From an uncultured Actinomycetota bacterium (GTDB lineage: Bacteria > Actinomycetota > Thermoleophilia > RBG-16-64-13): a DNA stretch of 64,000 nt. This document shows, one piece after another, positions 1 through 64,000 of the stretch (positions within the stretch are counted from its first letter, which is position 1; every line of letters begins with the position of its first letter). The notes below the pieces were generated by a model. The model had not been told where the DNA came from and did not search any database. It worked only from the letters and a program-made list of their open reading frames with translations. The stretch spans positions 127,245 to 191,244 of the forward strand of contig CAWCLH010000020.1 in the NCBI GenBank assembly GCA_963796315.1, in the 5' to 3' direction. A program made the translations under genes and the position numbers.

Positions 1-1555
1 CCGGCTCTCGGTCGGGGGCAAGAGCCCTCTGACCGGCGGCATCAAGGAGGCCAACTCCGGCGGTCAGGCCGCCGGCAAGCTGGGCCGCCTGGGCGTCGCC
101 GCCATCGTTGTCCAGGGCGATCCACAGGGCAAGAGGTACGTGCTCAAGGTGACCAAGGACGGCGCGACCCTCGAGGACGGGTCGGCCTACTGGGGCAAGG
201 CCAACTACGAGCTCTCCGACGCGCTCCGCGCCGCCTACGGCGACAAGGTGGCGCTGGTGCAGTGCGGCCTGGCCGGCGAGTACGGCTACAAGAACTCGTC
301 CGTGGCCGTGACCGATCCGCAGGGGCGTCCCGCCCGCCACGCGGGCCGAGGCGGCCTAGGCGCTGTCATGGGCGCCCGCGGCCTGAAAGCCATCGTCATC
401 GACGACCAGGACGCCCCCCGCTCGGCGGTCGCCGACGCCGAGCGGTTCGACAAAGCCCGGAAGACGGTGGTGGAAGGGGTCCGCTCGCACCCGGTCAGCG
501 GCCAGGGCCTGCCCAACTACGGCACCGCCATCTTGGTCAACATCATCAACGAGGCAGGCGGGCTGCCCACGCACAACTTCCACGCGGGCCGATTCGATCG
601 GGCCGAGGACATCTCCGGGGAGACGCTGCACCAGAACGCCGAGGACCGGGGAGGTAAGCGGGAGCACGGCTGCATGACCAGCTGCATCGTCCACTGCTCG
701 AACGTCTACAACGATAAGGACGGCTCGTACGTCTCCTCCGGGGTGGAGTACGAGACCATCTGGGCCTTTGGGGCCGACTGTGACTGCTCGGACATCGACG
801 CCATCGCCCACATGGACCGCCAGTGCGACGACATCGGCCTGGACACCATCGAGACGGGCGACACCTTCGCCGTGGCCATGGAGGCCGGCATCCTGCCCTG
901 GGGTGACGCACAGGCCATGCTCAAGACGTTCGACGAGCTGCGCAACAACACCGAGATGGGCAAGAAGCTGGGCAACGGCTGCGTTCACGCCGGCAAGGAG
1001 TTCGGGGTCACCCACGTCGCGGCAGTCAAGGGCCAGGGCATGCCCGCGTACGACCCCCGGGCGGTCAAGGGTATCGGCGTCACCTACGCCACCAGCACGA
1101 TGGGCGCCGACCACACCGCCGGCTACGCCGTGGCGACCAACATCCTCAACGTAGGCGGCTCGGTGGATCCGCTGAAGGCCGAGGGTCAGTGCGTCCTGTC
1201 GCAGGCCCTGCAGGAGGCCACCGCCGGACTGTTCGACTCCACCGGTATCTGCGTGTTCCTGGCCTTCCCGGCGCTGGATCAGCCGGAGACGCTCGCCGGC
1301 CTGGCCGAGATGGTGTCGGCGAAGTTCGGCCAGCCCTGGGGGGCGGGCGATGCGGTGGGCCTGGGCAAGACGGTGCTCGACACGGAGCGGGCTTTCAATC
1401 GGGCCGCCGGCTTCACCGAGAAGGACGACCGCCTGCCCGAGTTCTTCTCGAAGGAGACCCTCCCGCCCCACGATGCCATCTGGGACGTGGCGGACGAGGA
1501 CCTCAACAAGGTGTGCGGCTGGAGCCCGGTCATCGAGATGGACTCACGCGGATAG
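1..1555 (+). CDS. aor: Aldehyde:ferredoxin oxidoreductase (tungsten-containing AOR family), 5'-partial; runs off the window start
   Basis: The reading frame is open from nt 2. Translation begins ..KSPLTGGIKEANSGGQAAGKLG.. and continues through 471 aa with AOR-family conservation. Stop codon TAG at 1553-1555. Confidence 0.85.
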   Translation, partial: RLSVGGKSPLTGGIKEANSGGQAAGKLGRLGVAAIVVQGDPQGKRYVLKVTKDGATLEDGSAYWGKANYELSDALRAAYGDKVALVQCGLAGEYGYKNSSVAVTDPQGRPARHAGRGGLGAVMGARGLKAIVIDDQDAPRSAVADAERFDKARKTVVEGVRSHPVSGQGLPNYGTAILVNIINEAGGLPTHNFHAGRFDRAEDISGETLHQNAEDRGGKREHGCMTSCIVHCSNVYNDKDGSYVSSGVEYETIWAFGADCDCSDIDAIAHMDRQCDDIGLDTIETGDTFAVAMEAGILPWGDAQAMLKTFDELRNNTEMGKKLGNGCVHAGKEFGVTHVAAVKGQGMPAYDPRAVKGIGVTYATSTMGADHTAGYAVATNILNVGGSVDPLKAEGQCVLSQALQEATAGLFDSTGICVFLAFPALDQPETLAGLAEMVSAKFGQPWGAGDAVGLGKTVLDTERAFNRAAGFTEKDDRLPEFFSKETLPPHDAIWDVADEDLNKVCGWSPVIEMDSRG

Positions 1556-1683
1556 TGCACGCGGGTAGTGAGGCATAGCCCGGCAGGCACGTCGATCAGG
1601 TCCTGCCGCGTGACGACGAGAAGCACGGTCGAGGCCGGGGCGTGGAGCGCCCCGGCCTCGACGCGGTGCCGCCGGTCTCGCCG

Positions 1684-1953
1684 ATGAAGATCACGGTCAA
1701 GCTCGGCTCGTCTCTGCGGCCCAAGGCCCCCGACTTCGTGGGCGGGGAGGGCGTCGTCGAGATGCCCGAGGGCTCCCGGGTCGCCGACCTGCTGGCCGCC
1801 ATGGACATCGGCGAGGACGAGGTCAACCTGATGTACCGCAACTTCCGCCTGGTGACCGTCAAGGCGTTGCTGCACGACGGTGACCGGCTGGCGCTCTTCC
1901 CGCCCAACTTCATCCATTTCAGCCAGTTCTACCTCAAGCGCGAGGACGAGTAG
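1684..1953 (+). CDS. MoaD/ThiS-like beta-grasp small protein with a C-terminal extension instead of a terminal GG
   Basis: ATG at 1684. The protein (MKITVKLGSS...GDRLALFPPNFIHFSQFYLKREDE) has a MoaD-like GD-x-LALFPP motif but no terminal Gly-Gly. Confidence 0.5.
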   Translation: MKITVKLGSSLRPKAPDFVGGEGVVEMPEGSRVADLLAAMDIGEDEVNLMYRNFRLVTVKALLHDGDRLALFPPNFIHFSQFYLKREDE

Positions 1954-2058
1954 GGAGCGCCCCGGCGGGGGAGACCGTTGAGTGTCGCAACGGCAGCGAG
2001 CCGAGCGGGAGGCTCTCGCATGGGTCGGAAACCTCAGGAACGACAGGTCTCTCCGGGG

Positions 2059-2313
2059 ATGGCGGAGGTGGTCGGTTTCTTCAGCATCCGGCCGCTCGTC
2101 GGGCCGGAGGGGCGGCGGGAGGTCCCCGTGGACGACGAGGCGACCGTCGGCGTGGTGGTCAACGGGCTGGGCATCCACCCGGAGCTGCTCGGGCTGATGC
2201 TGTTGAACGGGTGCGGCGCCCAGGTGGACTCCCGGATCAAGGCCGGCGACCGTCTGGCCCTGTACCCGGACTACGTGCCCTACCACAAGATCTACGGCAC
2301 CTGCATCGTCTGA
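2059..2313 (+). CDS. Second MoaD/ThiS-like beta-grasp small protein, paralogous to 1684..1953
   Basis: MAEVVGFFSIRP...VVVNGLGIHPELLGLMLLNGCGAQVDSRIKAGDRLALYPDYVPYHKIYGTCIV. It shares the GDRLAL(F/Y)P motif with the upstream ORF and also lacks a C-terminal GG. Confidence 0.5.
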   Translation: MAEVVGFFSIRPLVGPEGRREVPVDDEATVGVVVNGLGIHPELLGLMLLNGCGAQVDSRIKAGDRLALYPDYVPYHKIYGTCIV

Positions 2314-2416
2314 GGGCGGCTCACCTCCCGGACGGCGGGCAAAGGACGGCAGGAGGCCGAGCCCGGTCAGCTGCGTCCCAGGTATCGTATCCGGAGCTCT
2401 CCCGGAGCCCGGGCGG

Positions 2417-2917
2417 TCAAGGGATGCGCACCTCTTGGACCACTGCGCGGCGATGTGGAGCGCCCAGTCGGCGATGCACCCGAACGACGATCGTGCCGGC
2501 CAGGTGGTCATGCCAGGCCATCCGTCGATCGTCGACCAGGACCCAGAGGAACCCCAAGCCGGCCACCGCTCCCGCCACCAGAAACCCGACGAACCGAAAG
2601 ACCGCGCGCGGGGCGGACACCCGGCCTCCAGCAACGGTCACCACCTTGAGGCCCATGAGGGCCATGCCCAGCGTGCGTCCGAAGGCAGACCAGCAGAAGA
2701 CGAAGTAGAGCAGGACCACCAGTGCGCCGGCCCCGACGGGCAGCGCGCGATCCAGGCCCATCCCGAAGAGGGACTTCGCCGGGATGACGGCGGCCAAGGC
2801 CGACAGCACGTAGCCCGCCGTCGACGTGGCGCCGGCCAGCGCCAGGGCATCGACCACCAGGGCCGCCGCCCGGCTGACGAAGCCCGAGGGGAGCAGCCCT
2901 TCGGTAACAGGGATCAC
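2417..2917 (-). CDS. RDD-family membrane protein
   Basis: 166-aa ORF with transmembrane segments and a typical RDD-domain end (WHDHLAGTIVV). Confidence 0.65.
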   Translation of the reverse strand: MIPVTEGLLPSGFVSRAAALVVDALALAGATSTAGYVLSALAAVIPAKSLFGMGLDRALPVGAGALVVLLYFVFCWSAFGRTLGMALMGLKVVTVAGGRVSAPRAVFRFVGFLVAGAVAGLGFLWVLVDDRRMAWHDHLAGTIVVRVHRRLGAPHRRAVVQEVRIP

Positions 2918-2937
2918 CGGAGGGCGTCGTGGGCAGC

Positions 2938-3723
2938 TCAGCCATCGGAGGGCTCCCGACGGGCGATCACGACCGTGGGGACGACCACGGTCTGGGTCAC
3001 CGGGATGACCAGCGGCGGGCGAGGCCGGCCGCGGCGGAACACCTTCCGGGCCCAGGCCTCCGCCTCATCGTTCCAGCGGTCGGCGTACGCGCGCACGGTG
3101 TCGACGAGGTCCTCCAGCAGGGTCGAGCTCTGGGAGACCAGGAGCTCGTGGATCCGGTCGCTCTCGACCAGTCTGGTCACCGACAGCTCGGCGATCTGGT
3201 CGATGGACGTGGCCGCCACCTGTTGGAAGGTGGAGTCGGCCGTCGCGCCCGCGCGCGCCTCCTCGACGCGCCCGACCTCCGCGAATCGCTCCACCACCCG
3301 GCGTCCACGGGTCTCCAGCCGGTCGGCCTCAGAGCGGGCGGCGTCCAAGGCGAGTCCCGCGCCGGGGAGTCGTGACACCGGGAGACGTCGGGCCAGCAAA
3401 CGTGAGGTGCGGGCGACGGTGGCCGCGTCGCGGGCCGACGCCCTCCCGGCCTCGACCGCGAAGCCGGTCAGGGCGTGGCGGACGAGGTCGGTCTCGGTCT
3501 CGGAGGAGCGGGAGGGAGGGGGGAGGGGTGTCTCGGCGGACTCGCGTTCCAACCGGCGCAGGCCCCTCAGCGTCTGCGCCAGACCCAACGACACGCCGCC
3601 CAGGAGCAGGCCGGCCAGAGAGACGTTCTTTGCTGCCGGCGGGGACGGTACCGGCGGGTTGCGCGGGTCCACCTCCAATCGGCGGATGGGGGCGAGGCGG
3701 CCCCGGCGTCCTCTCCGCTTCAT
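2938..3723 (-). CDS. Hypothetical protein
   Basis: 261-aa ORF on the same strand directly upstream of the RDD gene. No family recognised. Confidence 0.3.
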   Translation of the reverse strand: MKRRGRRGRLAPIRRLEVDPRNPPVPSPPAAKNVSLAGLLLGGVSLGLAQTLRGLRRLERESAETPLPPPSRSSETETDLVRHALTGFAVEAGRASARDAATVARTSRLLARRLPVSRLPGAGLALDAARSEADRLETRGRRVVERFAEVGRVEEARAGATADSTFQQVAATSIDQIAELSVTRLVESDRIHELLVSQSSTLLEDLVDTVRAYADRWNDEAEAWARKVFRRGRPRPPLVIPVTQTVVVPTVVIARREPSDG

Positions 3724-3861
3724 TCCGACTCACTCCTCCCCGTCCGGCGACGGATCGGCTGGGCGTCACGCGAGATGTGCACCTTCATGCTCAGACGGTA
3801 GCACGGCGGCGAACCGATCCCGCGCCCGTCACTGCGGGGAGGTGCGCGGAAGGAGCACTCC

Positions 3862-5148
3862 TCAGCGTTTCTCCCATTTCTGGAGGTAGGCCACCTGGCT
3901 GAGCGTGCTGCCGCGAAGGATCTCCTCGCGGAGGCGGTTCTCCTTCTCGAGGACGTCCATGGCGCGGTTGGTGAACTCGAGCGCCTTCTCCTGGGGGATG
4001 ACGCAGACCCCGTCGTCGTCGCCGATCACCCAGTCGCCGGGGGCGACGCGCACCCCGCCGATGTGGAGCGGGACGCCGATCTCGCCGAAACCCTTCGGCT
4101 CGCCCGCCGTGGGGCTGACGAAGGTGGAGAACAGGGGGAACCCCAGCTCGCGGATGTCGCCGGTGTCGCGGGCCGCGCCGTGGATCACCACGCCGCCCAG
4201 CTTCCGCTGCATCGCCGAGTTCGTGGCCAGTTCCCCCCAGACCGCCGGGCCGATACCCCCCACGTCGATGACCAGGATGTCGCCCTCGTCCGCCAGGTCG
4301 ATGGCCTCCACCGGCTTGGCCCAGTCCCCGGGGAAGGTGCGCACCGTGAAGGCGCGGCCGACCATCTTGACGCCGGGGGTGCGGCAGGGGACGTTGGGCA
4401 GGTCGCCCGTACGGTGCAGGGCGTCCGAGACGTTGGCCGCCGAGACCCGGGTCAGCATCTCGTGCAGGTCGGGGCCGGTGGCCCGCACGAAGTACTGAGA
4501 CTCCATGGTGACCCGGTGGGCCAGGCCGTGCTTGATGCGTCGGGTGGCTTCGGCGGCGTCGGTGGCTTTGGTGATCGCGCCGCCCACGACGACGATGGAG
4601 GCGCCCGCCTCCAGGGCCGCCGCCGCGGTCTGGGAGTTGATGCCGCCGGCCACGGCCACCGGGATGGAGACGGCGGCGGCCACCTCGCCCAGCAGGGCGA
4701 AGGGGCTCTTGCCCTCCATCTGCTCGTCGATGGCCACGTGGATGCCCACGAAGCTGGCTCCCATCGCCTCCACCTCGCGCGCCCGGGTGACCGGGTCCGC
4801 CACCTGGATCATGTCGACGATGATGCGCGCGCCGTAGTTGCGTCCCGCCTCGATGCACTCCTTGATGGTGGCGTCGGAGGCCGCGCCGAGCACGCCCACC
4901 ACGTCCGCTCCCGCCTTGGCCGCGAACTCCACCTCGGCGCGGCCCGCGTCCATGGTCTTCATGTCGGCCACGATGGTCCGGTCGGGCCAGCGTTCCTTGA
5001 GGGCCCGCACCGCTTCCAGGCCCTCGCTCTTGATCAGGGGCGTCCCCGCCTCCAGCCAGTCGGCGCCGCCCAGCACGGCCTCCTCGGCCACTTGAAGTGC
5101 GCGCGGCAGGTCGACGAAGTCGAGGGCCAGCTGCAGGACGGGCTTCAC
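3862..5148 (-). CDS. hps: Bifunctional 3-hexulose-6-phosphate synthase / RraA-like protein (HPS-RraA fusion)
   Basis: The N-terminal half (VKPVLQLALDFVD...GTPLIKSEGLEAV...DMKTMDAG) is HPS/OMP-decarboxylase-like. The C-terminal half (...DGVCVIPQEKALEFTNRA...) is an RraA/MenG-like fold. The GTG start overlaps the TGA stop of yjbQ (gggggtaTGAcGTGaag). Confidence 0.8.
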   Translation of the reverse strand: MKPVLQLALDFVDLPRALQVAEEAVLGGADWLEAGTPLIKSEGLEAVRALKERWPDRTIVADMKTMDAGRAEVEFAAKAGADVVGVLGAASDATIKECIEAGRNYGARIIVDMIQVADPVTRAREVEAMGASFVGIHVAIDEQMEGKSPFALLGEVAAAVSIPVAVAGGINSQTAAAALEAGASIVVVGGAITKATDAAEATRRIKHGLAHRVTMESQYFVRATGPDLHEMLTRVSAANVSDALHRTGDLPNVPCRTPGVKMVGRAFTVRTFPGDWAKPVEAIDLADEGDILVIDVGGIGPAVWGELATNSAMQRKLGGVVIHGAARDTGDIRELGFPLFSTFVSPTAGEPKGFGEIGVPLHIGGVRVAPGDWVIGDDDGVCVIPQEKALEFTNRAMDVLEKENRLREEILRGSTLSQVAYLQKWEKR

Positions 5149-5149
5149 G

Positions 5150-5606
5150 TCATACCCCCATGAACTGGACCACCAGGCGGCGGTCGCGTGGCCGGTTGTC
5201 GAAGCAGACGAAGCAGATCTCCTGCCAGGTACCCAGGGTCATGCGGCCTTCCACGAAGGGCACCGTCAGCGAGGGGCCCAACAGGCCCGCCCGGACGTGG
5301 GAGTGGCCGTTGCCGTCGCCCAGGTTGGCGTTGTGGGCGTAGGGCGCGGTCCGGCGACGCCACCTCGTCGAAGAGCCGCTGGAAGTCCTGCACGACTCCC
5401 GGCTCGTACTCGAGCGTGGTGACCGCGCCGGTCGCCCCCGGCGCGAACACCGTGACGGTCCCGGCGTCGAGCCCGGTCTCGGTGAGGAGCTGCGCTATTC
5501 GGGCGGTCACGTTGACGGTGTCGGCGTCGCCCCGGGTCTGGAACGAGACGGTGCGCGTGGCGACGGTCAACGTGCCGGTGTGGTCGGCGGTCTGCGCGGC
5601 GTTCAT
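5150..5606 (-). CDS. yjbQ: YjbQ/UPF0047 family protein (secondary thiamine-phosphate synthase-like), with an internal frameshift
   Basis: ATG at 5606 with an AAGGAG RBS 6 nt upstream. N-terminal MNAAQTADHTGTLTVATRTVSFQTRGDADTVNVT...LFDEVASP. After a 1-nt frame change near 5335 the sequence continues PYAHNANLGDGNGHSHVRAGLLGPSLTVPFVEGRMTLGTWQEICFVCFDNRPRDRRLVVQFMGV* (YjbQ HxxxxxxNxxAHxKxxLxG...GTWQ motif). Confidence 0.7.
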
Positions 5607-6572
5607 GGTCGTCTCCTTGGGTCGCGGGGGGAGGGCGGCGACGCCGATTGGTCGAGCGTCGATCGGAGCCGTTCGATGGCGTCTTCGGAGAGCCGTCCCT
5701 GTCGCCGCAGGATGTCCAAGGTCCGCGACCCGAGGAGCCGGTAGAGCGGCAGGGTGTCGGGCGCCTCCTGGGCGAGCGCGTCCAGGTGGGTGTGGACGGT
5801 GTGCAGGTCGCCCCGGCTGAGGGGTCCGGTAAGGGCGCCGGCCGTGGACCCCGTGGCCGACAGGTTGTCCAGGGTGCCCTGGAGCAGAGGGAGGGCCCCT
5901 CGCAGGGCCGCGTCCTGGTCGAGCCCGGCGCGCTCGAAGAGCTGCGCGGCCACGTCGACCAGGGTCACCAGGTAATTGCTGGCGACGCTGGCGGCAGCGT
6001 GGTAGAGGGGACGGTGTTCGTCGCGGAGCAGGAAGGCATGGGCGCCCAGGGCCGATGCCAGCCGCTCGCCCATAGCCCGGGCGGAGTCGTTGCCGGGGGA
6101 GAGCGCGACCGCGATGCCGCGGAAGCGATCGGGACCCGGAGACCGGTTCGGCGAAGGTCTGCAGGGGGTGGAAGGCCAGGACGTCGGCGCCGGCCTGCGC
6201 GCAGGGGTCCAGGACCGAGAGCGGCGTAGCACCGCTCGTGTGCAGGACGGTCGGCCGGGGGGACGAGGGGGACTGGGAGGCCAGGAGCCGGCCCGTCTCA
6301 CCGGCGACCGTCTCGAGGCGATCGTCGGGCACGGTCAAGAGCACGAGATCGGGGCGGGTGTCCAGCAACGAGGCGAGGTCGAGTGCGGCCAAGGGTCCCA
6401 GATAGCGGGCGGCAACGGCTCCGCCCTTCTGGGTCCGGCAGAGGAAGGCCGTGCAGGCGGCCCCGGCTCGCAGCAACGCCAAGGCCAACGAGGTGCCCAG
6501 GCGGCCGGCGCCGACCACGGCGAACCTCAGTCCGCGAAGGCTCTCAGACGAGGGAGGCGGGAGCGGAGGCAT
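5603..6572 (-). CDS. Rossmann-fold NAD(P)-binding protein with a DUF2520-like C-terminal domain (ProC/ketopantoate-reductase-like), with an internal frameshift
   Basis: N-terminal MPPLPPPSSESLRGLRFAVVGAGRLGTSLALAL (GxGxxG). A frame change occurs near 6125 after ..FHPLQTFAEPVSGS. The C-terminal part ..DRFRGIAVALSPGNDSARAMGERLASALGAHAFLLRDEHRPLYHAAASVASNYLVTL.. is DUF2520-like. Confidence 0.5.
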
Positions 6573-6801
6573 GCATGGAGACCTTTCGTTCCAGTTCTGC
6601 GGCCAGATACCAGACTCGGTCGTGGATGGCGTCTCCCCGCGTGAGCTCGGTCGGTAGCCCGCCGGGACAGGTCGCACTCCGGCCACTCACCAGGTGGAGC
6701 GGAGCATAACAACTCGACTCATTTGCGACAAGGTCGACCGGGGGAGAGGTTCGGCCGCCGAACGGGTACACCGCCCTCAGAGGACCCCAGCGAGGGAGGC
6801 A

Positions 6802-7019
6802 TGTCGATGGCGAGAATGAGGCTCACCCGATCCCGGGACGACAAGATGCTCTGTGGAGTGGCCGGAGGGATAGCCCGCTACCTGGACGTGGACCCCACCT
6901 TGGTCCGGCTGGCTTGGGTGGTGAGCATCCTGCTGCCCGGGCCCAACGCGATCATCGTCGTGCTCTATTTGGTACTCTGCTTCGTGCTGCCGCCCGAGGC
7001 CCCCGGGGGGTCGGGGTAG
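6802..7019 (+). CDS. PspC-domain membrane protein
   Basis: MSMARMRLTRSRDDKMLCGVAGGIARYLDVDPTLVRLAWVVSILLPGPNAIIVVLYLVLCFVLP is the PspC signature (RSxxDxxxxGVCGGLAxYxxxDPTxVRxxWV). Confidence 0.6.
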
Positions 7020-7085
7020 GGGCACGTCGGGGGCCCCGAGAGGCGCGGCGGCCGCCCGAGCGTCACCCGAGTCAGGAGGCTCCGG

Positions 7086-7312
7086 TGCCCATCTACGAAT
7101 ACCGTTGCTCCTGCTGCGAGCACGAGTTCGAGGAGTTGGTCAGTCTGAGCGCAGCCGAGGACCGGCTCCCCTGCCCGGCCTGCGGAGAGCGTCTCGCCGA
7201 ACGGCGGCTTTCGACGTTCTCCGTGCGCGTCGCCGGCGGAGGCGGGGGGCGTTCGAGCTCGTCGGGTAAGAGTTGTGGCGGGTGCAGGCGATCGTCCTGT
7301 GCCGGCTGCTAG
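7086..7312 (+). CDS. FmdB-family zinc-ribbon protein
   Basis: GTG start preceded by AGGAGG. (V)PIYEYRCSCCEHEFEEL...LPCPACGERL matches the FmdB CxxC...CPxCG motif. Stop TAG at 7310-7312. Confidence 0.75.
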
Positions 7313-7322
7313 GGCGGGCGTG

Positions 7323-8064
7323 ATGGGCCTCGACGAGCGGGGGTCGGCTTCGCGCCGCAGAGCGCCTGGCCGGCCAGGCGGAAGCCCTGCGCGATTGCCA
7401 CGACTGCGCCTTGGCCGACACCCGGACGACCGTGGTCTTCGGCGTGGGGGACCCGCACGCGGAGGTCCTCTTCGTGGGGGAAGGCCCGGGCTTCAACGAG
7501 GACCAGCGGGGGGAGCCGTTCGTGGGCGCGGCCGGCCGGCTCCTGGACGAGCTGCTGGCCTCCATCGGTCTGCGTCGAGAGGACGTGTACATCGCCAATG
7601 TGGTGAAGTGCCGCCCGCCCGGCAATCGGGATCCCTTGGACGAGGAGATCCGAGCCTGCACGCCTCACCTCGCCCGCCAGGTCCAGACCATCCGTCCCAA
7701 AGTCATCTGCACGCTGGGACGGTTCGCGACCAGGCTCCTGGGTGACACCGAAGCCAGCATGACCCGGGTGCATGGACGGGCCAAGGAGACCGAGGTGTTC
7801 GGCGTGCCCTGCGTGGTGTTCCCCATCTTCCATCCGGCGGCCGCCCTCTACACCCCGGCGAACCGGACCATGCTGGAGCAGGACTTCCTCCGCCTGCGGC
7901 GTCTGCTTGCCCGAGGCTCAGCCGCGCCGGAGCGGGTGGAGGAGGCGGAGGGAGGCCGGTCCGTGCCCGATCTGCCGAACTCCTCGACCGGGACTGAGTC
8001 GGTCACGGCGAACCCCTCACCCGCGGAGGGCCCGAGCCGGGCCGAGCAACTGCCCCTGTGGTGA
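7323..8064 (+). CDS. udg: Uracil-DNA glycosylase, family 4 (UdgA-like), with a probable indel near the 5' end
   Basis: ..AERLAGQAEALRDCHDCALADTRTTVVFGVGDPHAEVLFVGEGPGFNEDQRGEPFVGAAGRLL...VVKCRPPGNRDP. The GEGPG/FVG.AG motifs are family-4 UDG. The caller's ORF starts at TTG 7411, but homology extends upstream in an adjacent frame to ATG 7323. Confidence 0.75.
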
Positions 8065-8576
8065 CCGGGACGGGGGACGAGCCGCGCGACCGGCCGGGAA
8101 GCCTGGTCCTCCTCGACGAGTCCGCCGTGGACCTCCCGGCTCTGGTACGGGCGGCCGAGCGGCTGGCCGCCGCCGTGAGACCCGGGGACCTGGTCCTGTT
8201 GCTCGGGCCCTTGGGAGCGGGCAAGACCGAGTTCGTGCGCGCGGTGGCTCGGGCACTGGGCGTGACCGATCCGGTGCGCAGCCCTTCCTTCACGTTGGCG
8301 AACGTCTATGCGGGTCGCACCCGGGTGCACCATCTGGATCTGTATCGGCTGGAAGCCGTGGGTGAGGGCGACGCCCTTGCGTTGGAGGAGTACCTCACCT
8401 CCGAGGCGGTCACGCTGGTGGAGTGGCCGCAGGCCGGTGCCCGGCGGCTCGGTCGGGCCACCTGGGTGGTGGAGCTGGACCACCGCACCCCGGACACCCG
8501 GAGCCTCCGGGTATCCGCCCGCGACGCCGAGGCACAGGCTCGATGGGTAGCCGCGGCCGCGGACGGCGCCGGGTGA
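8058..8576 (+). CDS. tsaE: tRNA threonylcarbamoyladenosine biosynthesis ATPase TsaE (YjeE)
   Basis: ..LVLLLGPLGAGKTEFVRAVARALGV...VRSPSFTLANVY is a P-loop TsaE. Start overlaps the UDG stop. Confidence 0.8.
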   Translation: MVTGTGDEPRDRPGSLVLLDESAVDLPALVRAAERLAAAVRPGDLVLLLGPLGAGKTEFVRAVARALGVTDPVRSPSFTLANVYAGRTRVHHLDLYRLEAVGEGDALALEEYLTSEAVTLVEWPQAGARRLGRATWVVELDHRTPDTRSLRVSARDAEAQARWVAAAADGAG

Positions 8577-9505
8577 GCCGGAGCCGTCCCACCGGGTTGG
8601 TGCTCGCTCTGGACACCGCGACCGACCAGGCGACCGTCTCCCTGCTCAGGGTGACGGCGGCCGAGCCGCCGCCCCGGGAGGCGGGCCGACCGAGTCGAGG
8701 CGGTCCCCGTCCGGGGCGGTTCGGTCGCCATCCTCGCCTCGCGGACCCAGGCGGTCAAGACCTCACACGCCCGCCGTCTCCTGGTCCTGATGGAGGACGT
8801 CTTGGAGGAGGCGGAGGTCGCGCCGCTCGACCTCGCGGCCCTCGTCGTCGGACGGGGGCCGGGCACGTTCACCGGCGTCCGGCTGGGAGTCGCCGTCGCC
8901 CGCGCGGCCGCCCTGTCGCTGGACATCCCCGTGGCCGGGGTGACCACCCTGTCCGCGCTGGCGGCGGAGGCGATCGCCGCTGGATCGTTGGGGGCGGCCG
9001 ATGCCTTCGCGGGCGGACCGGGGGAGGGTCTCGACGTGATCGTGCCCGTCACCGACGCCCGGCGGGGCGAGGTGTTCGCCACCGTCTACATGGCCGAGCC
9101 TCCCGCACCGGGTGAGGGGGCAGGCACGGTGGCGGCGCGTCACCGACATCTTCGCCTGTGCCCCTGCGGGGATCGAGGAGGCCGTCCGCCGCCGGATGCC
9201 GAAGACCTCTTGGCAGGGACCGTTGCTGGTGGTCGGGCCGGTGGCTTTGGGTGGGGAGAGGGCCGTGACCTCCCCGGGCTGCTTCTTTCCTGGTGGCCGG
9301 GCAGGAACGGCTCAGCGAACCGGGCGACGCCCCGGAAGGGGATCGGCTGGTGCCCTGGTTGCTGGAGGCCGCCGAGCGACCGCTTGGGGCGCTGGGGCGC
9401 CCGTCGGGAGAGCTCGGCTCCCCCGAGAGCGTGGTCCCGGTCTACGTCCGTGCGCCCGATGCCGACCTCCACATCACCAAGATGCGCGATCCATGGGCTT
9501 CGTGA
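8574..9505 (+). CDS. tsaB: TsaB (YeaZ), t6A biosynthesis protein; several frameshifts
   Basis: GTG overlapping the tsaE stop. MSRSRPTGLVLALDTATDQATVSLL...VGRGPGTFTGVRLGVAVARAAALSLDIPVAGVTTLSALA...VVPVYVRAPDA matches TsaB in pieces across three frames. Confidence 0.7.
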
Positions 9506-9981
9506 CTCCCCCGGACGGCTATCAGGTACGGGAGATGCGGGTCGGGGACCTCCACCAGGTCCACGCCATCGAGACCTCGTCGTTCACGCTTCCCTGGACC
9601 AGGGGGATGTTCCTGAACGAACTGGAGCACGAGATGGGGTGGACGCGGGTCGTGCTGGACGGCGAGGGTCGGATCTCGGCCTTCATCGTGTGCCGCTTCC
9701 TGGGAGATGCGTGGCACGTGATGGACCTGGCGGTGCGGGCCGGTCTCCGCCGGCGCGGGCTGGGTCGTTTCCTCCTTGCGGAGTTCTTCCAGGCCACCGA
9801 CGGCGCCGGATTCGATTTCTTCCTGGAGGTTCGACCCTCCAACGCCCCGGCGCTGGCCCTCTACCGGAGCCTTGGATTCGAGGTGGCCGGTCGCCGCCCC
9901 CGCTACTACCACGACACCAACGAGGACGCGTACGTCATGATCAGGCGGACGGCGATGGTGCCGGAGGCGGAGACCCCGTGA
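9493..9981 (+). CDS. rimI: Ribosomal-protein-alanine N-acetyltransferase RimI
   Basis: MGFVTPPDGYQVREMRVGDLHQVHAIETSSFTLPWTRGMFLNEL...LAVRAGLRRRGLGRFLL...LEVRPSNAPALALYRSLGF is a GNAT/RimI signature. Confidence 0.8.
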   Translation: MGFVTPPDGYQVREMRVGDLHQVHAIETSSFTLPWTRGMFLNELEHEMGWTRVVLDGEGRISAFIVCRFLGDAWHVMDLAVRAGLRRRGLGRFLLAEFFQATDGAGFDFFLEVRPSNAPALALYRSLGFEVAGRRPRYYHDTNEDAYVMIRRTAMVPEAETP

Positions 9982-11009
9982 GCGGACCCTACCTGCTGGC
10001 CATCGAGACCTCCTGCGACGACACCGCGGCCGCCGTGCTGGACGCGGAGGGTCACGTGCTCTCGTCGGTGTCGCACTCGCAGGACCTGATCCACGAGAAG
10101 TACGGGGGCGTGGTGCCCGAGGTGGCCAGCCGAGCGCACGTGGAGCGGGCCACGGCGGTGGTCCGCGAGGCGGTGGCGGGGGCCGGCCTCCAGATGGGTG
10201 ACCTGGGGCGGGTGGCGGTGACGGTGGGGCCGGGCCTGATCGGCGCGCTGCTGGTCGGCCTGATGACGGCCAAGGCCATCGCGTGGTCCCGCCGGCTTCC
10301 CCTCACCCCGGTCCACCACCTCCACGGCCATCTCGCCGCCGTCTGGCTGACCGAGCCGGGGGTCGGCTTCCCCCACGTCACCCTGATCGCCTCCGGCGGT
10401 CACACCAGCCTGGTCCGGGTCGACGGCCCGGGCACGTTCCGGGTGCTGGGCCAGACCATGGACGACGCCGCCGGCGAGGCGATGGACAAGGGCGCCCGCC
10501 TCCTGGGCCTGGGCTACCCGGGCGGCAGGGAGCTGGATCGGTTGGCCGAGGACGGCGATCCGGGGGCGTTCTCCTTCCCGGTGGCCCTTCGCAAGCCCGG
10601 GAACCTGGACTTCTCGTTCTCGGGGCTCAAGACGGCGCTCTACTACGTGCTGCGGGACATGACGCCCGACGAGCGGCGGGCAGCGGCGCGGCCGACCTGG
10701 CCGCCGCCTACCGGGCGGCGGCGGTCGAGGCGCTCGTATCGAAGCTGTTCGCCGCCGCCCGCGCGGAAGGGGTGGGCACGGTGGCCGTCGCCGGCGGCGT
10801 GGCCGCCAACTCGCTGCTGCGTCGGCGCCTCGAGGCCGAGGGAGCCGGAGGCGGGGTACCGCGTGGTGGTTCCCCCGGTGCGGTACTGCACCGACAACGC
10901 GGCGATGATCGGGGCGGCGGCGCTGGCCGGCCCGCAGTTGCCCTTCCCCGATTACCTGGGCCTCGAGGCGTCGGCCTCACTCGCCTTGGGCCAGTTGCCC
11001 GCCTGGTGA
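9978..11009 (+). CDS. tsaD: tRNA N6-adenosine threonylcarbamoyltransferase TsaD (Kae1/Gcp); frameshifted near 10690
   Basis: VSGPYLLAIETSCDDTAAAVL...SRAHVE...HHLHGHLAAVWL...GGHTSLV...VAVAGGVAANS are the characteristic TsaD motifs. Confidence 0.85.
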   Translation: MSGPYLLAIETSCDDTAAAVLDAEGHVLSSVSHSQDLIHEKYGGVVPEVASRAHVERATAVVREAVAGAGLQMGDLGRVAVTVGPGLIGALLVGLMTAKAIAWSRRLPLTPVHHLHGHLAAVWLTEPGVGFPHVTLIASGGHTSLVRVDGPGTFRVLGQTMDDAAGEAMDKGARLLGLGYPGGRELDRLAEDGDPGAFSFPVALRKPGNLDFSFSGLKTALYYVLRDMTPDERRAAARPTWPPPTGRRRSRRSYRSCSPPPARKGWARWPSPAAWPPTRCCVGASRPREPEAGYRVVVPPVRYCTDNAAMIGAAALAGPQLPFPDYLGLEASASLALGQLPAW

Positions 11010-11080
11010 GTCTGGTCTAGCCCGCCCGAAGCGGATCCACCTGTTCCGTCGCCGACCTGTTTGGCACTCTCCTCCCGCGT

Positions 11081-11108
11081 TTGACAATCCGCTGCGAGCC
11101 GGTATCAT
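11081..11108 (+). promoter_or_regulatory. Sigma-A-type promoter for groES-groEL (-35 TTGACA 11081-11086, 16-nt spacer, -10 TATCAT 11103-11108)
   Basis: Near-consensus hexamers by sequence. CIRCE lies immediately downstream. Confidence 0.45.
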
Positions 11109-11118
11109 AGGCGGAGGT

Positions 11119-11145
11119 TTGGCACTCCCCGTCAGAGAGTGCCAA
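11119..11145 (+). promoter_or_regulatory. CIRCE (HrcA operator) inverted repeat TTGGCACTC-N9-GAGTGCCAA
   Basis: Perfect 9-bp inverted repeat with a 9-nt spacer, 65 nt upstream of groES. A second half-site-like copy (TTGGCACTC) sits at 11061-11069. Confidence 0.7.
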
Positions 11146-11210
11146 GAGAAGAAGGAAGCATCTGCCTGCGGGCAGCACCGGTCAACAGTATCTTGGAAGG
11201 AGGGTTGTGC

Positions 11211-13194
<1,984 letters not shown>

Positions 13195-13251
13195 GCATGA
13201 GCCCCGACAGGCTCTTGGCGGCGGGTCTCGGGAGAGACGCGCCGCGCGGAC

Positions 13252-13277
13252 GGCGGGCGGCCTTCGGGCCGCCCGCC
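13252..13277 (+). terminator. Stem-loop downstream of groEL (GGCGGGCGGCC-TTCG-GGCCGCCCGCC); possible terminator
   Basis: Perfect 11-bp inverted repeat about 58 nt after the groEL stop. There is no clear U-tract. Confidence 0.35.
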
Positions 13278-13497
13278 GTCGTTCATCGACGAGGGCCGGC
13301 GGTGTTGCCGACCGATGGCGCCGGGCAGGTGCTGTACACTTGACCGGCTACCAGCGTCGCAGGTGGGGCCCGTCCCCACCTTCTTGGTCTCGAGGGTCGT
13401 CGGTCGTTTGATACCGCCCATTCGCGGTAATCGTGAAGGCGGTCGGGTGGCGCCGTTCGGCGCGGTCCCGACGACGTCCGGCAGAAAGGAGCTGTGG

Positions 13498-13953
13498 ATG
13501 AACGAGCAGGCGGAGAAGGCCTTCAAGGAGATGCTGGACATCTCCACGGACCTGGACAAGGCCGTCCTCTTTCGGGGCGAACAGGTCGAGGCCTCCAACT
13601 TCCCGGAGACGTTGCGGGGAGCCATGGTGGCGAAGGCCCAGGAATTGGCCAAGCTGGGCGATCAGCACGCGACGGACATGGGCTCCTCGCCCTTGACGCA
13701 GCTGATGGTCGAGACCGGCGCGGGCATGGTCTTCCTGGTCCGGGAAGCCGGTGCCGGTGGGATGGGCGTGCTGGCCACGGGCAAGAAGGACAGCCGGATC
13801 GGGTTGGTGTTCTACGACATGAAGACCTGCATCCGGGACGCGCAGGAAGAGGAGACGGGCGACGTGGTGATCCCGTCCGCCGAGCCGACCCCGGCGCCGG
13901 AGGCCGAGCCGTCGACCGACGCCGGTACGCAAGGGGAAGAGGTGACGGAATGA
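13498..13953 (+). CDS. Hypothetical protein, possibly roadblock/LC7-like
   Basis: ATG preceded by AAAGGAG. 151 aa with an acidic C-terminal tail. Only weak fold-level resemblance. Confidence 0.3.
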   Translation: MNEQAEKAFKEMLDISTDLDKAVLFRGEQVEASNFPETLRGAMVAKAQELAKLGDQHATDMGSSPLTQLMVETGAGMVFLVREAGAGGMGVLATGKKDSRIGLVFYDMKTCIRDAQEEETGDVVIPSAEPTPAPEAEPSTDAGTQGEEVTE

Positions 13954-14165
13954 AGCGACTCTTGAAGGGTTTCGGTCTGTTCTCCCTGCTGGCCTCTGCC
14001 GGGGCGGGCGCCTACTACTTCTTCTTCATGCGGGAGAAACGTCCCCAGGTGGAGCTCTACTTCGACGACGGCTCGATGCTGGCGTTGCAGGGTTCCTCGC
14101 CCGAAGCCGCCCCGTTCTTGAGCGCGGCGGACGACATCCTGGCCAAGAGCCCGGTGATGCCCTGA
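13950..14165 (+). CDS. Small membrane-anchored hypothetical protein
   Basis: MKRLLKGFGLFSLLASAGAGAYYFFFM.. The ATG overlaps the preceding stop. Confidence 0.3.
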   Translation: MKRLLKGFGLFSLLASAGAGAYYFFFMREKRPQVELYFDDGSMLALQGSSPEAAPFLSAADDILAKSPVMP

Positions 14166-14211
14166 TCATCCGTTCGATGCCGGACACAGCGGTGAGCGGG
14201 TCGTTGGGGGC

Positions 14212-15596
14212 TTGACCCCGGAGTTCACGACGACGCGTCCTGGAGCGCTCGCTGGCGCGCGGAGGGGATTTCGCGGAGCTCTTCGCGGAGGACCGCCGCT
14301 CGTTCTCGCTGCGGCTGGAGGACAGACGCATCGAGGATGTCGTCCTCGGGCGCCGACCGGGGAGCCTCCATCCGCCTCGTGCGGGGCGACACCACCTCCT
14401 TCGGCTACGCGGACTCGCTGGACGAGGAGGCGCTGCTGGCACTGGCCGACCGCCTGAGCGCCAGCATGGCAGAGGCGGCTTCTCTGCCCGCCTCGGCGGC
14501 GCTCGTGCGCTTGGCGCCGGTCGGTCTGGTGCGGGTGGATCCGGAGACCGTGGCGGCGCCGGACAAGGCGGGAGTGCTTCGTCTGGCCGACGAGGTCGGC
14601 CCGCGCGCGGTCTCCCGAGGTGCGCCAGGTCGCGGCCAGCTACTCGGAAGGGCGGCAGCAGGTACTGGTGGCGAACTCTCGGGGCACCTTCGCCCGGGAC
14701 GACCGCACCCGCGTGGTGCTGGGCCTGACGGTGGTCGCCCAGAGAGAGGGCGTCATCCAGACCGGTCGGGAGACGCTGGCCCACCTGGGCGGGTACGAGC
14801 TGATCCAGGAAGCGGACATCCCCGCCTTCGCCGAAGACGTGGCCGACAAGGCGCTGATCATGCTGGGAGCGATTCCGTCGCCGTCGGGCCGCATGCCGGT
14901 GGTCCTGGCCGGCGGCTTTGGCGGCGTGCTCTTCCACGAGGCGGTGGGTCACGGCCTGGAGGCGGACTTCATCGTCAAGCGCACCAGCATCTGGGAAGGC
15001 CGCCTGGGCGAGCGGGTGGCCGCGGACTTCGTCACGGCTTACGACGACGGCGTGACGCGCCGGCATGTGGGGCAGCGGCCTCGTCGACGACGAGGGCACC
15101 CCCACGGAGAAGACCCGGGTGGTGGACGCCGGCGTCCTCAGCGGCTACCTGGTCGACCTGCTGCGTGGGGACAAACTGGGGATGGCCTCGACCGGGAACG
15201 GCCGGCGGCAGAGCTACCGCCACCTGCCCTATCCGCGCATGACCAACACCTACTTCGCGCCGGGCACCGGCTCGGCCGGTCGACCTGATCGCCGACACGC
15301 CTCGGGCCTTCTACGCCAAGAGTCTGGCCGGCGGCCAGGTGGATCCGGCCACGGGCGATTTCGTGTTCGGCGTGTCGGAGGGCTACCTGATCGAGGACGG
15401 GCGGATCGGCCCGCCGGTCCGCGGTGCCACCCTGATCGGGAACGGTGCCGAGGTGCTGCAGAACATCGATGCCATCGCGGACGACCTGGACCTGAAGGCG
15501 GGCATGTGCGGCAAGGAGGGTCAGTCGGTGCCGGTGGGGACCGGGCAACCTACCCTGCGTCTGCGGGAACTCACCGTCGGAGGGACGGCGGTGTGA
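14212..15596 (+). CDS. tldD: Metalloprotease TldD; multiple frameshifts
   Basis: ..GDFAELFAEDRRSFSLRLEDRRIEDV...IRLVRGDTTSFGYADSLDEEAL...VLAGGFGGVLFHEAVGHGLEADF...GNGRRQSYRHLPYPRMTNTYF...GMCGKEGQSVPVGTGQPTLRL is the TldD signature (HEAVGH). Confidence 0.8.
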
Positions 15597-16969
15597 TGGG
15601 CCAGGACCTGCTTCGTTCTGGCCCGCGACGTGCTGGATCGGGCCGCCCGCCTGCCTGGAGAGGTGGAGGTCTATGCCGAGCACGGGCAGACCACCTCCAT
15701 CAAGGTCTACGCCGGCGCGGTGGAGTCCCTCGTGACCGGCGAACCCCAAGGGGTAGGCGTGCGCTACCTGGACGGCGGCCGCCGAGGATACGCCTACACG
15801 GGCGACCTCAGTCCGGACGCGCTTGATCGCGTCGTGGCCCAAGCGGCCGAGAATGCCTCCGCATCCGACGTGGACGAATTCGTGGGCCTGCCCGAGCGCC
15901 GCCGCCGGCTACCCCGCGATCGAGGGGCTGTGGCGCCCGGGACTGGCGGCGGCGAGCACGGAGCAGAAGATCGCGCTTGCGCTGGAGGCGGAGCGCGTGG
16001 CCCTTCCGTGCCGGAGATCGAGACCGTGGAGGAGAGCACGTACTCGGACGCGGCCGGGCGGGCGGCCATCGTCTCCAGCCGCGGGGTCGAGGCCTACGGG
16101 GAGCAGACCTTCTGCTACGTCTACGCCTCGGCCCACGCCCGCCGGGGGGAGGACGTCCAGACCGCCCTGGGGTTCGAGGCCGGCCGGGAGCCTGCGGAGC
16201 TGGACGCCGAGGCCGCCGGGACGAGAGGCGGGGGTGCGCGCGGCCGGCCTCCTGGGGGCGAGCCAGTGTCCCAGCGAACGCACCACGATCGTCTTCGACC
16301 GGGAGGTGGCCGCCGCGGTGCTCAGCGTCATCGCCCAGGCGCTCTCCGCGGACGCGGTGCAGAAGGGACGGTCCCTCTTCGCCGGCCGCCTGGGCCAGAC
16401 GATCGCCGCCTCCGGCTTCAGCCTGGTGGACGACGGCCTTCATCCGGAGGGGCATGGCCACGTCGCCCTTCGACGACGAGGGCGTACCCCGGCAGCGCAC
16501 GCCCCTGATCGAGGAGGGCGTGCTGCGCGCGTTCCTCCACACCACGTACACGGCCCGCAAGGAAGGGGGCGCGACCCGGTCCACGGGCAACGCCTCTCGC
16601 GGCTCCTACCGCTCCCCGCCGGGCGTGTCCACATCGAATCTCGTCGTGCAGAACGGGCGGGGAAGCCTGGACGACCTCTTCGCCCGCGTGGGCCGCGGTC
16701 TCTACGTGGTCAGCATCACCGGGCTGCATTCGGGCGCCAACCCGGTCAGCGGCGAGTTCTCCGTGGGAGCGACCGGCCACCTGATCGAGGGCGGGAGTCG
16801 AGGCCGGCCGGTGCGCGAGGTGACCATCGCCTCCGATCTCGTGTCGCTGCTGCAGCAGGTCCAGGACGCCGCCGGCGACGCCCGCTGGGTGCCGCTCTAC
16901 GGGAGCGTCCTGACCCCGTCGCTCGCCATCGGCGGCGTGACGGTGTCCGGAAGCTCGGCCGCCCGATGA
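15596..16969 (+). CDS. pmbA: Metalloprotease PmbA/TldE; multiple frameshifts
   Basis: ATG overlapping the tldD TGA. ..EVEVYAEHGQTTSIKVYAGAVESL...GVGVRYLDGGRRGYAYTGD...SVGATGHLIEGGSRGRPVREVTIASDLVSLLQQV... is TldE/PmbA family. Confidence 0.8.
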
Positions 16970-17566
16970 GGAAGGAGTCGTTGGGACGGCTGCTGCTGGC
17001 CGTCGCCTACCTGGAGGGGGACTTTGTGCTGCGCTCCGGGAAGCGCAGCCGGTACTACCTGGACAAGTACCTGTTCGAGACGGAGCCGCGCGTGCTGCGC
17101 GGCATCGTTCGCGAGCTCTCGCGGATGATCCGGGAGGAGCTGGCCCGCGATGCCGGCTACCAGCGTCTGGCCGCACCGGAACTCGGGGCCGTCGCCTTGG
17201 CCGCCGGGGTCTCGCTGGAGACCGGCCTGCCCTTCCTGATCGTGCGCAAGGAGAGCAAGGAGTACGGGACGGCGAAAGGCCTGGAAGGCAGCCTGGAACC
17301 CGGGCGAGCGGGTGGCGGTGGTGGAGGACATCGTGACCTCGGCCGGCGCGGCCCTCTCTGCCGTGGGCAGGCTGCGCGACGCGGGCCTGGTGGTGGAGGA
17401 CCTCTACTGCGTCGTCGACCGCGAGGAGGGCGGTCGCGCAGCGGCCGCCGCGGAGGGGGTGCGTCTGCACCCGTTGTTCACGTCCACCGAGTTGGGGATC
17501 CTGCCCACGCCGGACCCTGACGGAGACGGTGGCACGGCTTCGTCGCGCGGCCGCGAGACCGCTTAG
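16966..17566 (+). CDS. pyrE: Orotate phosphoribosyltransferase; frameshift near 17300
   Basis: MRKESLGRLLLAVAYLEGDFVLRSGKRSRYYLDKYLFETEPRVL...VVEDIVTSAGAALSAV is a PRTase motif. Confidence 0.8.
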
Positions 17567-17671
17567 GAGGCCTAGAAAGGCGGTAAACCCTCGTTGCGCC
17601 CGATGCTTGTTGGGTCGGTGGGGGTCTGCTAAGTTGGGAAGCTGAGGGTGCAATCAAGGGAGGTAAGTACG

Positions 17672-17945
17672 GTGACCAAAGCAGAGTTCATCGACAAGGT
17701 GGCGGGGAAGACCGGCCTGAGCAAGAAGGACGCCGGCGCGGCGGTCGAGGCGTTCATGGAGGTCGTGAAGGAGTCGCTGAAGTCCGGTGAGGATGTACAG
17801 TTCACCGGCTTCGGCAAGTTCTATGTCCAGGCTCGCGAGAGCCGGCAGGGCATCAACCCGCAGACCAAGGAGCGGATCGAGATCGCGGCGAGCAAGGTAC
17901 CGCGGTTTTCGGCCGGCGCCTGCTCTCAAGAGCTCACTGAAGTAG
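17672..17945 (+). CDS. hup: DNA-binding protein HU; the 3' end needs a 1-nt correction
   Basis: GTG after GGGAGGTAAG. VTKAEFIDKVAGKTGLSKKDAGAAVEAFMEVVKESLKSGEDVQFTGFGKFYVQARESRQGINPQTKERIEIAASKVPRFSAG.. Confidence 0.85.
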
Positions 17946-17968
17946 GTCAGCCTCCCTTCGTTGACGGA

Positions 17969-17996
17969 AGGGCCGCTCCGGGGCGGCCTTTTTCTT
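17969..17996 (+). terminator. Rho-independent terminator after hup (AAGGGCCGC-TCCGGG-GCGGCCTT + TTTTCT)
   Basis: GC-rich hairpin followed by a T-tract. Confidence 0.7.
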
Positions 17997-18023
17997 GTGT
18001 GAGCAACTTCGCCGACAGACTTC

Positions 18024-18895
18024 TTGGAAGCCATCGAGCGGAAGCGCTCGCACGTGGTCGTGGGCCTGGACCCGGACTACTCGTTGCTGCCGCCCGAACT
18101 GAGGAGGCGCCACGAGGAGATCGGGTACGAGCACCAGAGCGACCGCGCCTGCGGCGCCTACGCGGAGTTCCTGCGGACTCTCTTGCCGGCCCTCGCGGAC
18201 GTCGTCGTCGCCGTGAAGCCGCAACTGGCCTACTTCGAGGCGCAGGGCGCGGCCGGGTATTCCTTGTACGAGCAGGTGGTGCGCATCGCGCGCGAGTTGG
18301 GCTACGTGGTGATCGCCGACGCGAAGCGGGGCGACATCGGCTCCACCGCCGAGGCCTACGCGCAGGCGCACCTGGATCGGGTCGGCGCCGATGCCATCAC
18401 GGTGAACCCCTGGCTGGGCACCGACGGGTTGGAACCCTTCCTCCGTCGAGCGCGAGAGGGACGACAAAGGGGTGTTCGTGCTGCTCAAGACCTCCAACCC
18501 CAGTGCTGCGGAGTTGCAGGACCTGCCGCTGGACTCGGGCGAGACGCTCGTCCAGCACGCCGGCGCGCTGGTGCGGCGCTGGAGCGAGGGGACCGTGGGG
18601 GAGAGCGGCTACAGTGCGGTCGGGGCGGTCGTGGGAGGCACGCACCCGGCCCAAGTCGCCGACCTGCGGCGCAGACTGCCGGGGGTGCCGTTCCTGGTCC
18701 CCGGGTACGGCGCCCAGGGGGCGACCGCCGCCGACCTGGCCGCGGCGTTCCAAGGGGGGACGGGCGCGGTGGTCAACTCGTCTCGAGCGATCCTGTACGC
18801 CTACCGCGACAGGGGGCGGCGACTGGCTGGAGGCGGCGCGGGCCGAGGCCGAGTCCATGCGAACGGCGTTGTGGCGGGCGGCAGGCCGTGAGTAG
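18024..18895 (+). CDS. pyrF: Orotidine 5'-phosphate decarboxylase (long type-2 form); frameshift near 18470
   Basis: ..SHVVVGLDPDYSLLP...VKPQLAYFEAQG...VIADAKRGDIGSTAEAYA...FVLLKTSNPSAAELQDL...LVPGYGAQGATAADL.. Confidence 0.75.
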
Positions 18896-19323
18896 CCCGC
18901 CGGAGAAAGACCTCAGCCGGTACCTGGCTCCGGCGGCGTTTCTCGTGGCCGTGGTCGTGCTGGTCGTGGTGCTGGCCGCCTCGGGCGTGCTGGGAGGACG
19001 CGAGCGTGCCGTCACTCGGGAGACGACCACCAGCACGCGGGAGATATCGCTGGGCGAGGCAGGAGCACCTCCACCTCCAAGGGCACCACGACCACGAAGG
19101 CACGCACCACCACGACGACCGCCCGCGCCACGGCGACCACCCGAGCGGCGACCACGACGACCGGGCGGGCGGGTCAGACCTACGTGGTGAAGGCGGGGGA
19201 CTCCCCGGTGTCCATCGCGGAGAAGTACGGGGTCTCGGTCACGCGTCTGATGGAATACAACGGTATCAGCGACCCGTTGAACCTGCGCATCGGTCAGACG
19301 TTACGCATCCCGCCGAGCGACTG
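18888..19323 (+). CDS. LysM-domain protein with an N-terminal TM segment and a Thr-rich linker; frameshifted
   Basis: ..YLAPAAFLVAVVVLVVVLAA.. followed by a Thr-rich tract, then GQTYVVKAGDSPVSIAEKYGVSVTRLMEYNGISDPLNLRIGQTLRIP (LysM). Confidence 0.6.
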
Positions 19324-19689
19324 AGGAATCCAGCTCGACCGAGGTCGGCGCCGACCCCGCGGCCGGCCCGCGCACCATCCGCTTGACCAACCGGTACCCG
19401 ACCAGGCCGAGCGTGATCCCGGGGTTGCCCAGGTAGCTGACCTCCCATCCGCGTCCCAGGGACAGGTAGCGGCGCCGCCGGGCCCGGCGCAGCAGGCGAG
19501 GGGGACCCGCCGGGGCGAGGGGAAGCAACCATTCATGCCCGGCCTCGCGCGGTCCCAGCCAGAGGAAGACCCGGGTGGGCCGCACCTCCGCCCCGCCCCA
19601 GCCGCCGACGTACAGCACGACCGCGCGCTCCTGGAACGGGGTGGGCATCTCGTCCACGCGTACGCCGGGCAGCAGACGTCCGGGGCCGG

Positions 19690-20487
19690 TCACGCCTGAT
19701 CCCGACGCAGCAGGGCGTAGAGCGAGATGAGCACCACGTCCAACAGGGTCAGCAACAAGGCCCCCAGCAGCAACTGACTGACCGGGAGCATCACGAAGAT
19801 GCGGGTGCCGGCTTCGTAGTAGCGGTCGTAGAGAATGGCCAGCCCCGTCCAGGCCAGTTGAGCGGCCAGGAAGACGAAGAGGACGATCGGCCAGGAACGC
19901 GCCAGCAGGCCGATGCTCCGCCGGACGGCCTGCGGTGGCAGCAGATCCTCGAAGACCACCGCATAGTCGGCGAAGGCCAGCAGGATCGCCACGATCAGCA
20001 TGAGCAGGAGCACTCCCTGGAAGAGGATGCTCTTCGGGTCGAAGAGGATCGGCACCAAGTAGAGCAGCGCGTTGAAGACGAGGTAGAAGAGGGAGAGCCG
20101 AGCCAACTCGGGGACCGAGCGCGGCGCCAGCGGATAGCCCGGGCCGACGACGGCGCGGAAGAAAGGTGCCCGGATCGCGGCCGACAGTACGCAGACCACC
20201 ACACCGACCACCAGAGCCACCACGACGGTCGTGGGGGAGCTGAGGATGTGTCGCAGGTTGTCCTGAAGCCAGACCCAGGGCTGGGCGTTCGCCGCGGCAA
20301 AGTCGGACCAGCGCAGGCGACCATCCGCGACGGTGTAGACGGCCAGGAAACCGAGCGACTCGAGGAGCCCGAGGACGAAGGGGTACAGGAAGAGCAGTTG
20401 CTTGTGGACCAACCGTGACCACGCGGTCCGTGCCACTGCCCCGATCACGCCACCTCCCGTCGCCTGGATCCTGCGGGAGTATAGCAT
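19690..20487 (-). CDS. Polytopic membrane protein, hypothetical
   Basis: 265-aa ORF with multiple hydrophobic helices. No family assigned. Confidence 0.35.
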   Translation of the reverse strand: MLYSRRIQATGGGVIGAVARTAWSRLVHKQLLFLYPFVLGLLESLGFLAVYTVADGRLRWSDFAAANAQPWVWLQDNLRHILSSPTTVVVALVVGVVVCVLSAAIRAPFFRAVVGPGYPLAPRSVPELARLSLFYLVFNALLYLVPILFDPKSILFQGVLLLMLIVAILLAFADYAVVFEDLLPPQAVRRSIGLLARSWPIVLFVFLAAQLAWTGLAILYDRYYEAGTRIFVMLPVSQLLLGALLLTLLDVVLISLYALLRRDQA

Positions 20488-20564
20488 CGAGATTTCCCCC
20501 TCTTGCCCGGGCCTGTCGCGGCCTTTTTGCCAACCGTTTCTCGGCCGGAAGCCTCCAAACCTTC

Positions 20565-20573
20565 TGGTATACT
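20565..20573 (+). promoter_or_regulatory. Extended -10 element (TGgTATACT) 7 nt upstream of the ATG at 20581; suggests a leaderless transcript
   Basis: TG-n-TATACT matches the extended -10 form. There is no RBS between it and the ATG. Confidence 0.3.
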
Positions 20574-20580
20574 GGCCGCC

Positions 20581-21853
20581 ATGACCGCGACACGGATGAG
20601 GAGAGCGGCGCCGTTACCGCTCGTCGCGGTGCTTGGGTTACTCCTCTGGTTCATCTTCGCTTCAGTGCGCCTTCGCCGCGACGCCGAGCTCCTCCGGCGC
20701 CACTCTCGCCCTACTCCTTCGGCGAGTTCCCCGGGGGCCACAGGGACCGCGATCGCCACGCCACCGCAGGCGCCGAAGCGGCCTTCCGTGCAGGCCAAGG
20801 CGGCCGTGCTGATCAACATGGACGACGGGCGCCTGCTCTACGCCAAGAACGCCGACGAACGTCGCCCCATGGCCTCGACCACCAAGATCATGACCGGGAT
20901 CCTGGTGCTGGAGAAGCTGCCCCTCGACAAGGTGGTGGTGGCGTCGAAGAAGGCCGCGGCCGCGGGCGAATCGGAGATCTACCTGGTCCCTGGCGAGAAG
21001 CTGACCGTGGAGCAGTTGCTCGAGGCGCTGCTGGTGAAGAGCGCCAACGACGCCGCCGCCGATCTGGCCGAGGCGGTCGCGGGCAGCCAGGAGGCCTTCG
21101 TGGGCCTGATGAACCAGAAGGCCCAAGAGCTGGGATTGAGCAACACCCATTTCCAGAACCCCCATGGCTTGACCGCCAAGGACCACTACTCGTCCGCGCG
21201 CGATCTGGCGACGCTCGCCCGTTACGCCATGAAGAACCCGGACTTCCGCCGTCTGGTGGCGACCAAGAAGACCACCATCCCCTGGCCGGGACGCCCCTAC
21301 GACCGGGTGCTGAAGAACCACAACACCCTGCTGGGGGTGGCCCCCTACGTCACGGGCGTCAAGACCGGGTTCACGCTGCCGGCCGGCTTCTGCCTGGTGG
21401 GCTCGGGCTCCAAGGGCGGGGTCTCGCTGGTCAGCGTCGTCCTGGGCGAGTCCAACAAGGCGGCGGTGGACCAGGACTCCAAGCGGTTGCTGGAGTACGG
21501 GTTCTCCAGCTACAAGAAGGTCGTGCTGGTCGAGAAGGGCACCCGCTTCGCCTCGCTGGACATCCCGTACCAGCTGGATGGGAAGCTGCCGTTGGTGACC
21601 GACCGGAGCCTGGTGCGTACCGTCTACGTGGGCGAGCAGGTGTCCCACGACGTGGACTACCCCGCGGCGTTGGTGCCTCCCGTGGACGAAGGCTCGGTCT
21701 TGGGCAAGGTGCGGTATCTGGGGGAGAAGGACGGGCGAGCCGCTGGGGGAGGTCAACCTGGTGGCGCTGCGTTCCGTCGAGCAGCCCACCCTGGGCGTCA
21801 AGGTCCGGTACTTCTGGCAGCGTTTCGTGCAGTGGGTGCAGGCCGTCCTGTGA
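20581..21853 (+). CDS. D-alanyl-D-alanine carboxypeptidase (S11 peptidase, PBP5/DacB-like); 3' frameshift
   Basis: Signal/TM region, then ..AKAAVLINMDDGRLLYAKNADERRPMASTTKIMTGILVLEK...LLVKSANDAAADLAE..NPHGL.. (SxxK, SxN motifs). Confidence 0.85.
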
Positions 21854-21887
21854 CGCGCCACCGCACCGTTCGAGGGGGCTTTGTTCA

Positions 21888-22836
21888 GTGATCGTGACGG
21901 TGACGCTCAACGCGGCGCTGGATCGGACCCTGGCCGTGCCCAACTTCTCCGTGGGGTTCCGGCACCGGGCCACGGACACCCTGACGCTCCCGGGCGGCAA
22001 GGGCGTCAACGTCGCCCGCGTGGTCAAGTTGCTGGGCCAACCCGTGATCGCGACCGGCTTCGCCGGCGGGCGTACCGGTGACCGGATCGTCGCCGACCTG
22101 AACCGGGAGGGGATCCTCTCCGACTTCGTCCGGATCGAGGCCGAGTCGCGCACCTCGACCGCCGTCCTGGACCCCACCACCAACGTGGCCACCGAGATCA
22201 ACGAGTACGGGCCGCAGATCCAGCCGAACGAGCTGGAGTTGATGCTGGAGAAGCTCGACTACCTGTGCAAGGCGGCCGACGTGGTCGTGCTGGCCGGAAG
22301 CCTGCCCAGGAAGGTCGACGTCGCCATCTACGCGCAGCTGATCGCGCAGGTGAAAGCCCACGGGATCGCCGTGCTCTTCGACACGTATGGCGAGCCGCTC
22401 CGCCAGGGCATCAAGGCCGGGCCCGACGTGGTCTTCCCCAACCAGGTGGAGGCGGAGATGGTGATCGGTTACGAGTTCAGCGGCGAGGAAGACCTGGTCC
22501 ACGCCCCCGCCGGCCTGCGCGAGCTGGGGGCCCGTTCGGCGGTGGTCACCTACGGCCACGGCTGTGTCGCCGAGTTCAACGAGGACGGCCGGTCGGTGAC
22601 CGTCGTGGCGCGGGCCCCCCGAGTGGAGGCGCTATCCACCGTCGGCTCGGGCGACGCACTGGTGGGCGGCTACGCGGCCAGACTGCTCGAAGGGGATCCC
22701 GCCGTGGACTGCCTCCGCTTCGGCCTGGCCTGCGGCGCCGCCAACGCGCTTCGCTACGGGGCCGGCCTGATCGAACCGGAGTGCGGTCCGCCAGCTGGTC
22801 GATGCCGTGGAGATCGAGGAGGTGGCCGGCCGGTGA
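21888..22836 (+). CDS. PfkB-family carbohydrate kinase (1-phosphofructokinase/tagatose-6-P kinase-like); 3' frameshift
   Basis: VIVTVTLNAALDRTL...LPGGKGVNVARVV...STVGSGDALVGGYAARL (DTxGAGD-type motif). Confidence 0.7.
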
Positions 22837-24380
22837 GCCTGCCCGAACCGAAAGAGAGGGTCTTCGTCCTCGACTTTGGAGGACAGTACGCGCAGCTGAT
22901 CGCGCGGCGTGTCCGCGAGTGCCGCGTGTACTCGGAACTGCTCCCCTACGACACGCCCATCGAGACGTTGCGGCGCCTCGCGCCGGCCGCGCTCATCCTG
23001 TCCGGTGGACCCCGCAGCGTCAACGAGCCGGGCGCGCCCCGCATCTCTGCGGAGCTGCTCGACTTGGGCGTGCCGATCCTGGGCATCTGCTACGGGTTGC
23101 AGCTCCTGGCCAGCCTCCGCGGGGGGCGGGTGAGCAACGTCTCCAAGGCGGAGTACGGGGGCACGATGGTGGAGGTGGTCTCGGACAGCCCGCTGTTCGC
23201 CGACCTGCCGCGGGAGGCCTCCGCCTGGATGAGCCACGGCGACTCGGTGCTGGAGCCACCGCCTGGCTTCATCCTGACCGCCCGCAGCCGCGACCTGCCG
23301 GTGGCCGCGATGGAGGACCCGGAGGCAAAGCTGTACGGCGTCCAGTTCCATCCCGAGGTGCGCCACACCCCGCACGGCCAGGAGCTTCTGAAGAACTTCC
23401 TCTACCGGGTGTGTGGCATCGCGCCGACCTGGACGCCGGTCTCCATCATCGAGGAGGCGGTGGAGCCGCATCCGGGCGCAGGTAGGCGACGCCCGGGTGG
23501 TGTGTGGTCTCTCCGGCGGGGTGGATTCGGCCGTCGCCGCCCTGCTCACCTACAAGGCGATCGGCGACCAGCTGACCTGCATCTTCGTCGATCACGGGCT
23601 TGATGCGCCGGGACGAGGGCGTCGAGGTGGAGGACGCCTTCGTCAACCACTTTCACGTCCCCTTGGTCCACGTGCGGGCGCAGGAGCGCTTTCTCACGCG
23701 CCTGGCCGGCGTCGAGGATCCGGAGCGCAAGCGCAAGATCATCGGTGAGGAGTTCATCCGGGTCTTCGAGGACGAGGCGGGCAGGCTGGGCAGCGTGAAG
23801 TTCCTGGTGCAGGGCACGCTCTACAGCGACGTCATCGAGTCGGGCACCCGCGACGCGGCCAAGATCAAGTCGCACCACAACGTGGGCGGCCTGCCCGAGG
23901 ACATGGAGTTCGCGTTGGTGGAACCCCTGCGCATGCTCTTCAAGGACGAGGTGCGCGTGGTGGGGGAGGAACTGGGCCTGCCGGAGAGCATGGTCTGGCG
24001 CCAGCCGTTCCCCGGACCCGGGTCTCGCCATCCGCATCATCGGCGAGGTCACCGAGGAACGCCTGCGCGTCCTCCGGGAGGCGGACGCCGTCCTGCTGGA
24101 GGAAGTGCGGCGCGCCGGCCTGTACCGAGAACTGTGGCAGTCCTTCGCCGTGCTCCCGGCGGTCCGCAGCGTGGGAGTGATGGGCGACGAGCGCACCTAC
24201 GCCTACCCCATCGTCATCCGGGCCGTCACCTCCGACGACGCCATGACGGCCGACTGGGCCCGCATTCCCTACGACGTCCTGGAGCGCATCTCCAGCCGCA
24301 TCATCAACGAGGTGCCCGGGGTGAATCGCGTCGCCCTCGACATCTCGAGCAAGCCGCCGTCCACCATCGAGTGGGAGTGA
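22833..24380 (+). CDS. guaA: GMP synthase (glutamine-hydrolysing); several frameshifts
   Basis: ..[34 protein letters not shown]...GICYGLQLL...[17 protein letters not shown]...IEWE* (GATase domain plus ATP-PPase SGGVDS). Confidence 0.9.
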
Positions 24381-24388
24381 CCTAGATC

Positions 24389-24859
24389 GTGCCAGAGAGC
24401 CCCCAGCCCCGTCCCGAAGACGCCCACCCCGAGCGTGGCCCGGAAGGCGAACCCCTGAGCGGAGGCGTTCCCATCCGCGACGAGCCGCGTCCGCCCCGCG
24501 GGGCCGAGGAGTCGGCGCGGATCCACGAGCGCGTCTTGCTGGCCGCGCGGACCGCCGCCGACCTCAAGGCGGAGGACATCCGTATCCTCGACATGCGCGA
24601 GCTGATCAGCTACACCGACTACCTCCTGATCTGCACCGGGCGCAGCACGCGTCAGACGCGCCGTATCGCCGAGGAGATCGGCCTGAGGCTGAAACGGGAG
24701 GATGGCGGTCTGCCCGGCCATGTTGAAGGCGAGGCGGGCGCGGAGTGGATCCTCCTGGACTACCTCGACTTCGTGGTGCATGTGTTCACGCCCGAGGCCC
24801 GGGAGTTCTACCGCCTGGACGTCCTCTGGAAAGACGCCCCCCTGGAGCGCGTCGAGTAG
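24389..24859 (+). CDS. rsfS: Ribosomal silencing factor RsfS (Iojap)
   Basis: ..AADLKAEDIRILDMRELISYTDYLLICTGRSTRQTRRIAEEI...EWILLDYLDFVVHVFTPEAREFYRLDVLWKDAP. Confidence 0.8.
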   Translation: MPESPQPRPEDAHPERGPEGEPLSGGVPIRDEPRPPRGAEESARIHERVLLAARTAADLKAEDIRILDMRELISYTDYLLICTGRSTRQTRRIAEEIGLRLKREDGGLPGHVEGEAGAEWILLDYLDFVVHVFTPEAREFYRLDVLWKDAPLERVE

Positions 24860-24886
24860 AGGATCGCCCACCCCGGGGAGGACTCC

Positions 24887-26098
24887 ATGAGCGGATCGAC
24901 CCTGTTCCCCTTTCTCCCCGGATGGCCTCTTAGTTTCGGCCAGCTGGGCTGGTTCGCACTGCTGCTTCTCGCTGCCACCTTTCTGGGGGAGGTGGGGGCC
25001 CGCCTGCTGCGTCTGCCTCGGCTGGTGGGCTGGATCGTCGCCGGCTTGGCCCTCGGGCCGTACCCGATCGGGCTGCTGAGCGTGGAGACCCTGCGAAGCA
25101 TGCGACCGGTCATCGACGTGACGCTTGGCCTGCTGCTGTTCGAGCTGGGGTGGCGCCTGGACCTCTCGTGGCTGCGACGCAATCCCTGGTTGCTGGCGGC
25201 CAGCCTGTTCGAAGCTGGCCTGACGGCGGTCCTGGTGTTCGTGGCACTTCGTCTGACAGGCATGGATTCCATCTACGCGGCCGCAGCCGCGGCCATCGCC
25301 ATCTCGACCTCCCCTGCCGTCATCGTCCAACTCACCCGAGAGCTGCGCGCGCAGGGGCAGGTGACCGAGCGCCTGCTGATGCTGACCGCGCTCAACAGCA
25401 TGTACGCCGTCTTCGCCATCACCATGTGGCTGGCGTGGCTGCACCTGGAATACAAGGGCACGCCGATCACCATCGGGCTCCACCCCCTCTACCTCATCCT
25501 GGGATCGGCGGGGCTGGCGCTGGCGGGTGCGCTCGGGGCGCGCCTGGTCCCCGGGTCGTTCCGCCGTCACGAGGACACCCAACTGCTGCTGGTGCTCGGA
25601 CTGGTCGTCCTCCTGATTGCCGTCGCCGACACACTCCAGGCCTCCGTGTTCCTGACCCTGCTGTGCTTCGGGATCTTCGCCAAGAGCCTCGTCGACTGGC
25701 TCCACGTGTTGCCCAACCACTTCACCACCATCGTCTCCATCTCGATGGTGGTGCTGTTCGCGCTGGTGGGGGCCGGCCTGGATCCTGGGACGCTCGCGGA
25801 TGCACTGCCGGCCGCGCTGGCGTTCGTGGGAGCCCGCCTGGTGGCCAAGTGGTTCGCCGTCGTCGTCACGGCGCGGCCTTCTGGGCTCGCCCCGCGCAAG
25901 GGGACGCTGCTGGGACTGGGTCTCGCGCCCATGTCCGGCTTGGCGATCGTCTTGGTGCAGGACACCAGCGGCATCTACCCGGACTTCCCCACCAACCTGC
26001 TGGTGGTCGTCGTCGCAGCGGTCGTCCTCTTGGGACTGGGGGGGCCGCTCCTGACCAGGGTGGCCCTGGTCGCATCGGGCGAGAGCCGACCGGAGTGA
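24887..26098 (+). CDS. Cation:proton antiporter (CPA2 family)
   Basis: 403-aa polytopic membrane protein with Kef/NapA-like organisation. Intact frame. Confidence 0.75.
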   Translation: MSGSTLFPFLPGWPLSFGQLGWFALLLLAATFLGEVGARLLRLPRLVGWIVAGLALGPYPIGLLSVETLRSMRPVIDVTLGLLLFELGWRLDLSWLRRNPWLLAASLFEAGLTAVLVFVALRLTGMDSIYAAAAAAIAISTSPAVIVQLTRELRAQGQVTERLLMLTALNSMYAVFAITMWLAWLHLEYKGTPITIGLHPLYLILGSAGLALAGALGARLVPGSFRRHEDTQLLLVLGLVVLLIAVADTLQASVFLTLLCFGIFAKSLVDWLHVLPNHFTTIVSISMVVLFALVGAGLDPGTLADALPAALAFVGARLVAKWFAVVVTARPSGLAPRKGTLLGLGLAPMSGLAIVLVQDTSGIYPDFPTNLLVVVVAAVVLLGLGGPLLTRVALVASGESRPE

Positions 26099-26106
26099 GG
26101 TGACCG

Positions 26107-27254
26107 ATGGCCCTGGTCCCCTTCAAGGAGTCGGAGTCTTGCTCGCTGGGCGTCGAGCTCGAACTGCAGCTGCTCTCGCCGCACGACTTCGATCTCACCC
26201 GAGGAGCGCCAGACCTGATCTCCCTGCTCTCTCGACGGAGACACGCCGGTGAGGTCAAGCCGGAAATCACCCAGAGCATGATCGAGGTGAGCACCTCCGT
26301 GCACGACGACCTCGAGTCCTTGGTCGGCGAACTCCGCGCGGTCAGGGACGACCTGCTGGCGGCGGCGGACCTGCTCAACCTAGTCGTCTGCGGGGGAGGG
26401 TCGCACCCCTTTCAGCATTGGAGCGACCGCAGTATCGTCGAGACGCCTCGCTTCAGCCATCTTTCGGAGCTCTACGGCTACCTGGCCAAGCAGTTCACGG
26501 TCTTCGGGCAGCACGTGCACATCGGTTGCCCCTCGGGCGACGATGCCATGTACCTGCTGCACTCACTCTCCCGGTACGTGCCTCACTTCATCGCTTTGTC
26601 CGCCAGCTCGCCTTTCTTCCAAGGGGCGGAGACGGCTTTCGACTCCTCGCGTCTGAACTCGGTGTTCGCCTTTCCCCTGTCCGGCCGCGCGCCCAGCCTG
26701 CTGCGCTGGAATGACTTTCGCGCCTACTTCGAGAAGATGGAGGAGTTGGGCATCGTCGCCAGCATGAAGGACTTCTACTGGGACATCCGGCCGAAGCCGG
26801 AGTACGGCACCGTCGAGGTGCGGGTCTGCGACACCCCGCTGACGGTCGAGCGGGCGGCCGTGCTGGCGGCCTACATGCAGGCACTCTCCCTGTACCTGCT
26901 GGAGACGCGGCCCACGAGCCTTCGGAGGACGACTATCTGGTCTACACGTACAATCGCTTCGTGGCCTGTCGCTTCGGTCTGGACGGCACCTATCTGGACC
27001 CCCGGACCGCGCTGCACGGCCCGCTTCGCGAAGACATCTTGGCCACGCTGGAGACCCTCGCGCCCTACGCGGCCCGGCTCCGCTCCGAGCCCATGCTCCA
27101 CTACCTGAGGGCGCTGGTGGAAGAGGGCGGCAATGATGCGCGGTGGATCAGAAGCACCCGACAGCAGCTGCACTCCCTGGCGGGCGTGATGCAGGCCCAG
27201 GCGCGGCGCTGGCGCGGGGAGGACCCCCTGCCGCCGGCGGTGCTCCCGGCCTGA
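26107..27254 (+). CDS. ybdK: Carboxylate-amine ligase YbdK / glutamate-cysteine ligase family 2; one frameshift near 26900
   Basis: ..[19 protein letters not shown]...[13 protein letters not shown]...[36 protein letters not shown] is GCS2 family. Confidence 0.8.
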
Positions 27255-27355
27255 GGGGAGAGGTCCGCGGGCCGCCCGGGCTCCTCCATCCTTGAAATTG
27301 CGCGTCTTGGGCTCTAAGTTCAAACGTCGAGACGTACCTGGAGCGGAGGAAGAGC

Positions 27356-29446
27356 TTGCCTGACGGGAGGATGGAGGAGACCGACACGGGGGGCGAGATG
27401 GCGGGCCCGGCGGGCGCGCTGGGCCCCCAGAGGGGCGAGCCCCTCGCCCCGGGCCGCATTCGCCGGATGCTGGCACGCTTCTGGGCGTCGGACACGGCCG
27501 TGATGCTCACCCTGGCCGCGGTGGTCGGCACCGGGGGTGGGTTCGGAGCCGTCGTTTTCATCTGGGTCATCGGTTGGACCACCCGGCTCTTCTTCGACGG
27601 CGGCGCCCACGCCTTCGGCTTCCTGGGCCGCGGCTACGTCATCCTCCTGCCGCTCGTCGGCGGCTTGCTGGTCGGTCCGTTGGTCCACTTCCTCGCGCCC
27701 GAGGCCAAGGGTCACGGCGTGCCGGAGGTGATGCAGGCGATGGCCACCAAGGGGGGCCGCATCCGTCCCGTCGTCATCGCCGTCAAGGCGGTCGGCTCGG
27801 CCATCACCATCGGGTCCGGCGGCTCGGTCGGGCGGGAAGGGCCCATCGTCCAGATCGGCGCTGCGTTCGGTTCGGTGCTGGGCCAGCGTTTCCGCCTCAG
27901 TCAGCCCCGTATCATCGCCTTGATCGGATCAGGCGCGGCCGCGGGGATAGCGGCCACCTTCAACGCGCCCATCGCCGGCGTGATGTTCGCCCTCGAGGTG
28001 TTGCTGGGCGAATACACCGTCCAGGCGTTCAGCACCATGGTCTTCGCTTCGGTCTCGGCCAGCATCGTCAGCCGTTTCTTCCTGGGCAACCATCCGGCCT
28101 TCGCCGTCCCCGCCTACGAGTTGAAGAGTGCCTGGGAGTTGCCTCTGTACGTGGTCCTGGGGCTGGTGGCCGCCCTGGCGGGCGGCGCCTTCGTCCGAAC
28201 GTTGTACTTCGCCGAGGACGCCTTCGACGAGTGGCGCTTCCCCCCCTATCTCAAGCCGGCAGTGGGCGGTCTGGCGTTGGGCGTGGTGGGCTACTTCGTG
28301 CCGCGGGTGTTCGGCACCGGCTTTCCGGTGATCGCGGAGGCCCTGAATGGTTCGATCGCCCTCAAGATCCTGCTGGTGCTGATCGTCGCCAAGATACTCG
28401 CCACCTCGCTCACCCTGGGTTCGGGGGCCTCCGGCGGGGTGTTCGCTCCGGCACTCTTCCTGGGAGCGGTGGTGGGCGGAGCCTACGGGACCGTCGCGCA
28501 CCACCTGTTCCCCAGCGTGGTGGCCAACAGCGGCGCCTACGCGACGGTCGGGATGGCCGCGGTCTTCGCCGCCGCCGCCCGGGCTCCCATCACCGCCATC
28601 ATCATCCTGTTCGAAATGACCCTGGACTACAACATCATGGTGCCCCTGATGTTCGCCACCGTCGTCGCCACCGTGCTGGCCGGCTGGGCCGAGCCGGAGA
28701 GCATCTACACCCTCAAGCTCGTGCGCAAGGGCATCGATTTCCGCGGCCGTCACCGGATGACGCAGATGGAGCGGATACCGGTTGGCGAGATCATGACGCC
28801 GATGAACCGCATGGGAGCCGTCCGGCCGGATACCACTCTGACCGAACTGGCCGACCTCTTCGAGACGACCAAGCATCACGGGGTGCCGGTACTCGATGAC
28901 GAGGGCCGCTTGACAGGGATCGTGACCATCGAGGACCTCGAACGCGCTCTGGCGAACGGCTCCGAGGACAGCGTTGTCAGCGACATCTACAAGACCAATC
29001 TCATGGTCGCGTTCCCGGATGAGTCGCTGGAGGAGGTCCTTAGGCGGGCCGGCGGCCTGAACGTGGGCCGCATCCCCGTCGTCGACCGCGACGATCCCAA
29101 GCAGATCCTGGGCGTCCTGCGCCGGGGGGACATCATCGGGGCTCTGGGCAGCGCCTTCTCGTCCCGGCACGAGCGGGAGCGCCGGGGACGACGGGGGCGG
29201 CTGGAGGGGGTGACCCGCTCCCGGCTGGTCGAGTTCGACATCAGCAAGGACGACGGCGCTGTGGGCAGGACCCTGCGCGAGCTGCAACCCCCGCCCGAGT
29301 CGCTGCTGGTAGCGATCGAGCGCAAGGGCCGGACCCTGGTCCCCCGGGGACACACCCGGCTGCAGGCGGGCGACCACATCGTCGCCCTCGCGCCCATGGA
29401 TGGCGGCGTCCGACTGCGGCGGCGGCTCCGGGAGGGGCCGGCCTGA
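27356..29446 (+). CDS. ClC-type chloride channel/transporter with C-terminal CBS pair and TrkA-C domain
   Basis: GSGGSVGREGP and GGVFAPALFLGA ClC selectivity motifs. C-terminal CBS and TrkA-C-like segments. Confidence 0.85.
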   Translation: MPDGRMEETDTGGEMAGPAGALGPQRGEPLAPGRIRRMLARFWASDTAVMLTLAAVVGTGGGFGAVVFIWVIGWTTRLFFDGGAHAFGFLGRGYVILLPLVGGLLVGPLVHFLAPEAKGHGVPEVMQAMATKGGRIRPVVIAVKAVGSAITIGSGGSVGREGPIVQIGAAFGSVLGQRFRLSQPRIIALIGSGAAAGIAATFNAPIAGVMFALEVLLGEYTVQAFSTMVFASVSASIVSRFFLGNHPAFAVPAYELKSAWELPLYVVLGLVAALAGGAFVRTLYFAEDAFDEWRFPPYLKPAVGGLALGVVGYFVPRVFGTGFPVIAEALNGSIALKILLVLIVAKILATSLTLGSGASGGVFAPALFLGAVVGGAYGTVAHHLFPSVVANSGAYATVGMAAVFAAAARAPITAIIILFEMTLDYNIMVPLMFATVVATVLAGWAEPESIYTLKLVRKGIDFRGRHRMTQMERIPVGEIMTPMNRMGAVRPDTTLTELADLFETTKHHGVPVLDDEGRLTGIVTIEDLERALANGSEDSVVSDIYKTNLMVAFPDESLEEVLRRAGGLNVGRIPVVDRDDPKQILGVLRRGDIIGALGSAFSSRHERERRGRRGRLEGVTRSRLVEFDISKDDGAVGRTLRELQPPPESLLVAIERKGRTLVPRGHTRLQAGDHIVALAPMDGGVRLRRRLREGPA

Positions 29447-29449
29447 CGG

Positions 29450-29478
29450 TTGCGCCGCCCTGAGCCAGGGGCTATAAT
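29450..29478 (+). promoter_or_regulatory. Promoter for tRNA-Ala (-35 TTGCGC 29450-29455, 17-nt spacer, -10 TATAAT 29473-29478)
   Basis: Consensus -10 hexamer 12 nt upstream of the tRNA 5' end. Confidence 0.5.
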
Positions 29479-29490
29479 GCCCATTCGCTC

Positions 29491-29563
29491 GGGGGTATAG
29501 CTCAGCTGGGAGAGCGCGACGCTGGCAGCGTTGAGGCCAGGGGTTCGAGTCCCCTTACCTCCA
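29491..29563 (+). tRNA. tRNA-Ala (anticodon GGC)
   Basis: Cloverleaf folded by hand. Acceptor stem GGGGGTA/TACCTCC with the G3:U70 Ala identity pair. Anticodon stem CGACG/CGTTG, loop CTGGCAG (U33, GGC, A37). T-arm AGGGG-TTCGAGT-CCCCT. Discriminator A. CCA not encoded. Confidence 0.9.
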
Positions 29564-29569
29564 TGAGTG

Positions 29570-29596
29570 AGGCCGCCGAAAGGCGGCCTTTCTGTT
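29570..29596 (+). terminator. Rho-independent terminator after tRNA-Ala (AGGCCGCC-GAAA-GGCGGCCT + TTCTGTT)
   Basis: Perfect GC-rich hairpin with a GNRA-like loop and a T-rich tail. Confidence 0.8.
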
Positions 29597-29643
29597 GGGA
29601 AGGGTCGGCTCACGACGGCCCTGGTCGGCTCACGACGGCCGAC

Positions 29644-29976
29644 TCACGACGGTCCCTCGTAGCCGTGCGGTGCCTGCTCCCCATTGTACGGGACTTCGGG
29701 CAGGCGTCGGTTGAGCAGGAAGGCTCGCACCGTCGCCATGTACTTCTCCGGCTCGTCTTGGTAAGCGTTGTGTCCTGAGCCCTGCAGGTAGACGAGCGGC
29801 GTGGCGGGCAGCGCGCGTCGATAGGCCACGGCCGATGACCACGAGAGGTAGTCGCAGCGACCCTTGATGACCAGGGTCGACGGACGGGCGGCGGAGAGAG
29901 CCGGCAGAAAGTCCGCGTGCGGCTGTCTGGCGGCCGATTGCTGGTAGTAGTGGGCGTAGAAGCCGAGTCCGTGCAA
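29644..29976 (-). pseudogene. C-terminal fragment of an alpha/beta hydrolase (proline-iminopeptidase-like); N-terminal two-thirds absent
   Basis: 110-aa ORF resembling only the C-terminal part of an alpha/beta-fold hydrolase (..LVIKGRCDYLSWSSAVAYRRALPATPLVYLQGSGHNAYQDEP..). Only 40 nt separate it from the stop of the upstream FMO-like gene. Confidence 0.4.
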
Positions 29977-30018
29977 CGCGGGCCCATCAGCCTTGTCGCA
30001 AATTGCCTACCCCGGCTC

Positions 30019-31254
30019 TCAGCCCTGCGGCCGTTCGCCCCTGAGGAATGCGCGCACGCGGCCGGCGACGATGGCCGCGTCTCCGGCCACCCCCATGAAG
30101 AGGGAGGACTTTCGCGTGCGCAAGAAGGGGATGCCTACGAAGAAGAGTCCGGGGACCACCCTGCTGACGCCGTCTCGCTGGAGCGGGAACCCGAACTCGT
30201 CGAACGCGTCGGGCCATGGTAGCCAGGAGCGGTAGTCCGGGCGGTAGCCGCCCGCGAAGATGACGGCTCCGAAGTCGGAGAGATCCAGCGACTCCGGTGG
30301 GTGGTCGGCAAGGGGCGGCGGCAGCTCCAGGGACGGGAGATCGAGTCCGCGCTCGGCTGCGAACCGCTCGATCAGGTCCATCAGTTCGCGCAGGCGCTGG
30401 TCCCCCCAGGCGGCGCTCTCCTCGAGATCCGGCGCGAAGTGGGCCTGACCGTCCTCCGCCCCCAGGAAATGCCCGGCCAGGGTGACTCCCAGCGCCTGGA
30501 GAGTGCGCAGGTTCAGGTCGTGACCGCCGTCGTGGCCGGTGGCTATGGGGTTGGCGGCTAGGCGCGCCGCCGGCGAGGGGAGAGCCTCGACCGTCTGCGC
30601 GAAGAACCCCACGTTGGCCAGCCACCACACGATGTCGTGGTCGCCCAGGCGGCGCGGCACCCAGGGCGCCTTGCCACAGGCCAGCACCACCTCGCGCCCC
30701 GCTACGCGTAGGTCCTCGGCGATCTGCGCGCCGGACTGGCCGCTGCCCACCACCAGCACCTTGCCCGGCGGCAGGGCGGCTTCATTGCGATAGGCGTCCA
30801 CGTCCAGCTGGACAAGGTCCTGAGGGAGGGAGTCGGCGGCCGCCGGCCGGTGTGGCCGTTGGAAGGCGCCGGTGGCCGGCACCAGGGCACGGCTGCTCAG
30901 ATCGCCGGCCGTGGTACGCAGGATGAAGCCGCCGCCGGGCCGCGATTCCACCCCGTCGACCGAGACGCCCTCGTGAACGGGCGCTCCGAAACTGCGGGCA
31001 TAGTCCTCCAACGTGGCGACGATCTGGTCTCGCGGCATGAAGCCGTCGGGGTCGGGGCCCGAGTAGGGGCGGCCGGGCAGCCTCACCGTCCAGTTGGGGG
31101 TGACCAAGCAGAAGCTATCCCAGCGGCGCCGCCACGTCTCGGCCACGCTCCCGCGCTCGAGCACGACGTGCTCGACTCCGGCGGCGGAGAGCTCATGACT
31201 GAGGGCCAAGCCGGCCTGTCCGGCTCCGACGATGGCGACGTCGACCTGCTCCAT
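30019..31254 (-). CDS. FAD/NAD(P)-binding flavin-containing monooxygenase-like oxidoreductase (CzcO-like)
   Basis: MEQVDVAIVGAGQAGLALS (GxGxxG), a second dinucleotide motif LVVGSGQSGAQIAEDL. 411 aa, intact frame. Confidence 0.75.
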   Translation of the reverse strand: MEQVDVAIVGAGQAGLALSHELSAAGVEHVVLERGSVAETWRRRWDSFCLVTPNWTVRLPGRPYSGPDPDGFMPRDQIVATLEDYARSFGAPVHEGVSVDGVESRPGGGFILRTTAGDLSSRALVPATGAFQRPHRPAAADSLPQDLVQLDVDAYRNEAALPPGKVLVVGSGQSGAQIAEDLRVAGREVVLACGKAPWVPRRLGDHDIVWWLANVGFFAQTVEALPSPAARLAANPIATGHDGGHDLNLRTLQALGVTLAGHFLGAEDGQAHFAPDLEESAAWGDQRLRELMDLIERFAAERGLDLPSLELPPPLADHPPESLDLSDFGAVIFAGGYRPDYRSWLPWPDAFDEFGFPLQRDGVSRVVPGLFFVGIPFLRTRKSSLFMGVAGDAAIVAGRVRAFLRGERPQG

Positions 31255-31299
31255 CGGCTACCCGGCTTCCACGCCGGCGGTCGCCAGTCGACCGCGAGG

Positions 31300-31804
31300 T
31301 CACTTTCCTCCTTCAAAGGAGCGCTTCAGCGAGTCGACGGTCCGTCGGCGTTCTCCACGGGCGATCACCCCGACCATCGGTTTCATGAAGCGGAAGACGC
31401 CGGACAGGGTGGACTCGCCGACGTGGTGCACGACCGTGCCGTCAGACGTCGGTTCCAGGTCGTAGACCGCGAGTGCCTCGGCCACGGGCATCCCGAACCA
31501 GCGCAACTCCTCCCGGTAGGCGACATGCTGAGGCGGTTCGTACTCCACCACCTCCCCTCGGAAGGTCCCCATCCGCCCCTCGTCGATGAACGTGGTGCCG
31601 ACGCCCACGGGACCCTCCGAGCACTGGGTGCTCTCCTTGAACACCCCTCGGCGAGACATCCAATCGCTGTAGTGAGAGATGTCCGCCAGTCGGGTGAAGA
31701 CCTGCTCGATAGGTCGCGGAGATGACTTCGTCCCGTTCTACCCGGAACGTTGCACGTTCTGCGGTTGTGGTTTCCATCTCGTCCTCCATGGTCATCAGTG
31801 CCAT
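31300..31804 (-). CDS. SRPBCC (START/Bet v1-like, polyketide cyclase/AHSA1-like) protein; internal frameshift
   Basis: MALMTMEDEMETTTAERATFRVERDEVI.. then (frame change) ..IEQVFTRLADISHYSDWMSRRGVFKESTQ... Confidence 0.5.
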
Positions 31805-31900
31805 AGGGGCGACGCCCGCCCGTCTGTCCGCGGCGGGCTTGTCGCGCCTGTTACGTTCTACTGTGCCCACTCCGAAAGCGACGCGAACCTGGCGGCTACC

Positions 31901-33075
31901 ATGAACGTACTCCTCATCTTCTCGTTGACTCTGGTGGCGGCGGTCCTCATCTCGGAGGTCGCCGACCGCACCATCCTCTCCACGGCCGTCCTGTTCCTGG
32001 CGGTCGGGTTCCTGACCGGCGGCGTGCTGTTGGATGCCATGCCCGAAGAGCCGGGGGACCCCATCGTCCTCGGGCTTGCCGAACTGGCCCTCTTCGCGGT
32101 GCTGTTCACCGATGGCATGAGGGTCCAACTCCACTACTTCCGAGAGCGATGGAGCCTGCCGACGAGGGCGCTGTTCATCGGTCTGCCTCTCACGCTTGTC
32201 TTGCGGGGCATTGCTGGCTCACGTGCTGGGCCCGTTCACCTGGATCGAAGCACTGCTGGTGGGCGCGGCTCTCAGCCCCACGGACCCGGTCTTCGCCGCC
32301 GCCATCGTGGGGCGGGAGGAGGTGCCCCCCCGCGTGCGGCACCTGCTCAACGTCGAGAGCGGACTGAACGACGGTCTCGCCCTGCCGATCGTGCTCGTTC
32401 TGCTCGACGGCCGCCAGCGGAAGCCGTCCGCACCTGCCGGTCGTCCTGGGAGAGCTGGGTCTGGGTCTCGCGGTCGGGTGCATCGTACCGTTCGCGCTGC
32501 TTTGGTGGCAAAGAGCGACCGTCTGAACGCCACGGAGTCGTACCTGCCGCTCTACGGCTTCGCCATCGGACTGCTGCTGCTCGCCATGACCAAGCCATGA
32601 CGAACGCCAACAGTTTCCTGGCCGCCTTCGTCGGCGGCATCGTCATCAACGCCTACAGTCCGCGCGCGCGCCACGCCTTCCACCGGTTCGGCGACCTGGT
32701 GGCCGAACTTTTCAAGCTGGCGTCGGTGCTGGTGTTCGGCTCGTTGCTGGCGACCGATGTCATCGGTCACGGCGTCCCCTGGCAGGCCTACGTCTTCGCC
32801 GGATCCGCGGTGCTCCTGGTGCGACCGATCGCCCTCGTGCTTCCCCTGCTGGGAACACACCTGACCCGGCGCGAATGGGTGACCGTTGCCTGGTTCGGTC
32901 CCAAGGGCTTCGCCTCCCTGATCTTCGCGCTGCTCATCATCACCAGCGGGGCGCCCCACAGCCGTGAGATGTTCCACTTCATCGCCCTCACGATCGGACT
33001 ATCCATCCTGCTGCACTCCTCGACGGACGTCCCCATCGCACGCATGTTCCGTGACCCGGACGACAGGCCGACCAG
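31901..33075 (+). CDS. NhaP-type Na+(K+)/H+ antiporter (CPA1 family); several frameshifts, 3' end uncertain
   Basis: MNVLLIFSLTLVAAVLISEVADRTILSTAVLFLAVGFLTGG...LLVGAALSPTDPVFAAAIVG...LNVESGLNDGLALPIVLVLL...AWFGPKGFASLIFAL is a CPA1 signature. The frame stays open into nuoA. Confidence 0.7.
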
Positions 33076-33205
33076 GCCGACAGTCGGCTTTCGGATGGCC
33101 GCTCATCCTCGTCCGGGCAGACCCCTGAGCGGGGCCGTCGCGGGCGTACGCATCGCTTGGCCTCGGGTAACGGCCGACAAGTGCGGTGGAACCGAGGGGA
33201 GGACG

Positions 33206-33532
33206 GTGCAGGGACAGATCGTCGGCGACTACGCCCTCGTCGGGCTCCTGGCTCTGGTGGGTACGGGCCTTTCCCTGTTGCTGGCGGCGGCCTACCGGCC
33301 GCCGGTCCGCGTAGAGCGGGTGCCGGCCGCCTGGGCCTCCTACCGCTTCGGCTTCCCCGTCTACGCCCTGATCTTCCTCTCCTTCGACATGGAGATGATC
33401 TTCATGTACCCGTGGGCGGTGGTGTTCGCGGACCTCGGGCTGGAGGCCTTCCTGGACATGTTGGTCTTCATCGCCATCCTCTCGGCCGGCATCGCCTACG
33501 CCTGGAAGATGGGGGGCCTGCGGTGGGAGTGA
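33206..33532 (+). CDS. nuoA: Complex I subunit A homolog (NuoA/ND3)
   Basis: GTG after GGAGGAC. ..YRFGFPVYALIFLSFDMEMIFMYPWAVVFADLG..LDMLVFIAILSAGIAYAWKMGGLRWE matches the NuoA core (FDxExxFxxPWA...YxWKxGxLxW). Confidence 0.65.
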   Translation: MQGQIVGDYALVGLLALVGTGLSLLLAAAYRPPVRVERVPAAWASYRFGFPVYALIFLSFDMEMIFMYPWAVVFADLGLEAFLDMLVFIAILSAGIAYAWKMGGLRWE

Positions 33533-33648
33533 GGCGGCGGACTCGAACGCGGCGAGGCCCACGGTGCAGACCGTAGCGAGGGCCGCCGCCGTACTGGCGG
33601 CGCTGGAGTTGGTGCGCGACGCTGACCTGGCTTCTGGAGCCGAGGGCG

Positions 33649-34471
33649 GTGCGCTCGGCGCCGGAAGCGGGGCCGGCCGCGCCGGTCGGCGTGCGCGGCC
33701 CGGTGACAGCGGCGGCGGGACCGGACCGCTGGCTCCGTCCGGCCGGGCCGGTGATGGCCCTGCTGGGGGTGGTGTTCGCCGCGGTCGTGATTCCCTTGGA
33801 CGATGGCCTGGTGGGGCGCGACCTGGGCATCGGGCTCTTCTACTTCATCGTCGTGGTGGATTTCGTGGTCTTGGGGCTCTCGTTGGCCGGCTGGGGGGCG
33901 AACACCCGCGCGTCGGTGGAGGTGTACTACCGGGCGACTGCTCAGCTCGTGGCCTACGTGGTACCCCTGGGCCTCGCCTACATCGGCGCCGTCATGATGG
34001 CCCGCTCGCTCTCGACCGTCGCGGTCGTCCGGGCACAGCAGGACCTGTGGTTCGTGGTGCTGCAGCCGCTCGGTTTCGTGCTCTACCTGGTGACCGGATT
34101 GATGCAGGCCTATCGGGCGCCCTTCATCGAGCCGTTCTCCGCCTCCATCGCTCACGGCGTGTATGGGTCGTCCGCCGGCTGGCAGGCGGTGCTCTGGCGC
34201 GTGGCGCTCTCCGGCACGCTCCTGGTCGTGGCGGCGATGGGAGCCGTGCTCTTCCTGGGCGGCTGGCAGGGCCCCGTCCTGCCCGGTCCCGCCTGGATGG
34301 CCCTCAAGACCTTCGCCCTGCTGGGCTTCATGGTCTGGGCGGGCAGCCCACGTCACACCGCTGCCGGTGGCGCGCATGCTCGAGCTGGCCTGGAAGGTCC
34401 TGATCCCGGTCGGGCTGGCCAACGTCCTCCTGGTCGGCGGGTTGATCCTGCTGGGCGTCGGTCCCGGGTAG
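33649..34471 (+). CDS. nuoH: Complex I subunit H homolog (NuoH/ND1), recognisable from TM2 onward; 5' boundary unclear; frameshift near 34340
   Basis: ..PDRWLRPAGPVMALLGVVFAAVVIPLDDG...FYFIVVVDFVVLGLSLAGWGANTRAS...APFIEPFSASIAHGVYGSSAGW...AWMALKTFALLGFMVWA(frameshift)AHVTPLPVARMLELAWKVLIPVGLANVLL. The conserved N-terminal quinone-loop motifs were not found in any frame upstream. Confidence 0.7.
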
Positions 34472-34481
34472 GGGGCGAGGG

Positions 34482-35497
34482 ATGGGCGCCGTCATGGAGT
34501 GGATCGCCTTCGCCCTGCTCGCCTTCATCGCCCTGGCCGGGGCGCTGGGCATGGCCACCACCATGAGCATGTTCCGCAGCGGCATCTTCCTCATGGCCTC
34601 CTTCATCGGGGTGGCCGGTCTCTTCGTGCTGCTCTCGGCCGACCTGCTCGGCCTGCTCCAGGTGATGATGTACATCGGCGGCATGCTGGTCATGATCCTC
34701 TTCATGGTCCTGTTCAGTCACGACCCGGGCGGCAGCATGATGGCCGGGATGGAAGGGCTTTCGCCGGTAGAACGCGCCTTCAGCCTGGGTCTGACGCCCA
34801 ACGAGGAGGAGTCCGATCAGCCCGCTGACGGTGGTCCCATGGAGGGGATGACAGCCGGGGCGCACGAAAGCCACGAGGGCATGGGCGACAGGCCCGGCGG
34901 CCACGAGGGTCACGGCGGCATGCGGTGGGCACGAGGGCCACGAGGGCATGGAGGGCATGGCGGGCGGCGGGCACGAAGGCCACGGTGGTGGCCACGATGG
35001 CGGGCGGCGGGCACGAGGGCGACGACGGCATGGAAGGCATGGCGGGCGGTGAACAGGAGGGCCACGGCGGCATGTCCATGGCGGACATGAGCATGACCAC
35101 GCCGGTGAAGCGCTGGGCGGCCCTGCTCGGCGGCGTGCTGGGCGTCGGCCTGATGCTGTTGATCCTGCTGCGACCGGCCTGGCCGGTCGCAGCTCAGGTT
35201 CCCGACCCCGACTCGGCCCGCCGGGTGGGCGAGCTTCTCATGGGCAAGTACATGATGGCCTTCGAGGGGGCCGGCCTGCTCATACTGATCGGTATCTTCG
35301 GCGCCGTGCTCCTGGCCCGGCCGGGTTCGTACCCCGACCCGGCGTCGCGCGCCGTGCCGGTGACGAGCGACGCGCCTCCGCCCCCCATCGCCGAGGACCG
35401 CCCGCCGTCGGCCGACGCGTTTGTGCCTTCCGCAGCGGGCGTCGAGACCGAGGTGCTGGCCTCGCACGGGGACCGGCCGGGCGAGGACGGACGTTGA
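34482..35497 (+). CDS. nuoJ: Complex I subunit J homolog (NuoJ/ND6) carrying a His/Met/Gly/Glu-rich repeat insertion; frameshifts inside the repeat
   Basis: MGAVMEWIAFALLAFIALAGALGMATTMSMFRSGIFLMASFIGVAGLFVLLSADLLGLLQVMMYIGGMLVMILFMVLF.. (NuoJ core), then the HEGH/MEGM repeat, then a TM helix ..WAALLGGVLGVGLMLLILL. Confidence 0.7.
34840..35100 (+). repeat. Imperfect tandem repeat (about 45-nt units) encoding (M)AGGGHEG(H/D)..GMEGMAGG His/Met-rich motifs inside nuoJ
   Basis: Repeated nucleotide blocks ggcatgga(g/a)ggcatggcgggcgg and gggcacga(a/g)ggc(c/g)ac. Every reading frame of the region carries HEGH/GMEGM-type motifs. Confidence 0.7.
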
Positions 35498-35805
35498 GCG
35501 TCCCCATCGAGGCCTACCTGATCGTATCCGCCGGCCTGTTCGGCATAGGGGTCTACGCCATCGTGGCCCAGCGCTCCGCCGTCATGATCCTCATGGGGAT
35601 CGAAGTGCTGCTCAACGCCATCGGGCTCAATCTCGTCACCTTCTGGCGCTTCGTCGCCCCCGGCGACTACTCGGCCCAGATCTTCACCATCATCATCGTG
35701 ACCGTCGGGGCGGTGGAGATGGGGATCGGGCTGGGCATCATGATGCTCCTCTTCCGCAACCGGCGGACCGTGCAGGTGGACCAGTACCAGGATCTGCGGG
35801 GCTAG
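35494..35805 (+). CDS. nuoK: Complex I subunit K (NuoK/ND4L)
   Basis: MSVPIEAYLIVSAGLFGIGVYAIVAQRSAVMILMGIEVLLNAIGLNLVTF...IIVTVGAVEMGIGLGIMMLLFRNRRTVQVDQYQDLRG. Confidence 0.85.
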   Translation: MSVPIEAYLIVSAGLFGIGVYAIVAQRSAVMILMGIEVLLNAIGLNLVTFWRFVAPGDYSAQIFTIIIVTVGAVEMGIGLGIMMLLFRNRRTVQVDQYQDLRG

Positions 35806-35814
35806 GGGGGCCGC

Positions 35815-37760
35815 GTGAGCCTGATCTTGCTCCTCGTCCCTCTGCTGCCCCTCGGCGTCGGTCTCGTGCTGACGGCGACCGCGCTTCGGGGCGGGGGTCA
35901 CCCCGGATCCGGGGCCGGTTGGGCGACGGCCGCCGCCACCGCCCTCTCCCTGGCGGGCGTGCTGGTCCTCACCGGCAGCGAGACCGCGATCGGCATGAAG
36001 TGGCTGGTGAGCGGGAGCCGCTCGCTGCCCGTGGGCCTCGAGCTGACCGGGCTGACGTGGTTCGCCTCGTTGCTGGTGTCCGCAGTCTCACTGGCGGTGG
36101 TGGTGTACGCGATCGGGTACTGCAAGGGCCCGGGCGGACCCGTTTCTTCGCGGGGCTCTCGTTCTTCATCGGGGCCATGCTCACCTTGGTGCTGGCCGAT
36201 TCCCTGGTGCTTCTCTTCGCCGCCTGGGAGGCCGTGGGTCTCGCCTCCTTCCTCCTGATCGGCTTCCACTTCCAGGAACCTGCTGCGCGGCGGGCGGCGC
36301 TCCTCGCCTTCGTCGTGACGCGGTTCGGCGACCTGGGTCTGTTGCTCGGCTGGCTGTTCCTCGTGGACCGGACCGGGACGGCGGCCATCGCCGAGGTCCT
36401 CGGCCAGGCGCAGACGGGGGCGCTGACCGGAGCGGAGCTGACGCTGGTGACACTGCTCCTCTTCGGGGCGGTGGTGGGCAAGAGCGCCCAACTCCCTCTG
36501 ACCGCCTGGCTTCCCGCCGCGATGGCCGGGCCCACGCCCGTCTCGGCCCTCATCCACTCGGCCACGATGGTCGCGGCCGGGGTCTTCCTGGTACTGCGGC
36601 TCTTTCCTCTGTTCCAGGCGGCGCCCGCCACGCTGAGCGTGCTGCTCTGGGTGGGTCTGGGGACCGCCCTCCTGGCGGCGGTGATCGCCACGGTCCAGAT
36701 GGATCTGAAGCGGGTGCTGGCCTGGTCGACGGCCTCCCAGCTGGGAGAGATGGTCCTGGCTCTGGGAGTCGCCGCTCCGCTCGGTGCCGCCTTCCACCTG
36801 GCGACGCAGGCCAGCTTCAAAGCGGGGTTGTTCCTGGCCGCCGGCGCGGTGGACCACGGTGCGGGCAGCCGCGACCTGCGCCACTTGGGAGGCCTTTGGC
36901 GGCGCATGCCGGTGACCTCGGCCGCCTTGGCCGTCTCGGGCCTGGCCTTGGCCGGGATCCCCCCGTTCGCCGGTTTCTGGAGTGAGGAACTCCTGCTGGC
37001 GGCGGCGGTCCGTCATGGCCCCTGGCTGGGAGCGGTCGTCCTGGGCCTGATAGGCCTCGCCGGGCTCTACATGGGACGGGCCGCCGCCGCCGTCCTCTTC
37101 CGCTGGCCGGGGGCGCCCGAGCCGGAGGCCACCGATCCCGGGAGGCCGATGCTCGCCGGCCTGGCCGGCCTGGCCATCGCGGCGGTGGGCGTGGGGGTCC
37201 TCCTGCAGGCCTGGGGGACCGAGGTCCTCCCCTACCCGGAGGAGCCCGGGGCCGGGGTGGCTTGGCGCTGGGCGCCGTGGCCATGGCGCTGGCCGGTCTT
37301 GCCGCCGGGGGTCTGTTGGTCCGCCGCCGGGGGCCGGTCGCGCCGCTGGCCCCCTTCGCACGGCCCCTCCAGGGGGCGGTCGAAGGGTGCGGTCGTCGGA
37401 CCCGGTCGGCTGGTCCTGGCGCTGGCCGGCGCGGTCGACCGCGTAGAGCTCCTCTTGGACGGCGCCGCCGGCGCCGCCGGTCGCTGGGCGCGTCACGCGG
37501 CCGGCGTGGTCGACCGACTCGAGGGTGGCCTGGACCGGGGTGCCCTCGCCGCCGGCGGCGGGGGTCTGGCCGCGGCTCGGCTGGTCGACCAAGTCGAGGA
37601 CGGTGCGTTCGCTCCGGGGGGCGACGGGTTGGGTCGGACGCTGTCCCGGGGGGGAGGCCTTCTCCGCGGGGCCGAGAGCGGGCGAGTCTATCTCTACACC
37701 TTGGCTCTCTTCCTCTGGCTGGGAGCGGCTGTCCTACTGAGCTACGTCTGGTGGCGGTGA
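35815..37760 (+). CDS. nuoL: Complex I subunit L homolog (NuoL/ND5); frameshift near 36150
   Basis: ..AWEAVGLASFLLIGFHFQEPAARRAALLAFVVTRFGDLGLLLGWLFL...KSAQLPLTAWLPAAMAGPTPVSALIHSATMVAAGVFLV...WSTASQLGEMVLALGV.. is the NuoL/antiporter-like signature. Confidence 0.8.
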
Positions 37761-37764
37761 CACG

Positions 37765-39233
37765 ATGCTGAGCGCGGTGATCTTCCTCCCCTTGGTCGGC
37801 GGTCTGGTGGTGCTGGCGTTACCCGCCGGCCGGCCGGACTGGGCCCGGCGCGTCGCCCTGGCGACCAGTCTGGTGGAGTTGGTGCTGGTTGCCATCGTCA
37901 TCGCCGGGTTCGACAGGGGGCGGAGTGGGCTGCAGTGGCGGATGGACACCGCCTGGATCCCGTCGCTGGGGGCCCGCTACGACGTGGCCGTCGACGGTAT
38001 CTCGTTGCCTCTGGTGGCCCTGACGGCGCTGCTCGCGGCCGTGGTCATGGTCTACGTCCTGCCCCAGCGCGACCGCGTGCGCGGGCACGCCTTCCTCTTC
38101 CTGTTGATGACCACCGGTCTGATCGGCGTCTTCGTCTCCCGCGACCTGCTGCTCTTCTACCTCTTCTTCGAGGTCGGCCTGGTGCCCATGTACTTCATCG
38201 TAGGTGTCTGGGGGCACGAGCGCCGGCGTTACGCGGCACTGAAGTTCTTCCTCTACACCCGGGCGGGTAGCCTGGCGATGCTCCTCTCCTTCCTCGGGAC
38301 TCTACCTGCATACCTCCCCCCGGACGTTCTCCCTGGACGCCATGGCCGCCCATCCTCCCCTCACCGGGGCGGGCGCCGGTCTCGCCCTGCTCGGACTGGT
38401 CATCGGGTTCGGGGTGAAGCTGCCCATCGTTCCCCTGCACAACTGGCTGCCCGACGCCCACGTGGAGGCACCCACGGAGGGCAGCGTCATGCTCGCCGGG
38501 GTCCAGCTGAAGATGGGGGCCTACGGCCTGGTGGCCGTGATGCTCCGGGTACTCCCCGAGACGACACGGCGCTACGGCTGGGTGCCTCGTGGCCTTGGCG
38601 CTTCTCACCTTGGTCTACGGGGCGCTGGCCGCGCTCGCGCAGCGCGACCTGAAACGGTTGGTGGCGTACACCTCCGTCAACCACATGGGTTACGTCCTGC
38701 TCGCCGTGGGTGCCTGGGCCCTCCTCGAAGATCCCGGTGCGCGCCAGTTGGCGCTGAACGGCGCCGTCGTCCAGATGGTCAGCCACGGGCTCTTGACCGG
38801 CGGGTTGTTCTTTCTGGTCGGCATGCTGCAGGACCGGGCCCACACTCGGGATATGGGCCGCTTCAGCGGACTGCAGGCGCAGGTCCCCGTGTACAGCTGG
38901 ATGCTGGCACTGTTCGCCTTCGGCTCTCTGGGCCTGCCCGGGCTCTCGGGGTTCATCGCCGAGTTCCAGGTGCTGGGCGGCACGATCGGCGTGGGCGTCT
39001 GGGCCGCGGCGGTGGCGGTGCTGGGATTGATCGTCATCACCGGGCTCTTCGTGCGCATGGTGGTGGACGTCGTGATGGGATCCCCGGCCGCGCCCGTCAC
39101 GCTGGCCGACCTCCGGCCCCGCGAGCTGACCGCGCTCGTGCCGCTGGCCGGCTTCTCCCTGCTCATCGGCCTGCTCCCCGTGACCCTCGTGGCTGTCGTC
39201 GACGCCGCGACCGCAGCGCTGGCCGCGCTCTGA
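37765..39233 (+). CDS. nuoM: Complex I subunit M (NuoM/ND4); two frameshifts
   Basis: [19 protein letters not shown]...[46 protein letters not shown]...[41 protein letters not shown]...[18 protein letters not shown]. Confidence 0.8.
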
Positions 39234-39242
39234 CGGTCCGGG

Positions 39243-40742
39243 GTGGCCTCCACCGGCGCCATGCAGTGCCTCGACCTCTGGGCCGTCCTGCCCGAGTTGG
39301 TCCTGGCCGGCACCGGCTTGGTACTGGTGCCGCTGGCCGGCTTCGTGCACGGGCACGGTCGATGGCGCTACCTTCCCGCCGCCGTCGCCGCCATCGCGCT
39401 CCTGGCAGCCGGCGGACTGACGGTGCGCATGCTCGGTTGGCAGAGCCAGGCGGTGTTCTGCGATACCTACGCGTTGGACGGGTTCGCCCACGTCTTCAAG
39501 CTGCTGCTCGTGACCGGGGCGCTCCTCAGTCTGTTGGTGATCGCGGTCCACTTCCGGGACCGGGACCAGGTGGCCCACGCCCCCATGGCGCTCCTCTTCG
39601 TCACCTTGGGGGGGATCGGCCTTGCCTCTGCCCTCGACCTGGGCTTGATCGTCCTCTTCCTCCAGATGCTCAGCCTGCCGGCCTACCTGCTCATCGCCTT
39701 GGTGCGCAGTGACACGCGCGGCAACGAGGCCACCCTGAAGTACTTCATCTACGGGGCGGCCGCTCTGGCCATCATGGCCTACGGTCTCACCTTCCTCTAC
39801 GGCATGACGGGCAGCCTGGAGCTCCGGACCATCGGACAGGCCTTGGCGGAAGGGGGCGGGGACGCGGTGTGGGTCGCCGTGACGCTGGCCTTCGTCGTCG
39901 TGGGGTTCGGCTTCGAGATGACGCTGGTCCCCTTCCATTTCTGGGCGCCCGATGTCTACGCCGGGGGCACGGCGGCCGTCACCGGTTTCATCTCGGTGGT
40001 GCCCAAGTTGGCTGGGTTCGCCGCCGCGCTCCGGTTCGTCCTCCTGGTGTATCCGGATGGGTTGAGCGGCTGGCCGACGGCGCTGGCGGTACTGTCCGTG
40101 GCCACCATGACCCTGGGCAACCTGGTGGCCCTCCGTCAGACCCGCCTCAAGCGCCTGCTGGCGTACTCGAGCATCGCGCAGGCGGGCTACGTGCTGGTGG
40201 CCGTCGCCGTCAGCTCCCGGGTGCCGAGCGCACTGCCTGCGGTCGGCTACTACCTGGCGGCGTACCTCTTCATGAACCTGGCCGCCTTCGCCGTGGTCGC
40301 TCAACTCGAACGGCAGACAGGAAGCGACCGGATCGATGGGGTGCGGGGGTTGGGCCGGCGGGCACCCCTGCCCGCCGCCGTGCTGGCCCTGGCATTGCTG
40401 TCCTTGGCCGGCATCCCGCCGCTGGCCGGCTTCGCCGGCAAGGTGTTGGTGCTGACGGCCGCCATCGACGGGGGCATGGCCTGGCTGGCGGTCCTCGCGG
40501 CGCTCAACATGGTGATCGCGCTGGCCTACTACCTGGGGGTCATCGCCCAGATGTACCTCAGTCCGCCGCCGGAACCGGCCCTGCCCCACGAGACCGGGTC
40601 CCTGGGTCCCTGGACCGCCCTCCCCACCTCACCGCTTCACTGGCCCGCCTATGCGCTGACCACCGCCGGCACCCTGGTCTTGGGCATCGCGCCCTCGCTC
40701 GGACTTGCCCTGGCGGAGCGCCTGCGCGACCTGGTGACCTGA
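39243..40742 (+). CDS. nuoN: Complex I subunit N (NuoN/ND2)
   Basis: 499-aa intact ORF. ..[45 protein letters not shown]...[33 protein letters not shown]...[18 protein letters not shown]. Confidence 0.85.
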
Positions 40743-40850
40743 CCCCGCAGCGGCGGGCGTCGGGCTTGGTGGTGGCTCCCCTGCGTTTTCTCGCCGCATC
40801 TCGCGGCTATAGTCTGGATAGTGTGAACGGCGAGCACCGGCGAGGTACGG

Positions 40851-41561
40851 GTGAACGGCTGGAACGCGTCATCGGATGAGCAGCGTCCTGTGCAGCGAGT
40901 CACCCGGTCCAAGCTCCAAGCGAGGCGGTGGTACGACCGGCTGAGCCCCTGGTACGACCTTCTGGAAGGGCGGTGGGAGCACCCGGCGATCGGGCAGGCG
41001 CTTGACCTGCTGGCGGTGGAGCCCGGGGAGCAGGTGCTGGAGATCGGACCGGGCACGGGTTGGGCGCTCATCCGGATGGCGGAGGAGGTGGGGCCCGCCG
41101 GCAGGGTCTTCGCCGTGGACCTCTCGCCGCGGATGGCCGCCGCCACTCGGGACCGCCTCGCGGACGCGGGCCTGGGTGATCGCGCCCAGGTCAGCGTGGG
41201 GGACGCCTGCCGGCTCCCCTTTCCGGACTCCCGATTCGATGCCGTCTTCATGAGCTTCTTTCTGGAACTCATGGACTCCCCGGATATCCCGGTCGTCCTG
41301 GGCGAATGTCGGCGATGTCTGCGCCCCGGGGGCCGCCTGGCGGTGGCCTCGCTCTCCCGCAAGGGAGGCGGGGTGGCGCGGTGGCTCTACGAGCGGGGGC
41401 ACGATCTGTTCCCCTCCGTGCTCGACTGCAGGCCCATCGACGTGGAGGCTTCCGTCGCGAATGCCGGCTTCCTGGTACGGGAAGCTCGGCTGATCAGCAT
41501 CGAGCGCCTGCCCGTCGAGTTGGTGCTGGCGCGCCGGCCTGGGCACGACCCGAGGAGGTAA
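40851..41561 (+). CDS. Class I SAM-dependent methyltransferase (UbiE/COQ5-like)
   Basis: ..GEQVLEIGPGTGWALIRMAEEVGPAGRVFAVDLSPRM...GDACRLPFPDSRFDAVFMSF (motif I E/DxGxGxG plus post-I acidic residue). Confidence 0.7.
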   Translation: MNGWNASSDEQRPVQRVTRSKLQARRWYDRLSPWYDLLEGRWEHPAIGQALDLLAVEPGEQVLEIGPGTGWALIRMAEEVGPAGRVFAVDLSPRMAAATRDRLADAGLGDRAQVSVGDACRLPFPDSRFDAVFMSFFLELMDSPDIPVVLGECRRCLRPGGRLAVASLSRKGGGVARWLYERGHDLFPSVLDCRPIDVEASVANAGFLVREARLISIERLPVELVLARRPGHDPRR

Positions 41562-41564
41562 GCG

Positions 41565-42329
41565 ATGCCAAGAAGCGAGTCCCTGGAGGCTCAGGCTCCC
41601 GGCCGTCCGGGGGGTCCGGCGGACGTCTGGCTCTCCGCGCGCGGACTCTCCAAGAGCTACGGGCGCGGGCCGGCGGTGGTGAACGCCCTGAGCGACGCCA
41701 CCCTGGACGTCAGGGCAGGCGAACTGATGGTCATCCTGGGGCCGAGCGGCTCCGGCAAGACCACACTGCTCAACCTGCTTGGGGGGCTCGAACGTCCCAC
41801 CGCGGGCTCGCTGCGGGCCTTTGGAGAGCCCTTGAGCGAGTGGGACGAGGACCGTCTCACCCGCTACCGGCTGGAGAAGGTGGGCTTCGTCTTTCAGTTC
41901 TTCAATCTCGTGCCCACTCTGACGGCGCAGGAGAACGTGGCCCTCCTGGCCGAACTGACCGGCCCGGAGCCGGAGGCTCGGGCCGAGGCCGCCCTGGCCG
42001 AGGTGGGTCTGGGAGATCGGCGGGATCACTTCCCCGGGCAGCTCTCGGGCGGCGAGCAGCAACGGGTCGCGATAGCCCGGGGACTGGTCAAAGGGTCTCC
42101 CCTGCTGCTGTGCGACGAGCCCACCGGCTCCTTGGACGTCGAGACCGGCAAGCGGGTGCTGACCGTGCTCCGGGACGTGACGCGGACCGGGGGCCGTAGC
42201 GTGCTCATCGTCACCCATAACGCCGTCATCGCCCGCATGGCCGAGCGGGTGGTGCGCATCCGCGACGGGCGCATCGTGGCCGACGACCTCAACCCGCATC
42301 CGGCAGAACCGGGGGATCTGGACTGGTGA
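41565..42329 (+). CDS. ABC transporter ATP-binding protein (MacB/LolD/FtsE-like)
   Basis: Walker A GPSGSGKTTLLN, ABC signature LSGGEQQRVAIARGL, Walker B LLLCDEPTGSLD. Confidence 0.85.
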   Translation: MPRSESLEAQAPGRPGGPADVWLSARGLSKSYGRGPAVVNALSDATLDVRAGELMVILGPSGSGKTTLLNLLGGLERPTAGSLRAFGEPLSEWDEDRLTRYRLEKVGFVFQFFNLVPTLTAQENVALLAELTGPEPEARAEAALAEVGLGDRRDHFPGQLSGGEQQRVAIARGLVKGSPLLLCDEPTGSLDVETGKRVLTVLRDVTRTGGRSVLIVTHNAVIARMAERVVRIRDGRIVADDLNPHPAEPGDLDW

Positions 42330-44704
42330 AGTACCTGGCGCTCAAGCGAAGGCGGGACGTGAGGCGGCAGCGGCGGCAGTTCCTGGCCGTGCTGGTGACC
42401 GTGGTGCTGGGGGTGATGCTCTTCGCCGCCTCCTACGACGCCTATCGCAACCTGGACGTCTCCTACCGCCGCACCTATGAACGCCTCGCCTTCGCCGACC
42501 TCGTGATCACCGGCGCGCGCCCGGGACTGGCCGCCACGGTCGGCCGTCTGCCCGGAGTGGCCACGGTGTGGGAACGGACGCAGGCCGACGTGCCGCTCCG
42601 CGTAGGCGGCCAGGTCCTGCTGGGCCGGGTGGTGGGGTTGCCCCCGAGCCGCCAGCCGGCGGTGGACCGCGTGGAGGTGACGGCCGGCCGCTACCTGGCG
42701 GCCGGGGGCGGTCGGCAGGCCCTCGTCGAGACGCATATGGCCGACCACTTCCATCTGACCCCAGGCGCCCAGGTCCAGGTGTTCACCCGGACGGGGTGGC
42801 AGCCGTTCGGCGTCCGGGGGGTGGCGGTATCGCCGGAGTACCTCTGGCCGGCCCGGGACAACCAGACCCCGTTCGAGTCGGCGGGTGAATTCGGCGTGCT
42901 GTTCGTGCCGCAGGACCTCGTGGCCCAGACCAGGGCGACCTCCACTGAGGAGCAGGTGCTGGTGCTCTACGCGCCCGGCGCCGACCGAGCGGCCACCGAG
43001 GCCGCCGTCCGCCAGGCCGCGCGGGCGGCCGGGGCGGCCGGGGTGCTGGCCCAAGCCCAGCAGGCCTCCAACAAGACCCTCTCCCTGGACCTCACCGGCT
43101 TCGCCCAGATGTCCGTGCTGTTCCCGCTGATGTTCCTGCTGGCGGCCGGCCTGGCCACCTACCTGCTGCTCACCCGCCTGGTCTACGCCCAGCGCCCGCA
43201 GATCGGTACGCTGCGCGCGAACGGCCTCTCCCGCCGCACCATCGTCTGGCACTACCTCTCCTACGGCCTGGCGGTGGGACTCGTCGGAGCGGTAGTAGGG
43301 GTCGTCTTGGGCGTGGCCGCGGGGTGGGGGATCACCGGTGCCTACACCAAGGAGCTGGGCATCCCGGATACGGTCCGCGCGCTGCGCTGGTTCACCCCCG
43401 TCGCCGGACTGCTCTTCGGGCTGGTGGTGGGAGCGCTCTCCGCCTGGGTGCCCAGCCGGGCGGCGGTGAAGCTGACCCCGGCCGAGGCGCTGCGAGGTCT
43501 GGCCCCCGTGGGTCCCGGCCGCCCGAGTCTGGCCGAGCGCCTGGTGCCGCCGCTGCGCCGTCTACCGGTGCGCTGGCGGATGGTGCTGCGGGGTCTGGGA
43601 CGGAACAAGCGGCGCAGCCTCTCGACGGTGATCGGCATCGTGCTGGCGCTGATGCTGGTCCTCACGTCCTGGGGCATGATCGACACCACCGAGATCCTGC
43701 TCCACCGCCAGTTCGTCCAGGTGGAACATCAGGACGCGGTCCTCGTGCCCGCTTCGACGGCCCCGTCCCTGCTCGGCGCGGTGTCCGCGGTGGACGGGGT
43801 GTCGGCCGCCGAGACGGTGGTCTCGGTGCCGGTGTCGGCGCGGAGCGGCACGGCGTCCTACTCGACCCAGCTCATGGCCTTCGACGCCGGCACGCGGATG
43901 CACGGGTTCGTCGGCACCCCGGACGGGCTCCCCGCGGATGGCGTGCTGGCCGGCTCGTCGCTGGCCGGGGAGCTCCACGTCACGACGGGGTCGATGCTGA
44001 CCCTCCAGCTGGCCGGGGTCTCGCGGGCGGTCCGGCTCCCCCTGCGCGGCTTCGTCGACGAGCCGCTGGGCACGCTCGTCTACGCGAGCAAGGCCGCGCT
44101 CGCCCAAGGCCTGACGGCGGCAGGGGCGGGGGACCTCTCCACCTTGGTCTCCAGGCCGGGCGACGCCGTGGTCATGGTCCGCCTGGCGGCGGGCAGCGAT
44201 CGCGCGCGCGCCCTCGCCTCGCTGCGTCAGCTTCCCGGCGTGCTCACCGTGAGCGACAGCCGAGCGCTCTACGACCAGATCCGGCAGTACATGGGGTTCT
44301 TCTACCTGTTCGTGGGGGTCATGCTGGTGTTCGGCGGCGCCATGGCCATGGCGCTCATCTTCAACACGGTCTCGGTGAACCTGGCGGAGCGGGCCGGTGA
44401 GTTGGCCAGTATGCGGGCCAACGGCATGTCCCGCCGGACGATGGCCGGGCTGGTCACGGTCGAGAACCTGGGGTTGACCGCCGTCGGCATCCTGCCCGGT
44501 CTTCTGGTGGGTTGGGCCGCGGCGGCCTGGTTCATGTCCACCTACACCAGCGACATGCTGCACTTCGGTCTGCAGTTCCGGACCCGCACGCTCGTGCTGG
44601 CGGCCGTAGCCATGTTCGTGGTGACCGGGCTCTCGCTCTGGCCCAACCTGCGCTCCGTGGGCAAGGTCGACGTGGCCCAGGTCGTCCGCGAGCGCTCGCA
44701 GTGA
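42326..44704 (+). CDS. ABC transporter permease with two FtsX-like domains (MacB-type permease)
   Basis: 792-aa intact ORF overlapping the ATPase stop. Repeated 4-TM FtsX-type segments separated by large periplasmic domains. Confidence 0.8.
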   Translation: MKYLALKRRRDVRRQRRQFLAVLVTVVLGVMLFAASYDAYRNLDVSYRRTYERLAFADLVITGARPGLAATVGRLPGVATVWERTQADVPLRVGGQVLLGRVVGLPPSRQPAVDRVEVTAGRYLAAGGGRQALVETHMADHFHLTPGAQVQVFTRTGWQPFGVRGVAVSPEYLWPARDNQTPFESAGEFGVLFVPQDLVAQTRATSTEEQVLVLYAPGADRAATEAAVRQAARAAGAAGVLAQAQQASNKTLSLDLTGFAQMSVLFPLMFLLAAGLATYLLLTRLVYAQRPQIGTLRANGLSRRTIVWHYLSYGLAVGLVGAVVGVVLGVAAGWGITGAYTKELGIPDTVRALRWFTPVAGLLFGLVVGALSAWVPSRAAVKLTPAEALRGLAPVGPGRPSLAERLVPPLRRLPVRWRMVLRGLGRNKRRSLSTVIGIVLALMLVLTSWGMIDTTEILLHRQFVQVEHQDAVLVPASTAPSLLGAVSAVDGVSAAETVVSVPVSARSGTASYSTQLMAFDAGTRMHGFVGTPDGLPADGVLAGSSLAGELHVTTGSMLTLQLAGVSRAVRLPLRGFVDEPLGTLVYASKAALAQGLTAAGAGDLSTLVSRPGDAVVMVRLAAGSDRARALASLRQLPGVLTVSDSRALYDQIRQYMGFFYLFVGVMLVFGGAMAMALIFNTVSVNLAERAGELASMRANGMSRRTMAGLVTVENLGLTAVGILPGLLVGWAAAAWFMSTYTSDMLHFGLQFRTRTLVLAAVAMFVVTGLSLWPNLRSVGKVDVAQVVRERSQ

Positions 44705-44744
44705 GGCGCGAGCGCTCGCAGTGACTCGGGCGACCGTGGTCGCT

Positions 44745-46613
44745 TTAGGGAAGGGTGAAGACGTAGACCGTGTTATCCGTGGGGATGCCCGAAGCCTGCG
44801 CCGCCCCGGTGGGTGGGCCGCCCCAGCCGTTGGGGAAGCAGATGTACTCCTTGCCGTTGACCGCGTAGACGACCGGGTTCCCGTGCCAACCGGACGTACC
44901 GTAGAAGGTGTAGAGTTCCTTGCCGCTGTCCGAGTCGAGGATCATCATCTTGCGATCGTGTCCTCCGGTGATGACGAGACCGGAGGCGGTGCACGTGATA
45001 CTGCAGATCAGCGGCAACGAGGTGCGGGTCTCCCACTGCACCTTCTTGCCGGTCACGTCCACGGCGGTGACGTGACCGTAGGAGGATTGCGGCTCCGAGA
45101 AACCGCCCCAGTAGAACTCACCGGCTATGAATTGTTGGTCCACCTTGGTGTGCTTGACCGGCATCTCGGTCAGGGGGATGAAGCAGAGCTTACGTTCAGG
45201 GTCGTAGGCTTCGTTCGCCCACTCCTTGCCGCCCATGTTGCCCGGCGCCACCACGGTGCCATCCTTGGTCGGAATCAGCCGAGGGTCGGCCTTGGGCACC
45301 CCGTCCGGGCTCACGGTACCCCAGTTGACAAGATGCGCCACCTTGAGCGCGTATACCGGCTTACCGTTCGTCCGATCGAGCGTATAGAAGTAGCCGTTCT
45401 TGGCCGAGAACATCACCACTTTGCGCTGTTGCCCGTCGATGCTCAGGTCGTCGATGATCGGGGAGGTGGTGCAGTCCAGGTCCCAGACGTCATGGGGGAC
45501 GGTCTGGTAGTACCACTTGAGCTTGCCGGTATTCAGGTCGAGGGAGACCACGCAGGTTGCGTAGAGGTTGAGGCCGGCCCGCTGGTCGCCGTTTATGTCG
45601 GGTCCGGCGTTGCCGATCCCGCAGAAGATGGCGTTCATGGCCGGGTCGTACGAGCAGGTCATCCAGTTCGGGCATCCGCCGGTCTTCCAGGAGTCGCCCT
45701 GCCAGGTGTCGTGTCCTGGTTCTCCGGGGCCGGGGATGGTGTACCAGCGCCAGATCTGCTTGCCGGTGTTGATGTCGTAACAGTCGATGAATCCGCGCAC
45801 ACCGTACTCCCCGCCGGAGATGCCCACGATGACCTTGTTGCCGATCACCTGAGGGGCCAGCGTGGCACTGTATCCCAGGCCTACGTCGGCCAACCGCGTA
45901 TCCCAGACCAGTTTGCCCGTGCGGCTGTCGAGGGCGACCAGGCGTGCGTCGAGCGTGGCCATGACCACCTTGCCGGCGCCGATGCCCACCCCCCGATTGG
46001 GAGCGTCGCAGCAGAGGATCGGGTGGGTGCCCTGCAGTTTATGGGCGTAACGCCAGAACGGCTTGCCGGTGACCGCGTCCACCGCAAGGACGTTGTTCCA
46101 CGGTGTGGAGAAGTACATGACGCCGTCGACCACGATGGGTGAGGCCTCGAAGGCGTTGTGCAGGCCGGTATCCAGGGACCAGGCCAACTTGAGGCTGTTC
46201 ACGTTGTCCTTGTTGATCTGGGTGAGGGGGCTGTAGCGCTGGGACTTGTAGGTGCGTCCGTAGAGCAGCCAGTTGTCGCCGTCGGCCTCCGCGTTCATCT
46301 GGCGGGAGGCCAAGTCGCTGGGGAGGGCAGGCGCCTCTTTGATGAGGAAGGAATCGAACCCGAGGGGCGGGAGTTGAGGATTCGCCACCTCCGCCGATTC
46401 CGTTGGCACCGGCGCGCCGCTCTGGGTGGTCGGCGGTAGGCCGATTCGGTAAGCGGCCGCGGGAACTGCCGACCCGGCGGTGGGGGTGCTGCCGGAGGAA
46501 TCGGCGCAACCGCCCGCGAACACGGCGGCGAGAAGGACGATGCCCATGCAGCCGGCGACGGTGCGGGTGCTGCTCTTTGCTATCAGGGGGGATCGCATCG
46601 CTCTCTCCTTCAT
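44745..46613 (-). CDS. PQQ-dependent alcohol (methanol/ethanol) dehydrogenase, quinoprotein 8-bladed propeller; predicted lipoprotein signal; XoxF-like D-L-D motif
   Basis: Signal peptide with ..LAAVFAGGCADS. Adjacent Cys pair HPILCCDAPNRG. W-motif repeats. ..TVPHDVWDLDCTTSP places an Asp two residues after the catalytic Asp, as in lanthanide-dependent XoxF/PedH. 622 aa, intact. Confidence 0.85.
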   Translation of the reverse strand: MKERAMRSPLIAKSSTRTVAGCMGIVLLAAVFAGGCADSSGSTPTAGSAVPAAAYRIGLPPTTQSGAPVPTESAEVANPQLPPLGFDSFLIKEAPALPSDLASRQMNAEADGDNWLLYGRTYKSQRYSPLTQINKDNVNSLKLAWSLDTGLHNAFEASPIVVDGVMYFSTPWNNVLAVDAVTGKPFWRYAHKLQGTHPILCCDAPNRGVGIGAGKVVMATLDARLVALDSRTGKLVWDTRLADVGLGYSATLAPQVIGNKVIVGISGGEYGVRGFIDCYDINTGKQIWRWYTIPGPGEPGHDTWQGDSWKTGGCPNWMTCSYDPAMNAIFCGIGNAGPDINGDQRAGLNLYATCVVSLDLNTGKLKWYYQTVPHDVWDLDCTTSPIIDDLSIDGQQRKVVMFSAKNGYFYTLDRTNGKPVYALKVAHLVNWGTVSPDGVPKADPRLIPTKDGTVVAPGNMGGKEWANEAYDPERKLCFIPLTEMPVKHTKVDQQFIAGEFYWGGFSEPQSSYGHVTAVDVTGKKVQWETRTSLPLICSITCTASGLVITGGHDRKMMILDSDSGKELYTFYGTSGWHGNPVVYAVNGKEYICFPNGWGGPPTGAAQASGIPTDNTVYVFTLP

Positions 46614-46622
46614 CGCGCGGGC

Positions 46623-48134
46623 CTACGCCGGACACGCGTCGTCACCAACCAAGCGGACAGCGCCAGGATCACGGACGACGACCAGGCCGATCGGGATCAC
46701 CAGGTATGGGCTGAGAGGGTGGGAACGAGGTCCGTAGATACTCGCCGCCGTGACGTCGACCGACACCGAGCCCACCATGAAGGGGTGCACCATGCAGTAG
46801 TACATGCTGGTGCCGGGCGCGTCGAAGCGCCGGGAGAAGCTATCTCCCGGCGACAGTGGGAGCGAGTTCCAGCTGCCGGCGGGCTGCTGCGAAGCCGGTT
46901 TGCTTGGGTCCCAGTTGTTCTCGGTGCTGGTGTGGGAGGCCTTGTCCTTGTTGACCCAGACCACCGTCGTCCCCGGGAGCACGACCAGGTCCTTGGGGTG
47001 GAAGGCCAAGTCTTTGATGGTGACGTAGACCGTCTGGGACTGCTTCGCGGCGACGGCCACGGGCGCGACTGGGTTGTCGGTGACGGCGCGGGTGGTCGTG
47101 GTCTGGTTCGGCGACACGCCCGGAATGGGAACGTCGACCGCCGTGCGGAGGTCGGGCTGGCCGCCCCGGTTCCGGATGTAGGTGACCAGCCGCCAACGCG
47201 TATCCTCGGAGAGGGGCGTGTGCGACGGCATGAGTTTCCCGGGGACGCCCTTGGTGATGATGGTGAAGAGAGCGGTGTCACTGCCCCCGCCGTAGTACCA
47301 ATCTCGGTCGGACAGCTTGGGTGCGAGCCAGGTGCCGTTGACCTCTCCGCCGTGGCAGTAGAAGCAGTACAGCTTGGCGGCCGACTCGCCGTCGTTCACC
47401 TCCGCTTGGTCGTAGGGCGTATAGGGGTTCTTGAGCGTCTTGACGGCCCCTGTTTCCACGGCGGCCTTCGAGGCCCGATCGAAAAGGCCCGTCACGTAGA
47501 CCGCCAAGGACCAGCGGGCCTCCTCCGTGAGCTTGTCCTTCTGCGGCGGCATGAAGGTGCCGGGGATACCGTTGGAGACGATCTCGAAGTTCCGTCCAGT
47601 GACAGAGTTGCGCGCGGTGAAGTCCGTGGGGCGGGGCCAGACGTAGGGGTCGCCCTTGGCCCAGGACCCGTCACCCTTGCCTTTGTCTCCATGACATGGG
47701 GCGCATTTCTGCAGGTAGTTCGCGCCGGCCATGGCCAGATCGGGAGGTTTGTCGCTGGTCTTCCAGTTCTTGTCCCACTCCCGAGTGGTGTCCAGCGGCT
47801 GAGTCTCCAGAAAGGCCAGGATGTCGTCGAAGCCCGCGCGACTGATGTTGGGGTGGGCGGGCATGGCCGTGCCTGGGAGACCCTTCTCGACGATCGAGAA
47901 GGCCATGTCCGCCGTTTCCTTGACGGCCGTCAGGTTCGCCGGAGGAGGTATGAACGTGGAGTGGGCGGGACCGTCCCCCTCTGCATCCTTGTCGTGGCAG
48001 ATCTCGCACTCGTGCAGGTAGGCATTCTTGCCGGACTGCACGTTTCCCCGCCCACCGCCGTCGAGGCGCCCTGCAGCAGGACAAAGACGGTGAGCGCGAG
48101 GGCCTAAGAGCGGGAGGACAGCGACGGTGCGGCC
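46623..48134 (-). CDS. Triheme c-type cytochrome fused to a C-terminal cupredoxin domain; N-terminal signal region has indels
   Basis: Three CxxCH motifs (CEICH, CAPCH, CFYCH). The C-terminal domain ..TVVWVNKDKASHTSTENNW...YYCMVHPFMVGSVSV has type-1 copper ligands (H, C, H, M). Confidence 0.7.
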   Translation of the reverse strand, partial: GRTVAVLPLLGPRAHRLCPAAGRLDGGGRGNVQSGKNAYLHECEICHDKDAEGDGPAHSTFIPPPANLTAVKETADMAFSIVEKGLPGTAMPAHPNISRAGFDDILAFLETQPLDTTREWDKNWKTSDKPPDLAMAGANYLQKCAPCHGDKGKGDGSWAKGDPYVWPRPTDFTARNSVTGRNFEIVSNGIPGTFMPPQKDKLTEEARWSLAVYVTGLFDRASKAAVETGAVKTLKNPYTPYDQAEVNDGESAAKLYCFYCHGGEVNGTWLAPKLSDRDWYYGGGSDTALFTIITKGVPGKLMPSHTPLSEDTRWRLVTYIRNRGGQPDLRTAVDVPIPGVSPNQTTTTRAVTDNPVAPVAVAAKQSQTVYVTIKDLAFHPKDLVVLPGTTVVWVNKDKASHTSTENNWDPSKPASQQPAGSWNSLPLSPGDSFSRRFDAPGTSMYYCMVHPFMVGSVSVDVTAASIYGPRSHPLSPYLVIPIGLVVVRDPGAVRLVGDDACPA

Positions 48135-48228
48135 TCGTATGCGTGTGGTCCTCCAAGCCATCGGCCACCTCCGACACCTTGTGAATCATGTCGCACACGA
48201 GGTACCGCCGGCTCTGCTTGAGTAAACG

Positions 48229-50151
48229 TTACGTAAACGCCGATTTTGTCCGAGGAGGGCGGCTGCTCTTGGCCTGGTCCGCGAGCCCGACCGTCAGCGC
48301 GACGCCACCCCCAGGGGAGAGGCCGCCGGCAGCTCGGCGGAGGTCACTCGGAAGGTGTGCGTCACCGGGGGCAGGCCCTGGGGGCGGTAGGTCCACCCGG
48401 ATGTCGCCGGAGAAGGGCACGGCCGCGGGCAGCAGCAGACCGAACCGGCGCGTGGCGATGGTCGACTCGGGCAGGGCGGTCAGCGGACGCTCGCGGCCGC
48501 CGACGGTGGCCAGCACCTCACCGGCGGCACCGGGGCCGCCCGGCCTGCGGTCGGTCACGTCGACGGCCATCACGGTGGCGTCGCCGGGAGCGCGCATGGC
48601 TCGCAGGGTGAGCTCCACCCGCCCCGAGGCGCTGGTCGAAGCGAAGCCCAACCGCTGGTGCGCGTCCCACGCGTCCTTGCTGGTGGAGAGGCTGAGAAGC
48701 ACCGCCACCGTGAGGACGACGCCCAGGCCCACCGCGAGCTCGAGCGACAGGCTGCGCAGGAAGGTGCTCAGCCGGAAGGGGCGCCCCTGCGCCTCGTCAG
48801 CTCGGAGCATGGGGAGCAGCCGGTAGCGGTTGACGGCGCCGAACAGGAGCAGCCCGCCGATAAGGACCAGCTTGACCGCCGAGGTCCCGCCCGTAGGTGG
48901 TCCGGAAGAGGAGGCTGGGCGAGCCCACCTGGAGCTGCGAGTTGTAGAGTCCGGTGACGATCAGGTAGAGGGTCGCCGGCAGCGCCAGGGTCGAGAACCG
49001 CTCGAGCACCCGTCGCGGCCCGTCCCCGGCGCTGTCGGCCGAGGCCTCGGCTTTCAGGCGCCGAAGTGCCAGGATCAGCGGCGGAAGACCACCCAGCCAC
49101 AGCGAGAATGCCAGCAGGTGCGTCCAGTCGACGGCGACGGCCAGCCGCGCGTGCGGGGTGACGGCCGCGTGAGCCGTCAGGCTGAACGTCAGCAGCAGGC
49201 CGGCCGCCGCCGCTGTGCGCCACCCACAGGCGCCACCGCTCTCGTCCCAGCGGGGCGGGGAGGAGTCCCAGCACCGACAGGAGGATCGCCAGCAGCACGC
49301 GTGCGATCCAGATCCAGCCGTACCTGGTCCCCAGCAGCTGGGCGACGGCCGCCGCGGGGACCTGATGGTAGAGAGGCGAGGTAGAGATCAGCTGGGGCTG
49401 CGACAGGCCGACCGGCTGCAGCAGCGCCTGTTGAGTCTGGCTCGCCTGGAAGACCAGGAGCAGCAGGCTGCTGAACACCAGCAGTAGGCCGCCCGCCAGG
49501 GATAGTCCGCGCAGGTCGCGCAGGAACCGGCTGTCGAGGTCTACCAGCGCGGCCCGGTCCTCTTCCCGGGCGCGCCTCAGCCGGCCTCGCAGTATGGGTC
49601 TCCAGACGACCAGGACGAACCACAGGGCGCCCGTGGCCAGCATGGCTCCCACGAGGCCGACCCAACGGATCAGGCTGACGCCTCCGGTCAGGCTGAGCGA
49701 CATGGGAGGGGTGACGGCCGGATCGCGCACGTCGGGCACGGGAAGGAGCGCCAGCGGGTCCACGGCACCGCCGAGGGCGAAGACGAAGCTGTTCTGAGAG
49801 GTGTCCCCGTCGCCTGGCGCGGACCCACCACGAGCCGCGATAGGTGGCGTCGGGGACCGAGGCGGGCAACGAGACCCGCACGACCAGCAGGGAGGGATCG
49901 AGCTTCGTCGGTGCCGGCGCGATCTGGGTGCCGGCGCGATCGAACACCTCCACCTGCACGAAGCGCGGGTCCAGCACCTCGCTGAAGCGCAGGACCAAGA
50001 CCGGGCCCGCCGTGCCCTGGGCCGGCGACACCTGCCAACCGATCAGCTCGGAGTGGGCTCGGGCAGGCGCCGCAAAGACCGAGCTCGAGAGAAGCAGCAG
50101 AGCTGCAGCTACCACCGCCGTCACCAGGAGGCGTCGTCTGGCCACCACCAT
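48229..50151 (-). CDS. copCD: CopC-CopD fusion copper-resistance/copper-uptake membrane protein (YcnJ-like) with an extra C-terminal extracytoplasmic domain; frameshifts
   Basis: N-terminal CopC-like domain (..AHSELIGWQVSPAQG...LVLRFSEVLDPRFVQVEVFDRAG...DATYRGSWWV). It is followed in shifted frames by a polytopic CopD-like membrane domain and a C-terminal soluble domain. Confidence 0.6.
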
Positions 50152-50307
50152 ACCCTCCCATTGCTCGCCCAAGCTCTGCGCACCGGCGCCGCGATGCCTC
50201 GGATCACATGATCCCCACTGCCGTCAGCATTCAAACCGCAGGCGGAGTGGCCGACTTCCCGCCTTCGCGCTCTCTTGTGCAGCCGCCGCCGCCTGTCACT
50301 TTGGAAG

Positions 50308-50323
50308 TTGGTTTGTTGGTTTC
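50308..50323 (+). promoter_or_regulatory. Tandem direct repeat GTTGGTTT-GTTGGTTT in the AT-richer divergent intergenic region between copCD and ccoN; candidate regulator binding site
   Basis: Exact 8-mer tandem duplication in a locally low-GC stretch (TTGGAAGTTGGTTTGTTGGTTTCGTCGAGTTTGTGAAGG) about 90 nt upstream of ccoN. Confidence 0.25.
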
Positions 50324-50411
50324 GTCGAGTTTGTGAAGGGGTAGGCAAGCCACGTTTCGACGCCCAGCGTCCGCGCCGACCGGCGCGGCGGACGACTGAG
50401 GGAGGGAGCCT

Positions 50412-51994
50412 GTGAGCGACCAGGAGGACCGGTCTGGGCAAGGCGAGGGTCGTCTCGCGCAACCAGCGTCCGACGTTCCAGAGGAGGAACGAGCAAGGGG
50501 GTATTTGAAGGATCGCTATGGTTCGGGCGCTGAGGTCATCACCGGCTTCAGCGGAGTCGTCTACGAGCACGAGGACAGCGCTGCTCGGATCTGGCTTCTC
50601 AGCAGCGTGGTGTGGTTCATCGTGGTCACCACCTTCGGCATCATCATCGCCACCGAACTGGCCATCCCCGAGATGTTTCACGGCATTCCCTGGCTGGTCT
50701 TCAGCCGGGTGCGACCCTGTCACGTGGAGGGCGTGATCTTCGCCTGGCTCACCACGATGTACTGGGGAGCCATCCTGTACTTCAGCCCCGTCTGCTGGGG
50801 ACACGCCGGCTCTGGGGCGAGAACTGGGCTTACTGGTCGGCGTGGGTCTACAACATCACCCTGACCGTCGGCTTCATCGGCATCCTCAGCGGAGGCAGCC
50901 AGGGCCGCGAGTACGCCGAGTTTCCCTGGATCGTGGACGTGTTCATCCTCGGGGTCTTCATCCTCAACGTCGTCCTGTTGGTAGGGACGGTCACGGTCCG
51001 GCACGTGCGTCCGCTGTACGTCAGCATGTGGTGGGCCCTGGCGGCACCGATCTGGGTCTCCGCCTCGATCTTCATCGAGAACGTGGTCTGGCGCCCCAAC
51101 GGGAGCATCTGGGGGGCTCCCTCCGGCAGCCTACCCACCGGTATCCACGACGTCATGATCAACTGGTGGGGGAACCACAACCTCTTCGGACTGTGGCTCA
51201 CTCCGGTGCTGATCGCGGTGACGTACTACTTCGTCCCCCGGATCACCAATACCCCCCTCTACAGCCACACGCTCTCGCTGATCTCGTTCTGGGGCATGAT
51301 CTTCGTGTATGCGGCCGTCGGCGATCACCACCTGCTGCAATCGCCCACGCCCGGATGGCTCAAGACCATCGCCTCGGCCAACAGCGTGTTCATCCTCATA
51401 CCGGTGTTCGCGTTCTTCACCAATGTCTTTCTCACCATGCGAGGACAGTGGGAGAGGTTCTTTAGCAGCCTGCCCCTACGCTATATACTGACCGGCTTTG
51501 TCTTCTACATCCTGGTGAACATCCAGGGCGCCGGCCAGGCCATCCAACCGTTCAACCGAATCATCCACTTTACCTACTTTGTCATCGGGCACTCACACCT
51601 CGCCCTGTTAGGTGGATTCACCATTCTCGGTATGGGAGTCATCTACTACATGTTGCCCCATATACTGGGCAAGCCACCCTATTCCCGAACGCTCGCCGAA
51701 TGGCAATACTGGTTGGTCACCTTCGGTTTTCTGCTGTTCTTCACCTCACTCACCATCGCCGCGTTTATCCAAGGCCAGAGCTGGTTGAACGGCCAGCCCG
51801 AGGTGAACGTGCTTCCGCAGCTGCGTATCTGGAACATCACCCGTCTCATCGCCGGAGTGATGATCTACGCCTCGGCCTGGATCCAGGCGTACAACGTGCT
51901 CATGGTCGTCGTGGTCAACACGAGGGAGCGCGTGGCCCGCAAGACCCGGAACGATGCCCGCTCTGCCCTGAGCACGAGCGGCGTCCGGCCGTGA
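50412..51994 (+). CDS. ccoN: cbb3-type (C-family) heme-copper oxidase subunit I, CcoN; frameshift near 50800
   Basis: GTG after GGAGGGAG. ..IWLLSSVVWFIVVTTFGIIIATELAIPEMFHGIPWLVFSRVRPCHVEGVIFAWLTTMYWGAILY.. matches the CcoN N-terminal helices. Conserved His pairs (..GDHHLLQSP.., ..IGHSHLALLGG..). Confidence 0.8.
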
Positions 51995-52004
51995 GAGGGG
52001 GTGT

Positions 52005-53465
52005 GTGATGGCTCGCGAGTGGTTGCCTGAGTACGAACTCTCGCCTCGCAACTGGGGCACGCACCCTCCCAAGAAGATGATGATGACGCCGCTGATGATC
52101 CTGCTCGGCGGTTTCTACGCCTTCGCGGTGCCGACCTTGGTGGCGGCCTTCTTCCAGCTGATGTTCTTCAGCGCACCGGTATCCAACGAGTGGGCTCCTT
52201 TGGCCGCATCCGCCGAGCGGGGACGGGCGGTCTACGTCTCGAACGGCTGTGTCTACTGCCACAGCGGCTTCAGCCGTCCGCAGGACGTGCGCAACGGCCT
52301 CTACTACCTCTACCCGCGCGTGTCCCTGCCCGGCGACTACGTGACCAGTGACAGCAGTCCCAACGTGTTCGGTACGGCCCGCATCGGTCCCGACCTCAGT
52401 CACGAGAGCGGCTTCCACCCGGACGACTGGCAACGGGCGCACTTCAACGACGCCCGCTTCGTTACGCCCTTCTCCATCATGGCCCGGTTCGACTTCCTCA
52501 ACGACCAGCAGGTGGAGGACCTGATCGCCTATGTGCAGACGTCCGCCGGCAAGAGCGGGCTGGTCAGGTACGCCGGCGAACTGTACATGAAGAAGATCTT
52601 CCTGGCGGCCAACGGGCTCACCGAGCAGGACATCCCCAAAGGCTACACCGCTGACAAGCTGACGCTCAAAGAAGTTCAGATGAAGTACGTGATGAACGCC
52701 CCGGAGGCGCCCAGCGCCACCGTGGACGGACTTCCCTTCCCCGACGTCGTCAACTTGAACGTGGTGGATCGAAGCTACTGGCTGGTCTCCAACCCCATGC
52801 CCCTGACGACGGGGAACCTCATCGAGGGTCGCCGGATCTTCCAGCAGCGCTGCCAAGGCTGCCACGGCCAAGGGGGCGCGGGCAGCAGTGAAGCCGCGCG
52901 GTTCATGCGGCCGCTGCCCGCTGACTTCACCAGCGAGGACGACCAGGCAAACGGCTCGGATGCCGGCCCCGGCGACTTCTACTATCGGGTCCTGCGCGGT
53001 ATTCCGGGCACGGCGATGGAGAACTTCGGTTCTCGGCTGCGCGTCGACGACATCTGGAAGGTCGTCCTCTTCCTCAAGACCATCCCCAACGGGGGACTGC
53101 AGGCCGACCGTGTGCCCACGCCCGACATGTACGTGCAGTGGAAACCGGGCTCGGACATCATGGGTTACGTGCAGAAGCACGCCATCGATCAGAACAAACG
53201 CTTCATCGGACAGGACACTCCCAGTGACACCGACCCCTTCATGCTCGAGGCCAAGCGGGAGTGGGCCGGCATGAACGACAGCGACAGCTTCACCGTGCCC
53301 GGCTACGGAGAGGTCTCGCTGAGCGCGGCCGCCCGGGACATCAAGGCCATCTACGACAACCTACTCAACCAGGGGTGGAGCGACTTCACCGCCCGCGGAG
53401 GCCACCCGGTCCCGCCGGCCGAGCAGAAGACCGCCGCCCCGGATCTGTCCAGGGAGATGCGGTGA
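52005..53465 (+). CDS. ccoO: cbb3 oxidase cytochrome c subunit, CcoO-like monoheme domain fused to a second CcoP-like heme c domain
   Basis: N-terminal TM anchor. ..YVSNGCVYCHSGFSRP...RIGPDLSHESGFHPDDWQRAHFNDARFVTP (CcoO core). Second CxxCH ..QQRCQGCHGQGG... 486 aa, intact. Confidence 0.8.
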   Translation: MMAREWLPEYELSPRNWGTHPPKKMMMTPLMILLGGFYAFAVPTLVAAFFQLMFFSAPVSNEWAPLAASAERGRAVYVSNGCVYCHSGFSRPQDVRNGLYYLYPRVSLPGDYVTSDSSPNVFGTARIGPDLSHESGFHPDDWQRAHFNDARFVTPFSIMARFDFLNDQQVEDLIAYVQTSAGKSGLVRYAGELYMKKIFLAANGLTEQDIPKGYTADKLTLKEVQMKYVMNAPEAPSATVDGLPFPDVVNLNVVDRSYWLVSNPMPLTTGNLIEGRRIFQQRCQGCHGQGGAGSSEAARFMRPLPADFTSEDDQANGSDAGPGDFYYRVLRGIPGTAMENFGSRLRVDDIWKVVLFLKTIPNGGLQADRVPTPDMYVQWKPGSDIMGYVQKHAIDQNKRFIGQDTPSDTDPFMLEAKREWAGMNDSDSFTVPGYGEVSLSAAARDIKAIYDNLLNQGWSDFTARGGHPVPPAEQKTAAPDLSREMR

Positions 53466-53869
53466 TGGCCGCGGAGAGGAGGTGGACCATGCATGATCGA
53501 TCGGGCTGGCGGCTGCTGCTTCCCATCCTCGCCGTAGCGCTCCTCGCGGCGATGGCCGTGGGATGGGCCGGCTGCGGCAGCACGCCCGCCGGCGTCACGG
53601 TCATCAAGATGCAGGGGGTGCGCTTCGTCCCCGCGGAGGTGACCATCAAGAAGGGCACCAAGGTCCGCTGGGTCAACGAGGACAAGACCGCGCACACCTC
53701 GACCTCGGACGACTTCAAGGTGGGCGAGCAGAACCCGCCGACTGCGTGGAACTCGGAACCCCTCAATCCCGGGGACTCCTGGGAGCGGACGTTCGATTCG
53801 ACAGGGGACTTCCCGTTCCACTGCATGGTGCACACCTATATGAAAGGCAAAGTCACGGTGACGGAGTAG
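53464..53869 (+). CDS. Cupredoxin (plastocyanin/amicyanin-like blue copper protein), predicted lipoprotein
   Basis: ..LLAAMAVGWAGCGST (lipobox). ..VRWVNEDKTAHTSTSDDF...FPFHCMVHTYMKGKVTVTE gives the Cu ligands H, C, H, M. Paralogous to the cupredoxin domain at 46623..47000. Confidence 0.75.
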
Positions 53870-53871
53870 CC

Positions 53872-54099
53872 ATGGACCTCACCATCCAAGAATGGCAATT
53901 GATCATGCTTGCCGTTCCGATTCTTCCGGCCATCGTCCTGGTGCTGCTGGGCGTGGTCTCGGGACGTCTGGAACGCACCGAGCCGGTCAAGTACATCGCC
54001 GTGCTGGAGCCGGACGAGGACTACTGGGAGGCGGCCTACTGGCGGGAACGGGGAGGAGCCCCCGCCGCAGTGACCCCGACCCGGAGGGAGGAGGCGTAG
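53872..54099 (+). CDS. Small single-TM membrane protein, hypothetical
   Basis: MDLTIQEWQLIMLAVPILPAIVLVLLGVVSG.. immediately after the cupredoxin. Confidence 0.3.
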   Translation: MDLTIQEWQLIMLAVPILPAIVLVLLGVVSGRLERTEPVKYIAVLEPDEDYWEAAYWRERGGAPAAVTPTRREEA

Positions 54100-54100
54100 C

Positions 54101-54668
54101 ATGGTGCATTCCCCGTTTGACAGAGGCCTTCGTCGGCGGCTGCAGTTCTTCTACCTGCTGACGGCGTCGGCCTTCTTGATCCTCACGCTGATTCTGGTGA
54201 CCGGGGCTCTGGCCCAGGCGCCCACCACCACGACCACGGGCGGTACGACCACGACCACCATGGCCGGTCCGCCGACCACTGCCCAGCAAAAGCCGGCCGC
54301 CGTCGACCCGGGCCCGTTTCACGGTAAGGTCCCGACGGGCAGCGATGACGCCACCGTCGAGGCGTACTACAACTACCTGGATGTGCGCGAGTTCGGCGCA
54401 TTGCCCGAGACGTACACCATTAACCCGGTATTCTACGGCTGGGGGTTGGGAGCGGCGGGAGTCTCGCTCATCGTCCTCTACTTCTTCAGCGTTCGCGTGG
54501 TACGCGCGCCGATCGACCAGCGACCTCTACCCGGTGGAGGTCTATAACGGCTACATCACGGAACGCGGGGGCCCGGTGGATTCCTTCAACTGGGCTACGT
54601 ACGCCATCCTGGTCGGCCTGGTGATCGCGTACGTGGTCTGGAACCTCATCTACGGACAGATGTACTGA
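54101..54668 (+). CDS. Membrane protein with a Thr-rich extracytoplasmic linker, hypothetical; frameshift near 54500
   Basis: ..FYLLTASAFLILTLILVTGALAQAPTTTTTGGTTTTTMAGPPTTAQQ...SLIVLYFFSVRVV.. then (shift) ..VEVYNGYITERGGPVDSFNWATYAILVGLVIAYVVWNLIYGQMY*. Confidence 0.3.
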
Positions 54669-54685
54669 GCGGCAGGGAGGGAACG

Positions 54686-55063
54686 ATGCCTAAGACTTGG
54701 CCGGGTCTGACCAAGGACGAAGAACTGGAGATGCTCAAGCGAACCGGCGCTCTGGGCGAGTTCGTCATCGCCGGCTTCGCCCAGATGGCGCGGGCTGAGA
54801 TACCGGCGGAGCACTGGAGCGGCGTCTTCTTCTCGTGGCTGTCGCTCAAGGGGCACGTCCAATCCCTGCACTCGGCGGAGCGGACGGAGATGTTCGCCAC
54901 GCGTGTGGGCGATACCGTGTATGCCCTGTTCATCGTGTTGTGGGCGGAGGCGGACGCACTGGCCTCCTGGCTGGAAGACGGTTACGACATCACCGAGATG
55001 CTGCGTGAGATGGGCATACCGGACGAGGACGTCGAGGTGACCCTGATGCGCGACTTCTCCTGA
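54686..55063 (+). CDS. Hypothetical soluble protein
   Basis: 125-aa ORF with AGGGAGG-like RBS context. No family recognised. Confidence 0.3.
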   Translation: MPKTWPGLTKDEELEMLKRTGALGEFVIAGFAQMARAEIPAEHWSGVFFSWLSLKGHVQSLHSAERTEMFATRVGDTVYALFIVLWAEADALASWLEDGYDITEMLREMGIPDEDVEVTLMRDFS

Positions 55064-55081
55064 CGGACGAGGAGAGAAGCT

Positions 55082-55306
55082 ATGACAGATGCGCAGGCGT
55101 ATCCCGATTTCACGCCTCCCGGCGGCGCACGGGGAGAAGGGGGCGTGGCCGAGGGGGTGGACCCCTACACCATGAGCTACGAACGTTCAGATGAACGCTG
55201 GTCCCGGTCCAGCCAGCTGAGAGACTGGCTGATCCTCATCGTCATTGGGGTGGTGCACTTCATCTGGATGCTGATCATCTTCCTCATCGAGCCCGGGATA
55301 CGGTAG
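55082..55306 (+). CDS. Small membrane protein, hypothetical
   Basis: C-terminal TM helix (..LILIVIGVVHFIWMLIIFLIEPGIR). Confidence 0.25.
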   Translation: MTDAQAYPDFTPPGGARGEGGVAEGVDPYTMSYERSDERWSRSSQLRDWLILIVIGVVHFIWMLIIFLIEPGIR

Positions 55307-55384
55307 AGAACAACGTCCGACGGCCGGGCGGGCGCACCCGGCCCGCCCGGCCGTCGAGATCGCGGATTCCATCTGGGAGGCATC

Positions 55385-55894
55385 ATGCTGCACGTCCTTG
55401 TCATGGTCCTGGCCGCCCTGCTCACCGTCTTCTCGGCGAGCAGCGTCTACCTGCTCTATCGAGCACTGCGACAGGCCCGCCGGGAGCATGCCCTGACCGG
55501 ACCTCCCCCCGGCCCGCCGCGTTCGGTGGAACAGCGGGCGCGAGATTTCGTGGCCCCCGCGCACGCTCAGCACGCTATGCTCGGCCCCCGGCGGCGCGTC
55601 GGCGTCGAGTTCTTCACGTCGCTGTGCGGCTTCCCCGGCTTCGGTTGGATCGCCTCGGGCCGGGTTGCCCTGGGGGTCACCTTGATGACCGCGGTACCCG
55701 CTTTCGTCTGGGCCATCTACCCCATCATCCTCTCGGTCAACGGCCGGATCGCGGACGGGCCCTTCGTTGCCGTGCGCTACCTTCCCGCGCTGGCGGTCCT
55801 CTCCTCGGCGACCCTCGCCTTGGTGGAGTGGCGCACAGGGAAGGGGCTTTCGACCAAGGTCGAGACGACGAAAGGGGGAGAGGTTGGGGCGTAG
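55385..55894 (+). CDS. Polytopic membrane protein, hypothetical
   Basis: 169-aa ORF with 3-4 hydrophobic helices. Confidence 0.3.
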   Translation: MLHVLVMVLAALLTVFSASSVYLLYRALRQARREHALTGPPPGPPRSVEQRARDFVAPAHAQHAMLGPRRRVGVEFFTSLCGFPGFGWIASGRVALGVTLMTAVPAFVWAIYPIILSVNGRIADGPFVAVRYLPALAVLSSATLALVEWRTGKGLSTKVETTKGGEVGA

Positions 55895-55906
55895 GGCTCG
55901 GATCGC

Positions 55907-56348
55907 CATGATCGTCGCTCTGGGCTTGGCCGTCCTCCTGCTGGGTGGGTTGCCCATCCTGCTGATGACCCTTCCCGACCCGGTGCCGGTCAAGAAGACC
56001 TCCCTCGAAGGCGAGCGGGTGGGCACCTTCGTGGAGGCCGAGGCGGGGCTGTTCAAGCTCTTCCCCTACACCGCGCCCAACCCGGCGTTCCCCCCGAGCG
56101 CAGCCGTCACCGGCCCGCAGCCGAAGGTGTTCGTGCGGGCGCGACGGTTGGACGCCCTGAGTGCGTACACCATCCGGCCCTACCCGGGCGGTGAGCCTCT
56201 GCCTGTGGACAGGCGCCTGCTGGACCCGCAGACGCTTGAACTCGCATGCGGTCGACCCCTGCCTTCCGGGAAGTACTATGTCACGGCGGCGCGGGACGGC
56301 ATGTACGGCGGCACCGACTACTTCTACTTCCGGGTGGGGCCGCTCTGA
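55907..56348 (+). CDS. Membrane-anchored/secreted hypothetical protein
   Basis: MIVALGLAVLLLGGLPILLMTLPDP.. N-terminal anchor. C-terminus ..YYVTAARDGMYGGTDYFYFRVGPL. Confidence 0.3.
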
Positions 56349-56483
56349 TCACGTGCCCCGCCGGGCCCGAGGGCGGGAGCTACGCTCCGACCACGAGGGC
56401 CGGGGCCACGCTCCAATACCCCATAGGGTCTCCCATGCGGTAGGGTAGAGTATGACTCCACGCAAGCGACCGGAGGTGGGTGG

Positions 56484-57059
56484 AGCGTGGCCTACGAGAA
56501 GTTCGACATGGCGAAGCTCGAGCGGTTGAACGACCCGGACCGCTTCGACCTCTTGGACCCCGACCTGATGTGGCAGGCCCTGGGCGAGCCCCAGCCGGCG
56601 GTGATCGTGGACATCGGTGCGGGCACCGGCCTCTTCGCCGGACGCTTCGCGGAGATGACCCCGGGCGCCACCGTCTACGCCGCCGACACCCATCCGACCA
56701 TGGTCGAGTGGATGCAGCAGCAGCGCGCTCCGGCCTACGGCGGGCGCCTGCGCCCGTTGCTGTCGTCGGAGGACACGGTGCCCTTGCCTGACGCCGTCGC
56801 CGATCTCGTGGTGATGCTCAACCTGCATCACGAGTTGGTCTCGCCCGAGGCCAACTACGCCGAAGCAGCCCGTCTGCTGAAGCCCGGAGGGCAACTCCTG
56901 GTAGTCGACTGGGCCCCGGGGGCGGACGGTGGGCCGCCACAGAAGATCCGGGCCTCGGCCGACGAGATCATCCGGTCGGTCTCGTCAGCCGGCTTCGTCG
57001 ACGCCGTCGCGCACCCGGGGCTCTCCAAGCACTCGCTGGTCACCGCGCGCCGGCCATAG
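56484..57059 (+). CDS. Class I SAM-dependent methyltransferase
   Basis: ..PAVIVDIGAGTGLFAGRFAEMTPGATVYAADTHP...LKPGGQLLVVDW. Confidence 0.7.
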   Translation, partial: SVAYEKFDMAKLERLNDPDRFDLLDPDLMWQALGEPQPAVIVDIGAGTGLFAGRFAEMTPGATVYAADTHPTMVEWMQQQRAPAYGGRLRPLLSSEDTVPLPDAVADLVVMLNLHHELVSPEANYAEAARLLKPGGQLLVVDWAPGADGGPPQKIRASADEIIRSVSSAGFVDAVAHPGLSKHSLVTARRP

Positions 57060-57124
57060 ACGCCGGGCGCGGCCTGGGGCCGGGCCGGCGCCATGGAGCG
57101 CCGTTTCCGGCCGGATGAACCGGA

Positions 57125-57451
57125 TCAGGCCCCGAGGGCGTAGTTGGACGCGCAGGCGGCTACGATCTGGTCGACCTGCTCCTTGGTATACACCCGGCAG
57201 CTACCCTTGACCGGCGGCGCTGCGAGGCCGACATCCACGACGCATGCGCTCAACTGGTCGCGATTGACGCCCAGTCGTTTGGCGATTCGGCCCAGTCCGA
57301 TCGATCCGCGGGGCACGCCACCACCGGCTTCCCGCCGGTGTCCGGACGAGCGGCCGGTGTTCCGGACACCGGCCAGTCCGACACCGGAGAAACCGGGATA
57401 GTCGTAGTCACTGTTCGACGGGTGGTCGGCGGTGACGGGCGATTCGTCCAT
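57125..57451 (-). CDS. Hypothetical protein
   Basis: 108-aa ORF. No family recognised. Low confidence that it is real. Confidence 0.2.
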   Translation of the reverse strand: MDESPVTADHPSNSDYDYPGFSGVGLAGVRNTGRSSGHRREAGGGVPRGSIGLGRIAKRLGVNRDQLSACVVDVGLAAPPVKGSCRVYTKEQVDQIVAACASNYALGA

Positions 57452-57750
57452 CAGCTCTCCGAAGGAACAGGGATGGTCCTCGGCGCAAGGGCCGACCGTC
57501 CGTGTGAGGGTCGCTGCTCTGCTTGGTGTCTGCTCCTAGATTCACACGTTGCCTCGGTTCGGTATGGTTGCAGGAAAACTACAGAATGGATACCCACCAG
57601 AGGCCGAGTCGAGTACTCCCGCCGTGCGCGTAAGCGGAGACGGCGCGGAGGGGGTGCGCGGTTCAGACGTGCCGCTCGAACTTGGGCGGGACAGATGGGC
57701 CGTCCCGCCGCCCGGGCGGGCGGCGGGAGTGCAAAGACAGCGCGTCGCGT

Positions 57751-58388
57751 CTAGCCTTCCGGGCCCAAGATCGCGATGTCGAAGTTGGAGTCGGAGAGGG
57801 CAGGTGCGGTCCCGCTCCACGCGTACGTGTACACCTTACCTTCGTCGGGGAACTCGTGCCCGGATCGAGTGCTGCGGTCGCCCAGCGGACCACGGGTCGC
57901 TACCGATGATGAAAGGCCGGTCGGCTGGCGGGTGACCAGGATCGTCCGACCGGCGACGGGAACTTGAAGTCGATAATGTAGTTGCCGCCGCGGCGTCACG
58001 GGTCAAGACCGGCGCCATGTCGTTCACGTTGTTGAACCAGAAGCTGAGCCGGACGTCCCGGGAAGCAGGATGCGACCGGTACACATGGGCGCCTGCCGCC
58101 ACCTGGGTGCCTGCCGCTCTATGCAGGAAGGTGGCCATCTGACCCCGGTTGACCGGGTTGTCCGGACGATAGGTGAACGTGCCACTGGCTTGGAGAGCCG
58201 ATGGTGACGCCGCTTTCGGCCGCCCACATGATCCCTGCGTAGTGGGTGTGCGTGGTGGGGACGTCGGTGAAGGTCACGGCGGCGAGCGCGGTGACGGGGG
58301 CGAGGACCAAGAGGACGCCGGTGATCAACAGGGCAAGACGTAGCCTTCGCGATGTAGAACGATGGGTGAGACGACCAACCAATCTCAT
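57751..58388 (-). CDS. S-layer-homology (SLH) domain protein with an N-terminal signal/TM anchor; frameshifted
   Basis: MRLVGRLTHRSTSRRLRLALLITGVLLVLAPVTALAAVTFTDVPTTHTHYAGIMWAAESGVT.. (SLH F.DV..H....I.W....G) and, in another frame, ..MATFLHRAAG.. (SLH second half). Confidence 0.45.
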
Positions 58389-58588
58389 GAAGACTCTCCT
58401 TCTTCGTACGTAGTCCCTTCTCTGCCGTGGTGCGGACTCACCTCCTTCTCGGAATGGGACCCAGCTTTCTTCATTCTATGAACCTCGCCGGGCGGGAGCA
58501 ACGACCGCCAAGGGACTTTCGCCCTCGGAGCGAAGAGTCCGTGCCGGGGCGGCTGGGCAGCCGGCGAACAGGCGGAGAGTCGGAACGG

Positions 58589-59996
58589 TCACTCGAGCGG
58601 CTCGCTCATCTTCCGGCGCAGACGCTCCATGCCGTTGATGCGGATGTCCAGGAGCCGCTCGATGCGGGCCTTGGCCTCCAGGCCGCGGGCGGCGCCGGGC
58701 ACGGAGGTGATCACCCCGATGTCCAGGTCCTCGCGCAGCTCGCGCATCACGTTCTCGTCGGACAGGTCCCGCACGCTCACGTCGAGCTTCTCAGCCACAT
58801 ACGCCTTTGCCTCTGGGAGTCGCATCTTGCGGGCGAGCTGCATCCGGGCAACCAGATCTCCGGCTGTGCGGATGCCTCCCATCCCGGAGGCGAGCGCATG
58901 GGCCGCGGGCATCCCGTAGGGATCCCCGGTGCCTACCTATAACCCGTCGCAGCGGGCGATCTCCACCATGGCGACGCTGGCCCGGCTGACGATGTCGATG
59001 GGCGGGCACTCCGCCATGGGCACCCCGCCCACGCCGATACCCACGTTGGGGTGGACGGGGATGGTGGCGGCCTCCCCGCAGGCCTTGCAGAGGGTGACCG
59101 CCCGGGCGATGTTCCACGAGGCCGACCGGCGGGTGTTGGTGTTGACCACCGGCCCGAAGACGTGCGCTCCCGCCTCCTCGCACCAGCTTCACCTGGTCGT
59201 GGGGGTAGAGCCCGGCCAGCCGCCGGCCCTTGTACTCGATCTGACCGTGCATGCCCAGGACGAACTCGGCGGCCATGCCCACCTCGATGGCCAGGTCGGT
59301 GGTGGCGGCCAGCTCCTCCACGGTCTCGAGCGTGGCCAGGAACTCCGCGTCGCCGGCGGAGGCCGTGGTGTCGAAGTTGATGCCGTCGGTGCCCACCTCC
59401 GCCATCTTGCGGGCGACGTAGAGCATGTCGCGCTTCAAGACCTGGGCGGCCTGCTCCTGGGCCTCCCGGGCCTCGGCGATCTTCCCCGCGGGCAGCAGGT
59501 CGGCCGGGTTGCCGAAGGGGCCGTCCGGGCGGGCGTAGAGGGCCAGGTTCGGCATGGCTCCGTAGAAGATGGGCACGATGGTGGAGTGCAGCACGCTCTC
59601 CATGGTCTGCTGTTCCATGGCGATGATCGGCTTGACCGGCTTGTACGAGTAGTCGACCTGGCCGACCTCCATGGTGTCGAAGCCGAAGGCCCGCTCGTAG
59701 ATGCGCACGCCCATCTCCCGGCTGACAGGGACGCCGACGCCGCTGGAGCTCTGCGCCCCGTAGAGCGCGTTGACGCAGCCGTCGTCGGTCAGCACCACCT
59801 CGTGCCCGCGTTCCACGCCACCATACGGCCGGGGGCGGTCATCAACTCGAAGAGGCGGTCCTGCTCCTCCTGGGTGAGCGGGGCGACGTCGCCGGCGACC
59901 ACCGCCTCCTCGACGCCGGCCACGATGTCGCGCCGGATGTCGTCCGCGGTCGCCTCGACGGTCTGGCCGTCGCCCATCCGGGTCAGGTACGTGGTC
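58589..59996 (-). CDS. mtbB: Dimethylamine:corrinoid methyltransferase MtbB-family protein with an in-frame TAG (UAG) codon at the pyrrolysine position; two indel frameshifts elsewhere in the gene
   Basis: Homology runs through three frames: [32 protein letters not shown]...LMTAPGRMV / ..[68 protein letters not shown]...[19 protein letters not shown]...[36 protein letters not shown] / ..[27 protein letters not shown]...[33 protein letters not shown]-[TAG, plus-strand cta at 58937-58939][32 protein letters not shown]...[40 protein letters not shown]... The reading frame is identical on both sides of the TAG, and both flanks carry MtbB-like conserved blocks. Confidence 0.75.
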
Positions 59997-60664
59997 ATGG
60001 GTCCGTCACCTCCTGGTCGCGCGGCGACCAGCTCGAGGGCCTTGGCCACCGCCTCCTGGGCGTCCTCCGCGTACGCGTCGGCGCCGATCTTGTTTGCCCA
60101 ATGCTGGGTGACCACCGCGCCGCCCACCATCGTCTTGACCTGATCGCGGATACCCGCCTTCTTCAAGAGCTTCTCCAGCTGCTTCTGGCCGAGCATGGTG
60201 GTGGTCATCAGGGCGGAACTGCCGACGATGGAGGCGCCGGTCTCCTGGGCCTTCTCCACGAAGGCGGTCACCGGGACGTCCCTGCCCAGGTCGACGACGT
60301 CGAAGCCATAGACCCGGAACAGCGTCGCCACGATCCCCTTGCCGATGTCGTGCACGTCCCCCTCGATGGTCCCCAGCACGGCGATGCCGGCCTTCTTGGC
60401 CTTATCCTCTTCGGGCAGGTGCTGCTCGAGGACGGCGATGGCGGCCGTCATCGCTTCGCTGGCCAGGATGACCTCGGGTAGGAACAGGTGCCCGCGCTCG
60501 AAGCGTTCGCCCACCTGTACCATGCCCGCCCCGTAGCCTCGATCGATCACCATGACCGGGTCGAGCCCCATGGCCATGGCCTCGTGGGCCAGCGCCACCG
60601 CCTGCCGCTCGTCCGCCTCGACGATGGCCGCGGCTGCGGACGCCAGCAGTTCCTCTTCTGTCAT
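59993..60664 (-). CDS. mtbC: Methyltransferase-cognate corrinoid (B12-binding) protein, MtbC/MtaC family
   Basis: ATG at 60664 after GAGGAGG. MTEEELLASAAAAIVEADERQAVALAHEAMAMGLDPVMVIDRGYGAGMVQVGERFERGHLFLPEVILASEAM... (B12-binding-2 cap). ..GTIEGDVHDIGKGIVATLFRVYGFDVVDLGRDVP...GSSALMTTTM...MVGGAVVTQHWANKIGADAY (DxHxxG...SxL...GG cobalamin-binding motifs). A TGA in the +1 frame overlaps the mtbB ATG (ccATGAcc). Confidence 0.8.
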
Positions 60665-60721
60665 AGATGCCTCCTCGGGCACGGGCCGATAGCGGCTGCC
60701 TTCGTCCAGGCTAACACTGCG

Positions 60722-60910
60722 CTAGCGGAAGGCGGCGATGACGACCCGGCCGACCACGGTCAGGAGGATCGCGGCCGCTACCGTGGCTGCGAAGGCCAGC
60801 AACCCTGGGAGGTGCGTCCAAAGGAGGAGTAGTCCCGCGAACACCAGCGCGCCGGCGACCCATAGCAGGAAGACCACGACCAGACCCAGCAGCAGCGAGG
60901 TGCGCTTCAT
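60722..60910 (-). CDS. Small two-TM membrane protein, hypothetical
   Basis: [62 protein letters not shown]. Confidence 0.3.
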
Positions 60911-61048
60911 GACGTGCCCCTCTCCCGGCGAACTCCCTGTCGGCATCCGTTCTACCCAATCCCGGGCAGCAGGAGCACGCGCGGTCGCTTCTTCGCCGGG
61001 CGCTCCGTCGGCGGTCGCCGTCCGTCCTTTCCGGTACCATACAAGTCT

Positions 61049-64000
<2,952 letters not shown>

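Follow-up and report, generated by a model that had tools for sequence, protein, structure and literature searches.

The partial nuo operon nuoAHJKLMN has been reported since 2012 and is known from Salinispora, Streptomyces and Kocuria (PMC3314556, PMC6676996, PMC6002675, PMC8622039); the gene arrangement described here is therefore not new. The operon of Salinispora, marine Streptomyces and Kocuria ('partial 2'; Penn & Jensen 2012, PMC3314556) contains these seven genes in this order and lacks nuoB, nuoC, nuoD, nuoE, nuoF, nuoG and nuoI. Genomes with the partial operon also hold a complete nuo operon (PMC3314556, PMC8622039). A role as a 'marine adaptation gene' has been proposed in the three genera (PMC3314556, PMC6676996, PMC6002675), namely proton or sodium pumping in a seawater habitat, and these papers give a gene list only. 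In Marinobacter atlanticus CP1, seven co-localized nuo-like membrane genes, the 'NuoADHJKL' cassette, are flanked by copA and genes for copper-binding proteins and are co-expressed with the copper genes of the locus (PMC8233155). The authors suspected a copper-linked ion pump and proposed that its energy comes from copper redox chemistry, not from antiport (PMC8233155).

We analyzed a 64-kb stretch of DNA (the window), in which seven adjacent, tightly packed genes on the plus strand, nuoA-H-J-K-L-M-N, occupy positions 33206-40742 with spacings from a 4-nt overlap up to 31 nt. Their products match the Pfam families Oxidored_q4 (NuoA), NADHdh (NuoH), Oxidored_q3 (NuoJ), Oxidored_q2 (NuoK) and Proton_antipo_N/M (NuoL, NuoM and NuoN). 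The nuoA-like gene (33206-33532, 108 aa), the nuoK-like gene (35494-35805, 103 aa) and the nuoN-like gene (39243-40742, 499 aa from a GTG or 493 aa from an ATG at 39261) are intact. By frameshift-aware alignment, the nuoH-like gene (33564-34471, approximately 301 aa) carries two 1-nt insertions, near 33612 and at 34336-34345, and the nuoL-like gene (35815-37760, approximately 650 aa), aligned against three relatives, has indels near 36130, 37270 and 37400. The nuoJ-like gene (34482-35497, approximately 338 aa) changes frame within its repetitive loop, so that its Pfam match is split over two ORFs, and the nuoM-like gene (37765-39233, approximately 488 aa) has 1-nt indels near 38296 and 38585. 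Directly upstream, also on the plus strand, lies a CPA1 (NhaP-type) cation/proton antiporter gene (31901-33100), which was read from Na_H_Exchanger matches in two frames, a three-frame reading and a GC3 frame plot; it has at least four indels over three frames, and its 3' end is uncertain. A preliminary description of this DNA had noted the seven consecutive homologs with short gaps, the antiporter gene directly upstream and the absence of nuoB, nuoC, nuoD and nuoI from the cluster, and these points were borne out. No homologue of NuoB, NuoC, NuoD or NuoI was found in the whole 64 kb, either by a motif scan or by a tblastn search whose 104 query ORFs came from the nuoA-nuoH and nuoH-nuoJ intervals of canonical operons. 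The gap between nuoA and nuoH, put at about 120 nt, is in fact 31 nt, with nuoH starting at the GTG at 33564.

The genes nuoH, nuoJ, nuoL and nuoM and the NhaP gene are each spread over two or three frames, a feature that the preliminary description had missed, and these roughly ten frame breaks within 8.8 kb might be taken as real mutations in a decaying pseudogene relic. That is highly improbable, since the density of breaks is equal or higher in essential genes of the window, such as groEL, which alone is split at at least seven places, groES, guaA, tsaD and uvrA. Single-base indels occur throughout the window, and tldD/pmbA and copD are likewise split. Neither the coding signal (GC3 > 0.9) nor protein conservation drops after any of the shifts, and the cluster shows no in-frame stops or large deletions. 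An independent contig, L145, 94% identical in DNA, carries an intact nuoH; its alignment with the nuoH of the window has exactly two 1-nt gaps, both at predicted shift sites. Another relative reads straight through the second nuoM shift site (L001). On this evidence, the frame breaks of the window are assembly indels, not gene decay. Because the window carries such indels, the NhaP frame had appeared to continue into nuoA and TM1 of NuoH had been hidden. The read-through is an artefact of an indel-rich stretch that lacks a stop codon, and nuoA starts from a GTG of its own, which follows GGGGAGG by 5 nt. TM1 of NuoH (VQTVARAAAVLAAL...) is encoded in another frame, starting with the GTG at 33564, and was concealed by the 1-nt insertion near 33612.

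The order A-H-J-K-L-M-N, with no B/C/D/I genes, is invariant at about 60 loci (51 non-redundant groups), counting those long enough to judge. Fifty-three family loci come from metagenomes, and other members lie on two plasmids, of Methylobacterium and Rhodopseudomonas, and in Deinococcus, Desulfobacterales, Thermoleophilia-type contigs and one contig labelled Streptomyces, which is the nearest named actinomycete contig (60-67% identical). Amino-acid identity across phyla is 50-75%; NuoA of the window is 71% identical to its Methylobacterium durans homologue, the mean column identity of NuoH is 74% over 44 family sequences, and for NuoN one database entry (P0001) is 100% identical. In both PDB and NCBIfam the top matches are to Nuo/Ndh subunits, with Mrp models scoring far lower; by these matches the cassette descends from true complex I, not from Mrp. 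The comparison identifies the cluster as a copy of a seven-gene cassette that is widespread and moves horizontally, and its proteins are distinct from canonical Nuo proteins. An extra cassette of this kind is not what was expected if the arrangement were simply the normal one for the clade, with the peripheral genes elsewhere.

Parts of complex I that serve the quinone site have changed in this family. Across its members, NuoH has lost almost every conserved charged residue of the quinone cavity and E-channel. Compared with canonical NuoH, the losses comprise the TM1-2 loop motifs, the TM4 and TM6 glutamates and the acidic cluster of the TM5-6 loop, and the TM1-2 loop is shorter by approximately 15 aa. 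NuoH had been thought recognizable only from TM2 and devoid of the loop motifs: repair of the indels recovers TM1, whereas the conserved TM1-TM2 loop motifs are still absent, as they are throughout the family. NuoA, whose TM2 is FDMEMIFMYPWA, lacks family-wide an 11-residue segment of the YECG loop in alignment with canonical sequences. NuoA, NuoH and NuoJ score far below all curated complex I equivalog cut-offs (NuoA, 66 bits against 145). From the alignments, then, the elements for docking and coupling to the Q-module are degraded, namely the TM1-2 and TM5-6 loops and E-channel glutamates of NuoH and the YECG loop of NuoA. The NuoH fold is predicted to persist, as the AF2 model of a close relative (P0134) gives a TM-score of approximately 0.8 to E. 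coli NuoH, with the TM1-2 and TM5-6 loops at low confidence.

The retained fold, the representation of all seven complex I membrane subunits, including the NuoL lateral helix, and the full nuo operon in published cassette genomes (PMC3314556, PMC8622039) would suit a stress isoform in which the cassette proteins form an alternative membrane arm on the peripheral subunits (NuoB/C/D/I, with or without E/F/G) of a canonical complex I whose genes lie elsewhere. We regard this as very unlikely. The docking and coupling parts are the most changed (deletion in the NuoH TM1-2 loop, acidic loss in the TM5-6 loop, loss of YECG in NuoA), a loop insertion of 31-167 aa in NuoJ lies at the interface, and the cassette moves between phyla on plasmids and therefore would have to fit unrelated peripheral arms. 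Moreover, the NADH dehydrogenase that Marinobacter atlanticus expresses highly is its Na+-pumping NADH:quinone oxidoreductase (PMC8233155). Nor does an unknown peripheral partner module, the other alternative raised at the outset, find a candidate, because no conserved neighbor able to supply one was found in the flanks of the family loci. The central proposal of the preliminary description, a complex-I-derived ion-translocating module that may work without the canonical quinone-reductase arm, is supported at the level of sequence by the invariant order without B/C/D/I, the degraded Q elements of NuoH and NuoA, the sub-cut-off scores and the lack of a conserved partner gene. The read-through, the missing N-terminus, the NhaP link and the novelty fall away. 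The preliminary description is partly confirmed, and its interpretation partly supported.

The proton-channel machinery of NuoM, NuoL and NuoK is retained in sequence, together with the NuoL lateral helix. NuoM keeps all canonical channel residues (TM5 Glu, TM7 Lys, TM8 Lys and TM12 Glu) and passes NCBIfam NDH_I_M (498 bits, cut-off 264). NuoK retains both membrane glutamates (GIEVLLNA, GAVEMGIGL) and passes one NCBIfam NuoK equivalog (86.2 bits, cut-off 57). In NuoL the lateral-helix region and the terminal TM16 (GRVYLYTLALFLW...) are kept, and a key charge is changed across the family, the TM12 Lys being replaced by Glu. NuoN, at 341 bits against the NDH_I_N cut-off of 333, has Gln for the TM5 Glu and Glu for the TM7 Lys in every family member.

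NuoJ is distinguished by its methionines and by a long loop. TM1-3 are Met-rich; the Met content is 9.6% against 4.0% in canonical NuoJ, and alignment with canonical sequences reveals 12 family-invariant Met columns; the family-invariant Met substitutions surround the carboxylates of NuoA and NuoJ. The TM3-TM4 loop of the window (34740-35084, approximately 114 aa by three-frame reading) is rich in Met, His, Gly and acidic residues, with GHEG and MEGM repeats and approximately 11 His and 13 Met; that of the close relative L145 reads ...GHEMSAGGHEGHDG. Among 31 non-redundant family members the loop is 31-167 aa long, with 11% His and 10% Met, and is essentially free of Cys. It is short and His-poor in several members, and the window has the His-rich kind. 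Its median number of His is 15 at loci with a copper context and 4 at others. By homology with the TMH3-4 loop of ND6 in complex I, we presume that it faces the cytoplasm. Cys is the commoner ligand in cytoplasmic Cu(I) sites. Met/His-rich copper-binding segments occur in CopB-type P1B ATPases and in periplasmic CopA/PcoA oxidases, and they, like the Met clusters of CusA, are similar in composition and short motifs (MDH, MxHxxM, MxM) to the NuoJ loop; the resemblance to these proteins of copper loci is compositional, with no homology, and metal binding by the loop is putative.

In an unbiased clustering of flanking ORFs, the most frequent recurrent families were the HMA/CopA-type ATPase, Csp (DUF326), CsoR, multicopper oxidase, MerR and DUF305, unlike genes for Na+/H+ antiporters, which did not recur. 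Eighteen of the 34 family loci, but none of the 79 canonical nuo loci, carry at least one of CopA, Csp, CsoR, multicopper oxidase and DUF305 (Fisher p = 6.5e-12, a value uncorrected for phylogeny or for location on plasmids or islands, with seed families drawn from the cassette family's own flanks). CopZ is also among the copper genes, Csp lies at a median of 266 nt from the cassette, and one-strand layouts such as copZ-csoR-rhodanese-nuoAHJKLMN-csp occur. In the window, no CopA, Csp or CsoR gene stands beside the cassette, whose neighbors are the NhaP antiporter, a methyltransferase and a MacB-type ABC exporter; at a distance of 7.5 kb downstream there is a gene for CopD. The NhaP adjacency is not conserved, no adjacent NhaP gene being found at other family loci. 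A cupredoxin-cytochrome c fusion and a haem-copper oxidase are also encoded nearby in the window.

Because the cassette travels with copper-resistance genes across many bacteria, we tentatively favor, at somewhat less than even confidence, a stand-alone membrane complex without a quinone-reducing arm that would act as a Mrp-like exporter of cations driven by the proton-motive force, the cargo probably being Cu(I) or a similar soft metal. As in a Mrp-type antiporter, protons would flow inward through the antiporter-like subunits and drive a cation outward through a remodelled proximal region. The cation path would comprise NuoN with its Gln/Glu pair, NuoK, the Met-lined TM1-3 of NuoJ, TM2 of NuoA and NuoH, and the Met/His-rich loop of NuoJ would gather the metal at the cytoplasmic face. 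Cu(I) or a related soft metal would be the likeliest cargo, in view of the copper flanks, the Met enrichment, the tracking of loop His with copper context and the CopD gene of the window, though the cargo as well as the outward direction are inferences; the Marinobacter atlanticus cassette, co-expressed with copper genes, agrees with this (PMC8233155). Against the copper reading stand the lack of CopA, Csp or CsoR beside the cassette of the window, the 16 of 34 loci without a copper gene, some of them with more than 13 kb of flank, the short His-poor loops and the lack of Cys in the loop. Copper genes and cassette may also share mobile resistance islands, so that their association reflects hitch-hiking. 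A further point against the model is that NuoH has lost the E-channel glutamates, which might have formed an ion path.

The main rival to Cu(I) export is a Mrp-like Na+(K+)/H+ antiporter for homeostasis under salt and alkaline pH, with the copper genes as fellow passengers on mobile islands. It follows the literature proposal for Salinispora, Streptomyces and Kocuria (PMC3314556, PMC6676996, PMC6002675), and the homology of the antiporter-like subunits to MrpA/MrpD, the loci without copper neighbors, the NhaA gene 3.4 kb upstream of one cassette (L090) and the position of the window cassette right after NhaP, in a block with a second CPA-family (Na_H_Exchanger) antiporter and a ClC channel, all fit it. 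We nevertheless consider it rather unlikely, for it is copper genes and not Na+/H+ antiporter genes that recur in the flanks, and it leaves unexplained the invariant Met substitutions around the NuoA/NuoJ carboxylates, the MDH/HxxM-type loop and the tracking of loop His with copper context. The cassette is also carried by soil and freshwater taxa and by plasmids beside Co/Ni/Cu/Zn efflux genes. The copper association itself leaves the direction of transport unfixed, and a role without net cation export, as a metal-gated conduit for protons that tunes the membrane potential, in metal uptake or in delivery to cuproenzymes, could accommodate the CopD genes, a neighbor of the cassette in L082 as well as the one 7.5 kb away in the window, and the cupredoxin fusion and oxidase. 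CopD is often linked to copper import. However, CsoR-controlled loci with CopA, CopZ and Csp neighbors are typical of detoxification and not of acquisition, and the fully conserved proton-path residues of NuoM, NuoL and NuoK favor coupled transport over a simple leak; such a role seems quite unlikely.

Among described systems, the simplest placement of the window cluster is as a new member of the partial nuoAHJKLMN group, which it matches in published gene content and order. In both cases there are signs of horizontal transfer between Actinobacteria and Proteobacteria, the cassette is additional to a full nuo operon, and annotations often call NuoJ a hypothetical protein. The partial-operon papers do not report the lost Q-site residues, the Met/His-rich loop of NuoJ or the copper-gene neighborhood, which are added here. 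All seven subunits are homologous to the membrane arm (P-module) of complex I/NDH-1, with which they share the NuoH fold, the lateral helix and TM16 of NuoL, the NuoK glutamates and the Lys/Glu set of NuoM. The cassette differs from complex I in having no Q- or N-module and in its NuoH losses, missing YECG, NuoJ interface insertion and NuoN/NuoL charge changes. The Marinobacter atlanticus cassette, compared by its published description, likely belongs to the same family, although its genes are named differently, NuoD being listed and NuoM/N said to be absent (PMC8233155). With Mrp (CPA3) antiporters, the cassette would share a redox-independent complex of complex-I-type antiporter-like subunits and a NuoK/MrpC-like subunit. 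It lacks MrpB/E/F/G, has instead NuoA, NuoH and a full NuoJ, and scores approximately 130-150 bits with Mrp models against cut-offs above 540. As secondary antiport driven by the proton-motive force, Mrp offers the best functional analogy for the cassette.

The cluster comprises seven forward-strand genes, nuoA (33206-33532), nuoH (33564-34471), nuoJ (34482-35497), nuoK (35494-35805), nuoL (35815-37760), nuoM (37765-39233) and nuoN (39243-40742), which lie in DNA of ~69% GC. They were delimited by ORF listing, Pfam and homology-guided reading, as was the CPA1 (NhaP-type) antiporter gene upstream of them on the same strand (31901 to about 33100). Spacing within the cluster ranges from a 4-nt overlap to 31 nt (31 nt between nuoA and nuoH, 10 nt between nuoH and nuoJ), so the seven genes form one operon-like unit. 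A promoter and terminator scan of 31.2-41.7 kb, which is uninformative for a high-GC organism, gave nothing above shuffle expectation. The tblastn queries were 104 ORFs from the nuoA-nuoH and nuoH-nuoJ intervals of canonical operons, which encode NuoB, NuoC, NuoD and NuoI. Since none of the 104 matched anything in the whole 64-kb window, the core of the preliminary description, seven nuo genes without nuoB, nuoC, nuoD or nuoI, is correct. The four genes are also missing from about 60 related loci.

One to four frame switches were found in each of nuoH, nuoJ, nuoL, nuoM and the NhaP gene by a GC3 frame plot and a frame HMM. Frameshift-aware alignment against intact relatives placed them near 33612 and at 34336-34345 in nuoH, inside the repetitive loop in nuoJ, near 36130, 37270 and 37400 in nuoL, and near 38296 and 38585 in nuoM. 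Coding signal and protein conservation are unchanged past each shift. Elsewhere in the window, groEL is readable only with at least seven frame changes, and groES, guaA, tsaB/tsaD, tldD/pmbA, uvrA and a copD gene are likewise split across frames; the broken housekeeping stretches (groES/groEL, tsaB/tsaD, tldD/pmbA, guaA and uvrA) are 11300-13200 on the forward strand and also 8650-11010, 14200-17000, 22900-24400 and 62400-64000. The density of single-base indels in the window, roughly 1-4 per kb, is typical of an unpolished long-read assembly. As the indels occur throughout, any gene call from the source genome needs frameshift-aware handling. An independent contig with 94% DNA identity to the window (L145) carries an intact nuoH flanked by the last part of nuoA and the first part of nuoJ, and its alignment with the window contains exactly two 1-nt gaps, both at the predicted nuoH shift sites. 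We attribute the breaks in the cluster to indel errors in an unpolished assembly and not to decay, because they occur window-wide, the signal persists past them and nuoH is intact in L145. The frame switches could in themselves suggest a pseudogene; this was rejected, because housekeeping genes are hit equally and nuoH is intact in the close relative, and true pseudogenisation of the cluster in the source genome is scarcely credible.

Because the breaks are assembly indels, two points of the preliminary description dissolve, and its observation, although real, was partly mis-described. The N-terminus of NuoH was thought to be missing; TM1 is present from a GTG at 33564, in another frame, where the indel had hidden it. 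The read-through of the NhaP gene into nuoA is a mere missing stop in an indel-ridden stretch, and nuoA starts at a GTG of its own, behind GGGGAGG. A NhaP-NuoA fusion was likewise rejected on account of this start and ribosome-binding site, the indels, and an adjacency that is not conserved.

By homology, the family descends from true complex I. The best PDB matches were NuoH, NuoM and NuoN or NdhA, NdhD and NdhB; Mrp and Mbh subunits came far lower, and NCBIfam ranked Nuo well over Fpo and Mrp. The AlphaFold model of a close relative's NuoH has a TM-score of about 0.8 on E. coli NuoH, and its low-confidence stretches are exactly the TM1-2 and TM5-6 loops. NuoK, NuoM and NuoN pass generic NCBIfam cut-offs; NuoA (66 against a cut-off of 145), NuoH (137 against 399, and 128 against 305 with a second model) and NuoJ (70 against 174) are far under all curated complex I ones. 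RefSeq labels the plasmid homologues only as 'complex I subunit 1 family protein' and 'proton-conducting transporter membrane subunit'.

Residues were compared between nine family members and 12-14 canonical homologues from canonical nuo loci (nine and twelve sequences for NuoH). In NuoH, family-wide, the TM1-2 loop is shortened by ~15 aa and nearly all conserved charges are replaced (for example E to V, E to Q, D to L, and E to S/H). Of the complex I motif E.K..Q..R.GP..G..Q..AD..K..KED in this loop, the family lacks GP..G..Q..AD..K..KED; the Glu of the TM4 "YE" is Val, and both the charge cluster of the TM5-6 loop (AE..R.PFD...AESE...EY) and the C-terminal R..PR.R.D are lost. Alignment to E. 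coli NuoH begins only at residue 79. Family-invariant polar residues have been gained, such as the Asp in VVVDFVVLG. In NuoA, an 11-residue segment that includes the YECG of the canonical TM1-2 loop motif (S/T)YECG is missing from 9/9 family sequences, and the canonical TM2 motif FDVExxFLxPWA becomes FDMEMIFMYPWA. Over shared columns, Met makes up 9.6% of NuoJ against 4.0% of the canonical homologues; 12 Met positions, located in TM1-3 and around TM4, are invariant across the family. Both glutamates of NuoK and all four key Lys/Glu residues of NuoM are retained. NuoL retains the lateral-helix region and TM16, and its TM12 Lys is Glu; in NuoN of every member, the TM5 Glu is Gln and the TM7 Lys is Glu. 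The remodelled subunits are, by this alignment, those adjoining the quinone site. The comparison supports a module that would no longer bind the quinone-reducing arm yet would keep working proton channels.

NuoJ further carries an insertion between TM3 and TM4 that is missing from canonical NuoJ. In 31 non-redundant intact members this loop is 31-167 aa long; Gly makes up 16% of it, His 11% and Met 10%, Asp and Glu together account for 19%, and Cys is all but absent. Conserved, Met-rich stretches border it (DPGGxMMAGMD and, at the other end, MDMGxMDMSM(T/V)TP), and its repeats in the family include MDHGDMD, MEHEGMDHG and HEHEHEH. In the window the loop occupies 34740-35084 on the forward strand; read across three frames, it has about 114 aa with GHEG and MEGM repeats, about 11 His and about 13 Met, and belongs to the His-rich class. 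The loop is presumably cytoplasmic, where the peripheral arm once docked, if homology with the TMH3-4 loop of ND6 in published complex I structures is a guide. The alignments clearly indicate a degraded Q-site interface, distal proton-path residues that are intact in NuoK and NuoM and partly changed in NuoL and NuoN, and family-specific Met/His features.

Relatives of the window NuoN, 58-74% identical, were found in Methylobacterium/Methylorubrum, Deinococcus, Desulfobacterales, Calditrichia and Acetobacteraceae, in Thermoleophilia among cluster members, and in a contig labelled Streptomyces. Nearest to the window are MAG contigs of uncultured organisms, labelled Chloroflexaceae and Thermoleophilia. 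A NuoH search returned 397 clusters, nearly all of 297-302 aa. Contigs were also scanned with NuoN; 79 of the 80 loci obtained were canonical nuo operons with 33-45% identity, which were reused as controls. The order A-H-J-K-L-M-N, with nothing interposed, was found in every examined locus that was long enough (~60 loci, from eight genomic or metagenomic contexts, two plasmids and 53 metagenome loci retrieved with a NuoJ profile). Of the two cassette plasmids, one is mobilizable and the other conjugative. As far as sequence can tell, the cassette clearly derives from the complex I membrane arm, is conserved in its seven subunits and is mobile. In the Methylobacterium durans chromosome (L081) the cassette is otherwise intact and no nuoL was called at 6600-8530; the last 50 residues of the long ORF seem out of frame, possibly through a frameshift in nuoL. 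The contig labelled Streptomyces purpurogeneiscleroticus (L089), of 11.4 kb with an IS21 helper gene at its start, encodes proteins 60-67% identical to those of the window. Its seven proteins are 90-99% identical to those of a Methylobacterium fujisawaense plasmid (L085), so Methylobacterium contamination of the draft assembly may explain it; the case is either that or a very recent transfer between actinomycete and alphaproteobacterium.

The arrangement has been reported before. A partial NDH-1 operon, nuoAHJKLMN, is known from Salinispora, marine Streptomyces and Kocuria, where horizontal acquisition and a "marine adaptation" role in pumping protons or sodium were proposed for it (PMC3314556, PMC6676996, PMC6002675, PMC8622039). 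The window shares exactly the seven genes of the marine actinomycete operon, in the same order and operon-like (PMC3314556, PMC6676996), and its cluster therefore joins a known but functionally uncharacterised group. The preliminary description, in proposing a membrane module without a quinone arm, was broadly right, given the degraded Q-site interface and the lack of a partner gene, but the arrangement is not new.

The family is statistically linked to copper genes. All ORFs flanking the family loci were clustered without prior labels, and the most recurrent clusters were annotated and then counted in the 34 non-redundant loci whose flanks reach 2 kb or more. They were HMA-domain proteins or Cu-type P1B ATPases (9-10/34 loci), the Cys-rich four-helix-bundle protein Csp (DUF326; 8/34, at a median of 266 nt from the cassette), CsoR-type repressors (5 + 5 of 34), multicopper oxidase (MCO; 6/34), MerR regulators (6/34) and DUF305 (4-6/34). 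At least one of CopA, Csp, CsoR, MCO and DUF305 was present at 18/34 family loci and at 0/79 canonical nuo loci (Fisher p = 6.5e-12, in a test that took its seed families from the family's own flanks and ignored phylogeny and mobile-island location). Median His in the NuoJ loop is 15 at loci with copper neighbours and 4 elsewhere (Mann-Whitney p = 0.0013, phylogeny ignored). Layouts confined to one strand occur at some loci: in L118, copZ, csoR, a rhodanese gene, nuoAHJKLMN and csp follow one another on a single strand, with copA divergent. The Deinococcus copy adjoins CsoR, CopZ, CopA and DUF305, and the Rhodopseudomonas plasmid copy adjoins DUF305, a two-component system, a CzcA/CusA-type RND protein, DmeF and RcnR/CsoR-type repressors. 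A copper locus of Marinobacter atlanticus contains a seven-gene nuo-like cassette, a putative family member, that is co-expressed with the copper genes in a transcriptome (PMC8233155). That paper was the only one found when the literature was searched for a demonstrated function or for a complex I membrane arm in metal resistance.

In the window itself, no CopA, Csp or CsoR lies beside the cassette. The local copper link is weak, consisting only of the His-rich NuoJ loop and a CopD-family gene 7.5 kb downstream of nuoN (48232-50223, reverse strand). This gene is split over frames: positions 2-43 and 36-105 of the Pfam CopD profile match in separate frames, and each match exceeds the gathering cut-off. 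By eye, a CopC-like N-terminal domain precedes it, where Pfam is blank. In the closest relative with context (L082, 73% NuoN identity), CopD and a CDF transporter lie directly upstream of nuoA. Because no CopA, Csp or CsoR gene is adjacent and the loop is of the His-rich class, the copper reading of the window copy is by family membership, not by local evidence.

The other neighbours of the cassette are varied. Upstream are a CPA-type antiporter, a GCS2 ligase, a ClC channel, a flavin monooxygenase, an SRPBCC protein and the NhaP gene; an ion-homeostasis block at 24860-29446 (forward) holds the second CPA-family antiporter (412 aa), the GCS2-type glutamate-cysteine ligase and the ClC channel with two CBS domains and TrkA_C. 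Directly 3' of nuoN (40851-44704, forward) are a SAM methyltransferase and a MacB-type ABC exporter (an ATPase and a 792-aa FtsX/MacB_PCD permease). MacB-type ABC genes are near the cassette at 5/34 family loci and near 3/79 canonical nuo loci, and a methyltransferase and an SRPBCC gene are also near the L082 cassette. At 44745-48185 (reverse), an intact PQQ-dependent alcohol/glucose dehydrogenase (625 aa) stands beside a 520-aa protein in which three cytochrome c domains are fused to a plastocyanin/azurin-type cupredoxin domain; this fusion protein could be a dedicated electron acceptor chain. A homologue of haem-copper oxidase subunit I (Pfam COX1) at 50534-53465 (forward) is followed by a ~500-aa protein, cytochrome c-like by its CxxCH motifs, with several frame breaks further downstream. 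By eye, 58791-60721 (reverse), 2-1555 (forward) and 3862-5238 (reverse) hold corrinoid-binding methyltransferase-like and aldehyde:ferredoxin oxidoreductase-like genes and a protein joining a hexulose-phosphate-synthase-like part to an RraA-like domain. From these likenesses, the source organism may have a one-carbon or methylotrophic metabolism.

The features of the family form a coherent set that points to metal export, probably of copper. It is very probable that the cassette is a stand-alone module free of the Q-arm. We infer that the complex would work as an Mrp-type secondary transporter. Protons would come in via the NuoL, NuoM and NuoN channels, and a wave, conformational or electrostatic in nature, passing along the conserved polar axis would push a cation outward through the remodelled proximal part, along a path made of the NuoN Gln/Glu pair, the NuoK glutamates, the Met-lined NuoJ and NuoA, and NuoH. 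Cu(I) would be the most likely cargo, and the NuoJ loop would be a cytoplasmic collecting or sensing element. This statement as a whole is tentative, and we are slightly more inclined to doubt it than to accept it. Held with more reserve still is the possibility that the nuoAHJKLMN family is an unrecognised class of metal efflux, redox-free and complex-I-derived, in which proton flow through NuoL/M/N-type channels would expel cytoplasmic Cu(I), perhaps Ag(I), with capture by the Met/His-rich NuoJ loop, passage through a Met-lined proximal domain, CsoR-type control and spread by plasmids.

Other readings share part of this evidence. Antiport of Na+(K+)/H+, in line with the marine-adaptation papers, would suit the 16/34 family loci that have no copper genes and leaves the Met/His features and the copper flanks to one side; we consider it rather unlikely. 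Some other copper-linked role would fit those flanks equally well and makes less of the retained proton-path residues, and it is improbable. An alternative membrane arm for the host's peripheral module would agree with the complex I ancestry; it is set against the degraded interface, and it is very improbable. The flanks hold no conserved adjacent peripheral partner: none of their families occurs in more than 10/34 loci, and none is a redox enzyme.

Long-range coupling along antiporter-like subunits could be studied simply in a complex I membrane arm that nature has isolated: the redox arm is unnecessary, the genes are only seven, and they are plasmid-borne. For annotation, matches of NuoA, NuoH and NuoJ under equivalog cut-offs should be left out when respiratory complex I is scored. 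From Mrp (CPA3) systems, in which the MrpA-G set including MrpB/E/F/G is expected, the cassette differs by its Nuo-type subunit set, and Mrp models reach at best about 130-150 bits against it, with cut-offs of 540-1030. If the copper link is true, genes in hundreds of genomes would have to be read anew, whether they now carry the label "marine adaptation" or a mistaken annotation as NADH dehydrogenase subunits, and bacterial copper resistance would gain a new type of energy coupling beside P-type ATPases and RND pumps.

Follow-up and report, generated by a model that had tools for sequence, protein, structure and literature searches.

The locus raises the question of whether a His/Met-rich tandem repeat inside a homolog of NuoJ, a membrane subunit of complex I, belongs to a real protein and, if so, what it does there. 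The window is the whole stretch of 64,000 nucleotides that was analysed; its organism, at 69% GC, is by best hits a probable relative of Actinomycetota/Thermoleophilia. From the comparisons below, we consider it probable, with considerable room for doubt, that the tract is a cytoplasmic antenna or sensor for a soft metal, presumably copper, on an ion-translocating module derived from complex I. The gene and its parts are the following, in window coordinates.

34482..35497, + strand: nuoJ homolog of about 339 aa once both frame changes are corrected; the stop overlaps the nuoK start (Pfam PF00499 in both halves; 472 homologs, best E 1e-95)
34482..34715, + strand: TM1-TM3 core with family-invariant Met (GMATTMSMFRSG, LQVMMYIGG) (invariant columns; AF2 helices of P0001)
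34716..34793, + strand: conserved post-TM3 segment SHDPGGSMMAGMEGLSPVERAFSLGL, with invariant D81, P82, G83, G84, M86, M87, M90 and E97 (family alignment)
34794..35071, + strand: hypervariable His/Met/Gly/Glu/Asp-rich loop, predicted to be disordered (composition; pLDDT <50 over the equivalent P0001 loop)
34899..35074, + strand: imperfect tandem repeat of 42 nt = 14 codons, unit consensus G-M-A-G-G-G-H-E-G-H-D-G-M-E (TRF; shuffles)
34920..34926, + strand: first frame change (frame 0 to 1), explained by a surplus base at 34923 or by a deletion from the repeat unit whose length is no multiple of three
34993..34999, + strand: second frame change (frame 1 to 2), explained by a surplus base at 34996 or by the loss of 14 nt from the repeat unit
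35072..35104, + strand: conserved Met motif MSMADMSMTTP before TM4, with invariant M205, M207, T209 and P210 (alignment columns)
35105..35497, + strand: K/R anchor, TM4, surface helix, TM5 and proline/acidic C-terminal tail (Pfam C part; AF2 helices)

The Pfam profile PF00499 (NuoJ/ND6, Oxidored_q3; cut-off 33.2 bits) matched the N-terminal part at profile positions 1-60 with 63.3 bits and the C-terminal part at positions 71-146 with 38.7 bits. Since the profile is split over both halves, the tract must have been inserted between TM3 and TM4, and the insertion site is marked by the short sister NuoJ, in which DPGG is joined directly to MGxMDM. An AF2 model of P0001, the closest homolog with an intact frame, had a mean pLDDT of 59 and was used for helix positions and loop disorder only. 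Its TM helices span residues 3-29, 35-54, 59-81, 167-185 and 199-235, and pLDDT is below 50 across the loop. These five helices and the invariant MMYxGG agree with the five-TM, Tyr/Gly TM3 pattern of the NuoJ/ND6 superfamily. The profile comparison gave E=1.7e-17 with NdhG and E=2.6e-09 with E. coli NuoJ, and a Foldseek search of the P0001 model against the PDB gave no significant match, the best being NdhG (6l7o_G, E=0.47). As a bona fide NADH:quinone oxidoreductase subunit J, the protein reached no more than 74.5 bits where NF005163 requires 174, and 10 of 10 NCBIfam equivalog models stayed below their cut-offs. The original prediction had placed the repeat between the first three TM helices and the last one; the repeat does follow TM3, but TM4, TM5 and the C-terminal tail come after it, not one helix. 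Canonical NuoJ/ND6 had been said to have no such loop; solved homologs have about 20 residues between TM3 and TM4 by profile alignment, versus about 125 aa in total here, with conserved Met-rich flanks.

TRF found a period-42 array at 34922-35074 with 3.7 copies, 76% matches and a score of 178, and a looser version of it at 34899-35074. This score was reached by none of 200 codon shuffles of the nuoJ gene (maximum 72) and by none of 300 composition-matched triplet shuffles of the loop alone (maximum 53). A tandem repeat had been claimed over about 260 nt; it is present, but the repeat proper covers about 175 nt, and the His/Met/Gly/Glu-coding tract is wider (about 34794-35104). The loop together with its C-terminal Met motif has about 104 aa, including 34 Gly, 15 Glu, 13 Met, 11 His and no Cys, with four HxxM, four HxxH and four MxxM motifs. 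It thereby has the traits of His/Met soft-metal-binding disordered regions of the SilE/PcoE type (dense HxxM/MxxH/MxM, no Cys, predicted disorder). The reading frame is 0 up to 34922, 1 for 34924-34995 and 2 from 34997. His/Met motifs were said to occur in every frame; the quoted peptides are all there, though no two of them share a frame segment, the other two frames of each segment encoding Arg/Trp/Pro-rich junk. Joined across frames 0, 1 and 2, the corrected translation supplies all of these motifs in one His/Met-rich peptide.

That the nuoJ gene is frame-broken as assembled counts against the antenna reading, and the tract could be an assembly artefact (a collapsed or expanded repeat) or part of a pseudogene, so that no His/Met peptide is made in the organism. 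Both frame changes lie inside the repeat, where losses of 5 nt and 14 nt from the 42-nt unit would account for them, and many genes of the window are frame-broken. However, at least 10 frame changes were found in about 11 kb of nearby non-repeat genes, i.e., about 0.9 per kb as counted from tblastn frame breaks; the window-wide GC3 plot was too noisy to tell gene boundaries from shifts. At this rate, two frame changes in the 1-kb nuoJ are unremarkable, and the repeat, which had been held to cause them, is not needed as their cause. Furthermore, the GC3 periodicity of the nuoJ region follows the corrected frames, the stitched protein aligns with the family from end to end, and intact homologs carry a similar loop and in-frame repeats. 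We therefore regard an artefact or a pseudogene as unlikely. Programmed frameshifting at the repeat was rejected because comparable breaks occur in unrelated neighbouring genes.

The 472 homologs of the corrected NuoJ are 245-390 aa long, and in a genome scan at least 71 loci of the family were spread over more than 15 groups at phylum or class level, with hosts including Methylobacterium, Deinococcus/Truepera, Chloroflexota, Bacteroidota, Actinomycetota and others. At E<=1e-30 there were 60 representatives (50%-identity clusters), canonical NuoJ lying at about 1e-15 to 1e-20. The family is conserved and horizontally spread. When these homologs were surveyed for similar insertions, the loop proved to be family-wide, with a length of 13-178 aa (median 84) and a constant His/Met/acidic composition (G 18%, H 14%, D 12%, E 10%, M 8.5%, C 0%). 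Its His content is 7-22% in all loops of at least 25 aa but one, across genomes of 34-74% GC, and its Gly content correlates with genomic GC (r=0.43). Compared with shuffles, M-x-H (z=+14), H-x-x-M (z=+13) and H-x-x-H (z=+9) are enriched in the family loops, and adjacent MH, HM, MM and HH are avoided. Of 69 homolog genes, 18 have tandem repeats of their own, and every period is a multiple of three. The NuoJ core has 14 invariant Met and is 8.7% Met, and the loop of homolog P0052 has a precomputed Pfam ZIP match. These data are best explained by a loop that grows and shrinks by in-frame tandem duplication, its His/Asp/Glu/Gly/Met-rich, Cys-free composition apparently being held by selection. 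On the other hand, several members have almost no loop (12-24 aa), so an antenna would be dispensable for the complex, which counts against the antenna reading. Other relatives of NuoJ carry one to six Pfam HMBD domains (PF19335; YTCPMHPE...CPxCGM) in the TM3-TM4 loop and at the C-terminus, and sister clusters with a short NuoJ encode a fusion of five HMBDs and a NuoD-like protein that contains an (HEG)8 tract. The HMBD is absent from the window loop, the window halves matching PF00499 only.

The nuoJ gene is part of a seven-gene cluster, whose other members are listed here.

33215..33532, + strand: nuoA homolog of the 105-aa class, Asp/Glu motif FDMEMIFMYPW kept (tblastn to NuoA of homolog locus L001, 89% identity; family consensus)
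33565..34471, + strand: nuoH homolog, start approximate, one frame change near 34330-34350 (Pfam PF00146 1.3e-32; tblastn)
35494..35805, + strand: nuoK homolog, both membrane Glu kept (Pfam PF00420 7.6e-22; consensus)
35815..37760, + strand: nuoL homolog, one frame change near 36060-36260 (Pfam, tblastn)
37765..39240, + strand: nuoM homolog, two frame changes (tblastn)
39243..40742, + strand: nuoN homolog, intact (tblastn)

The nuoH ORFs 33649-34566 and 34163-34471 are in different frames. The order is always nuoA-H-J-K-L-M-N in the window and in the homolog loci, and none of the peripheral-arm or Q-module genes (nuoB, C, D, I; E, F, G) was found in the window cluster or the homolog loci. A NuoD-like gene was likewise absent from the approximately 57 loop-type loci with both nuoA and nuoH called, in which these two genes are adjacent. 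NuoL, NuoM and NuoN exceed the TIGR cut-offs (TIGR01974, 423.6 vs 407.5 bits; TIGR01972, 497.8 vs 263.8; TIGR01770, 339.8 vs 332.6), so the cluster has the antiporter-like NuoL, M and N and, with its nuoK product, the two-Glu NuoK of complex I. NuoA, NuoH and NuoJ are far under the NCBIfam equivalog cut-offs (65 vs 145, 132 vs 399 and 74.5 vs 174 bits, respectively). The quinone site of canonical complex I is marked by a YECG-type TM1-2 loop in NuoA/ND3, and in NuoH by the 'SYE' Glu and the acidic TM5-6 loop PFDxxEAExEL. Compared with these motifs, the NuoH family consensus reads AQLVAYVVPLG in place of 'SYE' and PFlEpf in place of PFDxxEAExEL, and the YECG-type motif was not seen in the NuoA family consensus. 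Moreover, NuoH models leave the first ~53 residues of NuoH unaligned, the alignment starting at about model position 79. It appears that the quinone-site features of a complex I/NDH-1 operon (NuoA TM1-2 loop, NuoH acidic TM5-6 loop, SYE Glu) are missing, and the cluster is best explained as encoding a membrane-arm-only, seven-subunit complex-I-like module, NuoA-H-J-K-L-M-N.

A copper-handling cluster had been reported about 10 kb away; it is real and lies at 6-13 kb.

46623..48161, - strand: multi-haem cytochrome c fused to a cupredoxin domain, the nearest copper-related gene (Pfam PF13442, PF00034, PF00127)
48394..50073, - strand: copC-copD fusion homolog, three frame changes (tblastn)
50838..53866, + strand: cbb3-type oxidase genes (CcoN, CcoO/FixO; 50838-53462), then a cupredoxin

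This distance and the look of the genes, which resemble cuproenzyme supply (cbb3 oxidase, CopCD) more than resistance, count against the antenna reading and would allow either direction of transport. The neighbours of the homolog clusters include a P1B ATPase with HMBD, CsoR, CusA/CusB, multicopper oxidase with CopB, CopCD, Csp/DUF326, DUF305, HMA, cupredoxin and ScsC/Cox11/SCO1. In homolog locus L001, copD and czcD adjoin the cluster, which also occurs on a conjugative Rhodopseudomonas plasmid. With BLAST seeds alone, at least 34 of 72 loci had one of these neighbours; for about half of the loci, simple seeds recognised no copper gene in the surrounding 10 kb, a further point against the antenna reading. 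Because the complex travels with copper genes in many phyla, its proton-pump scaffold may be re-used for copper handling.

Alternatively, the loop could be a neutral, low-complexity spacer, i.e., a slippage-prone disordered linker that has no ligand and does no harm where loss of the peripheral arm has left the TM3-TM4 loop without a partner. The extreme length variation down to near-absence, the repeats that arose independently in those 18 genes and a Gly content that follows genomic GC would all fit such a linker. Its composition, however, is constant over the whole GC range and more than 15 lineages, the His/Met spacing is non-random, no Cys occurs, the Met motifs on either side do not vary, and relatives have folded HMBD domains at the same site in a copper-related genomic context, which makes a neutral spacer quite unlikely. 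The literature reads partial nuoAHJKLMN operons as an alternative membrane arm working with the housekeeping NuoB-I or as an Mrp-like Na+/H+ 'marine adaptation' pump (PMC3314556, PMC6002675, PMC6676996), for which the loop would be incidental or regulatory. The TIGR subfamily scores of NuoL, NuoM and NuoN and the Na+/H+ exchanger gene just upstream in the window are consistent with this. It is nevertheless very unlikely given the scores of NuoA, NuoH and NuoJ, the apparent loss of the NuoH Glu and acidic motif and of the NuoA loop, the unaligned NuoH N-terminus, hosts that are mostly from soil and freshwater rather than marine, and a context of copper instead of sodium.

By homology to solved complex I (NuoJ/ND6/NdhG), the TM3-TM4 loop is predicted to lie on the cytoplasmic side, and not in the periplasm as in the SilE/PcoE type. 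The K/R counts of the short loops fit an N-out/C-in topology; the positive-inside statistics are weak, and the TM4-5 loop also has about three K/R. Met-rich Cu(I) motifs are typically periplasmic, which counts against a cytoplasmic antenna. The likeness to CueO, PcoC/CopC and CusF drawn in the original prediction is not supported, since these proteins are periplasmic. A periplasmic metal sponge like SilE, PcoE or CusF, which would buffer Cu(I)/Ag(I) or hand it to efflux systems, would suit the HxxM His/Met chemistry, the CusF, multicopper oxidase, CopB and CusBA among the neighbours and the HMBD known also from periplasmic CusB (NCBIfam match), but it is highly improbable because NuoJ/ND6/NdhG homology puts TM3-TM4 on the cytoplasmic (matrix) side, HMBDs in the loop and at the C-terminus are on the same side of a five-TM protein, and the alternative HMBD carrier is NuoD-like, of the peripheral-arm type.

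For a copper-type metal-binding insertion, as first proposed, the comparative evidence is strong (conserved composition, HxxM/MxH/HxxH enrichment, copper neighbours, HMBD at the same site); the loop would probably bind metal, with copper as the presumed one. His/Asp/Glu-rich loops also bind Zn, Ni and Co, and this counts against copper specificity. In ND6, NDUFA9, a subunit of the peripheral arm, touches the TMH3-4 loop, and this loop controls the TMH3 π-bulge (PMC9699679). We hypothesize that the antenna loop occupies what is the docking site of the quinone module in real complex I, attached to the TM3 π-bulge 'gate' helix, and captures or senses a soft metal, most likely Cu(I)/Cu(II) and possibly Ag. 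The bound metal would then either pass into the Met-lined region of NuoJ/NuoH or control the gating of ion flow, and the three antiporter-like subunits would couple the metal step to the proton-motive force, most plausibly for Cu+ expulsion. More tentatively, the NuoAHJKLMN clusters and their HMBD-bearing relatives may form an unrecognised class of complex-I-derived, PMF-driven heavy-metal transporters, a broader claim that we hold only as a possibility. In such a class, the quinone module would be replaced by a cytoplasmic metal-binding input (the His/Met-rich NuoJ loop, HMBDs in the loop, or the HMBD-NuoD fusion), Cu+ would pass through the Met-lined NuoH/NuoJ/NuoA, and several proton channels would pay per metal ion, giving an ATPase-like driving force without ATP. 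A redox pump driven by copper oxidation, on which others have speculated (PMC8233155), was rejected, as no cofactor-binding motif was found in the seven subunits.

If true, this would be a new design, in which metal-binding elements take the place of a redox module at the input site, and the best-studied proton pump would be linked to copper homeostasis. The 'marine adaptation' nuoAHJKLMN operons, whose function is so far proposed, would be reassigned, and there would be a reason why Methylobacterium, Deinococcus, Rhodopseudomonas, roseobacters and many uncultured lineages carry the clusters on plasmids and copper islands. Because the insertion is on the loop that controls the ND6 π-bulge gate, it would also be a natural experiment on gate actuation. 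Literature searches returned no paper for heavy metal binding domain with NuoD and copper, none for NuoJ with histidine-rich, and only a Marinobacter paper (PMC8233155) for complex I-like with copper resistance.

Among known systems, canonical NuoJ/ND6/NdhG (PF00499; 6HUM chain G, 3RKO chain J) is of the same fold family, with five TM helices and a Tyr/Gly-rich TM3; the window NuoJ differs in being below all NCBIfam equivalog cut-offs and encoded without a peripheral arm. The 'marine adaptation' operon of Salinispora, Streptomyces and Kocuria has the same seven genes in the same order and was horizontally acquired; these three genera were not among the matches listed in our genome pattern scan, so the likeness is one of gene set and order. 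Na+/H+ pumping for life in seawater was proposed for it and its NuoJ is annotated as hypothetical, with no mention of the loop or a copper link (PMC3314556, PMC6676996, PMC6002675), and Kocuria gained copD and czcD as well. In Marinobacter atlanticus CP1, the cop operon contains a nuo-like cassette that is expressed together with the copper resistance genes around it, and the authors speculate on a copper-linked ion pump; the cassette appears to be of the sister type, with a NuoD-like gene, a different gene set and no NuoJ loop described (PMC8233155). The SilE/PcoE 'molecular sponges' resemble the window loop in being disordered, Cys-free and rich in HxxM/MxxH, motifs that bind Ag+/Cu+ (PMC5008109, PMC10080550), with Ag+ binding reported for HX2M and MX2H in SilE (PMC10080550). 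They are soluble periplasmic proteins, whereas the window loop belongs to a polytopic membrane subunit, with a predicted cytoplasmic location. The N-termini of CopB-type P1B ATPases and the His-rich loops of CDF/ZIP proteins are cytoplasmic His(/Met)-rich low-complexity segments of metal transporters that are thought to capture or sense metal, although their carrier proteins are entirely different from NuoJ and share no sequence homology. The Mrp cation/H+ antiporter is a PMF-driven assembly of NuoL/M/N-like and NuoK/J-like subunits lacking a peripheral arm, but it has MrpB, E, F and G, none of whose genes was found in the clusters, and no NuoH/NuoA homologs, both of which the window module has. 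Re-use of complex I membrane modules is known both with other electron-input modules (hydrogenases, formate hydrogenlyase, Mbx, Fpo) and, in Mrp, without any.

The two ORF pieces of the nuoJ homolog (34482–34919 and 34997–35497) each passed the Pfam gathering threshold for PF00499 (NuoJ/ND6), covering profile positions 1–60 and 71–146. The family profile aligned to the solved NdhG (6HUM chain G; 1.7e-17) and to E. coli NuoJ (3RKO chain J). Relative to both, the surplus sequence falls between TM3 and TM4, which bears out the insertion claimed by the original prediction, although it is followed by TM4, TM5 and a tail and not by one last helix. The TMH3-4 loop of ND6 in mitochondrial complex I is located at the hinge beneath the peripheral arm, where it is touched by the subunit NDUFA9 of that arm and controls the TMH3 pi-bulge 'gate' (PMC9699679). 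By homology, the NuoJ loop is predicted to face the cytoplasm, and K/R counts of the short loops are weakly compatible with an N-out/C-in topology; the loop as a periplasmic sponge is disfavoured.

In the window and at every homolog locus examined, nuoJ sits in the order nuoA-H-J-K-L-M-N, and none of nuoB, C, D, E, F, G and I was found in these clusters. nuoA adjoins nuoH in about 57 loci with a loop-type NuoJ (those with both genes called). NuoL, M and N scored above the TIGR subfamily cut-offs, and NuoA, H and J far under the NCBIfam equivalog cut-offs. The consensus sequences derived from the homolog loci (window counterparts at 33215–34471 and 35494–35805) lack canonical quinone-site motifs of NuoH and NuoA; NuoH no longer has the Glu of 'SYE' or the acidic TM5-6 loop motif. 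The NuoA consensus carries Met on either side of the conserved Asp/Glu (FDMEMIFMYPW), and that of NuoK retains both Glu. The E-channel looks remodelled in its quinone-side half and conserved in its proton-side half. That the cluster is a Na+ pump, or provides ordinary complex I with an alternative arm, is disfavoured.

The stitched window protein of ~340 aa had 472 homologs (245–390 aa, E-values to 1e-95), and a survey of these found the loop to be common to a conserved family. At least 71 loci were detected by genome scan, with hosts that include about 20 Methylobacterium/Methylorubrum species, Deinococcus, Trueperaceae, Chloroflexota, Ignavibacteria/Bacteroidota, Thermoleophilia/Actinomycetota, Desulfobacterales, Acidobacteriota, Burkholderiales, Rhodanobacteraceae, one cyanobacterium and Verrucomicrobiota. 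At E ≤ 1e-30, an exhaustive profile search yielded 60 representatives of clusters formed at 50% identity, beyond which scores fall steeply, ordinary NuoJ reaching only ~1e-15 to 1e-20. The core is 50–60% identical between phyla and unusually rich in Met (8.7%), with 14 invariant Met, among them those in the motifs GMATTMSMFRSG and LQVMMYIGG and, flanking the loop, DPGGxMMAGMxM directly after TM3 and GMDMSMTTP directly before TM4.

The imperfect tandem repeat placed within 34840–35100 was recovered by TRF as a 42-nt unit at 34922–35074 (3.7 copies, 76% matches, score 178), with a looser version of 4.4 copies starting at 34899. The consensus unit in the coding frame is G-M-A-G-G-G-H-E-G-H-D-G-M-E. 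The signal is above composition expectation: neither codon shuffles of the gene (0/200, maximum 72) nor triplet shuffles of the loop alone (0/300, maximum 53) attained this score. The three quoted peptides all exist, but they are spread over three successive frame segments (frame 0 to 34922, frame 1 at 34924–34995 and frame 2 from 34997), and therefore two +1 corrections are needed to read through nuoJ. In a comparison with proteins from L001 (an Actinomycetota MAG and the closest intact relative, ~75% nt identity), breaks were counted in copCD (3), nuoM (2), nuoJ (2), nuoH (1), nuoL (1) and a hypothetical gene (1), and the Na+/H+ exchanger 5' of nuoA is likewise split. They occur throughout 31.7–56.3 kb, for example in copCD (48394–50073), nuoM (37765–39240), nuoH (~34340) and the exchanger (31900–33200). 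At ~0.9 breaks per kb of conserved coding sequence, repeat-free genes included, two in nuoJ are unremarkable, and the repeat to which they had been ascribed need not be their cause. Set against the repeat unit, however, the two nuoJ breaks may instead be deletions of 5 and 14 nt, which could reflect a local collapse. The pervasive breaks point to a low-accuracy consensus assembly; widespread gene decay is less likely, and the loop as an artefact or pseudogene is disfavoured.

Between the Met motifs the loop is not alignable across lineages and has a median length of 84 aa (range 13–178), yet it keeps a constant composition (G 18%, H 14%, D 12%, E 10%, M 8.5%, Q 6.7%, no Cys). His makes up 7–22% in all but one of the loops ≥25 aa, in host genomes of 34–74% GC. 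Compared with within-loop shuffles, M-x-H (z = +14), H-x-x-M (z = +13) and H-x-x-H (z = +9) were enriched and adjacent MH, HM, MM and HH were rarer, with z-values that take no account of relatedness or internal repeats. The window loop holds four HxxM, four HxxH and four MxxM. A neutral spacer is disfavoured. Mutually unrelated tandem repeats were found in the loops of 18/69 homolog genes, all with periods divisible by three; in-frame expansion is therefore the loop's normal evolution, and the window's 14-codon repeat fits as an instance. Since certain family members are nearly loop-free, the proposed antenna would be accessory.

In our view, the strongest evidence for the metal-binding reading is the same-site substitutions seen among relatives. 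In the first type, NuoJ relatives of 249–534 aa (including P0168, P0150, P0157, P0144 and P0152) carry 1–6 Pfam heavy-metal-binding domains (HMBD, PF19335) within the TM3-TM4 loop and at times C-terminally. An example is CusF-nuoA-NuoD-like-nuoH-nuoJ[HMBD]-K-L-M-N at L085 7239–15803, adjoining DUF305; its first gene is CusF-like, and its NuoD-like gene has no HMBD. In the second, found on plasmids of Sulfitobacter, Paracoccus and Rubrobacter and at loci L074 and L075, NuoJ is short (~170 aa), with DPGG fused straight to MGxMDM, and a 5xHMBD + NuoD-like fusion is encoded between nuoA and nuoH. The fusion bears an (HEG)8 tract, HEG being a motif of the window's loop, and His-rich linkers. P-type ATPase, CsoR, CopZ, multicopper oxidase and CopB genes are neighbours.

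Sister operons and the genes recurring upstream of them
L081 8262–17489: sister operon, Sulfitobacter plasmid
L082 8521–17627: sister operon, Rubrobacter tropicus plasmid
L083 5488–14486: sister operon, Paracoccus plasmid
L081 5681–6367 and 4205–5428; L083 2192–3598: recurrent upstream genes

These three loci lie in copper islands and share the order nuoA-(NuoB remnant)-[5xHMBD + NuoD-like fusion, 577–720 aa]-nuoH-short nuoJ-K-L-M-N. The genes that recur 5' of the sister operon are a DUF6629 gene and a truncated antiporter-like gene (Proton_antipo_M) standing alone, accompanied by an ECF sigma factor. The joining of heavy-metal-binding domains to a homolog of the complex I 49-kDa subunit seems not to have been described before. 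The third type is that of the window, with a disordered His/Met loop and no NuoD-like gene. Comparing the three, a known or putative metal-binding element is always on this face of the complex and its carrier differs.

Unbiased clustering of flanking ORFs with Pfam identified recurrent copper genes beside the homolog clusters: a P1B ATPase with HMBD N-terminus (20 loci, 6 taxa), CsoR-type repressors, CusA-type RND pumps, DUF305, DUF326/Csp, multicopper oxidase with CopB, CopCD, CDF transporter, cupredoxin, HMA chaperones and ScsC/DsbD/Cox11/SCO1. Counted by BLAST seeds alone, at least 34/72 loci have at least one. The cluster is plasmid-borne in Methylobacterium and Rhodopseudomonas, lying on a conjugative plasmid of the latter between CsoR-CusBA/DUF305 and the relaxase. 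A related cassette is co-expressed with copper genes in Marinobacter atlanticus (PMC8233155). The window's own cluster lies between a Na+/H+ exchanger and a methyltransferase, and the copper-handling genes, originally placed ~10 kb away, are present at 6–13 kb (cytochrome c-cupredoxin fusion, copCD and cbb3 oxidase cluster); at L001, their counterparts directly adjoin nuoA.

Neighbours of the window cluster
27356–29446, + strand: CLC channel with CBS and TrkA-C domains, 5' of nuoA
31900–33200, + strand: Na+/H+ exchanger, frame-broken, directly 5' of nuoA
40851–41561, + strand: class I SAM-dependent methyltransferase (Methyltransf_11/25), just 3' of nuoN
44745–46613, − strand: PQQ-dependent dehydrogenase, adjoining the cytochrome c-cupredoxin fusion
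46623–48161, − strand: multi-haem cytochrome c + plastocyanin/azurin-type cupredoxin fusion

The upstream position is occupied at L001 by a CDF metal exporter and CopCD. A methyltransferase also lies just 3' of nuoN at L001 (18032–18706), L077 (16232–16612) and L084 (21644–22261), in distant hosts, and may be an accessory gene. The cytochrome c-cupredoxin and PQQ dehydrogenase look like a periplasmic electron-transfer chain into the nearby cbb3 oxidase. At L076 (Chloroflexia MAG), otherwise without a recognised copper gene, a DUF692 gene (MbnB/TglH/ChrH family) lies directly 3' of nuoN (16872–17675); this family includes the methanobactin maturase.

From this anatomy, conservation and genomic context, we infer that the loop may be a soft-metal antenna or sensor on the cytoplasmic side, with copper as the most likely ligand, joined to the gate helix TM3 at the place left by the quinone module. 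Judging from its intact antiporter-like subunits and the carboxylates of NuoK and NuoA, the module probably still moves protons. The simplest coupling would be either export of the metal at the expense of the proton-motive force or a gating of ion flow by the metal. The window context (cbb3 oxidase, CopCD) could equally indicate copper supply rather than export.

Our literature search on the NuoJ loop, the HMBD insertions and the general copper link found no describing paper; the only role proposed there for the partial nuoAHJKLMN operon is that of a proton/sodium pump for 'marine adaptation'. Among complex-I-like modular membrane complexes, the cluster may represent a new functional class. 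As for the loop, the disordered protein SilE binds Ag+ through HX2M and MX2H motifs (PMC10080550), and the HxxM spacing also occurs in the window's loop, which is likewise predicted to be disordered (pLDDT <50 for the equivalent loop in the AF2 model of P0001, the closest intact homolog).

Follow-up and report, generated by a model that had tools for sequence, protein, structure and literature searches.

An mtbB gene with an in-frame UAG at the pyrrolysine position, paired with an mtbC-like gene, in a probable high-GC actinobacterium

The mtbB gene described here, found on a 64-kb stretch of DNA that was analysed as a whole and that we refer to as the window, contains an in-frame UAG. It raises the question of whether this codon is read as pyrrolysine (Pyl) or whether the gene is broken, truncated or misassembled. 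In Methanosarcina MtbB, pyrrolysine binds and activates dimethylamine, and MtbC accepts the methyl group at its Co(I) corrinoid. We consider it likely that the window likewise carries a functional mtbC-mtbB pair (Table 1) in which the UAG is read as Pyl, that other parts of the genome carry the pyl genes and that the frameshifts present in mtbB are errors.

Table 1. Positions of the features at the mtbC-mtbB locus, counted from the first letter of the window
Feature	Position	Strand	Basis and remarks
mtbB, dimethylamine:corrinoid methyltransferase gene	58589..59998	minus	PF09505, TIGR02368, repaired ORF
In-frame UAG, predicted pyrrolysine codon (codon 354)	58937..58939	minus	plus-strand cta; column TAG in relatives; PYLIS_2 positions 1-3
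Frameshift 1, one G lost from a G-run (ATGGT-GGCGTGG)	59819..59820	minus	against four relatives; DNA alignment, three-frame translation, repair
Frameshift 2, one surplus C (CTGGTG[C]GAGGAGG)	59180	minus	against four relatives; DNA alignment, three-frame translation, repair
Rfam RF02509 PYLIS_2 (mtbB pyrrolysine insertion sequence)	58840..58939	minus	full model, 1-100
Conserved mRNA stem-loop	58835..58880	minus	60-105 nt past the UAG; inner hairpin 58849-58866
Shine-Dalgarno-like AGGAGG	60009..60014	minus	10 nt before the mtbB ATG; read from sequence
mtbC-like cognate corrinoid protein gene	60011..60682	minus	directly upstream of mtbB; two B12-binding domains, motif DVHDIG

Judged from its sequence, the window gene is a genuine full-length member of the MtbB family once two 1-nt indels are mended. 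The repaired gene is a single ORF of 469 codons on the minus strand, ending with a TGA at 58591-58589 and interrupted by one internal stop, the TAG at 58939-58937. The initial annotation had placed the gene at this locus, with an upper end (59996) that falls 2 nt short because the ATG occupies 59998-59996. Its assignment to the MtbB family along the whole length is borne out by the repaired protein, which matches PF09505 with 691 bits over model positions 2-462 of 463 and the NCBIfam equivalog TIGR02368 with 588.8 bits (cutoff 369.1). Ahead of the mtbB ATG stands a Shine-Dalgarno-like motif, and GGAGGTGA likewise precedes it in the related loci L011 and L020. The protein encoded by the neighbouring mtbC-like gene scores 252.5 bits against TIGR02370 (cutoff 215.3) and matches PF02310 and PF02607; against the MtbC equivalog NF041607 it reaches 244 bits, under that model's cutoff of 350. 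It is 72-75% identical to the MtbC encoded directly upstream of mtbB in L011, L020 and L025, and its frame contains no in-frame stop ahead of the mtbB ATG. The pair adjoins uvrA, and synteny with the relatives comprises nothing beyond mtbC-mtbB. A promoter and terminator scan of the mtbC-mtbB operon gave no signal exceeding shuffled expectation, a sequence search of the PDB returned no solved structure of the MtbB family, and an AlphaFold model of MtbB built from a 9-sequence alignment (pLDDT 47.5) was too poor for use.

As assembled, the mtbB frame is interrupted by both of the indels that the initial annotation had mentioned. Frameshift 1 lies in a homopolymer, and frameshift 2, which returns the gene to its original frame, lies outside any. 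Because the window has other genes broken by frameshifts, namely uvrA (at least six), groEL (at least two) and guaA, we judge both to be artefacts; most likely they are assembly errors, and the gene would be intact in the organism. The same indels could instead be real and mark a recent pseudogene, descended from a Pyl-type mtbB and translated for 69 residues before termination. They do stand in the assembled sequence, the second cannot be put down to a homopolymer, the neighbourhood has neither pyl genes nor a second methyltransferase, and a very recent inactivation is compatible with the pairwise dN/dS values. Nevertheless, we regard a pseudogene as improbable, given that the essential genes uvrA, groEL and guaA carry as many frameshifts or more, that mtbB has no other stops or deletions, and that its middle segment, though out of frame, retains full similarity to the family, the GC3 bias and a dN/dS of 0.14-0.26 (0.47 against the more distant L023).

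The TAG falls at the canonical pyrrolysine position, as had been proposed from the sequence. This column reads TAG in all 79 motif occurrences, drawn from 74 loci and including Methanosarcina, with whose MtbB the window gene aligns so that its TAG coincides with the Pyl column; the Rfam PYLIS_2 model also places its UAG there. Of the five loci missed by the motif scan, all but L041 were inspected, and these four have TAG in the column. More than 100 database homologues are annotated as 353-aa proteins that terminate at this very column. One 'full-length' MtbB with Q in the column (P0017) appeared to offer a sense codon, but the codon is TAG and the gene caller had read it as Gln; the protein P0118 also shows Q there, the codon-level check having covered P0017. 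The only sense codon met in the column is TTG (Leu), in L084 (GCA_016278615.1), a distant low-GC paralogue. This homologue belongs to the same Pfam family over its full length, but it is 50% identical to the window protein, has no adjacent corrinoid gene, and its genome has 35% GC. The window mtbB was rejected as a non-Pyl homologue of this type: it has TAG in the Pyl column and an adjacent mtbC. It is scarcely conceivable that assembly turned a sense codon into this TAG. Although the assembly is error-prone, the errors seen in it are indels and not substitutions, and the column is TAG in the relatives examined, with the TTG of L084 as the lone sense codon.

What follows the TAG appears to be translated. 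As had been stated, the frame is identical on both sides of it, and the 115 codons downstream are 74-81% identical to those of relatives and under purifying selection. In pairwise comparisons with relatives, dN/dS is 0.22-0.40 downstream of the TAG versus 0.14-0.47 upstream, and GC3 in the downstream part is 0.88. From the low dN/dS and this GC3 we infer that, in this lineage, translation continues past the TAG. It might still be supposed that the Pyl machinery was lost or never present, so that the UAG terminates and the gene is either split or yields a truncated product of 353 residues. The window itself contains no pylT, and no match at E <= 1e-5 to PylS (PylSn/PylSc), PylB, PylC or PylD was found within its 64 kb. 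Furthermore, the source contig is absent from the best 120 matches of a PylB profile search, which would miss a gene that is fragmented, sits on another contig or ranks lower, and TAG is a common terminator in the window. This supposition is hard to reconcile with the conservation past the TAG or with the start codons found there, since none with a ribosome-binding site lies directly behind the TAG and the first ATG comes 8 codons further on. The relatives, moreover, all share the layout, and those with readable flanks bear pyl cassettes. We therefore hold termination at the UAG to be very improbable.

A full or near-full pyl cassette stands beside mtbB or mttB in four Actinomycetota MAGs. The order in L009 (Soudan_30), whose MtbB is 71% identical to that of the window, is MT2-pylT-pylSn-pylSc-pylB-pylC-pylD-symporter-corrinoid-mttB-mtbB, and all of its Pyl proteins score above the NCBIfam equivalog cutoffs. 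In L020, L023 and L025, pylSc, pylB and pylC lie beside mtbB, with pylT and pylSn detected in L023 and L025 and pylD in L020. An MtaA/CmuA-family methyltransferase adjoins the pyl genes in relatives.

TAG also serves as a normal stop in the window, ending 4 of its 17 clean ORFs (11 end in TGA and 2 in TAA). The genes that it terminates encode AOR, the first moaD-like protein, a PspC-like protein, RsfS, two cupredoxin/cytochrome proteins and one methyltransferase. The initial annotation had listed the first four of these, along with the second moaD-like gene, which in fact ends in TGA, and groES, whose end is hidden by a frameshift; its general claim about TAG largely holds. Because TAG remains an ordinary terminator of other genes, the recoding is best viewed as gene-specific and not genome-wide, as that annotation had argued. 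Since TAG ends about a quarter of the clean genes, a Pyl-tRNA would also be expected to read through some normal stops. Every further candidate for an in-frame TAG in the window turned out to be merely a pair of neighbouring genes with their own starts.

The mRNA past the UAG contains a structure that may be relevant to its decoding. The PYLIS_2 match scores 70.4 bits against a gathering score of 36 (E 5.6e-15), with model positions 1-3, the UAG, on the TAG. Its distal part overlaps a stem-loop in which 98.6% of cells are paired across 38 actinobacterial mtbB sequences and which covaries at synonymous sites, pair 81/96 being CG in 21 sequences, GC in 12, AU in 2 and UA in 1. None of 500 shuffles attained the observed score, slid controls were 27-53% paired, and the stem-loop belongs to the MFE fold of the window sequence (z = -2.3). 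The UAG-proximal hairpin of PYLIS_2 was rejected as a conserved structure: it is 70.5% paired across relatives, its slid control is equal, and in the window mtbB it has non-canonical pairs. The distal stem-loop may promote read-through of the UAG.

The initial annotation held that a gene of this kind had little precedent in such a bacterium, a view that does not survive comparison. At least 25 species-representative Actinomycetota MAGs bear a TAG-containing mtbB, four have the pyl cassettes described above, and NCBI annotation names PylB in Thermoleophilia MAGs. PylRS has been listed in two Actinobacteria (Guo et al. 2022, PMC9630628), and expression of Pyl-encoding mttB and mtbB has been reported for Actinobacteriota MAGs (Ellenbogen et al. 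2023, PMC10805028). Because these related MAGs and two papers show the same arrangement, the window mtbB is a further member of a known group. Its protein is 60-78% identical to MtbB of Actinomycetota MAGs and about 55% to that of Methanosarcina; a contig scan that included GTDB representatives found no locus more than 78% identical to the window mtbB. In a neighbour-joining tree it falls inside a clade that is all Actinomycetota save one MAG labelled Deltaproteobacteria (L018). The nearest Actinomycetota MAG loci, JADQBG010000024.1 (Soudan_30), JAOSKU010000001.1 (Thermoleophilia FR_37), JAGXFW01 (LH_M24), JAHJSA01 (OS_PC_MetaG.mb.176) and JAJZQZ01 (SKS1.bin6), share 65-78% identity with the window in MtbB and 72-75% in MtbC. 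Loci of this group have the UAG position, the mtbC-mtbB order and the distal stem-loop in common with the window, at a GC content of 63-68%. In contrast to the actinobacterial mtbB/mttB-pylTSBCD loci, the window has its mtbC-mtbB pair without mttB, MT2 or pyl genes in reach; neither mttB nor MT2 was found anywhere in its 64 kb.

The same comparisons bear on the host, for which an Actinobacteria-like identity had been proposed and is upheld. The window has about 69% GC, its MtbB and MtbC nest among those of Actinomycetota MAGs, and it shows the order tsaE-tsaB-rimI-tsaD-groES-groEL, which we take to be mycobacteria-like. From these three features, the host is probably a high-GC, Thermoleophilia-like member of the Actinomycetota. 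The nearest named matches of NuoN (Methylobacterium, Deinococcus and Desulfobacterales, 58-64% identity) point to no clear phylum, and a comparison of the GroEL fragment with the PDB was uninformative on host phylum.

Relative to the best-known system, that of Methanosarcina (MtbB1-3 and MtbC), the window gene has the same full-length PF09505/TIGR02368 match, one UAG in the same column, an adjacent corrinoid protein gene and a match to the Rfam mtbB element. Unlike Methanosarcina, its host would be a high-GC bacterium and no methanogen, TAG is a common terminator, and the methyl acceptor further on cannot be coenzyme M. The mechanism expected for the window gene is that of the anaerobes Desulfitobacterium hafniense, Acetohalobium arabaticum, Bilophila wadsworthia and Thermincola, in which Pyl-tRNA reads through UAG in particular genes while TAG is still a stop. 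The split pylSn/pylSc of those anaerobes is also present in the actinobacterial relatives, and bacteria always encode PylSn and PylSc by distinct genes (PMC9630628). In the mechanism that we propose, pyrrolysine made by PylBCD would be charged onto its tRNA by the split PylSn/PylSc, all encoded elsewhere in the genome, and the resulting pyrrolysyl-tRNA(CUA) would compete with release factor 1 at MtbB codon 354, possibly aided by the distal stem-loop, so that translation passes the UAG. The mtbC-mtbB pair would then demethylate dimethylamine. By analogy with Methanosarcina MtbB, the Pyl side chain would bind and activate this substrate and MtbC would receive the methyl group on its Co(I) corrinoid, from which a second methyltransferase, encoded outside the 64-kb window, would take it onward.

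The window also encodes a PQQ-dependent methanol/ethanol-family dehydrogenase with a cytochrome c(L)-like partner, hexulose-6-phosphate synthase, a cbb3-type oxidase and complex I. The Pyl anaerobes named above differ from the window host in phylum and in this gene set for oxygen respiration and C1 oxidation, which we presume to be unlike that of strict anaerobes with Pyl systems. One tentative and rather doubtful idea is that Pyl-dependent methylamine demethylation operates in an oxygen-respiring, methylotroph-like actinobacterium. It presupposes a non-chimeric contig, the presence of pyl genes in the genome and the use of both sets of genes in one cell under compatible conditions. If true, Pyl-based C1 metabolism, studied so far in strict anaerobes, would extend beyond them.

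Two lessons for annotation follow from this locus: standard gene callers split Pyl-type genes at the UAG, and indel-rich long-read assemblies can give a live gene a dead appearance. The Pyl-type mtbB genes of the actinobacterial relatives, accompanied by pyl cassettes of their own, make up a large and paralogue-rich clade that has received very little attention in the literature, and we know of no experimental test of any of its members. If the window gene is active, its host would use dimethylamine as a methyl source through the pyrrolysine route, and one more uncultured high-GC actinobacterial lineage would join the bacteria that compete for methylamines with methylotrophic methanogens in soils, peat and sediments.

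The window encodes an MtbB/MtbC pair in which mtbB carries a UAG at the pyrrolysine (Pyl) site, followed by an evidently translated downstream part and a conserved stem-loop, and pyl cassettes are present in close relatives. A three-frame reading shows that the MtbB-like translation changes frame near 59820 and returns to the first frame near 59180, where DNA alignment with four close relatives reveals single-base differences (table). Once one base is added and one removed, a single 469-codon ORF results that matches Pfam PF09505 (Dimeth_Pyl) with 691 bits over positions 2-462 of 463 and the NCBIfam equivalog TIGR02368 with 589 bits (cutoff 369). The MtbB-family gene with an in-frame TAG reported in the initial annotation is thus present, and its extent needed correction only at the start codon, which reaches 59998.

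Positions of the features discussed (window coordinates unless another contig is named)
Feature	Position	Strand	Remark
mtbB ORF system	ATG 59998-59996 to TGA 58591-58589	minus	read from the sequence
Frameshift 1	about 59819/59820	minus	G missing in G-run ATGGT-GGCGTGG
Frameshift 2	59180	minus	extra C, CTGGTG[C]GAGGAGG
Sole internal stop of repaired mtbB	58939-58937	minus	TAG, codon 354
Conserved stem-loop	58835-58880	minus	+60 to +105 from UAG
MtbC-type corrinoid protein gene	60011-60682	minus	directly upstream of mtbB
uvrA	60914-63890		at least 7 ORFs
groEL	11570-13116		alignment to E. coli GroEL spans three frames
guaA	22880-24385		at least 2 pieces
tsaD	9900-11006		among the frameshifted housekeeping genes
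Aerobic and C1-oxidation set	44745-48161; 3862-5148; 50534-53465; 33577-40739	minus; minus; plus; plus
Methylamine island L009	78-11401 of JADQBG010000024.1		Actinomycetota MAG Soudan_30; MtbB 71% identical
mtbB paralogue loci, Thermoleophilia FR_37	L008, L011, L020
mtbB paralogue loci, OS_PC_MetaG.mb.176	L007, L012, L025, L042

Frameshifts of this kind might mean that mtbB has recently and truly been inactivated, a reading we consider unlikely given that the out-of-frame middle segment has not decayed (dN/dS 0.14-0.26 against the closest relatives) and that uvrA, groEL and guaA of the same window are likewise frameshifted. The window is indel-rich in its conserved genes, with frameshifts clustering in widely conserved housekeeping functions; the uvrA ORFs, for example, hit the UvrA profile in succession (3-68, 68-187, 190-233, 261-374, 375-435, 477-675 and 724-745). 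Because uvrA, groEL and guaA cannot all be dead, errors of assembly or polishing are the best explanation for these frameshifts. The long lineage-specific genes, among them an FtsX-like permease (42221-44701), a ClC channel (27296-29443), the PQQ dehydrogenase and NuoN, are unbroken. This pattern points less to gene decay than to artefacts that consensus building or polishing left in a long-read metagenome assembly, and the two mtbB indels, one of them in a homopolymer, are best read as covered by the same explanation.

Three independent lines of evidence, from a protein search, a motif in fetched DNA and an Rfam model, place the TAG at the canonical Pyl site, as initially proposed. The protein search returned 2901 homologues; of the best 120, almost every one is annotated as a protein of 353 residues with the C-terminus ..DGL, an end that coincides exactly with the window TAG. 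DNA was fetched from 79 loci of species-representative genomes, and all 79 occurrences in it of the motif ..DG[ILV]-x-[ILV]GxGDP.. have TAG as the codon for x, including those of Methanosarcina sp. T3, DH2 and Z-7115, of Methanolobus and of Methanococcoides. TAG was confirmed separately in four of the five loci that the motif scan missed (the fifth being L041). The Rfam model PYLIS_2 (RF02509), which was built on mtbB and begins with UAG, matches end to end at 58840-58939 with 70.4 bits (gathering score 36), its positions 1-3 (UAG) falling on the window TAG. P0017, a database entry that looks "full-length" and shows Q at the Pyl position, is explained by its source's gene caller having read TAG as Gln. 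The one true sense codon in the column is a TTG (Leu) in locus L084 (6001-7401 of JADQBM010000005.1, GCA_016278615.1), which encodes a full-length MtbB-family protein, 50% identical; the genome has 35% GC, and no corrinoid protein gene adjoins the locus. Judged by its sequence it is a non-Pyl MtbB paralogue.

The 115 codons that follow the TAG have a GC content by codon position of 0.74/0.45/0.88, are 74-81% identical to those of relatives, and show a dN/dS of 0.22-0.40 compared with 0.14-0.47 in segments before it. Such a coding signature, identity and constraint are predicted by a read-through codon and not by a terminator, and on these signatures the downstream part is evidently translated. 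Elsewhere in the window TAG is an ordinary stop: 17 clean ORFs end in TGA (11), TAG (4) or TAA (2), and TAG-terminated genes encode AOR (aldehyde:ferredoxin oxidoreductase), a moaD-like protein, RsfS, a PspC-like protein, two cupredoxin/cytochrome proteins and a methyltransferase. We found no other credible gene with an in-frame TAG in the window. UAG is therefore not reassigned genome-wide, in agreement with the gene-specific recoding first suggested, which is normal for Pyl-using bacteria.

Downstream of the UAG, an alignment (A5) of 38 distinct actinobacterial mtbB sequences over 120 nt around the codon revealed a conserved stem-loop with 98.6% of its cells paired and compensatory changes at third or synonymous codon positions; pair 81/96, for instance, is CG in 21 sequences, GC in 12, AU in 2 and UA in 1, and A-U in the window. 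Its score was reached by 0 of 500 shuffles, and slid controls were 27-53% paired. This stem-loop corresponds to the second hairpin of PYLIS_2 and belongs to the window's minimum-free-energy fold (z = -2.3). The UAG-proximal PYLIS_2 hairpin was rejected as a conserved structure in the clade, being 70.5% paired with a one-column slide equally good. Since PYLIS is non-essential for Pyl insertion but raises its yield, and mtbB possesses its own fairly canonical PYLIS structure (PMC3639795), a modest promotion of read-through by the stem-loop is plausible but unproven.

The adjoining corrinoid protein is of the MtbC type (TIGR02370, 252 bits, cutoff 215), with two B12-binding domains and a DVHDIG motif, and is 72-75% identical to the MtbC preceding mtbB in loci L011, L020 and L025. 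As assembled, the mtbC/mtbB junction (59999-60030, minus strand) has no in-frame stop before the mtbB ATG, so that mtbC reads on into mtbB; TGAs lie out of frame within GGAGGTGA and in an ATGA overlap, and relatives' MtbC terminates in ..ELVEG* or ..ELVQG* shortly before mtbB. The open end means either that MtbC and MtbB are truly fused or that a third indel is present. An AGGAGG lies 10 nt ahead of the mtbB ATG, uvrA is on the far side of mtbC, and a short ORF downstream of mtbB weakly matches an S-layer-homology profile. In the Pyl-encoding relatives at L011, L020, L023 and L025, mtbC itself ends in TAG, and Pyl-tRNA could extend some MtbC molecules to the next stop.

Within the window, ARAGORN found tRNA-Ala only and no pylT, and tblastn gave no match at E <= 1e-5 to PylSn, PylSc, PylB, PylC, PylD, an MtaA-type methyltransferase or MttB; a PylB profile search traced no match to the source contig among the best 120 listed. 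Across 185,579 species-representative genomes, the best MtbB matches are Actinomycetota MAGs (60-78% identity) labelled Thermoleophilia, Gaiellales, "Actinomycetes bacterium" or "Actinomycetota bacterium", at least 25 distinct ones among the best 80 mtbB loci. Desulfobacterales and Firmicutes proteins, at about 55-67%, are interleaved with more distant Actinomycetota ones, with Methanosarcinales then at about 55%. A neighbour-joining tree places the window MtbB beside those of Soudan_30, FR_37, SKS1.bin6 and OS_PC, inside a clade whose members are Actinomycetota except for one MAG labelled Deltaproteobacteria (L018). In several individual Actinomycetota MAGs mtbB occurs as three or four diverged paralogues, all of them containing the TAG, and several mttB-like copies lie nearby. 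Island L009 encodes, in order, an MtaA/CmuA-family methyltransferase, tRNA-Pyl(CUA), PylSn, PylSc, PylB, PylC, PylD, a sodium:solute symporter, a corrinoid protein, a TAG-split mttB and a TAG-split mtbB, its Pyl proteins all scoring above their own NCBIfam equivalog cutoffs. Similar islands, with Pyl genes adjoining mtbB, occur in L020 (a 4.6-Mb contig of FR_37), L023 and L025; all three yielded pylSc, pylB and pylC, while pylT and pylSn turned up in L023 and L025 and pylD in L020. These cassettes beside mtbB indicate that the lineage of the window gene has Pyl machinery. The host's phylum did not emerge clearly from a NuoN search. The order tsaE-tsaB-rimI-tsaD-groES-groEL at 8655-13200 matches what we take to be the mycobacterial arrangement, and this supports an actinobacterial host.

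Codon 354 is probably read by a Pyl-tRNA that competes with RF1. By analogy with the chemistry reported for Methanosarcina (Krzycki 2004, as cited in PMC10805028), the residue would activate dimethylamine for methylation of Co(I)-MtbC, and a second methyltransferase encoded elsewhere would hand the methyl group on.

The initial annotation saw little precedent for such a gene, a view that did not hold. Pyl-type mtbB in Actinobacteria is already known, because PylRS genes were reported in two Actinobacteria (Guo et al. [quoted passage not shown] 2023, PMC10805028), and the NCBI pipeline already uses the name "methylornithine synthase PylB [Thermoleophilia bacterium]"; a 2025 review restates the PylRS finding (PMC11764691). 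Locus L022 may itself come from Stordalen Mire, judging by its isolate name, fen_672. The source species is otherwise unrepresented, its best protein match being 77% and best genome locus 78% identical.

The window also holds aerobic and C1-oxidation genes: a PQQ dehydrogenase of the methanol/ethanol family (TIGR03075, 515 bits, cutoff 480) with a cytochrome c(L)-like/cupredoxin protein, cbb3-type oxidase subunits, complex I genes and a bifunctional hexulose-6-phosphate synthase/RraA fusion. At 2-1552 is the aldehyde:ferredoxin oxidoreductase, an enzyme typical of anaerobes. To our knowledge, Pyl use has been studied in anaerobes only. That a Pyl-type methyltransferase is physiologically real in an oxygen-respiring, C1-oxidising actinobacterium strikes us as possible but doubtful; if true, it would be a modest extension of these enzymes beyond anaerobes.

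Follow-up and report, generated by a model that had tools for sequence, protein, structure and literature searches.

A probable pyrrolysine-dependent dimethylamine methyltransferase module on a Thermoleophilia-like actinobacterial contig

Introduction

The dimethylamine:coenzyme M (CoM) system of Methanosarcina barkeri comprises the methyltransferase MtbB1, the corrinoid protein MtbC, and the second methyltransferase (MT2) MtbA, represented by the families TIGR02368, NF041607, and NF041608. Anaerobic bacteria that decode pyrrolysine (Pyl) include Desulfitobacterium hafniense, Acetohalobium arabaticum, Bilophila wadsworthia, and the Olavius delta1 symbiont (PMC1976440, PMC9630628), whereas isolates of the Thermoleophilia are regarded as obligate aerobes (PMC7438021). 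Within the actinobacterial phylum, PylRS has been described in two Actinobacteria (PMC9630628), and expression of Pyl-type mtbB and mttB has been reported in Actinobacteriota metagenome-assembled genomes (MAGs) (PMC10805028). Corrinoid-dependent methyl transfer to folate also operates in an oxygen-respiring methylotroph, Methylobacterium extorquens CM4, through the CmuA/CmuB chloromethane:tetrahydrofolate (THF) pathway (PMC3621897), so that strict anaerobes are not the only organisms with this chemistry.

We analyzed a 64-kb stretch of DNA (the window) that carries an mtbC-mtbB pair. A sequence-only reading of the window had placed this pair in a neighborhood bearing the hallmarks of aerobic methylotrophy and had proposed a previously undescribed route for dimethylamine use.

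Results

The translation of mtbB, scored after two frame repairs, matched PF09505 (Dimeth_Pyl) with 682 bits (cutoff, 25) over profile positions 2 to 462 of 463 and TIGR02368 with 581 bits (cutoff, 369). The gene runs on the minus strand from an ATG at 59998 to 59996 to a TGA at 58591 to 58589 and would encode ∼469 residues, Pyl included. Its best homologs are 77% identical and are all truncated at the TAG, a codon that occupies the same column in 18 of the 18 related mtbB copies examined and is followed by 115 codons with 54 to 84% identity in relatives. The family profiles, together with a TAG at the family's conserved Pyl site, uphold the initial call of a Pyl-type mtbB with an in-frame TAG. 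Elsewhere, TAG is the ordinary stop of 3 of the 36 long open reading frames (ORFs). The match to the Rfam pyrrolysine insertion sequence scored 70.4 bits (gathering score, 36; E = 3e-16); several of its first-stem pairs are nonstandard, so coding conservation may explain part of this score. A sequence search of the PDB with MtbB gave no match, and a promoter and terminator scan of 57.8 to 61.2 kb gave nothing useful. Pfam searches took as input stop-free pieces picked by GC3 frame analysis.

The mtbC gene starts with an ATG at 60664 to 60662 on the same strand, and its product is 222 amino acids (aa) long once one C is removed at 60015/60016. Its translation contains both a cap domain (PF02607 B12-binding_2, 68 bits) and a B12-binding Rossmann domain (PF02310, 90 bits), scores 252.5 bits against TIGR02370 (pyl_corrinoid; cutoff, 215.3), and carries the motifs DVHDIG (DxHxxG), SAL (SxL), and VGGA (GG), in agreement with the cobalamin-binding protein originally recognized from its cap and motifs. 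Against the MtbC equivalog NF041607, the product reached 244.5 bits, below the cutoff of 350, and its assignment to dimethylamine thus rests on its adjacency to and overlap with mtbB and not on its own sequence. The closest homolog (P0122) is 90% identical, is 222 aa long, and ends ...RQEVTDR (...ELAAARQEVTDR); the corrected C terminus, ...ELVAARQEVTDP-TGA, agrees with it in length and ending. The same comparison supports the arrangement first read from the DNA, with mtbC directly before mtbB and a corrected stop that overlaps the mtbB ATG. We consider mtbCB confirmed, at the level of sequence, as a real gene pair for a predicted Pyl-containing dimethylamine methyltransferase and its corrinoid protein.

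Table 1. Features of the mtbCB locus, in window coordinates
Feature	Coordinates	Strand	Evidence or remark
mtbC-like gene, Pyl-type cognate corrinoid protein	59995..60664	minus	Pfam and TIGR02370 profiles, P0122 homolog
mtbB, dimethylamine:corrinoid methyltransferase	58589..59998	minus	PF09505, TIGR02368, alignment A1
Inferred 1-nt insertion (extra C in CC run) that abolishes the mtbC stop	60015..60016	minus	P0122 comparison
Inferred 1-nt deletion (GG in place of GGG) that throws mtbB out of frame	59818..59819	minus	Gly in homologs
Inferred 1-nt insertion (extra C) that returns mtbB to frame	59180..59180	minus	Homolog alignment
AGGAGGTGA, Shine-Dalgarno-like	60006..60014	minus	7 nt upstream of the mtbB ATG, read from sequence
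In-frame TAG, read as pyrrolysine codon	58937..58939	minus	Context DGL-TAG-VGTGDP
Rfam RF02509 PYLIS_2 match (mtbB pyrrolysine insertion sequence)	58840..58939	minus	Begins at the TAG

The pair is flanked by uvrA and SLH-domain genes, and no mttB, mtmB, MT2, transporter, or regulator gene accompanies it. A third component and pyl genes had been reported missing from the window, and our searches bear this out. tblastn searches of the 64 kb with queries from relatives returned no MT2, MttB, MtmB, PylSn, PylSc, PylB, or PylC (all E > 0.03), URO-D-type MT2 queries from two related loci (L014 and L021) found no match in the window (E > 0.05), and no tRNA-Pyl was found in the same 64 kb. Reading all window ORF translations by eye revealed no pterin-binding MT2, and no RamA-type activase was seen in the Pfam match lists of the scanned window pieces or in the related loci.

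Scanning contigs by exact peptide patterns yielded only nine loci, at 52 to 62% identity, and closer relatives came from protein searches. On a Thermoleophilia-related contig (L021), mtbC, mtbB (with TAG), MT2, tRNA(Pyl), pylSn, pylSc, pylB, and pylC stand in a row, all above cutoffs; its mtbC is 75% identical to that of the window, its MT2 scores 281 against TIGR01463 (cutoff, 235), its tRNA-Pyl has the anticodon CTA, and no pylD was seen beside its mtbB. A Thermoleophilia MAG (L019) has the same mtbC-mtbB order and an MtbB 72% identical to that of the window, and three further loci (L014, L017, and L018) carry mttB and mtbB, each with TAG, together with corrinoid protein and URO-D genes. The closest MtbB relatives (L001 to L003, 77%) likewise have no adjacent partners. 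In a neighbor-joining tree, the window MtbB groups with L001 to L004 and L019, and this group adjoins MAGs labeled as Thermoleophilia and Actinomycetota; the nearest named homologs of both MtbC and CcoN are from Thermoleophilia bacteria.

A chimeric contig, which the sequence-only reading had named as grounds for abandoning its proposal, was rejected on tetranucleotide and GC profiles: the signature of 57 to 61 kb is typical (r = 0.975 against the rest of the window; z = -1.3). Records of the window's proteins trace to one 1.33-Mb contig.

Of the neighbors invoked as signs of aerobic methylotrophy, the PQQ dehydrogenase, the COX1/FixO oxidase, the cupredoxins, and the HPS-RraA fusion are all real at the family level. 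The PQQ dehydrogenase belongs to the methanol/ethanol family (TIGR03075, 515 against a cutoff of 480), but among solved relatives it is closest to the type II quinohemoprotein alcohol dehydrogenase (347 bits) and not, as had been suggested, to XoxF (279 bits). The oxidase, called cbb3 at first, has a COX1 subunit (245 bits) and a FixO/cytochrome c subunit; its ccoN equivalog score of 236 lies below the cutoff of 583, and it is thus a divergent C-family enzyme, whose substrate may be O2 or NO. It appears native to the class, since a CcoN homolog from Thermoleophilia is 74% identical. The HPS domain scores 226 against TIGR03128 (cutoff, 200) and the RraA-like fusion 584 against NF005442 (cutoff, 593), and a by-eye reading found no PHI beside HPS or among the window translations. 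Also among the window genes is one for an aldehyde:ferredoxin oxidoreductase, an enzyme typical of anaerobic metabolism, and the contig carries an NADH dehydrogenase cluster. Taken with the closer affinity of the PQQ enzyme, the lack of a visible PHI next to HPS and the presence of this oxidoreductase make the hallmarks of aerobic methylotrophy weaker than initially stated. Two other candidates were rejected: a Tmm-like monooxygenase at 30022 to 31257, which is an MSMEG_0569/ArsO-type flavoprotein, and an S-adenosylmethionine (SAM) methyltransferase at 56487 to 57059, considered as the corrinoid-associated CpaM, which scored 38 bits against a cutoff of 180.

Discussion

The deposited mtb pair carries three 1-nt indels in 2.07 kb, one of which removes the mtbC stop while the other two shift the mtbB frame. 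As deposited, mtbC has no stop and continues in frame into mtbB, giving a fused ORF of 291 aa; after correction at 60015/60016, GC3 is high in the last mtbC codons, and the stop (TGA) and start (ATG) overlap as ATGA. At 59818/59819 the alignment has Gly in all homologs (MV-G-VE), and at 59180 the homologs run from KLV straight into E(E/K)AGAH; the second indel lies outside any homopolymer run. Such defects are shared by other genes of the window: uvrA falls into at least five frame pieces in 2.9 kb that match consecutive profile positions, groEL into at least three in 1.6 kb, and ccoN has one frame shift, and these broken ORFs also appear in the records of the 1,327,629-bp contig. Because these genes are likewise broken, we read the mtb indels as assembly errors, and the sequence comparison points to errors of the deposited assembly and not to decay. 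It is very unlikely, in our view, that mtbB and the mtbC stop are truly mutated and that the pair is a decaying pseudogene whose host has lost the ability to decode Pyl. Three frame defects in so short a span, standing in the deposited assembly in a window with no pyl genes or MT2, would fit such decay; the essential genes, however, are broken as densely or more so, the mtb frames are otherwise clean and 77% identical to homologs, and neither the Pyl TAG nor the PYLIS match is disrupted. A genuine read-through that yields a fused corrinoid-methyltransferase polypeptide is extremely improbable. In its favor, no stop separates the two genes as deposited, the residues at the junction (ARPGGDGP) resemble a linker, and relatives do have fused corrinoid-methyltransferases, for example, URO-D-corrinoid proteins in L014 and L017. 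Yet the closest mtbC homolog is a separate protein, and deletion of a single C restores its ending; GC3 is high in the corrected frame but drops sharply in the fused one, and the genes are separate in all relatives with the mtbC-mtbB order. The perfect AGGAGGTGA ahead of the mtbB ATG further argues for separate initiation of mtbB and not for a true fusion.

The remaining alternative concerns metabolism: a new O2-compatible route by which dimethylamine methyl groups would enter aerobic or microaerobic methylotrophy, through the RuMP pathway or THF, coupled to a cbb3-type oxidase. Such a route could draw on a contig that mtbCB shares, with no compositional break, with a C-family oxidase that appears native to the class, cupredoxins, and a PQQ dehydrogenase and HPS that both score above their cutoffs, and also on bacterial mtxB transcripts in oxygenated palsa (PMC10805028) and the precedent of aerobic corrinoid/THF methyl transfer by Methylobacterium CmuAB (PMC3621897). 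We nevertheless judge it unlikely. The aerobic-type genes lie 5 to 55 kb from mtbCB, the nearest being the oxidase cluster ∼5 kb away on the other strand with unrelated genes between and HPS standing ∼54 kb away, and no operon or adjacency joins mtbCB to the oxidase, PQQ, cupredoxin, or HPS genes. In none of eight related contexts does mtbB adjoin oxidase, PQQ, or HPS genes. The chemistry also fits poorly, in that the methyl group in a corrinoid pathway ends up on THF or CoM as cofactor and no formaldehyde is released for RuMP. The affinity of the PQQ enzyme, the lack of a visible PHI beside HPS, the aldehyde:ferredoxin oxidoreductase, and the low CcoN score weigh on the same side. The claim of a previously undescribed route is not supported by these comparisons: there is no operon link, the relatives show the ordinary three-component layout, and both Pyl-type mtbB in Actinobacteriota (PMC10805028) and PylRS in Actinobacteria (PMC9630628) have been published. 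As the system looks canonical and has been reported before in the phylum, we see no sign of a new aerobic pathway, and no enzyme, architecture, or pathway in the window is new.

We therefore favor, as the probable explanation, an ordinary mtbC-mtbB module of a Pyl-dependent dimethylamine system in a Thermoleophilia-like host, with indels that are assembly errors and neighbors that reflect a facultative or microaerophilic life. In such a module, the UAG of mtbB would be translated as pyrrolysine, and, from knowledge of the family, MtbB would bind dimethylamine, transfer a methyl group to the Co(I) corrinoid carried by MtbC, and release monomethylamine. The methyl group would next be moved, for oxidation or biosynthesis, to a carrier that in bacteria is most likely THF; the enzyme responsible would be a second methyltransferase of the MtaA/CmuA type (URO-D fold), presumably encoded elsewhere on the chromosome. 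Elsewhere in the genome, of which 64 kb was seen, one would also expect pylTSBCD and a corrinoid reactivase. The oxidase, PQQ dehydrogenase, cupredoxin, and HPS genes would belong to the same organism and its facultative or microaerophilic lifestyle, and not to a dedicated new pathway.

The locus adds a clean example of a Pyl-dependent dimethylamine system for Thermoleophilia-like actinobacteria. It lends support to a view drawn from peatland metatranscriptomes: by demethylating methylamines, Actinomycetota of soils and wetlands may be competitors of methylotrophic methanogens for substrate. A modest further interest lies in its sharing a contig with a heme-copper oxidase and an NADH dehydrogenase cluster, which raises the question of how oxygen tolerant actinobacterial methylamine demethylation is. 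It is doubtful, though conceivable, that a Thermoleophilia-type actinobacterium couples Pyl- and corrinoid-dependent dimethylamine demethylation to a high-affinity C-family oxidase and oxidizes the methyl groups microaerobically with O2; if it did, oxidation with O2 would replace methanogenesis, acetogenesis, or sulfate reduction as their fate, and Pyl-dependent methylamine use would leave the strictly anaerobic world. There is also a lesson for surveys: Pyl genes in public MAGs are systematically split, miscalled, or missed, as with the fused 291-aa ORF of the window and an uncalled mtbB in GCA_027493445.1, and will therefore be undercounted.

Comparison with known systems

Like the M. barkeri system, the window encodes a full-length MT1 of the same family whose one in-frame UAG falls at the matching position, and its corrinoid protein has a cap and a DxHxxG Rossmann domain and is encoded next to the methyltransferase gene. 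It differs in that the corrinoid protein falls below the MtbC equivalog cutoff, MT2 is not in the window, and MtbB is ∼50 to 55% identical to archaeal-type sequences (P0017 and L013). The host is bacterial, so CoM cannot be assumed as the acceptor. As in the bacterial Pyl-decoding anaerobes, TAG is still used as an ordinary stop elsewhere, but unlike them this contig encodes a C-family heme-copper oxidase. The CmuA/CmuB pathway, with no pyrrolysine, another MT1 family, and another substrate, offers an analogy only.

The pair also resembles Pyl-type mtbB and mttB genes of uncultured Actinobacteriota and Thermoleophilia MAGs (Stordalen Mire Bog-752 and others, PMC10805028; L005 to L011, L019, and L021), which fall in the same tree clade. 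The contig with the pyl cassette (L021) has pylT-pylSn-pylSc-pylB-pylC and MT2 immediately downstream, with PylSn and PylSc split as in all bacterial Pyl-decoding cases, whereas the window pair is solitary and carries indels. The window shares with these MAGs the TAG, a high-GC actinobacterial context, and, in L019 and L021, the mtbC-mtbB order.

A dimethylamine methyltransferase gene pair with interrupted reading frames

The corrinoid protein encoded by mtbC, in a window of ~69% G+C, scored 252.5 bits against TIGR02370 (pyl_corrinoid; cutoff, 215.3), and DVHDIG, SAL, and VGGA motifs were found in its translation. As deposited, the mtbC open reading frame (ORF) has no stop and continues into the N terminus of a dimethylamine methyltransferase, the rest of which lies in a second frame before returning to the first. 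We joined these three pieces, reading the sole in-frame stop as X, and the resulting MtbB scored 682 bits against PF09505 (Dimeth_Pyl; profile positions 2 to 462 of 463) and 581 bits against TIGR02368 (cutoff, 369), so that the gene identities proposed by a sequence-only reading of this DNA are confirmed by family scores above the curated cutoffs. Searching every PDB chain by sequence with MtbB (gene at 58589-59998) yielded no solved structure for the family. A small, strongly hydrophobic ORF (~60722-60907, minus strand; ~62 amino acids, with two membrane spans predicted by eye) immediately precedes mtbC; small unannotated ORFs also stand beside mtbB at two related loci (L001 and L015). Directly downstream of mtbB (57962-58379, minus strand) is an SLH-domain protein in frame-shifted fragments.

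Coordinates of the features discussed, as positions in the window
Feature	Position	Strand	Basis or remark
Aldehyde:ferredoxin oxidoreductase (AOR)	2-1552		At window start, 57 kb from mtbCB
HPS fused to RraA-like domain	3865-5205	minus	TIGR03128, 226 > 200
tsaB/tsaD	8655-11006		Split by single-base shifts
groEL	11372-13191		Split by single-base shifts
PQQ dehydrogenase, methanol/ethanol family	44745-46613	minus	TIGR03075, 515 > 480
Cytochrome c + cupredoxin	46653-48089	minus	Pfam Cytochrome_CBB3, Cytochrom_C, Copper-bind
CopD-type copper resistance membrane protein	48.2-50.1 kb	minus	Pfam CopD
C-family oxidase	50.4-53.5 kb		COX1 + FixO/cytochrome c
ccoN	50415-51991		Split by single-base shift
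Second cupredoxin	53417-53863		Pfam Cupredoxin_1, Copper-bind
PYLIS_2 (mtbB pyrrolysine insertion sequence)	58840-58939	minus	Rfam RF02509, 70.4 bits, gathering score 36
In-frame TAG of mtbB	58939-58937	minus	Single in-frame stop, read from DNA
Indel, mtbB	59180		One surplus C; homologs without residue between KLV and EEAGAH
Indel, mtbB	59818/59819		One G lost from GGG run; Gly in all homologs (MV-G-VE)
Indel, mtbC	60015/60016		Surplus C in CC run, stop lost; comparison with P0122
mtbC-like corrinoid protein	ATG at 60664	minus	B12-binding_2 cap + B12-binding Rossmann domain
uvrA	60872-63900		Split by single-base shifts

Deleting one C at 60015/60016 ends mtbC at ...ELVAARQEVTDP-TGA and yields 222 amino acids, the same length as its closest homolog (P0122; 90% identical to the window MtbC, with the C-terminal end ...ELAAARQEVTDR). 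With this repair the mtbC TGA and the mtbB ATG overlap as ATGA, in agreement with the sequence-only reading. The continuous frame of the deposited sequence would make the two genes a fusion, but a perfect AGGAGGTGA located 7 nt 5' of the mtbB ATG favors separate initiation of mtbB.

The frame defects of mtbCB are most likely assembly errors, each being resolved by comparison with homologs. Single-base shifts also split many conserved genes elsewhere in the window, with uvrA in at least five frame pieces at consecutive UvrA profile positions (3-68, 68-187, 369-435, 475-675, and 671-923), groEL in at least three (8-114, 176-221, and 311-540), and one shift in ccoN. Both the fused 291-amino-acid window ORF (P0121) and a truncated CcoN (P0245) are recorded from the public 1,327,629-bp NCBI/ENA contig, which indicates that the indels belong to the deposited assembly; there, such errors are spread unevenly across the window, and the stretches at 27.3-29.4 kb and 38.5-44.7 kb are free of shifts. 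The same broken frames could be read as those of a real pseudogene, but this is unlikely given that the essential genes uvrA and groEL are broken at no lower density than mtbCB (3 indels in 2.07 kb).

TAG as a probable pyrrolysine codon

The PYLIS_2 match begins exactly at the mtbB TAG, although its first stem contains several nonstandard pairs and coding conservation may supply part of the score. TAG occupies the same column in all 18 readable related mtbB copies, which come from Thermoleophilia and other Actinomycetota metagenome-assembled genomes (MAGs), one Syntrophomonadaceae MAG, and one Methanomassiliicoccales MAG, and the 110 to 115 codons 3' of it are 54 to 84% identical to the window, conserved at least as well as the upstream part. 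Among the database homologs listed, nearly all were ended at 353 residues by gene callers. In a Thermoleophilia MAG (GCA_027493445.1; L019, 10663-12060 on a 4.6-Mb contig), an mtbB with TAG that is 72% identical to that of the window follows mtbC and is uncalled in the record, a case of the underannotation of pyrrolysine (Pyl) genes in public MAGs. TAG terminates 3 of the 36 long window ORFs (at 1553, 46625, and 57057; TGA terminates 29 and TAA 4), so the organism still uses it as a normal stop codon, like other Pyl-decoding bacteria.

Partner genes in the window and in relatives

Searches by tblastn with relatives' queries gave no window match to the second methyltransferase (MT2), PylSn, PylSc, PylB, PylC, MtmB, or MttB (all E > 0.03), and no tRNA-Pyl was found within the 64-kb window; within these limits, the earlier observation that the partner methyltransferase and pyl genes are missing holds. 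Partners are also lacking beside mtbB in its closest relatives (77%, L001 to L003), where the gene adjoins one for an SLH-glucosaminidase. On a 466-kb contig (L021), whose MtbC shares 75% identity with the window protein, the gene order is corrinoid protein, mtmB(TAG), permease, mtbC, mtbB (TAG, PYLIS_2 match), an MtaA/CmuA-family MT2 (TIGR01463, 281 > 235), tRNA-Pyl (anticodon CTA), pylSn (TIGR03912), pylSc (TIGR02367), pylB (TIGR03910), pylC (TIGR03909), transporter, further corrinoid protein, and mttB(TAG), with every pyl gene above its curated cutoff. The pylT-pylSn-pylSc-pylB-pylC run spans 13195-16842 and is followed at once by a sodium/solute symporter; no pylD was called 3' of pylC. 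The L021 MtmB is 82 to 85% identical to that of GCA_027493445.1, and other relatives carry TetR-mttB(TAG)-mtbB(TAG)-MFS operons with URO-D or URO-D-corrinoid fusion genes nearby. These gene sets indicate that the lineage has the complete canonical machinery, which the window's own genome would presumably share.

Oxidase, PQQ, HPS, and AOR genes

The sequence-only reading had placed mtbCB in an aerobic methylotroph-like neighborhood. The HPS-RraA fusion, PQQ dehydrogenase, oxidase, and cupredoxins are present, but they are weaker markers than was assumed: the PQQ enzyme, called XoxF-like, resembles type II quinohemoprotein alcohol dehydrogenase more than XoxF (347 versus 279 bits), CcoN, at 236, is far short of the ccoN equivalog cutoff of 583, and no PHI was seen adjoining HPS. 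Nor does mtbCB share an operon or adjacency with the oxidase, PQQ, cupredoxin, or HPS genes, and none of 8 related contexts places an oxidase, PQQ, or HPS gene next to mtbB. The closest solved structure to the PQQ dehydrogenase is 1kv9, a type II quinohemoprotein alcohol dehydrogenase; the window enzyme is without a heme domain, the cytochrome c-cupredoxin gene lies next to it, and a WDLD motif noted by eye might mark putative lanthanide binding. AOR is typical of anaerobic metabolism, and in four Thermoleophilia and Actinomycetota relatives (L008, L011, L015, and L016) AOR genes stand directly beside mtbB-mtbC with ferredoxin and AsnC regulators; AOR and methylamine use may thus have a functional link.

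Lineage and contig integrity

The nearest named MtbC homologs (72 to 77%) and one CcoN homolog (74%) are labeled Thermoleophilia bacterium. In a neighbor-joining tree the window MtbB clusters with L001 to L004 and L019, adjoined by other Thermoleophilia- and Actinomycetota-labeled sequences, with archaeal and Firmicutes sequences apart. The order tsaE-tsaB-rimI-tsaD-groES-groEL, read from window translations, fits an actinobacterium. A chimeric contig at the mtb region, the alternative that would have undercut the original claim, finds no support, as 57-61 kb has the tetranucleotide signature usual for the window (r = 0.975, z = -1.3) and the core gene uvrA flanks mtbCB. Only the oxidase cluster, at 50-55 kb, departs from that signature (z ~3; GC, 0.62 versus 0.69), which could reflect membrane-protein composition or an old transfer.

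Proposed function and comparison with known systems

In the MtbB family, the pyrrolysine side chain binds and orients dimethylamine and Co(I)-MtbC is methylated; MT2 transfers the corrinoid methyl to a carrier, and a RamA-type enzyme returns corrinoid inactivated as Co(II) to its reduced state. By analogy, MtbB here would methylate Co(I)-MtbC from dimethylamine via Pyl, and MT2 would then pass the methyl group to a carrier, most likely tetrahydrofolate in this bacterium, to be oxidized or spent on biosynthesis, while a RamA-type enzyme would restore inactivated Co(II) corrinoid. The oxidase and nuo genes in the window make respiration-coupled methyl oxidation conceivable, and CmuAB of Methylobacterium extorquens CM4 is a known example of corrinoid/tetrahydrofolate methyl transfer by an aerobe (PMC3621897).

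We consider it probable that a canonical Pyl-dependent dimethylamine system explains mtbCB. The previously undescribed route first suggested is not borne out, given the lack of any operon or adjacency with the aerobic genes and the prior publication of Pyl-encoding mtbB in Actinobacteriota (PMC10805028). A Pyl-dependent methylamine methyltransferase and a heme-copper oxidase on one contig of a Thermoleophilia-like organism are of modest interest; Thermoleophilia isolates are held to be obligately aerobic, whereas traits differ in MAGs of this class recovered from anoxic habitats (PMC7438021). Among 81 bacterial genomes, Guo et al. 2022 found PylRS in two Actinobacteria (PMC9630628), and Ellenbogen et al. 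2023 reported expression of Pyl-encoding mttB and mtbB by some Actinobacteriota MAGs (PMC10805028); one related mtbB locus (L010) is from a MAG with the isolate name bog_752, matching the genus Bog-752 of that study.
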